DNA of 42,630 nucleotides from Bifidobacterium breve (GTDB lineage Bacteria > Actinomycetota > Thermoleophilia > Gaiellales > F1-60-MAGs149): assembly GCA_945877865.1 (NCBI GenBank), contig CAMDVX010000002.1, forward strand, positions 1 to 42,630, in the 5' to 3' direction. Under the pieces are notes generated by a model. It was not told the DNA's origin, did no database searches, and was given only the letters and a program-made list of their open reading frames with translations. Numbering within the stretch: position 1 is the stretch's first letter; each line of letters begins with the position of its first letter. The position numbers and the translations under genes were made by a program. This document shows positions 1 through 42,630 of the stretch, piece after piece.

Positions 1-592
1 GCTAGTGGGCACCATCGAGCTCGGGAGCACGCTGACCGCGACCACCGGTACGTGGACGTTTCTCCCTACGCTGCTGCAGCACAGCTGGCAGCGTTGCACG
101 ACGGCGGGAGCGACAGACTGCACGACCGTGGCCGGGCAGACGCGTGCCACGTACGTCCTCACCAGCGCGGATCAAGCCACCTACCTCCGTGCGCTCGTCA
201 CCGCGTCAAACCTCAATGGGGCCGGCACGGCGACCGCAACAGCAACGACCTCGCAGGTGCCAACGAGCCTGTTCACCATTACCAAGCCGAAGGTGCGGTA
301 CCTCGCACGGTCGGTCGTGCTGACCTCCGTCATCACCGTTAGCTGGGGCGGTCAGATCGTTCAGCGGGCCTCATCATACGCTGGCTCGCGCATGACCCGA
401 CGCTGCCGCGTGGCGCGGCTCTCGCCCGCAGCGGACGCCTATGCCCTGCGCTGCCGCCTGCTTGGTCCAGCGCGTAACCTGCTGCGAGCGCGAGCGCTGA
501 GGCTCACGATCGCGACGTCGTTCACGGCCACCGGGGGGCCAACGGTCACGACGACGCAGCCCCTGACTATCCCCAAGCGACGCAGGCCGTAG
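1..592 (+). CDS. C-terminal part of a secreted/cell-surface protein with Ig-like repeat modules (5' end outside window)
   Basis: The frame is open to the window edge. Repeat signature G-x-W ... W-Q-R-C ... C-T-x-V-x-G-Q-T-x-A-T-Y-V-L-T-x-A-D-x-x-x-Y-L-R-A-L-V-T-A-S-N, of the kind reiterated in Conexibacter/Solirubrobacter surface proteins (recognised from memory). Ends 8 nt from a convergent gene. Confidence 0.5.
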   Translation, partial: LVGTIELGSTLTATTGTWTFLPTLLQHSWQRCTTAGATDCTTVAGQTRATYVLTSADQATYLRALVTASNLNGAGTATATATTSQVPTSLFTITKPKVRYLARSVVLTSVITVSWGGQIVQRASSYAGSRMTRRCRVARLSPAADAYALRCRLLGPARNLLRARALRLTIATSFTATGGPTVTTTQPLTIPKRRRP

Positions 593-600
593 GCGGCTCC

Positions 601-1347
601 TCAGCGAGCGAGGAAGGCCTCGATCGCGGCCCGGGTCGCTGGATGTGCGAACGTCGCGTGCTCGGCAACGAGCTCGGCCGCCACGGCAGCGTCGTACGTC
701 GCCTCTGCCGAGCCATCGAGGAGCCTGCGGGTATGGGCCACGCCGCTGCCCGGATGGTCCGCGATGTGGGTAGCTAGCGCGAGCGCCCGGGACCGTAGCT
801 GGTCGGCGAGGACCGACTCCTCGGCCAGCCCGATCATCACCGCCTCGGTGCCGGAGACCGTCGGGCCAGCGAGGAGCAGCCAGCGAGCCCGACCACCTCC
901 GACGAGCCGGGGCAGGATCCACGTCAGTCCGCTCGTCGGGCTGAGGCCGAGATCGAGGTCGCCGACCCGTAGCCGAGCGTCGTCGGCAACGATCCTCAGG
1001 TCGCAGAGGCACATCAGCTCGAAGCCGCCGGCGATCGCGTGTCCGTGGACCGCCGCGATCAGCGGCTTGCCTAGTCCGCGGATCGCCTCGCCGAGCAGGC
1101 GATAGCGCTCGAGGTAGACGGCGAACCTCGGGGCGTCGAACTGGCGAAGCTCGTTGAGATCGGCGCCGGCGCAGAACGACGGGCCGGCGCCGGCGAGAAC
1201 GACGCAGCGGCAAGAGCCGTCGGCGGCCAGCTCGCGCAGGGCCGCCAGCAGCGCATCGAGCAGCTCGCTCGAGAGGGCGTTGTGGACCTCGGGTCGGTCG
1301 AGCTCGAGCAGGACAACCGGGCCGTGCTGCTCGCGGTTGAGCATCAT
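601..1347 (-). CDS. enoyl-CoA hydratase/isomerase (crotonase family)
   Basis: 248 aa. N-terminus VVLLELDRPEVHNALS and oxyanion-hole region VVLAGAGPSFCAGADL are typical crotonase motifs. Its start shares 1 nt (TGATG) with the stop of the upstream ligase gene. Confidence 0.85.
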   Translation of the reverse strand: MMLNREQHGPVVLLELDRPEVHNALSSELLDALLAALRELAADGSCRCVVLAGAGPSFCAGADLNELRQFDAPRFAVYLERYRLLGEAIRGLGKPLIAAVHGHAIAGGFELMCLCDLRIVADDARLRVGDLDLGLSPTSGLTWILPRLVGGGRARWLLLAGPTVSGTEAVMIGLAEESVLADQLRSRALALATHIADHPGSGVAHTRRLLDGSAEATYDAAVAAELVAEHATFAHPATRAAIEAFLAR

Positions 1348-2672
1348 CAGGGTGCATCTCCAAGGTAGGCACGAAAGAGGCGCTGCGACTTACGCTCTGC
1401 ACGAGGAAGCGACTCTGCTGGCACGAGCTCGACGGCGGGGGAGAAGTTGAGACGCAGACGGATGGCCTCCGCGACGCGCTCTGCCAGCTCGCTGCTCGGC
1501 TCGGCGGCTGTCTCGACCACGACGCGAGGCTCGTAGTCGATCGGTGGAGCCGCGTCGAGGACGATGATGAACTCCCCCGTCACGAGCGGACGCAGCCCGT
1601 ACAGGACATCCTGCACGCCGAGCGGGAAGACGTTGACGCCGCGGACGATGAACATGTCGTCACCGCGCCCGATCATCGAGAAGCGCAGCCCCGTGCGCCC
1701 GCACGGGCAGGGCGCAGCATGGAGCTGGACGAGGTCGTGGGAGCGGTAGCGCACGAGATAGCTGGCCTCGCGGCCGAGGTTGGTGAAGACCAGCTCGCCG
1801 GTGGCGCCGTCCTCGCAGGGCACGACCGCGCCAGCGGTCGGATCGATCAGCTCGGTGACGAAGTGCCCTTGCGTGATCAGATGCAGGCCCGTGCGATGCT
1901 GACACTCGGCGGCCATCACGCCCGTCTCCGACAGGCCGTAGACGTCCTGCGCAGAGCAGCCCCACGTCTCCTCGATCAGATCGCGGAAGCCCGGGACCTG
2001 CAGACCGCCCTCGCCGGAGAAGATGCCTTTCGCGAGGCGCAGAGCGCGGGGCTCCAGGCCATGCTCGCGGGCGACCTGCGCCAGCCGCAGCGCATAGGCG
2101 GGCGTGGAGTAGAGGAGCCACGGAGTCGCCATCGCCTGCACCAGCTCGAGCAGCCGCAGCGAGTTGCCCGTGCCATAGGGCAGCACGCAGAGTCCGGCGT
2201 GCTCGAACCCCATGTGGTCGGTCACGCCGCCAACGTACATTGAGTAGTTCATGCACTCCAAGACGAGGTCGCCGGGGACGCCGCCGGCGCACCTGATCGC
2301 GCGGGCGGCGACATCGTCAAGCCAGGCCAGATCGGCACGCGTGAAGCCCATCCGCATCGGCACGCCCGTGGTGCCGCCGGTGCACTGGATGCGGGTGATG
2401 CGATCGAGCGATTGCCCCTGCGTGCCACCCAGCGGCGGAGCGGCATCCTGCGAGCGACGAAGCTCGTCCTTCTCGGTGAAGGGCAGGCGAGCAAGGTCCG
2501 CGACGGTCCGAATGTCGTGCACGTCAACGCCGGCTGCCGCCCAGAGCGCGCGGTAGAACGGGCTCGTCGCCTCGACGTAGGCGAGCTGCTCTGGCAGCCG
2601 AGCGCTGATCACCTCTCGCTCCTGCGACGGGTCGGCCAGCTCGACCGCCGGGCTCCAGACTCGCTCGTCCAC
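1347..2672 (-). CDS. phenylacetate-CoA ligase-like adenylate-forming enzyme (PaaK / coenzyme F390 synthetase family)
   Basis: 441 aa. It has the PaaK-like architecture: FYR..W...G, LPFTEKDELR, a P-loop-like TGGTTGVPM, YGLSETG, and a C-terminal GRGDDMFIVRGVNVFP motif. Confidence 0.8.
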   Translation of the reverse strand: MDERVWSPAVELADPSQEREVISARLPEQLAYVEATSPFYRALWAAAGVDVHDIRTVADLARLPFTEKDELRRSQDAAPPLGGTQGQSLDRITRIQCTGGTTGVPMRMGFTRADLAWLDDVAARAIRCAGGVPGDLVLECMNYSMYVGGVTDHMGFEHAGLCVLPYGTGNSLRLLELVQAMATPWLLYSTPAYALRLAQVAREHGLEPRALRLAKGIFSGEGGLQVPGFRDLIEETWGCSAQDVYGLSETGVMAAECQHRTGLHLITQGHFVTELIDPTAGAVVPCEDGATGELVFTNLGREASYLVRYRSHDLVQLHAAPCPCGRTGLRFSMIGRGDDMFIVRGVNVFPLGVQDVLYGLRPLVTGEFIIVLDAAPPIDYEPRVVVETAAEPSSELAERVAEAIRLRLNFSPAVELVPAESLPRAERKSQRLFRAYLGDAP

Positions 2673-2720
2673 ACGACCTCCCGGCGCTGAACCGTATCAG
2701 CGGATCAGCGCAGCGTCACG

Positions 2721-2769
2721 GCTGAGCGCGTGCGTGCAGCATCGGCGCTGCTGCACGCACGCGCTCAGC
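2721..2769 (-). terminator. perfect 20-bp stem / 9-nt loop hairpin between the secreted-protein gene and the ligase gene
   Basis: GCTGAGCGCGTGCGTGCAGC (2721-2740), loop ATCGGCGCT, then GCTGCACGCACGCGCTCAGC (2750-2769), which is the exact reverse complement. It starts 8 nt after the stop of the 2777-3334 gene. There is no U-tract, so a terminator role is inferred only. Confidence 0.5.
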
Positions 2770-2776
2770 GAACCCA

Positions 2777-3334
2777 CTAGGCCGCGAGCCGCCAGAGCTG
2801 ACGCGTTCGCGTTGAGCCCGATGCTGCGCAGGTCTGCCACGTCAGCGTTCGCTTGAGGTGAACAGGGCTGCCGCCGCCGCCCTCAGTCGTTGTCGAGCCG
2901 ACCGTGAGGCAGAGCCCGGGCTGGCTCTTCGGGTGCACTTGCCTGGCAGCGAGCCGGATCGTGCCGGTGCTCGTTGCGCTGCACGTCTGCAGCGTGACGC
3001 TGCCGCCGGCGCGGGCGCCGGCGCTGGCCATGCAGACCCCGAAGTACGGAATGCGCACCCGGCCCTGCGAGACGACGCCGCTGGTCGTGATGCCCTGATC
3101 GACGCTGATTGGACCCTCGGCGCTGTAGCACGAGTGCGCCTGGAGCGGGCTCGTCGTCTTGGCCTCCGTCTTCGAGCCCATCATGTCGACGCAGTAGCCA
3201 CGCGGCTCGTCGAGGTTGCTGATGAGGCGCAGCTCGGACAGGGTCGCCGCCCGCGCAGGGGTGACGCCCGCCGCCATGATGGCGAGGGCAGCAGCCGCAA
3301 CGGCGGCAAGGCGAAGAGGTGTCTGGATGGTCAT
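2777..3334 (-). CDS. small secreted protein, possibly ricin-type beta-trefoil (lectin-like) fold
   Basis: 185 aa. Signal peptide LRLAAVAAAALAIMAAGVTPARA-AT. The mature part has regularly spaced Cys (YCVDM, HSCYS, GVCM, LQTCS, LCLTV, WQTC) and a terminal Q-L-W like the QxW motif of ricin B repeats. An SD-like AAAGGA lies upstream of the ATG. Confidence 0.55.
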   Translation of the reverse strand: MTIQTPLRLAAVAAAALAIMAAGVTPARAATLSELRLISNLDEPRGYCVDMMGSKTEAKTTSPLQAHSCYSAEGPISVDQGITTSGVVSQGRVRIPYFGVCMASAGARAGGSVTLQTCSATSTGTIRLAARQVHPKSQPGLCLTVGSTTTEGGGGSPVHLKRTLTWQTCAASGSTRTRQLWRLAA

Positions 3335-3468
3335 GCTGTGGTCCTTTCGTGGCGGTTGAGCCGAGTGTTCTTTCGCATTCGGCTCTACTATGGCTGCTCT
3401 TCCTGAGAGTGGCCTGAAGGCAGCAATCAGGGCGAATCTCGCTGGACCACTGGCGGTGCGCAGCCCCG

Positions 3469-4701
3469 TCAGGATGCAACGGTGGCAGGGGCGCCGCCGA
3501 TGGCGCCGGACTCCGCGAGCGCGGCGATCTCCGCGCTCGAGTACCCCAGCTCGCTGAGGACCTCGTCGGTACAGGCCCCTCGTCGCAGCCCGGCATGGCG
3601 CACGGCGCCCGGCGTCTTGGAGAGGCGCGGCGTGACGGCCGATTGGACGAGGTAGCCTGCGCCGTCGGGATTCGCGACCGAGGCGATTGAGCCGCGAGCC
3701 TGAACGTGCTCATCCTCGAGCAGCAGGGCCGCGTCGTAGACCGGGCCGGCCGCTGCTCCAGCGGCAGCCATGACGCCGACCGCATCGCGCCACTCCCGCT
3801 GCGACGTCCACGCGGTGATCGCCTGATCGAGCGCCTCAACGTGCTTGATGCGTGACGCGCCGGTCAAGAAGCGCGGGTCGTCGGCCAGCGTGTCGCCTCC
3901 AACCACCTGGAGGATCCGGCGAGCGACCGAGTCTGCGGAGCCGGACATGCAGATCCAGCCGTCCTTGCACGGGTAGACGTTGCGCGGAGCCGAGAACCAG
4001 AGCCGTGAGCCAATCCGCTGGTCGGAGACGCCAGTGCGCTGCGTGATCGTCGTGCCGGGGCCGACGATATCCAGCATCGATTCGAGCAGCGTGGCGTCGA
4101 TTACCTGGCCCTCGCCCGTCTGATCGCGATGCCGCAGAGCAGCGAGGACGCTGAAGGCCGCCAGCGCGCCGGTCACCTCGTCGGCCAGTGCAATCGGAGG
4201 GAGGGTCGGTGGGCCGTCGGGCTGTCCCGTGGTGAAGGCGAGCGTGCTCATCGCCTCGGCGATCGTGCCGAAGCCCGCCCGATCCGAGTACGGACCATCC
4301 TGTCCGAAGCCCGTCACGCGGAGCACCACGAGGCCGGGGTTCTCGTCCAGCAACACCGTCTCCGGATCCAGCCCGAGGCGCTCCAGGGTGCCAGGGCGAA
4401 AGTTCTCAATCAGCACGTCGGCGCTGCGCACCAGCCGCAGCAGGACCTCGCGTCCGCGCGGGTGCTTGAGGTCGAGCTCCATCGGGCGCTTGTTGCGACC
4501 GATCAGCCGCCAGTAGAAGCCGTCCGAGCCGTCGCTCTCCCCGAGGGTGCGTGCGCCGTCGCCCACCCCAGGGCGCTCGATCTTGATGACGTCCGCGCCG
4601 AAGTCTGCCAGCCGCCGCGCCGCGCTCGGTCCCGCAAACACCGTCGCGAGGTCGAGCACGCGAATGCCGGTGAGCGGACCCTCGTGCGCGAGGCCCGCCA
4701 C
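3469..4701 (-). CDS. family III CoA-transferase (CaiB/BaiF family)
   Basis: 410 aa. N-terminus PLTGIRVLDLATVFAGPSAARRLADFGADVIKIERP is the hallmark of class III CoA-transferases. It starts 1 nt after the aminotransferase stop. Confidence 0.85.
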   Translation of the reverse strand: MAGLAHEGPLTGIRVLDLATVFAGPSAARRLADFGADVIKIERPGVGDGARTLGESDGSDGFYWRLIGRNKRPMELDLKHPRGREVLLRLVRSADVLIENFRPGTLERLGLDPETVLLDENPGLVVLRVTGFGQDGPYSDRAGFGTIAEAMSTLAFTTGQPDGPPTLPPIALADEVTGALAAFSVLAALRHRDQTGEGQVIDATLLESMLDIVGPGTTITQRTGVSDQRIGSRLWFSAPRNVYPCKDGWICMSGSADSVARRILQVVGGDTLADDPRFLTGASRIKHVEALDQAITAWTSQREWRDAVGVMAAAGAAAGPVYDAALLLEDEHVQARGSIASVANPDGAGYLVQSAVTPRLSKTPGAVRHAGLRRGACTDEVLSELGYSSAEIAALAESGAIGGAPATVAS

Positions 4702-4702
4702 G

Positions 4703-5851
4703 TCAGCGAGCCAGAACCTGGTCGAAGGCCGCCAGCACGCGATCTGCAGTCGGTCGATTGGCGTTCACGCCCATCATGCCGATGCGCCAGATTGGAGGAG
4801 CGGTCGGGCCAAGCCCGCCACCGACCTCGATGTTGTGTGCGCCGAGCAGCTCGGCCTGGACGGCCTTGCCGTCGACGTGCTCGGGAACGCAGACTGCGGT
4901 CAGCTGAGCCAGCTGGCAACCGGCGTCCGCCAGCAGCTCGAAGCCCCGCTCCTGGAAGCCTGCCTGCAGGTAGGCGCCAGCGTCGGCGTGCCGCGCGTAG
5001 CGGGCGTTGAGGCCTTCGGCGAGGCTGAGACGCAGCGCCTCCCCGAGCGCGTAGTACTGCAGGTTCGGTGTGGTGTGGTGATACGTCATTGGCCGGTCCA
5101 GCCAGAACCTCAGGTGCTCAGCAAGGTCGAGCGAGTAGGGCACCGACATACCATCGCGACCAAGCCGGTCGATCGCGCGCGTCGAGAGGGTGATTGGGGA
5201 CAGACCGGGAGGCGCCGCGAGGCACTTCTGGCTGCAGGCGTAGGCGTAGTCAATGCCCCACTCGTCGGCTTCGATCGGCATGCCGCCGATCGCCGTGACG
5301 CAGTCGGCATAGAGCAGCGCATCGTGTCCCGACGCACGCAGCGCGGCACCGAGGTCCGCGACGGGGTAGGCCACGCCGGTCGACGTCTCGGCGTAGACCA
5401 CGCAAACCATCACGGCCTCCGGATGCGCGGCCAGCGCGTCCATGACCTGCTCAACAGGAACGTGCTGGCCGAATGGCACGGTCAGCTCGACGGTGTTTGC
5501 CCCGCGCCGACGCAGCATCTCGATGATGCGGTGACCAAAGAACCCCCCGCTGCAGGCGATAACTGTGTCGCCTGGAGCGACGAGGTTGACGATCCCGGCC
5601 TCCATGCCGCTCGTGCCACTAGCCGAGAGGCAGAGCGAGGCCCCGTCAGAGCGTCCGTAGACCGTGCCAATCATGTCTGCCATCACGAGGAGCTCGTCCC
5701 AGAAGACTGGGTCGAGGTGTCCGATCAGTGGCTTCGACATGGCGGCAACAACGCGGGCGTCGACGTTAGACGGGCCAGGACCGGTCAGCAGGCGGAGCGG
5801 CGGCTGAAACGCGGCTGGGGTGGTCGAAGCGGCGGGAACGGTGGTACTCAA
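4703..5851 (-). CDS. class V aminotransferase (serine-glyoxylate / alanine-glyoxylate aminotransferase-like)
   Basis: LLTGPGPSNV N-terminal motif and SQK PLP-lysine motif (ACSQKCLAAPPGLSP). The track ORF begins at a GTG at 5881. I prefer the TTG at 5851, which is preceded by AGGAG with 8-nt spacing. Confidence 0.85.
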   Translation of the reverse strand: MSTTVPAASTTPAAFQPPLRLLTGPGPSNVDARVVAAMSKPLIGHLDPVFWDELLVMADMIGTVYGRSDGASLCLSASGTSGMEAGIVNLVAPGDTVIACSGGFFGHRIIEMLRRRGANTVELTVPFGQHVPVEQVMDALAAHPEAVMVCVVYAETSTGVAYPVADLGAALRASGHDALLYADCVTAIGGMPIEADEWGIDYAYACSQKCLAAPPGLSPITLSTRAIDRLGRDGMSVPYSLDLAEHLRFWLDRPMTYHHTTPNLQYYALGEALRLSLAEGLNARYARHADAGAYLQAGFQERGFELLADAGCQLAQLTAVCVPEHVDGKAVQAELLGAHNIEVGGGLGPTAPPIWRIGMMGVNANRPTADRVLAAFDQVLAR

Positions 5852-6101
5852 GCGAGAATCTCCTGCTCTGGTTGAACGCACTCTACGTGCAGCGCTCCAT
5901 GACGACCAACACGAATTCGCCGCTGATTGATCGGAGAATACCGATTAGACGCGCAGGCTCAGGTGCTCGAAGCATCGACCGTCGTCACGCACACGGACGC
6001 TGATCTCTGGCGTCGTCGTGGTGCTGCGGCGTGCGGAAGCAGCTGGCTGCTGACCGTGACCCTCACCGACCAGCGGTTCGAAAGGCGGTCCACCACCCGC
6101 G

Positions 6102-7070
6102 TCAGGCTCCCGTCAGCCGGTCTGCGCGGGTGACCACGTTCTCGGCCATGCGAATCGACGCGGCGTCGATGAGGCGACCATCGAGCGAGACGGCGCCTCG
6201 GCCGACGCGGGCGGCGTCCTCCATCGCGGCCATGATGCGTCGAGCCCGATCGATCTCGGCGGGCTGTGGCGAGAACACGCTGTTGGCGAGCTCGACCTGC
6301 GAGGGGTGGATCGCCCACTTGCCCTCGCAGCCGAGCGCGGCCGCCCGGCGCGCGGCCATCAGGTAGCCCTCAGGATCGTTGAAATCGCCGAACGGTCCGT
6401 CGATTGGGCGCAGGCCGGTCGCGCGACACGCCACGATCATCCGCGAGAGCGCGAAGTGCCACGGGTCGCCCCAATGCAGCTCGCGCGAGCCATCTGCGGC
6501 TGCGTCGGTGAGGACCGCATACTCCGGCGTGACGCCGCCAATCACGACGGTTCGGGCGCGCGTCGAGGCCGCGTAGTCGGCGACGCCAAACGACAGCGCC
6601 TCCAGCCGCTCGGGGCAGGTCTCCGCGATCCGCTCGACGTTTGCCATGCCCGGCGCGGTCTCGATGAGCGCCGTCAGGGCGATCGTGTCGTAGCCGTACG
6701 CCTGCTCAATCTGGCTGAGCAGCATGGCGACGAACTCGATATCCGACGGCCTGCCAACCTTCGGGATGAGGAGCATGTCAAGCCGATTGCCGACGGCCTC
6801 GACGATGTCGACGATGTCACGGTACGCCCAGTGCGTGTCGAGCCCGTTGATACGGACCGAGACTGCGCAGCTGGACCAGTCATCAGACGTCAGGGATGCG
6901 ATGGCGTTCTTGCGAGCCTGCACCTTGTCGTCGGGGGCGACGGCATCCTCAAGGTCGAGGAAGACGATGTCGGCGCCAGCATGGGGTGCCTTGGCAAGCA
7001 TCTTCAGGTTCGAAGCGGGGACGGCGAGCTCAGAGCGGTGGAGGCGATCACGGTTCGGCATGCCACGCAC
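6102..7070 (-). CDS. HpcH/HpaI-CitE family acyl-CoA lyase, L-malyl-CoA/beta-methylmalyl-CoA lyase-like
   Basis: About 320 aa. RSELAVPASN...ADIVFLDLEDAVAPDDK motif and a length typical of malyl-CoA lyases rather than short CitE. The start may be the ATG at 7061 (MPNRD...), which lies 7 nt downstream of a TACCGT -10-like hexamer and so may be leaderless. Confidence 0.85.
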   Translation of the reverse strand: MRGMPNRDRLHRSELAVPASNLKMLAKAPHAGADIVFLDLEDAVAPDDKVQARKNAIASLTSDDWSSCAVSVRINGLDTHWAYRDIVDIVEAVGNRLDMLLIPKVGRPSDIEFVAMLLSQIEQAYGYDTIALTALIETAPGMANVERIAETCPERLEALSFGVADYAASTRARTVVIGGVTPEYAVLTDAAADGSRELHWGDPWHFALSRMIVACRATGLRPIDGPFGDFNDPEGYLMAARRAAALGCEGKWAIHPSQVELANSVFSPQPAEIDRARRIMAAMEDAARVGRGAVSLDGRLIDAASIRMAENVVTRADRLTGA

Positions 7071-7132
7071 GGTACGACAAGAACAGTTGGACTTCCAGCG
7101 GGTACTCGTGTCTAATTGATAGGACAGTGGCT

Positions 7133-8005
7133 ATGACACTCTCTCAGCTACGAACCTTCCTTGCCGTCGCCGACGATGGGTCCGTCCGTGCAGCCGCCGT
7201 CCGCCTCCGCGTCTCACAGCCCTCGGTCTCAGGCAGCATCGCCGCACTCAGCGAGGAGGTTGGCGTTGCTCTGACCGAGCGTGACGGTCGTGGAGTCAGG
7301 CTCAGCGCCGGTGGGCGAGCCTTCCTGCCCCACGCCCGCGAGGCGCTTGGCCTGCTTGAGCAAGGTGCGCGGCTCGCCCAGAGCGCCGCCAGCGAGGGAT
7401 ACGCGACGGTCCGCATTGCGGCCGTCTACACCGCGGCGGAGCACCTGCTTCCGCCTCTGCTGCGCGCCTTTCGTGAGGAGCATCCTGGCATCCCAATTGA
7501 GCTTGAGATCGGCAACCGCGAGCATGTGCTGGACCTGCTCGGAGCACGCGCCGCGGACATTGGCATCGGCGGCCGGACTCCAGACGGCGGCCAGTTCGAC
7601 GGCCTGCGTATCGCGGTCAATGAGCACGCTGTGGTCGCAGCTCCCGATCATCCGCTGGCCGGGCGCGAACGAGTGCCAATCGCGGAGCTCGCAGGGGAGA
7701 CCTGGCTGGTGCGCGAAGAGGCCTCGGGCACACGACGGCTCGTTGACGAGTACCTCGCCGCCGCCCGGATCTCGCCTCCGCTGACGACGATTGGGTCGAA
7801 CAGCGCGGTCGCCGCCTCCGCGATGGTTGGCCTCGGCATCGGCGTCGTGCCTGCCGTGGCCGTTCAGCACCAGCTCGTCGCAGGTACGCTTGCGCGCCTC
7901 GCCGTTGATCCCGAGCCGCCCTCCCGCGATTGGTTCGCGCTGCTGCCCACCCGCAGGCCGCATCCAGCCGCCCGCACGCTGGCCGCGTTTCTCAGTCGGT
8001 CCTGA
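7133..8005 (+). CDS. LysR-family transcriptional regulator
   Basis: MTLSQLRTFLAVADDGSVRAAAVRLRVSQPSVSGSIAALSEE is a canonical LTTR wHTH N-terminus. It is divergent from the lyase gene (62-71 nt apart). The track ORF from 6896 is an artefactual extension running through the lyase gene. Confidence 0.9.
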   Translation: MTLSQLRTFLAVADDGSVRAAAVRLRVSQPSVSGSIAALSEEVGVALTERDGRGVRLSAGGRAFLPHAREALGLLEQGARLAQSAASEGYATVRIAAVYTAAEHLLPPLLRAFREEHPGIPIELEIGNREHVLDLLGARAADIGIGGRTPDGGQFDGLRIAVNEHAVVAAPDHPLAGRERVPIAELAGETWLVREEASGTRRLVDEYLAAARISPPLTTIGSNSAVAASAMVGLGIGVVPAVAVQHQLVAGTLARLAVDPEPPSRDWFALLPTRRPHPAARTLAAFLSRS

Positions 8006-8822
8006 GGAACCTGACGATGCGGTCGGCGATCTCGTCGGGCCGCTCAATGTGCAGCCAGTGGCCGACGCCAGCGACCTGCTCCAGCTCGAGGCCAGCCGCA
8101 AAGCGCCCCGCGATCTCCGTGTAGCAGGCGGAGCCGATGCAGCCGTCCGCGGAGCCGTGCAGCACGAGCGCGGGGACCAGCACGTCGCCGGTCTGTGAGG
8201 TTGCCGTCAGGTCGTCGTGGTACCAGCGGTGGATCGCAAGCCCAACCTCGGGGCGGGCGAGTGCAGCGAGCACAAGCGGCCACTCAGCCCGCTCGAAGCC
8301 GGGTGACCATTCGGCATGCACCTGCGCGAGCCAGCTCGGATCGGTTGCCAGCGCGGGTGCGTCGGACGAGAAGGCGAGGATCCACGCGTAGGCTGCCGTC
8401 TTCTGCTCTGCGAGCTCCCGCCGGCGGACGCTAAACCCTGCCGGGTGCGGCACTGCCAGCGCAGCGATCCGACGAATGCGATCGGCATGATCAGCACCCA
8501 GATCGTAGGCCACGAGACCGCCCCAGTCGTGGCCGATCACCGCACACCGCTCGAGCCCGAGCGCGTCAAGCACCGCGATCATGTCGCCGGCTACCGCTGA
8601 CGTCCGGTAGTCGTCGACCGGCCCCGACGGGGAGTAGCCGGGCAGCGCGGGAACGATCGCACGGAAGCCTTGCTCAACCAGGCGTTCAACGAGCGGTCGG
8701 AGGCCGACCGGGACGTCTGGGAACCCGTGCAGCACCAGCACAGGCTCGCCTTCGCCAGCATCCCAGACCGCCAGGTCCGCGCGGGCTCGCACGATCCGTG
8801 GGGGCTGGTCGAACAGGTCCAT
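7992..8822 (-). CDS. alpha/beta hydrolase with Asp nucleophile (epoxide hydrolase / haloalkane-haloacid dehalogenase type)
   Basis: 276 aa. HGFP oxyanion motif (VLVLHGFPDVP), nucleophile elbow VIGHDWGG with Asp rather than Ser, acid LHGSADG, and C-terminal His in GVGHWLHIERPDE. Last gene of the dehydratase operon; its 3' end overlaps the convergent LysR gene by 14 nt. Confidence 0.8.
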   Translation of the reverse strand: MDLFDQPPRIVRARADLAVWDAGEGEPVLVLHGFPDVPVGLRPLVERLVEQGFRAIVPALPGYSPSGPVDDYRTSAVAGDMIAVLDALGLERCAVIGHDWGGLVAYDLGADHADRIRRIAALAVPHPAGFSVRRRELAEQKTAAYAWILAFSSDAPALATDPSWLAQVHAEWSPGFERAEWPLVLAALARPEVGLAIHRWYHDDLTATSQTGDVLVPALVLHGSADGCIGSACYTEIAGRFAAGLELEQVAGVGHWLHIERPDEIADRIVRFLRTD

Positions 8823-8824
8823 GC

Positions 8825-9619
8825 CTAGATCGCCGTGAAGCCGCCGTCGACCGGGAGAATCACGCCCGTCAGCCAGGCGGCGTCGTCGGAGGCGAGAAAG
8901 AAGGCGGCGCCAGCGATGTCCTCGGCCTCGCCTAAGCGTGGCAGCGGCGTTGCCGCCTGAAGCCCGGCCAGCTTGGTCGGATCATCCCAGAGGTTCCGGG
9001 TCATCGCCGTGCGGACGTACCCGGGGCAGATGGCGTTGACGGTGATCGAGTGCTCGGCCAGCTCGATCGCGAGCGTACGCGTCAGCTGGATGACCGCTCC
9101 CTTGCTCATGTTGTAGTGGTAGCCGGTGCGGATGCCGGTGAGCCCTGCGATCGACGCGAGCGTAATGATGCGGCCGCCGCGACCGGCTGCGACCATCGCA
9201 CGCGACGCCTCTCGACACGTCCACCAGACGCCGTCCTGATTGACCGACTGCACCTGCTTGTAGGCCGCAAAGTCCTCGTCGACCAGCTTGTAGGCCATCG
9301 GCGAGACGCCGGCATTTGCCACCGCGATATCAAGACCGCCAAACGCCGAGGTGGCGTGGGCGACCGCCGCGGCGACGGCCACACCGTCGGTGACATCGCA
9401 GGGGACGAAGGCCGCGCGGCCGCCAGCGGCCCGAATTGCCTGATCCGTCGGCGTGGCGTCCTCCCAACCGCCGGCGACCGGCTCGGGCGTGAGATCGGCG
9501 CACACCACCGCTGCACCTTCGGCGGCAAATCGCAGGGCCATCGCCCGGCCATTGCCGCTCGACGCCCCGGTAATCAGCGCGACCTTACCTGCCAGCCGTC
9601 GATCGGTTCCTGCGCTCAT
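8825..9619 (-). CDS. short-chain dehydrogenase/reductase (classical SDR)
   Basis: 264 aa with TGASSGNG, NAGV, and catalytic S...YNMSK. Its stop lies 2 nt before the hydrolase start. Confidence 0.85.
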   Translation of the reverse strand: MSAGTDRRLAGKVALITGASSGNGRAMALRFAAEGAAVVCADLTPEPVAGGWEDATPTDQAIRAAGGRAAFVPCDVTDGVAVAAAVAHATSAFGGLDIAVANAGVSPMAYKLVDEDFAAYKQVQSVNQDGVWWTCREASRAMVAAGRGGRIITLASIAGLTGIRTGYHYNMSKGAVIQLTRTLAIELAEHSITVNAICPGYVRTAMTRNLWDDPTKLAGLQAATPLPRLGEAEDIAGAAFFLASDDAAWLTGVILPVDGGFTAI

Positions 9620-9628
9620 CGTTCGCTC

Positions 9629-10180
9629 CTAGTCCTCAGCCCGGGTCTCCGCCGCCATGACCGCGTCGCGGCCACCGTCAAGCCGAATCGTTGCACCGTT
9701 GAGGGCTACGAGGTCGCCAGCGAGCGTCATTCGGACGACCGCCGCAACCTCCTCGAGCGGCACGTCATCGGCGACGGCGACGCCGTTCACGGCGAGTCCG
9801 GGCAGCGCGGAGCTAACCTCAACCAGCATCGCGAGACCCGCCGCCACGACTGAGCGGGCACCGTCGCGGTGGTCGGGCATGCAGGCAGACGCGGGAAAGA
9901 CCAGGGTGATCCGCAGCGGCTGCCCGAGCGCGGCGAGCGTCTTGACGGCGCCGGCGGGAACGGTCAGCCACGCGTCTGCCAGCCGGGCGAACGCGTCAGG
10001 CGAGGTCTGCCCAAGCGTCTCGCCCCGCTCGGGTAGCGCCACGATCACGGCGCGGTCGATGCCGCTCGCCGAAGCGAGCTCGGCGCAGACAGCGGTGCGA
10101 GTCGTCAGCGGGCAATGCGAGGTGCCGCCGATTGCTGCTGCCAGCTCGGCCGGACCACCGACGACGAGGATGCCAGTCAT
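9629..10180 (-). CDS. degenerate SDR-like protein lacking catalytic residues (pseudo-enzyme partner?)
   Basis: 183 aa. It keeps SDR-like N-terminal (ILVVGGPAELAAAIGG), LAVNGVAV and C-terminal (LNGATIRLDGG) segments. It contains no tyrosine at all, so it cannot have the YxxxK catalytic motif. A 4-nt overlap couples it to the upstream SDR. Confidence 0.55.
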   Translation of the reverse strand: MTGILVVGGPAELAAAIGGTSHCPLTTRTAVCAELASASGIDRAVIVALPERGETLGQTSPDAFARLADAWLTVPAGAVKTLAALGQPLRITLVFPASACMPDHRDGARSVVAAGLAMLVEVSSALPGLAVNGVAVADDVPLEEVAAVVRMTLAGDLVALNGATIRLDGGRDAVMAAETRAED

Positions 10181-10935
10181 GACGACGCCTCCTGCGCGGC
10201 CGTGAAGCCCGTGCTGGAGGAGCGCATCCCAGCATCGATCAGCAGGCCCACGCCGGAGATGCGTCGGGCCTCGCCTGAGAGCAGGAACGCGGCGGCTGCG
10301 GCAACATCATCTGCCTCGACGATCTGGCCGAGCGGAGGCGGCAGCCAGCCATCGGAGGTGCCGGGAGCTCGACGCCCCGTCGTTGTCGTCAGCATCCCCG
10401 GCGCCGTATCGCCGGGGCAGAGCGCGTTGACGCGGATGCCCTGCGGACCCCACTCTGCTGCGAGGCAGCGCGCCATCGCCAGCACCATCCGCTTCGTCAC
10501 CGAGTAGGCGGCAATTGGCGCCTCGCCCCACACCCCCGCATCTGAGGACGTGAAGAGCAGCGAGCCGCCGGTTGCCGCGAGGTGCGCGCGCGCCGCAAGC
10601 GCCTGGCTCTGGACGGCCAGCACGTTGACGTGGAGCAGGAGGTCCCAGTCAGCGTCCGGCGTGCTCAGCAGATCGGCGTCCAAGATGACGCCAGCGTTGA
10701 GGACGGCTGCATCGAGTCCGCCGAGCGCTCGCGCAGCGTCAGCCACCGGGTCGTGGGTCGGATCGGTGTTGTCGCCAACGATCGCCACGCCGCCGACCTC
10801 AGCGGCGAGTGCGCTCGCGCGCTCGACCGATCTTCCCGCAACTGCGACGTGCCAGCCGTCAGCAGCAAGCCGCCGGCAAATCGCCGCGCCGATGCCGGAG
10901 GTTCCGCCGGTGACGAGCACTCGGCCGGCGCTCAT
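10177..10935 (-). CDS. short-chain dehydrogenase/reductase (classical SDR)
   Basis: Start MSAGRVLVTGGTSGIGAA at the ATG at 10935. It has LNAGV, TSSDAG and YSVTK. The track ORF extends to 11259 through the reactivase small-subunit gene, which is an artefact. Confidence 0.85.
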   Translation of the reverse strand: MSAGRVLVTGGTSGIGAAICRRLAADGWHVAVAGRSVERASALAAEVGGVAIVGDNTDPTHDPVADAARALGGLDAAVLNAGVILDADLLSTPDADWDLLLHVNVLAVQSQALAARAHLAATGGSLLFTSSDAGVWGEAPIAAYSVTKRMVLAMARCLAAEWGPQGIRVNALCPGDTAPGMLTTTTGRRAPGTSDGWLPPPLGQIVEADDVAAAAAFLLSGEARRISGVGLLIDAGMRSSSTGFTAAQEASS

Positions 10936-11246
10936 CGTGGGCCAGTCAACGGGCGGCGGGCAACCAGTCGAGCAGCCTGGCGGCCGATCAGGCGAGCCTC
11001 GCTCACTGGCCCTTCGAGGTACGCCACGGGCGGGCCGCTGGCGAGGCTGACGACGATGCGCTGCTCGTCCACCGCGATCCCGACGGCGAGCGGCGAGCGA
11101 CGAGCGGCGGCGCGGGCCTCCGGCAAGGCCCCAGCAGGTGCCTCCGCGACGACGTGCAGCGGTACCGCCTCCTCTTCGAACGAGGCACGGATGGCGGCCA
11201 CGGCGACGGGGTTGACGGCGGACAGGTAGACGGCGGGTGCGCTCAT
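10932..11246 (-). CDS. ddrB: diol/glycerol dehydratase reactivase, small (beta) subunit
   Basis: 104 aa, with size and position typical of DdrB/PduH directly after the large reactivase subunit. It has 4-nt overlaps on both sides. Sequence similarity is judged by eye only. Confidence 0.65.
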   Translation of the reverse strand: MSAPAVYLSAVNPVAVAAIRASFEEEAVPLHVVAEAPAGALPEARAAARRSPLAVGIAVDEQRIVVSLASGPPVAYLEGPVSEARLIGRQAARLVARRPLTGPR

Positions 11247-12931
11247 GACGCACCAGCATGCAGGATGATCAGGCCGACCGCCACCGCAGCCCGCGGACCG
11301 TGGCGTCCGAGGACGTCACCGCGGGCGACAGCGAGGTCAAGGTCGGCGACGGCCAGCGCGATTTCCCCAACGACCTCAGGATCGGCGGCGCAGCCCCCGA
11401 CGAGCACCACCAGCTCGCCACGCGGGAGGCCACCGAGGGCAGCCGCCGCGCGGCGGAGGTTGCCCGCCAGCACGTCGCGCTTGGCGGCCCGTCGCAGCCG
11501 GGCCCAGACCTCCGGCGTCAGACCGGCCGGCAGCGGATCGAGCGCGCCTTGACGTCGCTCGCTGAGGCAGAGCCGTGCGACAGCATGGGAAGGCGCGGGG
11601 GTGGCGAGGAAGCTGCGCGAGCCGTCCTCGTGCCGGAGAATGAACGGCGTCTCGACGTGCACGCTCGGCAGGCGCTTGGCGCGCTCGGCGCGCAGCGGGT
11701 CGACGCCGAGGATTGCACCGCAGATCCGGTCGACGAGGAGGCCCGCACCGGCGGCAGCAACTGCCCGCGCTACACCGTCGTGCTGGACGTGCAGGTCGAC
11801 GGTGCCCCCGCCCATGTCGATCACGATCGGAGCGTGGCCTGCGCCCGGGGTCGTTGAGGCGCCGGCGACGGCAGCTGCCGTCTCGCTGGCCACGACGAGC
11901 ACCTCGCCGGCAAACCGGGTGGCCAACACCGATTCCAGCGCTCGGTCCTCCCGCCGGGCGAGCAGCGCCAGCCCAACCGCGCGGCGGTGGAGGAGACGCA
12001 GCGCCACAGCGGCGTCGTCTGTCGCAGCGGGCAGTGGCGTCCAGAACGCGTCAAGCAGCGCGTCGTCGATGCCGTCGACGCGCTCGACCAAGCCCACGGC
12101 AGGCGGCGGCGAGCCGACGTCGATTGGCACCACGGTTCCATCGGCGAGGTGCGCGCAGCGCGGTGCGGTCGCTGCTGCGACCGTTTGCCCGGCTTCGCGC
12201 CGCACGACGATACCGGCACGATGACCGACCAGCGCTCGGGCTGCGTGGCGGATGCCTCTCGCCCGCGTGGGATCGAGCGACAGCAGGACCGCCAACCGCA
12301 GCGGATCCGTCAGCTCGGTCAGCATCAGGCCGGGCTGTGCAACTTCGACCGCAGCCCAAGCGCCTCGCGGCAGCGCGCTAGCATCGTGGACCTCATCGAT
12401 GATTGGCAGGGTTCGATCGACCCGGTTGCCGATCAGCACCGCATCGTCCCCGGTGGCGATGACCGCTGCGAGCTGCCAGCCACGATCCCGTGCGGCGTTT
12501 AGCGCAGCAGCCGCAGCAGCGAAGTCCTCGTCGCCGACGATCACGATGACGGGAGGGGCCGTGGCAGCGGTCGTGAGATCGGCGAGATCGACGAGCAGCC
12601 CCGCGGCGGCGCCGTGCCCCGAAGGGGTCGAGCTGGCCGGTCGTGCGATTGCGACGCCACCGAGGTCGAGCTCGTCCTCCGTGGCGAGCTCGCGCAGACC
12701 CGTCTCCACCGGGTGGAGGTCAGCCAGCAGCAGGCGTGTTGGCTGCTCGCCGAGGCGTCGGCCAGCGCGCGCCACGAGGTCGATGACCCCGTCGGCTGAG
12801 GCCGCTGAACCCTTGGGACCGGTGGTCGGGCCTCGCACGACGGACAGGTGCTCCGGGGCGCGACCCGGAGCGAGCCGGGCCAAGGCGACCTCGGTCGTTG
12901 CATTACCGACGTCAACGCCCGCGACGAGCAC
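11243..12931 (-). CDS. ddrA: diol/glycerol dehydratase reactivase, large (alpha) ATPase subunit
   Basis: The N-terminus V-LVAGVDVGNATTEVALARL matches the DdrA/PduG start (MPLIAGIDIGNATTEVAL). The GTG at 12931 follows the small-subunit stop as TGAcGTG. The track ORF start at 13111 overlaps the preceding gene and is rejected. Confidence 0.85.
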   Translation of the reverse strand: MLVAGVDVGNATTEVALARLAPGRAPEHLSVVRGPTTGPKGSAASADGVIDLVARAGRRLGEQPTRLLLADLHPVETGLRELATEDELDLGGVAIARPASSTPSGHGAAAGLLVDLADLTTAATAPPVIVIVGDEDFAAAAAALNAARDRGWQLAAVIATGDDAVLIGNRVDRTLPIIDEVHDASALPRGAWAAVEVAQPGLMLTELTDPLRLAVLLSLDPTRARGIRHAARALVGHRAGIVVRREAGQTVAAATAPRCAHLADGTVVPIDVGSPPPAVGLVERVDGIDDALLDAFWTPLPAATDDAAVALRLLHRRAVGLALLARREDRALESVLATRFAGEVLVVASETAAAVAGASTTPGAGHAPIVIDMGGGTVDLHVQHDGVARAVAAAGAGLLVDRICGAILGVDPLRAERAKRLPSVHVETPFILRHEDGSRSFLATPAPSHAVARLCLSERRQGALDPLPAGLTPEVWARLRRAAKRDVLAGNLRRAAAALGGLPRGELVVLVGGCAADPEVVGEIALAVADLDLAVARGDVLGRHGPRAAVAVGLIILHAGAS

Positions 12932-12932
12932 G

Positions 12933-13331
12933 TCAGCCGAACAGCCCGCGCCGCGCGTAGTGCTCGCGGGCCTCGAGCACCAGCGCTGCACAGCGGTCAG
13001 CACCACCAGCGGCGAGCTCTGCTGCGATCGCAAGGAGCTCCTGCTCCGATGAGCGACCTGGGCGCAGGGCGTCATAGAAACGCAGCACGTCGTCGTCTGC
13101 GAACAGGGCAAGCTCCGCTCCGCGCCGCAAGTTCTCTGCCAGCTGGGGATTACCGGCCTGCTCCGCGAAGGTCGCTTGGAGGTGCAGGGTGCTTGGGTCC
13201 ACGCGGGCGTCCACCGCGGAGACGGCGCCAGCGCGGACGTCGGCGACGGTCAGCTGGCTGGCTTTCCGGCCCGATTGTGCGGCGATGCGGCTGCGATCGC
13301 CCTCGCCGAGGGGGTAGGTCAGCTCGGCCAT
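12933..13331 (-). CDS. pduE: B12-dependent diol/glycerol dehydratase small (gamma) subunit
   Basis: 132 aa. Size, position and the PLGEGD...SG....L....V....V...D.RV....L..QA..AE..G...LA.N..RGAEL pattern are typical of PduE/GldC-type small subunits. Confidence 0.8.
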   Translation of the reverse strand: MAELTYPLGEGDRSRIAAQSGRKASQLTVADVRAGAVSAVDARVDPSTLHLQATFAEQAGNPQLAENLRRGAELALFADDDVLRFYDALRPGRSSEQELLAIAAELAAGGADRCAALVLEAREHYARRGLFG

Positions 13332-15568
13332 GTGGCCTCCACGGTCTGCGGCGGGCCAGGCCGGACGCGGGCTCGCTCACGCGCCACGAGGGCGACGACC
13401 TTGGCGTGGTAGCGGGGGCCGAACGCCTCGCCGGACTCGGGTAAGAGGACGGGCGCCGGTTGCTCTCCGCGGGCGTGTCGGGCCGCATTGCGGCCCATCA
13501 GCCGGTAGCGAGCGCCGTCGATCAGCGGTGCGACGCTCAGCAGCTCGAGGTTTGAGAGCACAGGTAGGTCAGCACGGTGGATCAGCGCTGTGCCCTTGCC
13601 TTGCATGCCGAGTGCGACTCCGCTGCCCGAGAGATTCGCCGCCGTCCAGCCGATCATGCCGAGGTCGATGGAGTGGGTGACACGCACGATCCTCGCCGCC
13701 ACTCCTTCCTCCTCGATTCCCGCCAGCACCTGCCGCAGCGCTTCAGCGACCGTCAGCCCCGACAGCGTCAGCCACACGTCGACGCCGAAGGCGGGGGAGA
13801 TGCCGACGACTACCTCGTCTGGGCGTGGCCGAGCCTCAGCCGGTCCGCGGTCGCTCAGCTGGATGCAGCCAGCGACCGGGGCCTGCTCGGCAAGCAGCTC
13901 GTCATGGCTACGGACCTGACGCACCTGCGCCATCTCAAGCTTGCGTGCTCGTGACGGACGGTAGCCCGTACCTGGCCCGGCGTAGTCGTTTGGGTCCGTC
14001 AGCCCTGACAGCACGTGCATGTCTTCGTCGAAGATGGCCGAGGTCTGCAGGTGATCGCCAAACAGCCGCTGGCGCGTCATCTCGAGCACGCGCTCGGCCT
14101 CCACGTCGAAGCCGCGCACGGCGAGGGCCCGCACGACGTCTATGGCCGTCAGCTCGCGCTCGATGATCGCGTCGCCGGCGCGCGCCGTCTCCTCCGTCTG
14201 GTGCTCCGCCACGTCGAGGCTCCCGTGCGCATGGACGCACCGCTCGACCTCATCATCGGAGAAGCGCATCAGCTCAAGCTCGTCGAGCACGGCTCGGCAG
14301 GCTTCGGCTGCACGGCGTCTAAGCGGGAGCAGCGTCGCGTCGTCGCAGGAGCGCAGGACGCCCTCGAAGCCCCAGTCGCGCTGGATGACGAGGTAGTCGT
14401 CGAGGTCCTCGGCGTTGAAGTTAGAGGGGCCAAAGCTGTTGTCGTAGGTTGGGATGGAGCCGTAGCCGGAGAACAGGAAGTCCGAGCCCGCCAGCAGCAG
14501 CGGCAGGGTGTGCGCGGTGCGGCGCATGTCCGACGCGCTCATCTGCGTGTCGTTGCCAGAGCAGGACTCAAGCCCGTACAGCATCGCGAGCAGGTTCTCG
14601 GCGAGCGCCTCCCGCATGCCGTTCGGCACGGACGCCGTGACGCTGATGCCGTCGATGCCGCCGTTCTGCGTGCCCTGCGAGCCAGCCGCCCGGGTGATCG
14701 CGACGCAGCGGGCCTCGAGGTACAGCATCGACTTGCCTTCAGCGGCGCCCATCAGCACCTCTGCACCCGAACCAGAGGTAAACCGCATCTTCAGGCCGCG
14801 GGAGGCGTATGACGAGGCGAGCAGCGCCTTTGACCACGGCGTATCGTCGCCGTCGAGGAAGACCTGCTCGGTGCCGTAGACGGAGACCGTCTCAGCGTAG
14901 GTGGTGAGCCCACGCAGGCCAAGCTCAAGCTCCGTGCGCTCCTCAACCGAGCACTGGGTTAACGCGCCTGGAGCTGGTCCTTGGCTACCGATCAGCAGCG
15001 CAAGCGCCACGAGCGGGGCATCGCGCAGAACGGGCACGGTCGTCTCCAGCTCGCGGAAGCCAAGCGCGACTGCGCTGGCAGCGTCGGCGGCGATCAGCAG
15101 CGGATGATCGATGCGGTTCGTGACGTGGGCCTGGATGGACGGCGTGCGGCGCACGCGCATCTTCGCCATCGCCTGCATTAGCTCGAGCGGCGACAGCAGC
15201 CCGAGCACGCGGGCGATCTTGGCGGGCGTCGAGCCACCGACGAGGCGGACGACCTCTTGACGCGGGACAGCGGTGCTGACGATCAAGCGGGCGAAGGCGA
15301 CATCATCAATCGCCATCGCCTCCTCGGCGACCGCAGCGTCGATCCCGTGGGCAGCGAGGTAGGCGTCGATGAGATCGAAGTCGGCCTCGGCGACGCCATC
15401 GATCTCAACGACACGGCCAGCGGCAATGCGGATGGACGGCTCCGGATCGTTCGGGCTGGCGAAGGCGATCAGTCCAAGGGCAGGGTCCTCAGGCACCAGG
15501 ACGTCGCGGCTAATCGAGCGCGTCTCGTAGAACGCGCTGCGGAGCGACTTGCCAGAGGGCGTGGCCAC
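13319..15568 (-). CDS. B12-dependent diol/glycerol dehydratase, fused large (alpha) + medium (beta) subunit
   Basis: 749 aa. Residues about 1-555 carry large-subunit motifs (IQAHVTN, FRELETT, TYAETVSVYGTE, SQGTQNGGIDG, GNDTQMSASD, FSGYGSIP, NDYAGPGTGYR). Residues about 584-749 carry the medium-subunit B12-binding core (EVVVGISPAFG...LSGSGVALGMQGKGTALIH). No stop or frameshift lies between the two parts. Confidence 0.9.
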   Translation of the reverse strand: MATPSGKSLRSAFYETRSISRDVLVPEDPALGLIAFASPNDPEPSIRIAAGRVVEIDGVAEADFDLIDAYLAAHGIDAAVAEEAMAIDDVAFARLIVSTAVPRQEVVRLVGGSTPAKIARVLGLLSPLELMQAMAKMRVRRTPSIQAHVTNRIDHPLLIAADAASAVALGFRELETTVPVLRDAPLVALALLIGSQGPAPGALTQCSVEERTELELGLRGLTTYAETVSVYGTEQVFLDGDDTPWSKALLASSYASRGLKMRFTSGSGAEVLMGAAEGKSMLYLEARCVAITRAAGSQGTQNGGIDGISVTASVPNGMREALAENLLAMLYGLESCSGNDTQMSASDMRRTAHTLPLLLAGSDFLFSGYGSIPTYDNSFGPSNFNAEDLDDYLVIQRDWGFEGVLRSCDDATLLPLRRRAAEACRAVLDELELMRFSDDEVERCVHAHGSLDVAEHQTEETARAGDAIIERELTAIDVVRALAVRGFDVEAERVLEMTRQRLFGDHLQTSAIFDEDMHVLSGLTDPNDYAGPGTGYRPSRARKLEMAQVRQVRSHDELLAEQAPVAGCIQLSDRGPAEARPRPDEVVVGISPAFGVDVWLTLSGLTVAEALRQVLAGIEEEGVAARIVRVTHSIDLGMIGWTAANLSGSGVALGMQGKGTALIHRADLPVLSNLELLSVAPLIDGARYRLMGRNAARHARGEQPAPVLLPESGEAFGPRYHAKVVALVARERARVRPGPPQTVEATWPS

Positions 15569-15649
15569 AGCACGATCCTACCGCGTTCCGGAGCGCCGGT
15601 GGGTCCGGGTGCGCGCCGACTGCGTGGCACGACCTGCGACGCTACGTCA

Positions 15650-16606
15650 ATGCGCACGATGCCTCAGGGTGTGGCGAAGTCGACGATGCTAGCCGTCGTC
15701 GGCGATTCGGCCAGTGGTAAGACGACGCTGACGCGGGGCCTCGCCCGCGTGCTGGGCGAGGAGCAGGTGACGCACGTCCCAAGCGACGACTATCACCGCT
15801 ACGACCGCGCCCAGCGGAAGGTGATGGCGATCACGCCGCTGAATCCGAGCGCCAACTACCTCGACATCCTCGAGCGAGATCTTGAGACGCTTGCGACGCA
15901 GCGGGCCGTGCTCAAACCGACCTATCGGCACACCGACGGCACGCTTGGGCCACCGGAGTACCTTCAGCCCGGTCCCTACACCGTCGTCGATGGCCTGCTC
16001 TGCCTTCAGACCGAAGGCCTGCGGCGGCTGTTCGACTGCGCGGTTTACCTTGACCCGCCCGAGGAGATCAGGCGCTCATGGAAGCTGCTGCGCGACACGA
16101 CGCGCCGTGGCTATACGACGGATGAGGTGCTCAATGAGATGGATCGTCGCGACCGCGACTCTGCTCGCTGGGTTCGCCCGCAGCGGGCGTTCTCCGACAT
16201 CGTCATCACGTTCAGGCCGGGCGCGCGGCCGGAGGACAAGAATCTCGACGCGGAGATTCTGCTCCGACCAACGCTGCCGCACCCTGATCTGACGGGTCTG
16301 GCAGGCGAGGGCGCCAGCGACCTGACGATCACCTCGCTCCCACACGGAGAGCAGCTGCTGAGCGTGCCGGGCACGCTGCCAGCAGGACGCGCGCAGGCCA
16401 TCGAGGAGGCGATCTGGGATCGCCTCCACTTCGCACGGCACCTTCAGCTCGACCGGCTCGGCCAGTTTACCCGGGGCGTCGAGCTGTTCCGCTCGGATGC
16501 GCTGGCAATCACCCAGCTGCTCGTGCTCTACCAGCTTGTCACCGCGCGAGCAACACGGGCGCTGGACGTGGCCGGCGCACCGCTGCGTGGCCCGGAGCGC
16601 TCCTAG
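15650..16606 (+). CDS. phosphoribulokinase/uridine kinase family protein (long PRK-like form)
   Basis: 318 aa from the ATG at 15650. P-loop AVVGDSASGKTT, then DDYHRYDR, VDGLL, and YLDPPEEIRRSWKLLRDTTRRGYT. A C-terminal region of about 120 aa resembles long-form PRKs. The track ORF from 15257 runs antisense into the dehydratase gene and is rejected. Confidence 0.8.
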   Translation: MRTMPQGVAKSTMLAVVGDSASGKTTLTRGLARVLGEEQVTHVPSDDYHRYDRAQRKVMAITPLNPSANYLDILERDLETLATQRAVLKPTYRHTDGTLGPPEYLQPGPYTVVDGLLCLQTEGLRRLFDCAVYLDPPEEIRRSWKLLRDTTRRGYTTDEVLNEMDRRDRDSARWVRPQRAFSDIVITFRPGARPEDKNLDAEILLRPTLPHPDLTGLAGEGASDLTITSLPHGEQLLSVPGTLPAGRAQAIEEAIWDRLHFARHLQLDRLGQFTRGVELFRSDALAITQLLVLYQLVTARATRALDVAGAPLRGPERS

Positions 16607-16910
16607 GCAGAGCAAGCTCGAGGCCCAGGTCGCCCGCAGCCGTGGCACCAGCGAAGTCGGGCTGCGGGCAGGTGGCGCCACGTGGTGTAGCGGATCGAGC
16701 GTCGTCCCTGAAGGAGCGTCTCTGCTCCAGGTGATCTCGGCGAGGGTTACCGCGTTCGACGATCGTGGTTGCGATCCGCGCCTTCGCCAGGGCGCCGGCA
16801 TCGCGTGGAGGGTGTCGCCTCATCAATTCGGGTACGTACGAGCACGACGCTGGGTGGGCTGACGATCGCCTCAAGCGACTATCGTTTAGCGATCGGTTCA
16901 GACGAATCGA

Positions 16911-16982
16911 AGGGGCGTAGCTCAGCGGTAGAGCACCCGGCTCATAACCGGTCAGGCCCTGGTTCAAATCCAGGCGCCCCTA
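16911..16982 (+). tRNA. tRNA with CAT anticodon (elongator Met, or Ile2 if lysidinylated)
   Basis: Manual cloverleaf: acceptor AGGGGCG/CGCCCCT, U8, D-arm GCTC-AGCGGTA-GAGC, anticodon arm CCCGG-CTCATAA-CCGGT, T-arm CCTGG-TTCAAAT-CCAGG, discriminator A. The 1:72 pair is formed and there is no GGG:CCC run in the anticodon stem, so it is not an initiator. CCA is not encoded. Confidence 0.9.
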
Positions 16983-16985
16983 TGG

Positions 16986-18233
16986 CTAGTGCTGGGCCGC
17001 GGCGGGCGGTGGTAGCGACGGATCAAGCAGGTGGGCTGCGCGTTGACCGCTGCGGATCGCACCCTCCATGAAGCCCGACCAGACGTCGTCGGTAAACTCG
17101 CCGGCGAGGACGAGCCGCCCGTAGCGTTGGCGAAGCAGGGCGTCGTCGGGACGATTACCCGGGCGCACGTGCGTGTAGATGCCCTGCGCGTAGGGATCAT
17201 CGGCCCACGTCTGGGTGCCTGCGTTGTCGACGTCGAGATCGAGATCCGGACGCACCTCGGCGACGGAACGCGCCCACGTGGAGCCACCTCGCTCGACCTC
17301 AAGCAGCTCCAGCATCGGCTTCGATCCGGCGAAGCCCGCGAGCACGGGGCGGAGGCCGTCGTCGCCTTGGTTGGCGGTCCAGACCCAGTAGTCACGTCGC
17401 GTATCGAGCACGGCGCTGGGCTCTGGATTGCCGGCCAAGGGGACGAATAGCTTCGCCGCGTGCGAGACGCCAAAGGCGCTGGCGGCTGCCAGCACGGCAG
17501 GAGGGAGGAGCGAGCCGAACGGCTCCTGCACCACAATTGGCTGCGGCAGCGCGAGGACGAGGTGCGCCGCCGCGTGCTCGCCCTGTGACGAACGGACCGT
17601 CACACCAGCAGCGGTCACCGAGACGGCTTGGACGGGCTCGCTGAGGCGCACTCGGTCGCCCAGCAGCGCCGCCAGCGCGCGCGTTGGCGCATCGCTGCCC
17701 GTTGCAATGCGTGGGGAGTCCACGTGCTCGGGGGCACTCGCGAGGTGCAGCAGGTGCCATGCGGCAAGCTCCGTCGCGGGTGCGCCGCTCGTGCACTCGA
17801 TACGGGCGCGAAACGCCACCTTGGCGCCCTCGACGGCGTCGAGCCGCTCAATCGCTTCGGCCACCGAGATGGCGTAGGCCTCGTCGCCGAGGTCCGCGAA
17901 CAGCGTGCGCAGTGCGGCGCGCCCGGCTGCCAGCTCCTCCTCCGTCACGGGTGGCCCGCCGACCGGCGTGCGGTGGTGATAGCTCATCCCCGTGCGAGCG
18001 AGTGCGATATCGAGCCGCTGGCAGAGCCCCAGCAGCTCGACCTGCACGTCCTCAACCCATTCCGCGCCGCGCTCAATGAGCGCTCCGTTTGGCAAGCGAT
18101 CGGTCCAAGCACGTCCGCCGACGCGATCGCGTGCCTCAAGGACGGTCACGTCCCAGCCAGCGTTGACGAGTGCTTCGGCGGCGATGAGGCCCGAGAACCC
18201 GGCGCCGACGACGATTGCGGTGTGAGGTTCCAT
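16986..18233 (-). CDS. FAD-dependent amine oxidase (flavin monoamine/polyamine oxidase family)
   Basis: MEPHTAIVVGAGFSGLIAAEALVNAGWDVTVLEARDRVGGR is the dinucleotide-binding plus amine-oxidase signature. The C-terminus has LAGEFT....G.MEGAIRSG. The ATG at 18233 is preferred over the GTG at 18242. Confidence 0.85.
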   Translation of the reverse strand: MEPHTAIVVGAGFSGLIAAEALVNAGWDVTVLEARDRVGGRAWTDRLPNGALIERGAEWVEDVQVELLGLCQRLDIALARTGMSYHHRTPVGGPPVTEEELAAGRAALRTLFADLGDEAYAISVAEAIERLDAVEGAKVAFRARIECTSGAPATELAAWHLLHLASAPEHVDSPRIATGSDAPTRALAALLGDRVRLSEPVQAVSVTAAGVTVRSSQGEHAAAHLVLALPQPIVVQEPFGSLLPPAVLAAASAFGVSHAAKLFVPLAGNPEPSAVLDTRRDYWVWTANQGDDGLRPVLAGFAGSKPMLELLEVERGGSTWARSVAEVRPDLDLDVDNAGTQTWADDPYAQGIYTHVRPGNRPDDALLRQRYGRLVLAGEFTDDVWSGFMEGAIRSGQRAAHLLDPSLPPPAAAQH

Positions 18234-18256
18234 GCCGCACACGGTACTCTCAACCC

Positions 18257-18604
18257 ATGATCAACCCCAAGCCGGAGGTCACAATCGACGCCTTCGCTGC
18301 GGTCGACCTGCGCGTCGGGATCATCCGTGAGGTGCAGCCGTTTCCCGAGGCGCACAGGCCGGCGTGGAAGCTGTGCGTTGATTTTGGACCTGAGCTTGGC
18401 GCGCGCTGGACGAGCGCGCAGGTGACGAATTACTCGACCGACGAGCTGATCGGCCGTCGGGTCGTCGGCGCGATCAACCTCGGCACCCGGCGCATTGCCG
18501 GCTTCGCGAGCGCATTCCTCGTGCTCGGCGCCGTGCAGGATGACGGCCGCATCGTGCTGCTCGAGGTCGCGGATGACGCCGTGCCGGGCTCGCCCGTTGC
18601 CTGA
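18257..18604 (+). CDS. csaA: tRNA-binding (EMAP/CsaA-type OB-fold) protein
   Basis: 115 aa. It shows the IDAFAAVDLRVGII.EV..FPEA..PA.KL.VDFG......SAQ.T..Y....L.GR.V....NL pattern of CsaA. The ATG at 18257 lies 6 nt downstream of a TACTCT (TANNNT) -10-like hexamer, suggesting a leaderless mRNA. Confidence 0.8.
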   Translation: MINPKPEVTIDAFAAVDLRVGIIREVQPFPEAHRPAWKLCVDFGPELGARWTSAQVTNYSTDELIGRRVVGAINLGTRRIAGFASAFLVLGAVQDDGRIVLLEVADDAVPGSPVA

Positions 18605-18719
18605 CTATGCATCAGCGGGTGCAACGGAGCCGGACGCTGTCAGCCTGAGCGGGTGGAAGCTGCCGGCGACCGGGCGCTCCGGTCTGCCGATGATCGCCTA
18701 CGAGGCGGCGTGGCGACCG

Positions 18720-19310
18720 TCAGCGGCTGAGCAGGTAGACCGCGCCAGCGGCGAGCAGGTTCGGGACCCGCCCGACCAAGCCACCCTCAGGGTGTCCGCC
18801 CTCATTGAGCAGCACGCGTTGCTGCACCACGAAGCCCTCTGCCCGCGCGAGGACCTCGAAGTCGGTGATGGAGCAGAGCCGAATGTTCGGCGTCTCGTAC
18901 CACGAGTAGGGGAGCAGCGGAGAGACGGGCATGCGGCCACTCGCCGCCAGCTGCGTGCGCAGCCGCCAGTGTGCGAAGTTCGGAAAGGACACGATGCTCT
19001 TGCGTCCCACCCGGGCCATCTCACGCAGCACCAGCGCCGGATGATGGACAGCCTGCAGCGTCAGCGAGAGGATCACGATGTCGAAGGAGCCGTCCTCGAG
19101 GTCGCCCAGCCCCTCGTCGATGTCCGCCTGGAGCACGGGCACGCCGCGCTGCAGGCAGGCCACCACGCCCTCATCCGTGATCTCAAGGCCGAGACCGTCG
19201 GCGCCCCGGCTGATTAGCTCGTCGAGCAGCAGCCCATCGCCACAGCCAAGGTCGAGGACGCGGGCGCCCAAGGGCACCATCGAGGCGATGACGTCGTGGT
19301 CGGGGCGCAC
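18720..19310 (-). CDS. metW: methionine biosynthesis protein MetW
   Basis: 196 aa. Methyltransferase-like VLDLGCGDG plus the MetW-typical SFPNFAHWR..........GRMP....LPY.WY.TPNI. It overlaps the metX stop by 1 nt. Confidence 0.85.
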   Translation of the reverse strand: MRPDHDVIASMVPLGARVLDLGCGDGLLLDELISRGADGLGLEITDEGVVACLQRGVPVLQADIDEGLGDLEDGSFDIVILSLTLQAVHHPALVLREMARVGRKSIVSFPNFAHWRLRTQLAASGRMPVSPLLPYSWYETPNIRLCSITDFEVLARAEGFVVQQRVLLNEGGHPEGGLVGRVPNLLAAGAVYLLSR

Positions 19311-20458
19311 TAGATCTCTCGCTCCGCGAGCGCTCGGTCGATGTAGGCCGCAACGGTGCGGTGGTACTCAGGTACGGAGAGCAAAAAGGAGTCGTGCCCG
19401 TGGGGCGAGGGAATCTCGCGGTACGACACGGGCACCCGGTGGGCGGTCAGCGTGCGGACAATTGCCCGCGAGTGCGACGAATCGAAGCGCCAGTCGGTGT
19501 CGAAGGAGAGCACGAGGAACTTCGTTGCAGTTGCCTTGAGTCGGTCGCGCGTGGCATCACGATCCGCGAAGGGATCAAAGTAGTCCATGACGCGCGTCAG
19601 ATAGAGGTAGGAGTTGGCGTCAAAGCGATCGAGGAACACCTTGCCCTGATGCTGCAGGTACGACTCGACCTGAAAGTCGACGCCGAGGTCAAAGCGCGGC
19701 TCGTCCCGATCCTGAATGCGGCGACCGAACTTCTGACGCATTGACTCCTCGGAGAGATACGTGATGTGGGCCATCATGCGAGCTACCGATAGGCCATGGT
19801 CGGGGCCGCGACCCGTCTCGTAGTAGTCGCCGTCGTGAAAATCGGGGTCGTTCATGATCGCCGCTCGAGCCACCGCGCTGAAGGCGATGTTCTGCGCGGA
19901 CAGGCGGGCTGTCGCGCAGACGACGATGCCGTGCTCAAGGTCGTCGGGGTAGTCGAGCGCCCATTGCAGCACCTGCATGCCACCGAGCGAACCGCCGACT
20001 GCCGCCAGCACGCTCTCAATTCCGAGCCGGCTGAGCAGCGCCCGCTGGACGCGGACGAGATCCGACACCGTGAAGAGCGGGAAGGTGAGCCCGTACGGGC
20101 GTCCGGTTGCTGGATTCACGGATGAGGGTCCGGTCGTGCCCTGGCAGCCGCCGAGCAGGTTCGTGCTGATCACGAAGAGACGGTCCGTATCAACCGGCTT
20201 GCCCGGGCCGATCAGCGTGTCCCACCAGCCGGGGCGCGTGGGATCGCCGTGGTGGCCTGCGGCGTTGGCGTCACCGGTGAGCGCGTGGCAGACCACGACG
20301 ACGTTGCGATCGTCTGCTGCTCGCTCGCCGTACGTCTCGTAGGCCACCTCAACGGGGGCGATCGTCTCGCCCGAGTCGAGCACGAGCGGGTCGTCCTCGG
20401 TGAAGAGGACGACCCGCTGCGTCTCGACCAGTCCGAGCGTGCGACCGGTCGTGCCCAT
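19310..20458 (-). CDS. metX: homoserine O-acetyltransferase
   Basis: 382 aa. Motifs VCHALTGD, GPGKP.DT, the nucleophile elbow GGSLGGMQ, and the C-terminal SPHGHDSFL are typical of MetX. Confidence 0.9.
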   Translation of the reverse strand: MGTTGRTLGLVETQRVVLFTEDDPLVLDSGETIAPVEVAYETYGERAADDRNVVVVCHALTGDANAAGHHGDPTRPGWWDTLIGPGKPVDTDRLFVISTNLLGGCQGTTGPSSVNPATGRPYGLTFPLFTVSDLVRVQRALLSRLGIESVLAAVGGSLGGMQVLQWALDYPDDLEHGIVVCATARLSAQNIAFSAVARAAIMNDPDFHDGDYYETGRGPDHGLSVARMMAHITYLSEESMRQKFGRRIQDRDEPRFDLGVDFQVESYLQHQGKVFLDRFDANSYLYLTRVMDYFDPFADRDATRDRLKATATKFLVLSFDTDWRFDSSHSRAIVRTLTAHRVPVSYREIPSPHGHDSFLLSVPEYHRTVAAYIDRALAEREI

Positions 20459-20466
20459 GCCTACGC

Positions 20467-21759
20467 CTACGCCTTCGCCTTCGCGAGCGCCTGATCGATG
20501 TCGGCGATCAGGTCAGCGATGTTCTCGATGCCGACCGACAGCCGGACGGTGTCCTGACCGACGCCGGCCGCCTCGAGCTCCGCATCGTTGAGCTGCGAGT
20601 GCGTGGTCGAGGCGTTGTGGATCGCGAGCGAGCGTGCATCGCCGATGTTGGCGAGGTGCGTGAACAGCTCGAGGCCCTCGATGAACCGCTTGCCCGCCTC
20701 GCGGCCGCCGTCGATACCGAACGTCACGATGCCACCGAAGCCGACGCCCTGATCGAGGATGCGCTTGGCGACCGCGTGGTACTTGTCGTCCTCGAGGCCG
20801 GAGTAGTTGACCCAGTTGACGTTCCCCTGTGCCTTCAGGTGCTTGGCGACGGCGAGCGCGTTCTCGCAGTGGCGCTCCATCCGCAGCGGCAGCGTCTCCA
20901 GCCCCTGCAGAATGAGAAACGCGTTGAACGGCGATAGCGCGGCGCCGGTGTTGCGCAGCAGCACCGTGCGGACGCGACCAATGAACGCTGCCGGTCCGAG
21001 CGCGTCAGACCAGACGACGCCATGGTACGAGGGGTCGGGCTGCGTCAGGCCGGGGAAGCGATCCGCGTGCTTGACCCAGTCGAACTTGCCGGAGTCGACG
21101 ACGACGCCAGCGATCGTGGTGCCATGCCCACCCATGTACTTCGTGGCGGAGTGGACGGCGATGTCGGCACCGTGCTCAAAGATCTGCGTGAGGATGGGCG
21201 TGGCCACCGTGTTGTCGACGATCAGGGGGAGACCCTGCGCGTGAGCGGCATCTGCCCACGCCTTGATGTCGACCACGTTGAGGCGGGGGTTGCCGATCGT
21301 TTCGGCGAACACCAGCCGCGTCCTGTCGTCGACGAGCGCGGCGACCTGCTCGGGCGAGTCGGGATCAACGAACCGCACCTCAATCCCGTACTGGGGCAGG
21401 GTGTGGGCGAAGAGGTTGTAGGTGCCGCCGTACAGCGTTGAGACGCTGATGATGTTGTCGCCAGCCCGCGCGATGTTGAGCACCGCGTACGTGACGGCCG
21501 CCTGGCCGGACGCTGTGGCGCAGGCGGCGATGCCGCCCTCCAACGCTGCGACGCGCTGCTCCAGCACGTCCCACGTCGGATTCATGATTCGGGTGTAGAT
21601 GTTGCCTGGCACGGCCAAGGCGAACAGGTCAGCGGCGTGCTGCGTGTCGTTGAAGGCGTAGCTCGTCGTCTGATAGATCGGCACGGCCACGGCGTTCGTG
21701 GCCGAATCGGGGCTCTGCCCCGCGTGGAGCGCGAGGGTCTCCGGGTGCTGCTTGCTCAT
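20467..21759 (-). CDS. metY: O-acetylhomoserine (thiol)-lyase / sulfhydrylase
   Basis: Start MSKQHPETLALHAGQ at the ATG at 21759, with AAGGAG 9 nt upstream. Cys/Met-metabolism PLP enzyme motifs are present (YTRIMNPT, HSATKYMGGHG). The track ORF continues to 22371 through the riboswitch leader and is rejected. Confidence 0.9.
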   Translation of the reverse strand: MSKQHPETLALHAGQSPDSATNAVAVPIYQTTSYAFNDTQHAADLFALAVPGNIYTRIMNPTWDVLEQRVAALEGGIAACATASGQAAVTYAVLNIARAGDNIISVSTLYGGTYNLFAHTLPQYGIEVRFVDPDSPEQVAALVDDRTRLVFAETIGNPRLNVVDIKAWADAAHAQGLPLIVDNTVATPILTQIFEHGADIAVHSATKYMGGHGTTIAGVVVDSGKFDWVKHADRFPGLTQPDPSYHGVVWSDALGPAAFIGRVRTVLLRNTGAALSPFNAFLILQGLETLPLRMERHCENALAVAKHLKAQGNVNWVNYSGLEDDKYHAVAKRILDQGVGFGGIVTFGIDGGREAGKRFIEGLELFTHLANIGDARSLAIHNASTTHSQLNDAELEAAGVGQDTVRLSVGIENIADLIADIDQALAKAKA

Positions 21760-21876
21760 GGTGCGGTGCTCCTTGCCTGTCGGCGTCGCGTCCCGGGGTA
21801 GGGAGGTCTCCGAGGGGATTCGGAGACCGGCGGCGCCGCGGCTTCGTCCGCGACGACGGCTCACCATCTTCCGCTC

Positions 21877-21984
21877 ACCCATCCGGGACATGCTTGGGTT
21901 CGCGCTGGAAGAAGCACCTGACGGGCGATTGCCCCGGTTGCTGTCGCTTCGCTGGGCCAGATCCCTCTGCGACTCGTGATGGAT
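21877..21984 (-). promoter_or_regulatory. SAM-I (S-box) riboswitch aptamer in the metY-metX-metW leader
   Basis: Minus-sense sequence ATCCATC-ACGAG-TCGCAGAGGGATCTGGCCCAGCGAAGCGACAGCAACCGGGGCAATCGCCCGTCAGGTGCTTCTTCCAGCGCG...CCCGGATGGGT. It fits the S-box consensus: P1 ATCCATC/GATGGGT, the GAGGGA..GGCCC..GAAGC..GCAACC core, and GGTGC.. .TCCAGC. It lies 118 nt upstream of the metY ATG. Confidence 0.8.
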
Positions 21985-22162
21985 TGCAAGCAGCAGATTA
22001 GCATTCGGTGTCGCTGCGTCAAGTTTCGTCGTGACGAAGCCGACGCGGACGAGGCAGCCGGTGGATCCGTCGGCGCGAAAACGTAGGTTGACGTACGATC
22101 CATACGTAGAGAGCCCCATCCGGGGGCTTTCGTCTCTCGATAGCAGCCACGAGGTGAAGGGC

Positions 22163-23047
22163 ATGACCGAGCAAGGCACAATGCGCGTGAAAAGCGGTCT
22201 CGCGGAGATGCTGAAGGGCGGCGTCATCATGGACGTCGTCAATGCCGAGCAGGCCAAGATCGCTGAGGACGCCGGCGCCTGCGCCGTGATGGCGCTCGAG
22301 CGGGTGCCTGCCGACATCCGGGCAGACGGCGGTGTCGCCCGCATGTCCGACCCTGAGATGATCATCGGCATTCAGGAGGCAGTCTCCATCCCCGTGATGG
22401 CGAAGGCGCGCATCGGTCACTTCGTCGAGGCGCAGGTGCTGCAGTCGCTCGCGGTGGACTACATCGACGAGTCTGAGGTGCTGACGCCTGCCGACGAGGC
22501 GCACCACATCGATAAGTGGAAGTTTGAGATCCCCTTCGTCTGCGGAGCCACCAACCTCGGCGAGGCCCTTCGGCGCATCTCCGAGGGTGCCGCAATGATC
22601 CGCTCGAAGGGCGAGGCCGGCACCGGTGACGTCGTCGAGGCAGTGCGCCACATGCGCTCGATCGCCGGCGAGATCAATCGCCTCAAGACGATGAACCCAG
22701 ACGAGCTGTACACGCGTGCCAAGGAGCTCCAAGCGCCGATTGAGCTGGTGCAGTACTGCGCCCGCGAAGGCCGGCTCCCGGTCGTCCTGTTCACCGCGGG
22801 CGGCATTGCGACACCGGCCGACGCTGCGTTGATGATGCAGCTTGGTGCCGATGGTGTCTTCGTCGGTTCTGGCATCTACAAGAGTGGCAATCCATCCAAG
22901 CGCGCCCGTGCCGTCGTTGAGGCGACGACGCACTTCCGCGACGCCGCCAAGGTTGCCGAGGTTTCGAAGGGCCTGGGCGAGGCGATGGTCGGACGCAGCG
23001 CTAAGTCGATCCCCGAGGCAGAGCTGCTCGCCGGGCGTGGCTGGTAG
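22163..23047 (+). CDS. pdxS: pyridoxal 5'-phosphate synthase, lyase subunit PdxS
   Basis: Highly conserved PdxS sequence: [51 protein letters not shown], then [22 protein letters not shown]. The ATG at 22163 has a GAGGTGAAGG SD upstream. Confidence 0.95.
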
Positions 23048-23630
23048 TCCGCCGCGCGTCGGCGTGCTCGCCCTGCAGGGCGCGTTCAGGGAGCACGTGC
23101 AGGCGCTCGAGCGGGTCGGCGCCGACCCAATTGAGGTCCGGACCCCGGAGCAGCTTGATGGGCTCGACGGCATCGTGCTGCCTGGTGGCGAGTCGACGAC
23201 GATGGGTATCCTGCTCGACACGACGGGGCTACGGGAGCCGTTGACTGCCGCCGTCCGCGGAGGGCTGCCCGCCTTCGGGACGTGCGCCGGCCTGATCCTG
23301 CTCGCACGCGACCTCGAGGATGGCGCGGTCGGGCAACGTACCCTCGGCGTGCTTGACGTGACGGCCCGGCGTAACGGCTATGGCCGTCAGCTCGCCTCGT
23401 TTGAGGCCGACATCGTCCTTGGCGGTGGCGGCGTGCCACTGCCGGGTATCTTCATCCGCGCGCCCCGCATCACCCGCGTCGGTGAGGGGGTTGAGGTCCT
23501 CGCTGCAATCGGCGACGAGCCCGTGGCCGTACGCTGCGGCCCTATCATGGCGTCGACGTTCCATCCGGAGCTCGCGCACGACGACCGGCTCCACGCGCTG
23601 TTTCTCGAGCGCATCACCCCCCAGCTCTGA
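23037..23630 (+). CDS. pdxT: pyridoxal 5'-phosphate synthase, glutaminase subunit PdxT
   Basis: [14 protein letters not shown]..., [18 protein letters not shown] (catalytic Cys), and FHPEL. The start is uncertain: the GTG at 23037 overlaps the pdxS end, and the GTG at 23064 is an alternative. Confidence 0.85.
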
Positions 23631-23647
23631 ACGGAAGGCGAGAGACC

Positions 23648-24388
23648 ATGTCCGGGCACTCCAAGTGGTCCACGATCAAGCACAAGAAGGCCGCGACCGA
23701 CAAGAAGCGCGGCAAGCTGTTTAGCAAGCTCGCCCGGGCGATCATGGTCGCTGCCAAGGAGGGTGGCGGTGACCCGGATACGAACGCCGCGCTCGGGAAT
23801 GCCGTCGCCAAAGCAAAGTCCTACTCGCTGCCGAAGGAGAACATCGAGCGCGCCATCCAGAAGGGTGCGGGTGGCGGGGAGGGTGCCGCCTACGAGACCG
23901 TCGTCTACGAGGGCTTTGGCCCTGGTGGCGCGGCCTTCGTCGTCGAGGCCCTGACGGACAACCGCAATCGGACCGCAGCGAACATCCGCAGCATCTTCAC
24001 GAAGGCCGGATCGTCGCTGGGTGCGCCCGGGAGCGTGGCGTGGAAGTTTGATCGCAAGGGCGTGCTGCTGATCGACGGCGTCGCCGATGAGGACGAGCTC
24101 CTGCTCGCCGCGGCGGATGCGGGTGCCGAGGATGCCGAGGGCGAGGACGGCGTCTATCGCGTCACGACGGAGCCGACCGACCTGGCCGCCGTGCGCGACG
24201 CCCTTGAGGCCGCCGGCTACCGGATCGACAGCGCCGAGCTCACGCTGCTCCCGAAGCAGCTCGCCGCAATTGACGATGAAGGTGCCCGCAAGGTCCTCAA
24301 GATGGTCGATGTGCTTGACGACGATGACGACGTCCAGGAGGTCTTCTTCGACGTCGAGATCCCCGCAGCGGTTCTGGCCGAGCAGTAG
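23648..24388 (+). CDS. yebC: YebC/PmpR-family DNA-binding transcriptional regulator
   Basis: MSGHSKWSTIKHKKAATDKKRGKLFSKLARAI is the invariant YebC N-terminus. 246 aa. Confidence 0.9.
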   Translation: MSGHSKWSTIKHKKAATDKKRGKLFSKLARAIMVAAKEGGGDPDTNAALGNAVAKAKSYSLPKENIERAIQKGAGGGEGAAYETVVYEGFGPGGAAFVVEALTDNRNRTAANIRSIFTKAGSSLGAPGSVAWKFDRKGVLLIDGVADEDELLLAAADAGAEDAEGEDGVYRVTTEPTDLAAVRDALEAAGYRIDSAELTLLPKQLAAIDDEGARKVLKMVDVLDDDDDVQEVFFDVEIPAAVLAEQ

Positions 24389-24399
24389 CGGAGAGCCCC

Positions 24400-25347
24400 A
24401 TGGCACCGGCCTCGATCATTCTCGATTGCGATCCAGGCATCGACGATGCCGTCGCGATTCTGCTCGCGCTTGGGAGCCCGGAGGTGCAGCTCGCTGCCAT
24501 CACGACGGTGGTCGGCAACACGTCGCTGGCGAACGCCACGGCCAACGCCCTGCGCGTGCTGGAGTGGGTCGGGCGCCCGGACATCCCCGTCGCGGCCGGC
24601 GCCGAGCGGGCGCTCGTCCATGGGGCGTCTCGCGACGCAGCAGACGCCCACGGTGAGACGGGCCTAGATGGATCCGGCCTGCCGGCACCGACGATCTCGC
24701 CGGTCGGCGAGCACGCCGTCGAGCTGATCGCACGGCTGGCGCTCGCAGAGCCCGGCCGGCACACGCTCGTCGCAACCGGGCCGCTCACGAACGTGGCGCT
24801 GCTCGCGGCGCTGCGCCCGCAGGCGTTCGCTGCACTGCGGCGCGTGGTGGTGATGGGTGGCTCCGCGCTGGGTGGTGGCAACATGTCCCCCTACGCTGAG
24901 TTCAACGTTTGGAGCGATCCTGAGGCCGCCGAGCGCGTGCTGCAGTCGGGCGCCGACACCACGCTGGTCGGGCTTGACGTGACGCGGCGGGCGATCCTCG
25001 ATGGCGACGATGTGGCGGTGCTTGAGCAGCTGCCAGTGCTGGGTCCCGGGCTAGCCGGGATGCTTCGCTTCTACATGCGCAAGCACATCGAGTGGTATGG
25101 GCAGGAGGTCGTCTTCCAGCACGATAGCCTCGCGCTGGCCCAGGTCATCGATCCCACGCTGCTCACCGTCGTGCACTGCCACGTCGAGGTCGACACGGGC
25201 TCGGGCCCTGCTCGGGGTGCAACGCTGGTCGATCGTCACGGGGTGTTCGGCGGAGCGCCCAACGTGCACTGGGCCGAGGACCTTGACGTTGAGCGCTTCC
25301 GCTCGCTGCTGATGGCCCGCCTGACAGCGCTGGCGGCGGCGCTGTAG
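24400..25347 (+). CDS. nucleoside hydrolase (inosine-uridine preferring family)
   Basis: IILDCDPGIDDAVAILLAL aspartate-cluster fingerprint. 315 aa. Confidence 0.85.
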   Translation: MAPASIILDCDPGIDDAVAILLALGSPEVQLAAITTVVGNTSLANATANALRVLEWVGRPDIPVAAGAERALVHGASRDAADAHGETGLDGSGLPAPTISPVGEHAVELIARLALAEPGRHTLVATGPLTNVALLAALRPQAFAALRRVVVMGGSALGGGNMSPYAEFNVWSDPEAAERVLQSGADTTLVGLDVTRRAILDGDDVAVLEQLPVLGPGLAGMLRFYMRKHIEWYGQEVVFQHDSLALAQVIDPTLLTVVHCHVEVDTGSGPARGATLVDRHGVFGGAPNVHWAEDLDVERFRSLLMARLTALAAAL

Positions 25348-25407
25348 CCGCGCTGGGCTCCCGCGCGCCGCGTGGTGCTCTGGCGCCGAATCAAGCGCTC
25401 CGCGAGC

Positions 25408-26112
25408 CTAGGTCGCCTGGGGCGGCGGATCGCCGGGCTGCCAAGGCGCCGGAGGATACTCCGCCTCGTCGCCGCGGTGCTCACCGATGGTGAGAATGCG
25501 GATGTCCTTGTCGCTGTCGTTGACGAATTGGTGTGGATGCGCGGGACCTTCCGGCTTGGCGAAGAAGTCGCCTGGGCGCACCCGGTAGGCGCGGTCTCCA
25601 ACCATCAGCACACCGTTGCCGCTGAGGATGAGGAAGCACTCCTCCTCCTCATGGTGCCAGTGGAACTTCGTTGAGCGCTCGCCCGGGCGGATCAGGTCAA
25701 TGTTGACGCCGATGCGGCGCAGACCCGCGTGCTCACCCAGGCGCGTGGAGAGGCCGAATGTTTCGCCACCCGGCTCATACTCACCCTCGCCGGTTGGCGC
25801 ATCCTCGGCGCGGACGAGCCAGTCGGGCCGGCCATCGGCGCGAGCGCGGAGTCGCTCGGCCCGCCGGCCGGCGACCGTCGACGCAGCCCACTCACCGGCC
25901 GGAAGCACCTTCGTCTCAATCCACCGCGAGGCGTGCAGCCCGGCTGGGACCACGACGCAGACCGACTCCCACTCGCCCTCACCGTCGACGAGGAGAAACG
26001 GGTCTTGGCCACCTGTCGCACGCAGCAGCTCGTCGGCGGCTGTGTCGACATCGGGCCAGTAGCGGGGGTGACGCTCAATGAACGCCACGCGGCGGGTGGG
26101 TCGATCAGGCAT
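25408..26112 (-). CDS. cupin-domain protein with an N-terminal region of about 110 aa of unknown function
   Basis: The C-terminal cupin motif is FHWHHEEEECFLILSGNG....G......PGDF...P.G.AHP. The start was trimmed to the ATG at 26112 because the longer ORF overlaps ruvC. Confidence 0.65.
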   Translation of the reverse strand: MPDRPTRRVAFIERHPRYWPDVDTAADELLRATGGQDPFLLVDGEGEWESVCVVVPAGLHASRWIETKVLPAGEWAASTVAGRRAERLRARADGRPDWLVRAEDAPTGEGEYEPGGETFGLSTRLGEHAGLRRIGVNIDLIRPGERSTKFHWHHEEEECFLILSGNGVLMVGDRAYRVRPGDFFAKPEGPAHPHQFVNDSDKDIRILTIGEHRGDEAEYPPAPWQPGDPPPQAT

Positions 26113-26176
26113 GGGACGGATGGTAGGGGACGGCGCCACGGGATGGGACGACCGGCTGCGTTCGTAGACTCCAGCC

Positions 26177-26683
26177 ATGGTAATCCTCGGGCTCGACCCG
26201 GGTACGGCTGCGACCGGGTACGGCATTGTCAGCGCAGAAGGAAGCCGATTGCGATCGGTGGCCTACGGCTGCGTTCGGACGGATCCGCACACGCCGGCCG
26301 AGGAGCGGCTCGCAGCGATCGCGCGTGCGATCGACGCGCTGCTCGTGGAGCACGAGCCCGTCGCCGTCGCGGTGGAGGAGGTCTACGTCGGAGGCAATCC
26401 GCGCACGGCGCTCGCCGTCGGGCAGGCGCGTGGCGCGGTGCTGACGATGTGCGGGCTGCGGCACATCACGGTGGCGGAGTACTCGGTGGCGACGATCAAG
26501 ACGGCCGTCTGTGGCTTTGGTCGTGCGGAGAAGGCGCAGGTGCAGCGGATGGTTCAGGCTGTCCTCGGCATGTCCGAGCGGCCGGAGCCGGAGCACGCTG
26601 GTGATGCCCTCGCAGCGGCCATCTGCCATGCCGCGCAGAGCCCGCTCGAGGCATCGCTCAGGCGCGCCGGAGTGCGCTCGTGA
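26177..26683 (+). CDS. ruvC: crossover junction endodeoxyribonuclease RuvC
   Basis: MVILGLDPGTAATGYGIV with the first catalytic Asp, then VAVEEVY and GDALAAAICHA. 168 aa. Confidence 0.9.
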   Translation: MVILGLDPGTAATGYGIVSAEGSRLRSVAYGCVRTDPHTPAEERLAAIARAIDALLVEHEPVAVAVEEVYVGGNPRTALAVGQARGAVLTMCGLRHITVAEYSVATIKTAVCGFGRAEKAQVQRMVQAVLGMSERPEPEHAGDALAAAICHAAQSPLEASLRRAGVRS

Positions 26684-27273
26684 TCGCTCACGTTGCCGGA
26701 ACGGTGGCCGGCCGCGATGGCGATATCGTGGTCGTCGACGTCGGCGGCGTCGGGTACGAGGTGACGGCCACGCTCGCCGCGCTCTCGCGCTGCGACCCGG
26801 GAACCACCGTCACGCTGCCGACCTATCTGCACGTTCGCGAGGACGTCATGCAGCTGTTTGGCTTTGGCAGTGAGGCCGAGCGGCGGATCTTCCGCCTGCT
26901 GCTTGCGGTCAGCGGCGTCGGACCGAAGCTCGCGCTCGCGATCGTCTCGGCGCACGAGCCGTCGCGGATCGAGAGCGCGGTGCTGCTCGGCGATATCGCC
27001 CTGCTGTCGAGCGTCAGCGGCGTCGGGCGCAAGACGGCCGAGCGAATCTGCCTCGACCTGAAGGACAAGATCGCCGGTGCTGGAGCCACGGGAGCGGTGG
27101 GCGGCGAGCAGGCTGCGCGGAGCGCCGTAGATCCGCATCGCGACGCGCGCGAGGCGCTGGTCGCGCTGGGCTACTCCGTTCTTGACGCGGAGGCTGCGCT
27201 CGTCGGGCTTGAGGGAACGACGGGCGACCGCGTGAAGGGCGCGCTGGCGGCCCTCAGTGGGAGCCGCGGATGA
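26680..27273 (+). CDS. ruvA: Holliday junction branch migration complex subunit RuvA
   Basis: A GTG start overlaps the ruvC stop. Motifs IAHV.G......[16 protein letters not shown]....ER..F..L..VSGVGPK.A, and the second Hh[13 protein letters not shown]. Confidence 0.9.
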
Positions 27274-28295
27274 GCGACGATTCGCGCCTGATCGCCGGGC
27301 AGGAGGAGCCAGATGATGTCGAGGTGGACGGCTCGCTGCGTCCGCGGCGCCTGCACGACTTCGTTGGACAGGCCCACGCCGTGCTTCAGCTTGAGACGTT
27401 CGTTGCTGCGGCGCGCGGTCGCGGTGAGGCGTGCGATCACGTGCTCCTAGCCGGGCCACCCGGTCTCGGCAAGACGAGCCTCGCCTTCATCGTCGCAACC
27501 GAGATGGACAGCCGCATCCACACCATCTCCGGGCCAGCGCTGGAGCGAAAGGGCGACATCGCCTCGATTCTCACGGCGCTTGAGCCGCGCGATGTGCTGT
27601 TCATCGACGAGGTCCACCGGCTGCCCCGAGCGATTGAGGAGCTGCTGTACCCGGCCATGGAGGACGGCGCAATCGACATCGTGATTGGGCAGGGCCCAGG
27701 CGCTCGCACCCTTCGGCTCGACCTCGCCCCGTTCACGCTCGTCGGAGCCACGACGCGAGCTGGCCTGCTGACGACGCCGATGCGCGACCGCTTCGGCATC
27801 TCGCTTCGGCTTGAGCACTACACGCCCGACGAGCTTGCGCGCATCATTCAGCGCTCGGCGGGGATCCTCAGCATGACGATCGATGCTGAGGCGACAGCGG
27901 AGATCGCGCGGCGGGCACGTGGCACCCCGCGGGTCGCCAACCGGATTCTGCGCCGCGTGCGCGACGTCGCCCAGGTGCGTGGCTGGCCCGCCGTCGATCA
28001 GGCAGGTGCGCTGGAGGCGCTCGACCTGCTCGGGGTCGACGAGGATGGGCTTGATCGCGCCGATCGGGAGTACCTTCGCGCGATCGCCGAACGGTTTGCG
28101 GGCGGCCCCGTCGGCCTGTCCACGCTGGCCGTGGCGCTCGGGGAGGACGCCGGAACGCTAGAGGACGTGTACGAGCCGTACCTGATTCAGCAGGGTCTCA
28201 TCCAGCGGACCGCGCGGGGACGGGTGCTGACCGCCCGAGGACGCCTGCTGGCAGGGATGGACGACGCGCCGGGACAGCCTTCTCTGCTGGATTAG
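27270..28295 (+). CDS. ruvB: Holliday junction branch migration DNA helicase RuvB
   Basis: LRPRRL.DFVGQ, Walker [12 protein letters not shown], Walker [10 protein letters not shown], and [16 protein letters not shown]. Confidence 0.95.
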
Positions 28296-28481
28296 TGCGA
28301 GGGTCGCAGGCGGGAGCGGCTCCAGCCGCGCTGCCTGCCGGCGAGGTGCGGTCCGTGGCCAGGGCGCACTGCTGCACGTTGCGTCACAGCGGCGAGGTCT
28401 CCGAGCCTCGCCGGTGTCAACGGCCGGCCCGACGTGGCAACGAGCCCGTCCTGACGGCTCCAACCCGCGGAGGGCGATAGG

Positions 28482-30610
<2,129 letters not shown>

Positions 30611-30614
30611 CACC

Positions 30615-30998
30615 ATGAGCCCGCAAATCCTCCTGCTCGTCGTTGCGATGGGTGCATTGTTCTACTTCATGATCCTCCGACCGCAGAAGCGCGCGAAGGC
30701 AGCCAAGGCTGCGCTGATGTCCTCGCTTCAGCCGGGCAGCGAGATCCTCACCGTTGGTGGCATCTTCGGCACGGTCGTCGAGGTCCGTGAGGGCGACCTT
30801 GATCTGGAGGTTGCTGACGGCGTCATTATGCGCATCGCGCTCGGCGCGATTTCGACGGTTATCCCGGACACCGACGAGGACGATGAGGACGACGACGGCG
30901 ATGAGCTCGCTGATGACGTGGACCATGACGACGACAGCGAGCCGACAGTGACCACGTCGGATTCCGGCTCGACCGACGGCACAGACCGTCCCGCCTGA
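30615..30998 (+). CDS. yajC: preprotein translocase subunit YajC with a long acidic C-terminal tail
   Basis: One TM helix followed by FYFMILRPQKR, then L..G.EI.T.GGI.G.V. The last 45 aa or so are Asp/Glu-rich (DTDEDDEDDDGDELADDVDHDDDSE). Confidence 0.8.
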   Translation: MSPQILLLVVAMGALFYFMILRPQKRAKAAKAALMSSLQPGSEILTVGGIFGTVVEVREGDLDLEVADGVIMRIALGAISTVIPDTDEDDEDDDGDELADDVDHDDDSEPTVTTSDSGSTDGTDRPA

Positions 30999-31001
30999 CC
31001 C

Positions 31002-33809
31002 ATGCTGCGACGAAGCACCGTCCTTATTCTGGTCGCCGTTTTGGCGCTGCTGATCGGCACCGGCGCGCTCAGCTATCTGCGCGCACCCGTGCTCGGCCTT
31101 GACCTTCGCGGCGGAGCCGAGGTCGTGCTCGAGGCCCAGCCTGAGCGTGGCCAGACCGTCACGCCCGAGCAGATGGATCAGGCCATCTCAATCCTTCGCA
31201 CCCGCGTCGATGCCATCGGCGTCTCTGAGCCGCAGATTCAGCAGGAGCAAGGCAATCGCATCTCGATTGCCGTGGCCGGCGAGAACGACCCGGCGCGCGT
31301 CTTCTCGCTCGTCGGGTCGACGGGTCAGCTGTACTTCATCGACCTCGAGGAGGGGCTCACGCAGGGCGTCTCCCGCTCGTTCGTGGCGGGCGCTGGAATC
31401 GTGCCGAAGACGTCGCTGTACGACCTGCTCACGGCCGTCCCAGCGAAGGTCAAGGCCAAGGATCAACGCATTCTCTACGCCTTCAAGAAGGGCGACACCG
31501 CTCAGCCGTTGAATCCGGATGGTGCTGTTGACATGGCACAGCTGCTGCTGCAGATTGGCGCGTCGACGCTGCCAGCTGACGTTGCGGTGCTGGGTGTGCC
31601 CAAGGAGCACATCGCCGTGCGGTGCTCGAACCAGTCGCCGGCCGGTTGCCCACCGAACATTACGCCGGTGCCGACGACCGCCAAGGAGAAGTTCTTCTGG
31701 TACTTGTTCGACCTGCCGGCGGTTGGTCAGCGGCTGACGGGCGACGACCTCGAGAGCGCCAAGTCCGACTTCGACACGCAGTCCGGCCAACCGGTCGTGC
31801 TGATGAACTTCACCGACAACGGCTCGACGCTGTTTGGTGACATCACCAAGCAGCTCGCCCAGCGCGGTCGCGCCGAGTGGAGCGCCGCTGGCGCCCAGCC
31901 GAATCAAGAGCAAGCCTACTTCCAACGCTTCGCAATCATTCTGGATGGGGAGCTGCAGACCTATCCGACGATCGACTTCCAGCAGAATCCGGACGGCATT
32001 CAGGGCGGCAGCGCGCAGATCACCGGCCTCGGCTCGCCGCAGGAGGCCAGCGACATCGCTCTCGTGCTGCAGTCTGGCTCGCTGCCTGTCCGCTTCGTCG
32101 CCCTGTCGTCCAGCCAGGTCTCGGCGACGCTCGGCGAGGCGTCGCTCCGTGAGGGGCTGATCGCCGGCCTCGTCGGCCTGCTGCTGATGATGATCTACCT
32201 GGTGGTCTTCTACCGGGTGCTCGGACTGGTCGCCGACCTTGCGCTGCTCATCTTCGCGGCGCTGTTCTTTGGGGTGATCCTCGCAATTCCCGTAACGATG
32301 ACCCTGCCGGGAATCGCGGGCATGATCCTCACCATTGGCGTGGCCGCAGATGCGAACATCGTCGTGTTCGAACGCATCCGCGAGGAGTACCGATCCGGCA
32401 AGACGCTGAAGGCCGCCATCTCGGCCGGCTACTCGCGCGGGTTCCGGACCATCCTCGACGCCAACGCGGTCACCCTCATCACTGCCGCGGTGCTGTTCAT
32501 CGCCTCGCAGTCCAGCGTCAAGGGCTTCGCATTCCTCCTCGCCATCGGCGTGCTGGTCTCGATGTTCACCTCCGTCGTCGCGACGCGGGCGATCCTCAAC
32601 GTTCTGTCTGGTTTCAAATGGTTCGACAACGCCCGCGTGCTTGGCGCCTACGCCAAGCCGGTGCGCTGGCGCTTCGACTTCGTGGGACGCAAGCGGCTGT
32701 TCTTCGGGATCGCAGCTACTGTCATGATCCTCTGTGCCGCTGCGCTTGGCTTCCGCGGGCTCAACCTTGGTCTTGACTTTTCGGGTGGCACGCGGATGAC
32801 GATCACTACCCAGAAGCCCGCCAGCGTCGAGCAGATGCGTGGCCTGCTCGTCAAGGCCGACGGTGGCCTCAGCGGCGCCATCATTCGCGGCGAAGGAGTT
32901 CCGACCGGGGGCGCCAGCTACACCGCGTTCCAGATTGACGCTGAGGAGGTTCCCGCAGGCGTCGTGCAGACGATTCAGCAAGAGGTGAATCAGAGCTATG
33001 GACTGACGCAGGATGTCGATGTGCGCACGGTGTCAGCGTCGTTCGGAAACGAGATCCTGCGCGGGGCGCTGATCGCGCTGTTCTTCTCGATCCTGCTGAT
33101 CAGCATCTACATCGCGATCCGCTTCGACTGGAAGTTCGCGCTGCCGATGATCGTGGCGCTGATCCACGACCTCGTGCTGGCGATCGGCGTCTACGCGATC
33201 AGCGGGAGAGAGGTCTCGAGCGCCACCGTCGCGGCGATTCTCACGATCCTCGGCTACTCGCTGTACGACACGATCATCGTGTTCGACCGCGTGCGCGAGA
33301 ACGAGAAGTCCCTGCAGCGGCAGACCTACGACCAGATCGTCAATATCTCGCTGTGGGAGACGGCGACACGGTCGCTGAACACGTCGTTCTCAACGCTCCT
33401 GCCGATCCTCGCGCTCTTCCTCTTCGGTGGCGAGACGCTGCAGAACTTCGCGTTCGCGCTGATTATCGGCATCGCGGCCGGCGCGTACTCCTCGTTCTTC
33501 ATCGCTGCTCCGCTGCTGAGCGTGCTCAAGAACCGGGAGCCCGAGTTTCGAGCGCGCAAGGGCTCTGATGAGCTGCCTGCGTTCATGCTCGGCAAGCAGG
33601 TGACCAGCACGGTTGGTCTGAAGCCCGCGGTCGGCGCTGCGGTCGGTGCTGCGAGCGGTGACACCGCATCTGGAGCCGCGGCCAGTGGAGCACCCTCCGC
33701 TCCAGCCGCTCCATCGACAGACGCCAATCCGAAGGGCCCCGACGCCGAGGCGGTCGCGGCAGCCCGGCTACGTCGCGCTCAACGGCGCGGAAAGAGGCGC
33801 GGCTCCTGA
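31002..33809 (+). CDS. secDF: fused protein-export membrane protein SecDF
   Basis: 935 aa. The SecD part has LGLDLRGG, a large periplasmic domain, and the ...TLPGIAG.ILTIGVA.DANI..FERIREE TM bundle. The SecF part starts near residue 545 (nt about 32640) with FDFVG.......I......LNLGLDFSGGT and ...DTIIVFDRVREN. The tail is Ala/Gly/Ser-rich and basic. Confidence 0.9.
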   Translation: MLRRSTVLILVAVLALLIGTGALSYLRAPVLGLDLRGGAEVVLEAQPERGQTVTPEQMDQAISILRTRVDAIGVSEPQIQQEQGNRISIAVAGENDPARVFSLVGSTGQLYFIDLEEGLTQGVSRSFVAGAGIVPKTSLYDLLTAVPAKVKAKDQRILYAFKKGDTAQPLNPDGAVDMAQLLLQIGASTLPADVAVLGVPKEHIAVRCSNQSPAGCPPNITPVPTTAKEKFFWYLFDLPAVGQRLTGDDLESAKSDFDTQSGQPVVLMNFTDNGSTLFGDITKQLAQRGRAEWSAAGAQPNQEQAYFQRFAIILDGELQTYPTIDFQQNPDGIQGGSAQITGLGSPQEASDIALVLQSGSLPVRFVALSSSQVSATLGEASLREGLIAGLVGLLLMMIYLVVFYRVLGLVADLALLIFAALFFGVILAIPVTMTLPGIAGMILTIGVAADANIVVFERIREEYRSGKTLKAAISAGYSRGFRTILDANAVTLITAAVLFIASQSSVKGFAFLLAIGVLVSMFTSVVATRAILNVLSGFKWFDNARVLGAYAKPVRWRFDFVGRKRLFFGIAATVMILCAAALGFRGLNLGLDFSGGTRMTITTQKPASVEQMRGLLVKADGGLSGAIIRGEGVPTGGASYTAFQIDAEEVPAGVVQTIQQEVNQSYGLTQDVDVRTVSASFGNEILRGALIALFFSILLISIYIAIRFDWKFALPMIVALIHDLVLAIGVYAISGREVSSATVAAILTILGYSLYDTIIVFDRVRENEKSLQRQTYDQIVNISLWETATRSLNTSFSTLLPILALFLFGGETLQNFAFALIIGIAAGAYSSFFIAAPLLSVLKNREPEFRARKGSDELPAFMLGKQVTSTVGLKPAVGAAVGAASGDTASGAAASGAPSAPAAPSTDANPKGPDAEAVAAARLRRAQRRGKRRGS

Positions 33810-33863
33810 CCCGCTAGGCCGACTGCACGGACGAACGTCCGGCGCGATGACTAGGCTAACGCT

Positions 33864-36098
33864 ATGTCGCCCGGAAAACGCCTTCAGTTTGCGCCGTGCC
33901 CGGGAGCCCAAGTGGCCACGCTGCAACGTGAGCTCGGGCTCACGCGGGTGCTCGCGGAGGCAATGGTGCGGCGAGGACGCACTGATCCAGCGGAGGTCCT
34001 CGCCTTTCTCGAGCTCGAAGGGTCCCTCCACGACCCGCTCCTGCTCGGCGACGCGCGCCTCGCGATCACCATCTTGAGAGACGCCATTGCGGCTCGTGGT
34101 CGCATCGTCGTGCACGGCGATTACGACGCGGATGGTGTGTGCGCGACGGCGATCCTCTGCGAAGGCCTCGCCGCGCTCGGTGCTCGCGTCGAACCGTTTA
34201 TCCCGAGCCGCTTCGAGGAGGGCTACGGGCTCGCCGTCGCGACCGTGGAGCGACTGCACGCTGACGGCGTCTCGGTGCTCGTCACCGTCGATTGCGGCAT
34301 CACGGCGGTAGAGGCCGCGAGCCGGGCCCGCGAGCTTGGGCTTGCCCTCATCATCACGGACCACCATCGTGAGGGTGAGGCCTTGCCGCGCTGCCCGATC
34401 GTCGCGCCAGCGCTGCGGGGGCAGTACCCATTCGATGCGCTGTGCGGCGCCGGTACCGCCTACAAGCTGTTGGAAGGTCTCGTCGGTGCCTGTGGGGCTG
34501 ATCCGACCATTCTCGACGGCGTCGTTGACCTCGTCGCGATCGCCACCATCGCCGACCTCGTGCCCCTCATCGACGAGAATCGGTCCCTCACCCGACGCGG
34601 GCTGCGTCGCATCCAGGAGGGACGGCGGATCGGCCTCGACGCGTTGATGCGAATCGCCAAGGTCGACGCCCGCGTGGCGGATGCAGGAGCGATCGGCTTC
34701 CGGGTGGCACCCCGGCTCAATGCTGCCGGACGACTCGAGCACGCCGATACGGCGCTGCGGCTCCTGATGACGAAGGACCCGCGAGAGGCACATGAGCTCG
34801 CGGAGAAGCTTGACGGGCTCAACCGTCGCCGGCGAGCGCTCGAAGACCGGATCCTGCGCGAGGCGATCGCACAGTATGAGACGCTGCCAGACCATCGACG
34901 CGACGCCCTCGGGCTCGTGCTGGCCGCCGACGGCTGGCACCCGGGCGTCGTTGGAATCGTCGCCTCGCGCGTCGTCGAACGCCTGCGCCGGCCGATCGTC
35001 CTCGTCGCCCTCGCTGGTGACATCGGCAACGGCTCAGGTCGCAGCGTTGACGCCTTCGACCTGCATGCCGCCCTTGCCGTCTGCGATCCGTACCTTGAGC
35101 GCTGGGGCGGCCATCGGGCGGCCGCTGGTGTGACCGTGAAGGTCGAGCACCTCGACGCCTTTGCAGCAGCCTTCGCCGAGCACGCCACGGCGACGCTGAC
35201 TGGGGTCGACATGCGGGCCACCGAGCGGATTGATGCCGTCGTTTCGCTGACGGACGTCACGCTGGAGACCGCGGCTGATCTAGCGCGTCTTGAGCCCGTC
35301 GGTATGGGCAATCCAGGCGTCACGGTGCTCGTGCCGGCGGCTGAGCTGACGGACGTCCGCCGGATCGGCACCGAGGGCCGTCACATTGACATGCGCGTCC
35401 GTACGTCCGCTGGGTCCTGTCGCGCAGTCGTGTGGAGCGCTGGTGATCGTCTAGAGGAGCTCACCGCCGGGGTCCGGATGGACGTCGCAGCGCGCATCGA
35501 ACGCTCGGTCTGGCAAGGGACAGAGCGAGTCGAGCTGATTGCTCGCGCTGTGCAGCCGCTACCGCACGGGCTGCCGTCCGGAGCCGGCATCTGCCGCACG
35601 CCGTGCGACGGCTCATGCGTGGAGCTACGCGAGCCGCGTCGGCCCGAACCGCTGAATCAGCGTGGCGTCGCCGTCGAGGACATGCGGGATGCCCGAGATG
35701 GGGGCGCGATCGCCGAGCTCACCCGGCTGGCGGCGTCTGGCCAGGGCCTCCTGATCGCGGTGGCCGACGTCTCGCGTCGCCGCGTCATCCTGGACGCGGC
35801 GCTGCATCCGGCTCGCTTCGGGCTCCGCGGCGCGCTGCTCTTCTCTCGGATCTGCTCCGACGCCGCGCTCGTTCGACGCCTCACGCTGCTCTCCGAGGGG
35901 CCGTACATCGTGATTGCCGATCATGAGACGCTGCTTAGCCTCCCAGCCATCGCCGCGCTCATGCCCAACGCCGTGCTGCTCGATCCGCCTCCGGCAGGGT
36001 GGCTGGCGCCGTCAGGTCCGGCCTGGGCTCGGGTCGACGGGCCTGCAGAGCATCGCTTCGCAGCGCAGGTGCGTGGCGAAGGCGTCAGCGCGCTCTAG
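33864..36098 (+). CDS. recJ: single-stranded-DNA-specific exonuclease RecJ (long form)
   Basis: DHH motifs VVHGDYDADGVCATAIL, TVDCGI and ITDHH. The DHHA1 motif GGHRAAAG is present. At 744 aa it is about 170 aa longer at the C-terminus than short RecJ proteins. Confidence 0.85.
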   Translation: MSPGKRLQFAPCPGAQVATLQRELGLTRVLAEAMVRRGRTDPAEVLAFLELEGSLHDPLLLGDARLAITILRDAIAARGRIVVHGDYDADGVCATAILCEGLAALGARVEPFIPSRFEEGYGLAVATVERLHADGVSVLVTVDCGITAVEAASRARELGLALIITDHHREGEALPRCPIVAPALRGQYPFDALCGAGTAYKLLEGLVGACGADPTILDGVVDLVAIATIADLVPLIDENRSLTRRGLRRIQEGRRIGLDALMRIAKVDARVADAGAIGFRVAPRLNAAGRLEHADTALRLLMTKDPREAHELAEKLDGLNRRRRALEDRILREAIAQYETLPDHRRDALGLVLAADGWHPGVVGIVASRVVERLRRPIVLVALAGDIGNGSGRSVDAFDLHAALAVCDPYLERWGGHRAAAGVTVKVEHLDAFAAAFAEHATATLTGVDMRATERIDAVVSLTDVTLETAADLARLEPVGMGNPGVTVLVPAAELTDVRRIGTEGRHIDMRVRTSAGSCRAVVWSAGDRLEELTAGVRMDVAARIERSVWQGTERVELIARAVQPLPHGLPSGAGICRTPCDGSCVELREPRRPEPLNQRGVAVEDMRDARDGGAIAELTRLAASGQGLLIAVADVSRRRVILDAALHPARFGLRGALLFSRICSDAALVRRLTLLSEGPYIVIADHETLLSLPAIAALMPNAVLLDPPPAGWLAPSGPAWARVDGPAEHRFAAQVRGEGVSAL

Positions 36099-36153
36099 CG
36101 TCACAGGCGGACGCACGAGCTGCAGCAACGGCTCGGGTAGCATCTGTAGGACG

Positions 36154-38355
36154 ATGCCGACGACGCCTACCGTTCTCAACCCGGCCGCAGAGCTGCACCG
36201 TGTCCTCCTTGACGAGCTGGTCGAGGATGTCCTTGAGTACGCGCCCGACGTCGATGTTGAGCTGCTCGCCGCTGCCTTCGAGTTGTCGTGTATCCACCAC
36301 GACGGGCAGGTGCGGCGCAGCGGCGAGCCGTTCGTCTACCACCCGTGGGGTGTTGCCAAGATTTGCGCACAGCTGCGGCAGCCGGAGAGCGTGCTGATCG
36401 GAGCACTGCTGCACGATGTCATCGAAGACACCGAGGCCACGGCCGAGCAGATTGACCAGCGCTTTGGTCCCGAGGTGCGGCTGCTCGTCGAGGGGGTCAC
36501 GAAGCTCTCTAAGATCCAGTTCGCCTCGCGTGAGGAGGCCGAGGCAGAGAACTACCGCAAGATGATCCTGTCGATGGCCGAGGACATCCGCGTCATCGTC
36601 ATCAAGCTCGCTGACCGGCTGCACAACATGCGGACGCTGTCGTTTCTGCCGAAGCAGAAGCAGCTGCAGAAGGCCAAGGAGACGATCGAGGTCTACGCTC
36701 CGCTCGCGCACCGGCTCGGCATCCACTCAATGAAGTGGGAGCTGGAGGATCTCGCCTTCGCCACGCTCTACCCCCGCAAGTACAGCGAGATCGAGTCGAT
36801 GGTCAACGAGCGGCGGGCGGACCGGGAGCGATTCGTCAGCGAGGCCGGCCAGCTGCTGCTCGTCGAGCTCGAGGGAGTCGGCGTTACGGCCGCCATCGCT
36901 GGACGGGCCAAGCACTTCTTCTCCATCTACGAGAAGATGACGCGGCGCGGCAAGGAGTTCAACGAGATCTACGACCTCACCGCGATGCGCGTGATCGTCG
37001 AATCGGACCGCGATTGCTACGGCGCGATCGGAGTCATCCACGCGCTCTGGAAGCCGATGCCTGGCCGCTTCAAGGATTTCATCGCCGTTCCCAAGTCGAA
37101 CGGCTACCAGTCGCTGCACACCACGATCATCGGCCCACACGGTAAGCCGCTCGAGATTCAGGTCCGGACGCAGCAGATGCATCAGCGGGCCGAGTACGGC
37201 GTCGCAGCGCACTGGCTCTACAAGGATCGGTCCGCCATGGCAACCCAATGGCTGACTGACCTCGTTGACGTCGCGGAAGGTGATCCGCAAGGCTACCTCG
37301 ACGAGCTGCGAACGGGGCTCATGGATGAGGAGGTCTTCGTCTTCACGCCCAAGGGCGAGCTGAAGGCGCTGGCTGCCGGTGCGACGCCGCTCGACTTCGC
37401 CTACGCGGTGCACACCGACGTCGGCCACCGCTGCGTTGGTGCCAAGGTCAACGGACGCATCGTCTCGCTCTCCTCAACGCTGACCTCAGGCGACATCGTC
37501 GAGGTGCTCACGTCCAAAGCAGACCGGGGGCCGTCGCGCGACTGGCTCGGCGTCGTGACAACCACGCGGGCGCGCAACAAGATTCGGGCGTGGTTTGCCC
37601 GTGAGCAGCGCGAGGACACGGAGCAGAAGGGGCGCGACCTGCTCCAGCAGGCGTTGCGTCAGAACCGCCTGCCGACGCAGCGCATCGCCTCGTCGCCCGT
37701 CCTGGCCGGCGTCATGCGCGAGATGGGGTATCGCAAAGCCGAGGAGTTCTACGTCGCCCTCGGGGCGAGCAACATCACCGTCCCGCAGGTGCTGCAGAAG
37801 CTGCTGGCGCACCTCCGGACAGAGGAGGTTGAGCCGGCTCCGGCACCCTCGCGTCGTGCCGGAGCCCGTGGACGGGCGCTCGCCTCCAACGCGTACGGCA
37901 TCATCGTCGACGGCGTCGACGGGGCCGGCGTGATGGTGCGGATGGCCAAGTGCTGCACCCCGGTACCTGGCGACGAGATCGTCGGCTACATCTCGGTCGG
38001 CCGGGGCATCACGATCCATCGCGAGGACTGCCCAAACTCGCGCCAGCTCGCGCGCTCTCCCGAGCGCTTCACGAAGGTCGCGTGGAGCGGCGACGACCCC
38101 GACGCCTCGTTCCGGGTTGGCGTGTCGGTTGAGGCCTGGGACCGCCCGCGGCTGCTGGAGGATGTTGGGCGGACCGTCGCGGAGCATGGCTGCAACGTCG
38201 TCGAGTATGGCGGGCACGTCAGCGAGGGCATGGCGCGCAACTGGTACGTGCTTGAGATCGGCGACCTCCGGTCGCTCAAGTCAGTCCTGTCCGCCTTGCG
38301 TCAGCTCGAGTCCGTCGTCGATGCGTTCCGCGTCACGCCAGGCGAGCGGCCCTAG
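36154..38355 (+). CDS. rel: bifunctional (p)ppGpp synthetase/hydrolase Rel
   Basis: ATG at 36154 (MPTTPTVLNP). HD hydrolase domain (YHPWGVA, LLHDVIEDT), synthetase domain (FKDFIAVPKSNGYQSLHTT, EIQVRT..MH..AEYGVAAHW.YK), TGS domain (VFVFTPKG) and ACT-like C-terminus. The track ORF from 35914 overlaps recJ and is rejected. Confidence 0.9.
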   Translation: MPTTPTVLNPAAELHRVLLDELVEDVLEYAPDVDVELLAAAFELSCIHHDGQVRRSGEPFVYHPWGVAKICAQLRQPESVLIGALLHDVIEDTEATAEQIDQRFGPEVRLLVEGVTKLSKIQFASREEAEAENYRKMILSMAEDIRVIVIKLADRLHNMRTLSFLPKQKQLQKAKETIEVYAPLAHRLGIHSMKWELEDLAFATLYPRKYSEIESMVNERRADRERFVSEAGQLLLVELEGVGVTAAIAGRAKHFFSIYEKMTRRGKEFNEIYDLTAMRVIVESDRDCYGAIGVIHALWKPMPGRFKDFIAVPKSNGYQSLHTTIIGPHGKPLEIQVRTQQMHQRAEYGVAAHWLYKDRSAMATQWLTDLVDVAEGDPQGYLDELRTGLMDEEVFVFTPKGELKALAAGATPLDFAYAVHTDVGHRCVGAKVNGRIVSLSSTLTSGDIVEVLTSKADRGPSRDWLGVVTTTRARNKIRAWFAREQREDTEQKGRDLLQQALRQNRLPTQRIASSPVLAGVMREMGYRKAEEFYVALGASNITVPQVLQKLLAHLRTEEVEPAPAPSRRAGARGRALASNAYGIIVDGVDGAGVMVRMAKCCTPVPGDEIVGYISVGRGITIHREDCPNSRQLARSPERFTKVAWSGDDPDASFRVGVSVEAWDRPRLLEDVGRTVAEHGCNVVEYGGHVSEGMARNWYVLEIGDLRSLKSVLSALRQLESVVDAFRVTPGERP

Positions 38356-38391
38356 CGGGTCCGGCTCCGCGCCCGTGAGCGCGTCGACGAT

Positions 38392-39567
38392 TCAGGCACG
38401 CGCGCCGGGTCCATAGGCGCAGCGGTTCTCGATCCCCCGCACGAATCGGTCGGGGGCGAGGTTGCTCACATCGATCGTCGGGCTGCTGCCGCAGACGAGG
38501 TCTGCCATCACGCGGCCGATGGCCGGGCTGGACTTGAGTCCGTGGCCGGACCAGCCAGCGCAGAGCCAGAGGTCGGTGATGCCCGGGACAGGCCCGACGA
38601 GCGGGTGCCAGTCGGGCGTGTGGTCGTAGGCGCCGCCCCAGCCGCCGACGAGCTGCGCGTTTGCGAGCGACGGGAAGCGCGCCGCCAAAGCAGAACGGAT
38701 CGACGCCTCATAGCCCGGCAGCAGGTCACGCTGACAGTCGTCGCGCACCGCGATCAACGGCGTGTCCGGCTGGTAGGCGACGACCCAGATGTCGCGCCCG
38801 GCCGCAGACCGAACCACCACATTTGACACGGCGTCGGAGGTGACGGCAGCAGGCGGGATCGCGCCGGGCACCAGCCGCAGAACCGCAACCTGGATGCGAC
38901 CGAGCGCCATCGGCGGAGCCCAGCCCGCAGGTGCAAGCAGCTCAGGCGACCAGCCGCCGGTGGCGACGATCGTCTGGCCGGCACGAATCCTCTCACCGCT
39001 CGCAAGCTGCACCCCGACTGCTCGTCCGCCTTCCAGCAGGAGGGACGAAACGTCAGCGCTCTGCCGCACCTCGAGGCCACGGGCCAAGCCGTCCGCCAGC
39101 CACGACAGAATCATCAGACGGCTCTCGCAGACGCCGCCCCCCGGCGCGTAGGCCGCGCCGCCGACGCCGTCGAGCGACAGGAGCGGCTCGACCTCGCAGA
39201 GCTCGTCCGGCTCCAGGAAGTGCGTCTCCAAGCCAAGCTCGCGCTGCAGCGCCACCTGCGCCCGGCAGGTCGCGACCAAGTGGTCGGGCACGGGCAGCAG
39301 GTAACCGGTTGGCACGAAGCCGCTGCCGCCGACGCCGACCTGCGCGTCCCAATCGGCAAGAATCTCCGTTCCGGCCATCGCCAGCTGGATCAGGACCGGA
39401 TTCGTGTAGTGGCGGCGCACCATGCCAAACGTCAGCCCCGAATCGCCACAGCCGGGCGATCCGCGGTCGAGGAGCAGCACGCGCCCAGCGCCGCGACGGA
39501 CGAGCGCATTAGCCGTTGACGTCCCAACTAGACCGCTGCCGATTACGCAAACGTCGTACGTTGTCAT
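38392..39567 (-). CDS. FAD-dependent oxidoreductase (DAO family; sarcosine/glycine/D-amino-acid oxidase-like)
   Basis: YDVCVIGSGLVGTSTANALVRRG is a GxGxxG Rossmann N-terminus. 391 aa, with a DAO-like C-terminus GWSGHGLKSSPAIG. Confidence 0.8.
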   Translation of the reverse strand: MTTYDVCVIGSGLVGTSTANALVRRGAGRVLLLDRGSPGCGDSGLTFGMVRRHYTNPVLIQLAMAGTEILADWDAQVGVGGSGFVPTGYLLPVPDHLVATCRAQVALQRELGLETHFLEPDELCEVEPLLSLDGVGGAAYAPGGGVCESRLMILSWLADGLARGLEVRQSADVSSLLLEGGRAVGVQLASGERIRAGQTIVATGGWSPELLAPAGWAPPMALGRIQVAVLRLVPGAIPPAAVTSDAVSNVVVRSAAGRDIWVVAYQPDTPLIAVRDDCQRDLLPGYEASIRSALAARFPSLANAQLVGGWGGAYDHTPDWHPLVGPVPGITDLWLCAGWSGHGLKSSPAIGRVMADLVCGSSPTIDVSNLAPDRFVRGIENRCAYGPGARA

Positions 39568-39655
39568 GACTGGACGGTATCATTCCGTCCGTGAGGCCCC
39601 CCCTCGCCGGCGATCCCGTTGGTTCGCTGATCGACAATGAAAGCGGGTAGTTGCT

Positions 39656-40156
39656 ATGGCTGACATTCTGGCCGGTGAGAATCTGATCTGGGAGGGGCGG
39701 CCAACGTGGCGCTGGTCCTTCTCGTTCATGCTGAAGTGGGGTCTGCCTTCGCTGATCCCCGCGATCGTCGGCATCGTTTTGTCGATCGCGTCAAGCGTGC
39801 CCGCGTGGCCGTTCATCGTCGCCACGCTCGTGCTGCTTGCGATCGTGCTCCTGCTCTCGTGGGTACGGCGGCTCGACACGTGGTACACCGTGACGACGCG
39901 CCGGCTGATCGTTCGGCACGGCATCCTCAACCGGAACGAGCGCAGCGCCAGCCTTGAGCGCATCCAGAACGTCAACACCGGTCAGGGCCTCTACGGCCGC
40001 ATCCTCAACTTCGGCGACGTCGAGTTCGACACCGCTGGGTCGGAGATCGGCGATGCTGAGCTCGCGCTGCGCGGAGTTAAGGATCCGCACAAGCTTCGTG
40101 ACGTGCTTGACATGGAGCTGCTGAAGCGCGATCCCGCGCCAAGCTCGGGGATCTAA
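39656..40156 (+). CDS. membrane protein with bacterial PH (bPH_2/YdbS-like) domain
   Basis: 166 aa. Two predicted TM helices are followed by Y.VT.RRLI...G.L.R....A.L..IQNV...QG...R.L.FG.V.F.T. Confidence 0.7.
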   Translation: MADILAGENLIWEGRPTWRWSFSFMLKWGLPSLIPAIVGIVLSIASSVPAWPFIVATLVLLAIVLLLSWVRRLDTWYTVTTRRLIVRHGILNRNERSASLERIQNVNTGQGLYGRILNFGDVEFDTAGSEIGDAELALRGVKDPHKLRDVLDMELLKRDPAPSSGI

Positions 40157-40197
40157 CACCCGACGAGGTTCGCCTCAGGATGCAGCCTAGGAGGGGC

Positions 40198-40235
40198 GGG
40201 TGTTGTGGCGCGGAGCAATCGGCGCGACAACACCC
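40198..40235. terminator. GC-rich hairpin between convergent genes (possible bidirectional terminator)
   Basis: GGGTGTTGT (40198-40206) pairs with ACAACACCC (40227-40235), with additional GCGC pairing inside. It lies between the stops at 40156 (+) and 40246 (-). No clear U-tract. Confidence 0.4.
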
Positions 40236-40245
40236 GCGGCGCTAC

Positions 40246-40596
40246 CTACGGCTCCCAGCGCTCGCCGCCGATGTCCCAGCCGACGAGGCAGTACGGGCTG
40301 ATCAGGTCAACGATGCGCTCCCAGGCCACTCGGTCCTCGGCAGCAAGCGTGGTGGTTACGACCAGCTCGGCGACGATGTCGCCGTTGTAGGTGATCGGCA
40401 TGACGTCGAGCAGGCGGGCCTGGTGGCCGGCCCACGGCCCGTCCGTAAACGCGCCTTCCTCAACGAAGCGAATGCCCACGCCGGCCTCGTACTGCTCAGC
40501 AAGCAGGTCGACGGTGGCGCGGAGGATCTCGTCGGCCTCTTCGGCACCCTGCACGATGGACTCAACGGCGGCGATGGCGGCTGCGTCGCGGCTCAT
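40246..40596 (-). CDS. small conserved hypothetical protein (possibly a GAF-like fold)
   Basis: 116 aa. Coding-like composition, and translationally coupled (ATGA overlap at 40593-40596) to the upstream phosphomannomutase gene. I recognise no confident family. Confidence 0.55.
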   Translation of the reverse strand: MSRDAAAIAAVESIVQGAEEADEILRATVDLLAEQYEAGVGIRFVEEGAFTDGPWAGHQARLLDVMPITYNGDIVAELVVTTTLAAEDRVAWERIVDLISPYCLVGWDIGGERWEP

Positions 40597-41939
40597 GCGC
40601 GGATCACCGCGAGGACCTCGTCGCGACGGCGAATCATCTCGGTCTCGCTGCCAGCCTCAAGGTTGAGCCGCAGCAGCGGCTCGGTGTTTGACGGCCTGAC
40701 GTTGCAGCGCCACGTGTCGTGGTCAATCGAAATGCCATCGAGGTGCGTGATCACACCTCCCGGGCCAAAGCGATCCTTGATCTCCTGCAGCTTGAGCGCG
40801 ACATCGGGGACCGGCGTGTTGAGCTCACCGGTCAGGTGGTACCGCTCCCGCAGCGGACGGAGGAGCTCGACGAGCGTTGTGCCGCTGCGAGACACGAGCT
40901 GCAGCACGAGCAGCGCGGGGGCGATTCCCGTGTCGACGCCGTAGAACTCTCGGAAGTAGTAGTGCCCGGAGACCTCACCAGCGAACGCTGCCCCCGTCTC
41001 CTTGATTGCCACCTTGATGAAGGCGTGACCGACGCGGGAGACCTGTGCGGTGCCCCCGCAGCGCTCGACCGTATCCGGCACTGCCCGCGAGGCGCGGACG
41101 TCGTAGAGGATCGTCGCGCCTGAGTGGTGCTTGAGCACCTCCTCCGCAAGCAGGGCCGTGATGAAGTCACCGGGAACGAAGCCACCATCCTCGTCGATGA
41201 AGAAGCAGCGATCTGCGTCGCCATCCCACGCGATTCCGATGGAGCCTGGCCGCTCGAGCACCTGCTTGGTGATGAACGCGCGGTTCTCCTCGAGCAGCGG
41301 GTTCGGCTGGTGGTCCGGGAAGGCGCCGTCGGGCTGAAGAAAGTGCTCCGTCGCGTTAATTGGAAGGCGACCAAGGATCGGGCCGAGCATGGTTCCGGCC
41401 ATTCCGCTGCCACCGTCGAGGACCACAGCGAGCGGGCGGATTGCCGCTAGGTCGATGAGCGAGAGCATCTTCTCGGCGTAGGCTGGTAGAACATCGACGG
41501 GGGTTGCAGTGCCGGGCTGATCGACGGGTGGCAACGGGCTGCCCAGGGCCATCGTCTTGACCTCGTTGAGGCCGGAGGCGCTGCCGACGGGCTGCGCCTC
41601 TGCGCGGACGATCTTCATGCCGTTGTACTCGGCTGGGTTATGCGATGCGGTGACGATGAGGCCACCGTCGAGGCCGGCATCGGCGACGGCGAAGTAGAGC
41701 ATCTCCGTGCCGATCTCGCCGAGCACTGAGACGTCAGCACCACCGTCGAGGGCCCCTCGAATGGCCGCCTCCGCCAACGCGGGGGAGGAGAGGCGCATGT
41801 CATGGCCGATCGCCACGCGCTTTGCTTTGAAGACCTCAATGTAGGCCCGTGCCACTCGGTAGGCGCCGTCGGCATCGAGCTGGTCGGGGACGATGCCGCG
41901 GACGTCGTAGGCCTTGAAGATTGCAGGATCAAGCGTCAT
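40593..41939 (-). CDS. phosphomannomutase/phosphoglucomutase (alpha-D-phosphohexomutase family)
   Basis: Motifs FKAYDVRG, active-site TASHNPAEYNGMK, metal loop AWDGDADR, GEVSGH, and RPSNTEP. The start was moved to the ATG at 41939 (MTLDP...), which overlaps the HIT gene stop as ATGA. Confidence 0.9.
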   Translation of the reverse strand: MTLDPAIFKAYDVRGIVPDQLDADGAYRVARAYIEVFKAKRVAIGHDMRLSSPALAEAAIRGALDGGADVSVLGEIGTEMLYFAVADAGLDGGLIVTASHNPAEYNGMKIVRAEAQPVGSASGLNEVKTMALGSPLPPVDQPGTATPVDVLPAYAEKMLSLIDLAAIRPLAVVLDGGSGMAGTMLGPILGRLPINATEHFLQPDGAFPDHQPNPLLEENRAFITKQVLERPGSIGIAWDGDADRCFFIDEDGGFVPGDFITALLAEEVLKHHSGATILYDVRASRAVPDTVERCGGTAQVSRVGHAFIKVAIKETGAAFAGEVSGHYYFREFYGVDTGIAPALLVLQLVSRSGTTLVELLRPLRERYHLTGELNTPVPDVALKLQEIKDRFGPGGVITHLDGISIDHDTWRCNVRPSNTEPLLRLNLEAGSETEMIRRRDEVLAVIRA

Positions 41940-42433
41940 GGCTGAGAGGGTACCCATGCTTCGGTGATGAGACGCCAGGAATCGTCGAGGTGCTGTGCCA
42001 TCACGCGCGTGTCTGCGAGCACAGGCATGAAGTTCGTATCCCCGTTCCAGCGTGGCACGACGTGGAGGTGCAGGTGGCCCTCAATGCCAGCGCCGGCGGT
42101 GCGCCCGAGGTTGAGGCCAGCATTGGCGCCGTGTGGCTTGAGCGTTCGCTCGAGCGCTTGGAGCGCGTGATCGAGCAGCTCCCACAGCTCGGCTCGCTCC
42201 CGAGCGTCGAGCTCGCCCGGCGAGGCGACGTGCCGGTACGGCGCGATCAGCAGGTGCCCGTTGGTGTACGGGTAGAGGTTGAGGATGACGAAGCACGTCT
42301 CGCCACGGTGGACGATCAGGGTCTCACGGTCGTCGTCTGTTGCAGGGGTGGCGCAGAAGATGCACGCGAGAGGATCGTCCCCAGAGGCCGCCTTGACGAA
42401 CTCGAGCCGCCACGGTGCCCAGAGTCGCTTCAT
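41936..42433 (-). CDS. HIT-family nucleotide hydrolase/transferase (Ap4A phosphorylase-like)
   Basis: 165 aa. Motifs CIFC, LNLYPYTNGHLLI, and the histidine triad GHLHLHVVPRW. Confidence 0.85.
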   Translation of the reverse strand: MKRLWAPWRLEFVKAASGDDPLACIFCATPATDDDRETLIVHRGETCFVILNLYPYTNGHLLIAPYRHVASPGELDARERAELWELLDHALQALERTLKPHGANAGLNLGRTAGAGIEGHLHLHVVPRWNGDTNFMPVLADTRVMAQHLDDSWRLITEAWVPSQP

Positions 42434-42475
42434 GCGTGCAGCGTATCCGCCTCGTGCTGCCGCCGGTACGCTCGC

Positions 42476-42630
42476 GTGGTGGCACCCGTACCTGACATCA
42501 CTGCTTTGGCGGTCACGCTCGCGCCCACGTTGGTGGCCCCGGCTCCAGCAGCCACCGCCAGCGTGATGATCTGCCTGCGCGAGGGTAGCCGCGGCACAGA
42601 GGTGCTGCTGTGTCTGCGGGCAACGCGTGA
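42476..42630 (+). CDS. 5' end of an unidentified gene running off the window (weak NUDIX-like N-terminal pattern)
   Basis: The frame containing ...ASVMICLREGSRGTEVLLCLRATR is open to the window end. Candidate starts are the GTGs at 42476/42479 or the ATG at 42566. Far too short for a firm call. Confidence 0.3.
   Translation, partial: MVAPVPDITALAVTLAPTLVAPAPAATASVMICLREGSRGTEVLLCLRATR

Follow-up and report, generated by a model that had tools for sequence, protein, structure and literature searches.

Does an epoxide hydrolase encoded in the same operon as a B12-dependent diol dehydratase supply that enzyme with its substrate? The question is raised by eight genes, g1–g8, on the minus strand (7992–15568) of the window, the whole 42.6-kb stretch of DNA that was analyzed, which comes from an uncultured freshwater actinobacterium. 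The reading preferred here, held at a probability of roughly 40%, is a non-encapsulated catabolic module in which a captured epoxide hydrolase feeds a vicinal diol to the B12 dehydratase, followed by SDRs.

Gene content and packing of the operon

Every junction between the eight genes is an overlap or a gap of at most 9 nt. The genes, in cistron order, and the region upstream of them are as follows.

13319–15568, minus strand: g1, AdoCbl-dependent diol/glycerol-family dehydratase, in which the large (alpha) and medium (beta) subunits are naturally fused, 749 aa (PF02286 and PF02288)
12933–13331, minus strand: g2, dehydratase small (gamma) subunit, short form, 132 aa (PF02287, E = 1.4e-33)
11243–12931, minus strand: g3, reactivase alpha, DdrA/GdrA/PduG-like, 562 aa, GTG start (PF08841, E = 3.6e-48; PF18427, E = 1.4e-35)
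10932–11246, minus strand: g4, reactivase beta, DdrB/GdrB-like, 104 aa (PF02288, E = 1.4e-11; ATGA overlap on each side)
10177–10935, minus strand: g5, classical SDR, 252 aa (adh_short_C2, E = 1.9e-41; TGGTSGIG and YSVTK intact)
9629–10180, minus strand: g6, decayed SDR-fold protein, 183 aa (AF2 model, Foldseek, and hhalign)
8825–9619, minus strand: g7, classical SDR, 264 aa (adh_short_C2, E = 2.2e-58; TGASSGNG and YNMSK intact)
7992–8822, minus strand: g8, predicted alpha/beta-fold epoxide hydrolase, 276 aa (Abhydrolase_1; invariant epoxide hydrolase motifs; CH65-EH fold)
15569–15649, no strand: divergent intergenic region of ∼80 bp between g1 and a PRK/uridine-kinase-like gene (sequence read)

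An earlier note had assigned the same identities and order, and profile searches bear these out, with g5 and g7 in adh_short and g6 as an ORF of no family. Its description of the packing was likewise reproduced from ORF coordinates and junction sequences. g1 and g2 overlap by 13 nt (13319–13331, ATGGCCGAGCTGA), with GGAGG immediately upstream. The g2/g3 junction reads TGAcGTG and spans 12929–12935, a trivial correction to the 12931–12935 given before. ATGA overlaps of 4 nt follow at g3/g4 (11243–11246), g4/g5 (10932–10935), and g5/g6 (10177–10180), and gaps of 9 and 2 nt separate g6/g7 and g7/g8, the latter spacing being consistent with translational coupling. The operon promoter presumably lies in the divergent region, where searches for a riboswitch or a consensus promoter were negative; the PRK-like ORF has candidate ATG codons at 15650, 15659, and 15683. 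The search of 6800–16800 found neither a consensus sigma-70-like promoter nor a consensus intrinsic terminator, which fits a single transcription unit without proving it, and we infer that g1–g8 are co-transcribed.

Pfam scans of every sizeable ORF in the window revealed no shell, aldehyde dehydrogenase, Fe-type alcohol dehydrogenase, or adenosyltransferase gene, and tblastn of the window with a relative's BMC-H, BMC-T, and Aldedh proteins found none, upholding the absence reported previously. Among the genes of known systems, DhaT/PduQ, PduP, PduL/W, DhaD/K, and PduO are absent, as is any S58 gene. The operon thus differs from the pdu metabolosome of Salmonella and Klebsiella (PduCDE, PduGH, shell proteins, PduP, PduQ, PduO), although its dehydratase and reactivase are homologous. 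Being shell-less is not unusual in itself. The dha regulon of Klebsiella pneumoniae and Citrobacter freundii (DhaB1-3, GdrAB, DhaT) pairs an AdoCbl dehydratase with its own reactivase of two subunits and its own reductase and lacks a microcompartment shell; for this regulon, the premise that characterized dha loci carry shells was mistaken.

A dehydratase with an altered substrate pocket

g1 matches PF02286 over residues 7–555 (E = 9e-233) and PF02288 over residues 592–704 (E = 1e-27), and it scores 828 bits against NF011979 (cutoff 788), the NCBIfam propanediol/glycerol dehydratase large-subunit subfamily. In the PDB, g1 matches engineered alpha-beta fusions and 1iwp/1dio best. The Ca2+ and catalytic residues Q146, H148, E175, E226, Q301, D340, S367, and F379 are all kept. 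Residues 4–129 of g2 align to PF02287 profile positions 4–130, and it matches the PduE model only from profile position 43 onward, which shows that it lacks the N-terminal extension. In PduD and PduE this extension carries encapsulation peptides; here, beta has no free N terminus and gamma no extension. g3 starts with GTG at 12931, and its TIGR04491 alignment begins at residue 2.

Fusion of alpha and beta is not unusual either and is known in nature. Such dehydratases occur in Mycobacterium smegmatis and Mesorhizobium loti (Liu et al., 2010, as cited in PMC7674605), with three predicted in M. smegmatis (PMC8088520). As these sources describe them, they share with g1–g2 the two-gene architecture (alpha-beta plus gamma) and hosts that are shell-less soil and water bacteria; their accounts in PMC7674605 and PMC8088520 mention no epoxide hydrolase or decayed SDR, and by those descriptions the present operon is set apart.

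In characterized dehydratases, Ser301 and Gln336 touch the C3 substituent of glycerol or 1,2-propanediol (PMC7674605). In g1 these positions are Asp306 and Thr341, and the close homologs agree, with D in 152/153 and T in 150/153; the canonical S/Q pocket is a distinct flavor within the family. Compared with the dha regulon, homology spans the whole dehydratase, with all Ca2+ and catalytic residues conserved, but alpha and beta form one polypeptide, the pocket is changed, the oxidoreductases are SDRs rather than an Fe-type alcohol dehydrogenase, DhaD/DhaK are missing, and the operon additionally encodes an epoxide hydrolase and a decayed SDR.

These data bear on whether the operon is an ordinary dha-like module converting glycerol via 3-hydroxypropanal to 1,3-propanediol (or 1,2-propanediol via propanal to propanol), with SDRs in place of DhaT/PduQ and g8 acting on glycidol or propylene oxide. 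The NCBIfam placement of g1 above cutoff, its intact catalytic residues, and a reactivase like that of dha/pdu agree with such a module; however, the Asp/Thr pair at the C3 contacts, the separate standing of the S/Q flavor, and the absence from the window of every dha/pdu accessory gene listed above make it unlikely. The Asp306/Thr341 pocket is common to alpha-proteobacterial homologs sited in sugar-type ABC-transporter operons, and the Shinella operon adds an APH-like kinase and a class-III aminotransferase and has no hydrolase. These neighborhoods favor another alternative, in which dehydratase, reactivase, and SDRs process a C3-substituted diol or polyol taken up from outside, perhaps an amino-diol. 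In that case g8 would be a passenger, transcribed with the other genes but not supplying the dehydratase: a housekeeping enzyme for general epoxide detoxification that local rearrangement placed at the end of the operon. Against import, no transporter gene able to take up a polyol lies beside the operon in the window.

The epoxide hydrolase and its genomic context

g8 carries HGFP at 32–35 and GHDWGG at 97–102. Across 42 homologs, H32-G33, P35-D36, G97-H-D99-W-G101, Y145, Y201, D226, and H255 are invariant and F34 nearly so. The family profile matches CH65-EH (PDB 5ng7) over its full length (E = 7e-59), and g8 aligns with all seven catalytic residues of that enzyme (PMC6198070). In the AF2 model (pLDDT 96.7) the best Foldseek matches are 5ng7/8agn (TMq 0.89). 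Analogous to the metagenomic CH65-EH and to Agrobacterium radiobacter EchA (1ehy), g8 combines this fold with the HGXP oxyanion motif, an Asp-His-Asp triad, and two cap tyrosines; it differs in its ∼22% identity in the structural alignment, its short length, a compact cap, and the family-specific W172-S173-P174 motif. The full signature (HGFP, GHDWG, cap tyrosines, and Asp/His relay) predicts an epoxide hydrolase, as the earlier note had proposed from the Asp nucleophile.

Several of these features are also those of HLD-I dehalogenases, which have an Asp nucleophile followed by Trp, an acid after strand 7, and a cap Trp, here the nearly invariant Trp172, and fluoroacetate dehalogenases rank second among the structural matches. 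That g8 is a haloalkane- or haloacid-type dehalogenase, acting on a halogenated precursor to give an alcohol or diol, is nevertheless highly improbable. The two ring-opening tyrosines do not vary and correspond to Tyr148/Tyr209 in CH65-EH; of the best 42 PDB profile matches, nearly all are named epoxide hydrolases and none is a named dehalogenase, and no haloalkane dehalogenase is among the 60 PDB matches listed. The Arg pair that follows the nucleophile in fluoroacetate dehalogenase (FAcD) is absent (D99-W-G-G-L), and the oxyanion motif is HGFP, not HGNP.

The full eight-gene order is kept in 14 species-level genomes, with g8 down to 64%–71% and g6 to 41%–65% identity and the invariant motifs retained. 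The only genomes in which g8 adjoins the dehydratase are those of the close clade of freshwater Gaiellales/Thermoleophilia, with g1 identity of 80% or more, where flanking genes are also syntenic; confined to one fully syntenic clade, the adjacency counts as a single evolutionary event. Among alpha/beta-fold epoxide hydrolases, g8 is the only one seen within a B12 dehydratase operon. Relatives with g1 at 68%–74% identity lack g8 and g6 and have a Peptidase_S58, Ser hydrolase, or beta-lactamase-like gene instead, a recurrence of some hydrolase that fits a "feeder hydrolase" slot.

Of five g8 homologs at 52%–57% identity that were examined, none is near a dehydratase. One has an unrelated context; the other four (53%–57%) come from other Thermoleophilia, and each is a monocistronic gene placed between pdxT and pdxS, beside yebC-ruvCAB. 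The closest outgroup orthologs of g8 are thus stand-alone genes. The g8 of the window still lies ∼15 kb from yebC-ruvCAB and keeps the same divergent orientation, so a local rearrangement, and not recruitment for its function, may have brought it into the operon. No dehydratase lies within 10 kb of any of 80 more distant epoxide-hydrolase-like loci. The housekeeping neighborhood of the stand-alone homologs, and sister operons that keep the SDR partnership but not the hydrolase slot, make a passenger role for g8 a serious if still doubtful possibility, although the 2-nt g7/g8 spacing and an operon intact in 14 diverged genomes argue that co-expression is maintained and, at a minimum, tolerated.

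The SDRs and a possible route

The SDRs have a wider association with the dehydratase. g7 scores 245 bits against NF005559 (cutoff 215), and its closest homolog beyond its own clade (61%) belongs to the independent MAG L049, at a distance of 6 kb downstream from the dehydratase operon; a g5 homolog (52% identity) is also downstream of this dehydratase-reactivase operon. SDRs adjoin related dehydratases in L021, L024, L025, L029, L031, L034, L035, L049, and a Shinella plasmid. This recurrence beside the g1 subfamily in several distant lineages makes the SDR-dehydratase link credible. Of the co-occurrence in relatives that had been set as a check, the SDR part is thus seen in independent lineages, whereas the hydrolase part is limited to the close clade.

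Sequence searches with g6 against Pfam, NCBIfam, and PDB gave no match. Its AF2 model (pLDDT 88.6) retrieves SDRs in Foldseek (TMq 0.72–0.78), and hhalign probabilities are 91.5% against the g5/g7 family and 94.9% against the second SDR of L049. The TGxxxGxG Gly-rich motif is missing, and the catalytic Ser, Tyr, and Lys sites hold Ala97, Ser110 (global hhalign) or Arg109 (local, against L049), and Ala114, in line with its first description as "dead SDR-like". Only 42 homologs were found (47%–67% identity), those viewed on loci all within the eight-gene operon; g6 is restricted to a single lineage.

In the preferred reading, the epoxide-fed module, the core would be a vicinal-diol dehydratase maintained by its own ATP-dependent reactivase (g3, g4). 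g8, acquired as last cistron in a freshwater Thermoleophilia lineage, would most likely yield the vicinal diol from an epoxide. g5 and g7, with g6 probably as a non-catalytic partner subunit, would fill the role of the Fe-type alcohol dehydrogenases of dha/pdu and reduce or oxidize the aldehyde or ketone product, or form the diol from a hydroxy-ketone. We infer the order of steps, epoxide to diol to aldehyde/ketone to alcohol, the identity of the substrate, and the passage of the g8 product to the dehydratase. The conserved residues of g1, the complete signature of g8, SDR recurrence, and the 14-genome order count for the module, as do the lack of shell, Aldedh, and S58 genes and the unextended gamma subunit. 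One-clade adjacency, the pdxT-pdxS homologs, and the 0/80 result count against coupling of hydrolase and dehydratase, and Pfam scans found no epoxide-forming monooxygenase in the window, which weighs against an epoxide-fed route. The parts of the route put forward in the earlier note (gene identities, hydrolase type, SDR link) hold; because sister operons lack g8, and g8 homologs and the 80 loci lack a dehydratase, the coupling is drawn from adjacency within one lineage, and the route from epoxide through diol to aldehyde is plausible but unproven.

Partial precedents exist. The isobutylene epoxide hydrolase of Mycolicibacterium (PDB 9c2g) is a structural match to g8 (TMq 0.84), and in that route the vicinal diol enters a path containing the AdoCbl enzyme 2-hydroxyisobutyryl-CoA mutase. 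An actinobacterial epoxide hydrolase thus stands upstream of an AdoCbl enzyme, but that enzyme is a mutase of CoA esters that comes several steps further on, whereas a diol dehydratase such as g1 would use the hydrolase product directly. A physiological precedent is an actinomycete, propylene-oxide-grown Nocardia A60, reportedly found by de Bont et al. in 1982 to convert epoxide to 1,2-propanediol and then, via a diol dehydratase of uncertain cofactor dependence, to propanal; no description of its genes or of an operon is known to us. For an SDR after the dehydratase, Lactobacillus brevis converts 2,3-butanediol through 2-butanone to 2-butanol with an SDR-type secondary alcohol dehydrogenase, following a canonical, encapsulated PduCDE.

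The new point concerns the dehydratase family itself. Judged by its sequence, g1 falls in a widespread subfamily in which both C3-contacting pocket residues are altered, and the presence of Asp/Thr in place of Ser/Gln suggests that its substrate is probably other than plain glycerol or 1,2-propanediol.

Operon architecture and setting

The interval 7992-15568, part of a chromosomal segment of 68% G+C, is filled by eight minus-strand ORFs, read from g1 (13319-15568) to g8 (7992-8822). The tight packing claimed for them in an earlier note was borne out: the 13-nt g1/g2 overlap can be read at the junction sequence, TGAcGTG spans 12929-12935 at g2/g3, ATGA overlaps join g3/g4, g4/g5 and g5/g6, and gaps of 9 and 2 nt separate g6/g7 and g7/g8. 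Inside the block, a scan not tuned to high-GC actinobacterial promoters revealed neither a promoter nor a terminator consensus, and no B12 riboswitch or other leader was found upstream of g1. A PRK-like gene diverges from g1 across ∼80 bp, and g8 converges with a LysR gene, their 3′ ends overlapping by 14 nt. The nearest relatives of the window are uncultured freshwater Gaiellales/Thermoleophilia MAGs, and the remaining genes, apart from a separate LysR-HpcH cluster, are housekeeping ones, comprising a met operon under SAM-riboswitch control, yebC, ruvCAB, queA, tgt, yajC, secDF, recJ and relA.

Features flanking the operon
604-8005 (with LysR), minus strand: HpcH cluster, encoding an HpcH/CitE-like lyase, a class-V aminotransferase, a family-III CoA-transferase, an AMP-forming ligase and an enoyl-CoA hydratase
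∼7130-8005, plus strand: LysR regulator, downstream of the operon and divergent from the minus-strand HpcH cluster
16911-16982, plus strand: tRNA gene (69 bits), between the PRK-like and flavin amine oxidase genes
16989-18242, minus strand: flavin amine oxidase gene
21876-21985, minus strand: SAM (S-box) riboswitch scoring 54 bits (gathering score 44), followed downstream by the genes for a Cys/Met-metabolism PLP enzyme, metX and metW

The mechanical ORF 20470-22371 has a Pfam domain that begins only at residue 211; because this ORF overruns the riboswitch, the true gene start must be downstream of it. The HpcH cluster resembles a CoA-dependent pathway of the C4/C5 dicarboxylate or glyoxylate type, and together with LysR it is syntenic across the close clade, that is, the relatives whose g1 is at least 80% identical.

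Searches against Pfam and NCBIfam upheld the assignments of the dehydratase, reactivase, short-chain dehydrogenase (SDR) and hydrolase genes, g6 alone being left without a family match. The statement that genes for a shell, an aldehyde dehydrogenase, an Fe-type alcohol dehydrogenase (Fe-ADH) and an adenosyltransferase are missing also holds for the 42.6-kb window, as judged by Pfam searches of its sizeable ORFs. The shell domains PF00936 and PF03319 were not found among the scanned window ORFs; tblastn of the window with the microcompartment (BMC) proteins BMC-H and BMC-T of a relative (L042) gave nothing better than E=1, and with the Aldedh protein of a relative it revealed no gene. N-terminal encapsulation extensions are likewise absent: β is fused to the C terminus of α and has no free N terminus, while γ (g2) begins at position 4 of its Pfam profile, its match to the PduE model beginning at profile position 43. 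The locus thus differs from a pdu-type metabolosome in having no BMC-H/T/P shell, CoA-acylating aldehyde dehydrogenase, Fe-ADH, PduO-type adenosyltransferase or encapsulation extensions. The earlier note had treated the missing shell as distinctive, a view that does not stand, as the classical dha regulon is shell-less too. In the Thermoleophilia BMC-H scan of GTDB genomes, the best 80 loci came from many phyla and none from close-clade assemblies. M. smegmatis and M. loti also have naturally fused α and β subunits (PMC7674605; PMC8088520). Fusion, shell absence and SDR partnership are ordinary for this dehydratase subfamily.

The substrate pocket of the dehydratase

The product of g1 is a single chain of 749 aa that unites the large and medium subunits (PF02286 and PF02288; NF011979 above cutoff), and g2 encodes the small subunit (PF02287). 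A dedicated two-subunit reactivase of the DdrAB/GdrAB/PduGH type is formed by g3, the α subunit with both DDR (PF08841) and swiveling (PF18427) domains, and g4, the β subunit (PF02288). In a gapless alignment with 1dio/1iwp, the Ca2+ ligands and catalytic residues are kept in g1 as Q146, H148, E175, E226, Q301, D340, S367 and F379, equivalent to Gln141, His143, Glu170, Glu221, Gln296, Asp335, Ser362 and Phe374 of the K. oxytoca enzyme, and they are invariant across 153 homologs. The canonical pocket pair is absent: in the same gapless alignment, Ser301 and Gln336 of K. oxytoca are replaced by Asp306 and Thr341. Of 153 close homologs, 152 have the Asp and 150 the Thr. Among representatives of clusters at 50% identity, the family comes in three flavours, S/Q (canonical), S/A and D/(T,A), the D flavour being common to Shinella and Ruegeria enzymes.

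Dehydratases of the D/(T,A) flavour
Window, 13319-15568, minus strand: g1 (residues 306 and 341)
L203 (Shinella zoogloeoides plasmid), 8983-11256
L031 (locus with a related dehydratase), 9968-12232

In characterized glycerol and 1,2-propanediol enzymes, Ser301 and Gln336 contact the C3 substituent, and their mutation alters inactivation by glycerol and admits longer 1,2-diols (PMC7674605). The same two residues were mutated by Yamanishi et al. (2012), as cited in PMC7674605, to engineer dehydratases toward longer or substituted diols. Since Asp and Thr stand at positions that contact C3, g1 probably has a natural substrate other than plain glycerol or 1,2-propanediol, and the whole D/(T,A) subfamily, annotated as propanediol/glycerol dehydratase, probably acts on another diol. 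The pocket also bears on the possibility that the operon has a canonical dha-like role: both Asp306/Thr341 and the missing accessory genes argue against such a role, which is unlikely.

The terminal hydrolase and the SDR genes

In an alignment of g8 with 42 homologs (34%-73% identical to the window protein), the oxyanion motif HGFP (32-35) is conserved, with H32, G33, P35 and D36 invariant and F34 nearly so. The nucleophile elbow GHDWGG (97-102) is invariant from G97 to G101, as are the cap tyrosines Y145 and Y201 and the charge relay H255/D226, which align with Tyr148/Tyr209 and His270/Asp241, respectively, of the characterized metagenomic epoxide hydrolase CH65-EH. Indeed, the published catalytic residues of CH65-EH, Phe34, Asp101, Trp102, Tyr148, Tyr209, Asp241 and His270 (PMC6198070), match F34, D99, W100, Y145, Y201, D226 and H255 of g8 one-to-one. 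A g8-family profile matched CH65-EH (5ng7) in the PDB over its full length with E=7e-59; nearly all of the later matches carry the name epoxide hydrolase, and named dehalogenases come no earlier than rank 42. The AF2 model (pLDDT 96.7) has its best Foldseek matches in 5ng7 and 8agn (TMq 0.88-0.90). Fluoroacetate dehalogenase follows close behind (TMq 0.83-0.87), with the Mycolicibacterium isobutylene epoxide hydrolase also near, and this ranking speaks for g8 being a dehalogenase; the invariant tyrosine pair argues against it and makes that assignment very unlikely. The Asp-nucleophile, epoxide-hydrolase type noted earlier agrees with the full residue set and the fold: g8 has every sequence and fold hallmark of an epoxide hydrolase and is predicted to be one. 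A cap-domain motif, W172-S173-P174 (window 8309-8317), is nearly invariant in the g8 family and is without counterpart in CH65-EH; it may contribute to the substrate pocket or bind halide.

Both g5 (TGGTSGIG and YSVTK) and g7 (TGASSGNG and YNMSK) have intact motifs and strong adh_short matches and are classical SDRs. Their NCBIfam equivalogs all fall below cutoff, except for a generic "glucose 1-dehydrogenase" subfamily for g7, and their PDB neighbors are generic SDRs; no substrate can therefore be read from these matches.

The gene between them, g6, has no sequence match to any Pfam or NCBIfam family or to a solved structure. Only 42 homologs occur in 5.8 billion clusters, and those seen on loci all lie between g5 and g7 of this operon. 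Its AF2 model (pLDDT 88.6) superposes on SDRs at TMq 0.72-0.78 in Foldseek, and an hhalign comparison relates it to the g5/g7 family with 91.5% probability. With a normal 240-aa SDR that follows a g5-like SDR in an independent MAG (L049), the probability is 94.9%, the aligned segments being AYSVAK against ARSVVA and GATIRIDGA against GATIRLDGG; this second SDR of L049 appears to be the intact equivalent of g6, which has decayed. In g6 itself the Gly-rich cofactor motif is missing, Ala97 and Ala114 stand at the positions of the catalytic Ser and Lys, and the Tyr position is Ser110 (global alignment) or Arg109 (local alignment). On these residues g6 is SDR-derived and, with no SDR catalytic or cofactor motifs, is predicted not to be a functional member of the family. 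The protein is nevertheless maintained, as indicated by 26 invariant columns in its family (PDHxDGxRS, NGATIRLDGGRDA), and it is most simply explained as a non-catalytic partner subunit. Halohydrin dehalogenases are SDR-derived enzymes with a Ser-Tyr-Arg triad replacing Ser-Tyr-Lys. Such an identity for g6, raised by HheG at Foldseek rank 36, was rejected because neither hhalign alignment places a triad Ser or Tyr.

Gene neighborhoods and the proposed route

The relatives of g1 comprise 38 GTDB loci, grouped by tblastn with all window proteins. Gene contexts were taken from precomputed calls where possible; GC3-based calling gave wrong frames in very high-GC relatives. The complete g1-g8 order is found in 14 species-level genomes of the close clade. 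Because synteny extends into the flanks, to the PRK-like, amine oxidase and metXW genes at one end and to LysR and HpcH at the other, this is one inherited arrangement and not independent co-occurrence. Relatives with g1 68%-74% identical have neither g6 nor g8.

Dehydratase loci outside the close clade
L041 and L042 (sister Thermoleophilia, g1 71%-74% identical): α-β, γ, Peptidase_S58, reactivase α, reactivase β, glyoxalase
L041 12651-13736 and L042 12657-13727: Peptidase_S58 (DmpA-like) gene between γ and reactivase
L042 1-4207: BMC shell/Aldedh locus, 6-10 kb upstream of the fused dehydratase
L049 (independent Actinomycetota MAG) 3997-5534 and 7785-9610: dehydratase, reactivase, two adjacent intact SDRs, then a g7-like SDR
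L203 (Shinella zoogloeoides plasmid NZ_CP132313.1) 5798-16072: D/T-flavour fused dehydratase and γ inside a sugar-type ABC-transporter operon

In L049, the g7-like SDR is the closest g7 homolog outside the close clade (61% identical) and abuts a class-A β-lactamase-like hydrolase gene. Another relative of the 68%-74% group (L025) carries a Ser-nucleophile hydrolase after γ as well as an SDR encoded on the opposite strand, and α-proteobacterial homologs of g1 (49%-50% identity) lie in sugar-type ABC-transporter operons with an SDR. As SDRs recur in L025, L049 and the α-proteobacteria while the hydrolases differ, SDRs are recurrent partners of this dehydratase and the hydrolase slot is variable. 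Of the co-occurrence expected from the earlier note, the SDR part is therefore seen in several lineages, whereas g8 lies beside the dehydratase in the close clade only. In the Shinella locus, the dehydratase genes are followed by an SDR, an APH-like phosphotransferase and a class-III aminotransferase, with no reactivase nearby. The kinase/aminotransferase pair resembles amino-alcohol kinase/phospho-lyase systems and by this analogy hints at an amino-diol substrate for the Shinella enzyme.

On the hydrolase side, none of five g8 homologs looked up (52%-57% identity) is near a dehydratase. Four, from other Thermoleophilia (53%-57%), lie between pdxT and pdxS beside yebC-ruvCAB, standing alone on the strand opposite to both pdx neighbors; the fifth has an unrelated context.

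Stand-alone g8 homologs at pdxT/pdxS
L040 10001-10834
L043 3224-4051
Two JGI contigs

This position suggests that the operon captured, at a later time, what had been a housekeeping epoxide hydrolase. As g8 is still ∼15 kb from yebC-ruvCAB in the window, in the same divergent orientation as in the outgroups, a local rearrangement may well have brought it into the operon. As a negative control, no dehydratase or reactivase occurs near the distant epoxide hydrolase-like loci (0 of the best 80 matches, 28%-37% identical, 1.3 Mb in total). Co-occurrence of HpcH/ECH genes with these loci was dismissed as lineage synteny, the genes being 5-8 kb away and largely on Acidimicrobiia contigs.

The gene identities and the operon packing are established, and what lies beyond them we infer. 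In the favored reading, a cytosolic core of B12 diol dehydratase and reactivase, with SDR partners, would be fed by g8 in this lineage, an epoxide being converted to a diol, a carbonyl and then an alcohol; we give this a probability of roughly 40%. It is quite possible, if not favored, that the same core acts on an imported substituted diol and that g8 is a co-transcribed passenger, in which case the locus would be an ordinary shell-less dehydratase-SDR operon. A fuller version of the epoxide-fed reading is doubtful as a whole: g1 would belong to a widespread, uncharacterized Asp/Thr-pocket AdoCbl subfamily acting not on glycerol or 1,2-propanediol but on a vicinal diol that is longer or C3-substituted, perhaps an amino-diol, would be wired to the epoxide hydrolase in this freshwater lineage, and the decayed SDR would be a structural reductase subunit. 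The amino-diol is suggested by the pocket Asp together with the kinase and class-III aminotransferase partners in Shinella. Were all this true, it would be the first pathway defined at the gene level in which the opening of an epoxide is followed by B12 radical chemistry that removes the diol.

No published description was found either of an epoxide hydrolase linked directly to a B12 diol dehydratase as a pathway or of this Asp/Thr-pocket subfamily, in a search that covered older subscription literature thinly; an old report on Nocardia A60 is said to be a physiological precedent for epoxide conversion via a diol dehydratase. All components of the operon are of known kinds. What is new is the complete epoxide hydrolase as last cistron, together with the decayed SDR, and the recognition of the non-canonical dehydratase pocket. 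Among "propanediol/glycerol dehydratase" annotations, the Asp/Thr pocket identifies a large subfamily whose substrates are probably different, and its enzymes would be useful starting points for engineering dehydratases toward longer or substituted diols. If the coupling is real, the operon would be a compact, oxygen-independent funnel of reactive epoxides, possibly from alkene or isoprene oxidation or of the glycidol type, into central metabolism via a B12 radical dehydratase, and lake carbon cycling would gain a B12-demanding trait through abundant uncultured freshwater Actinomycetota.
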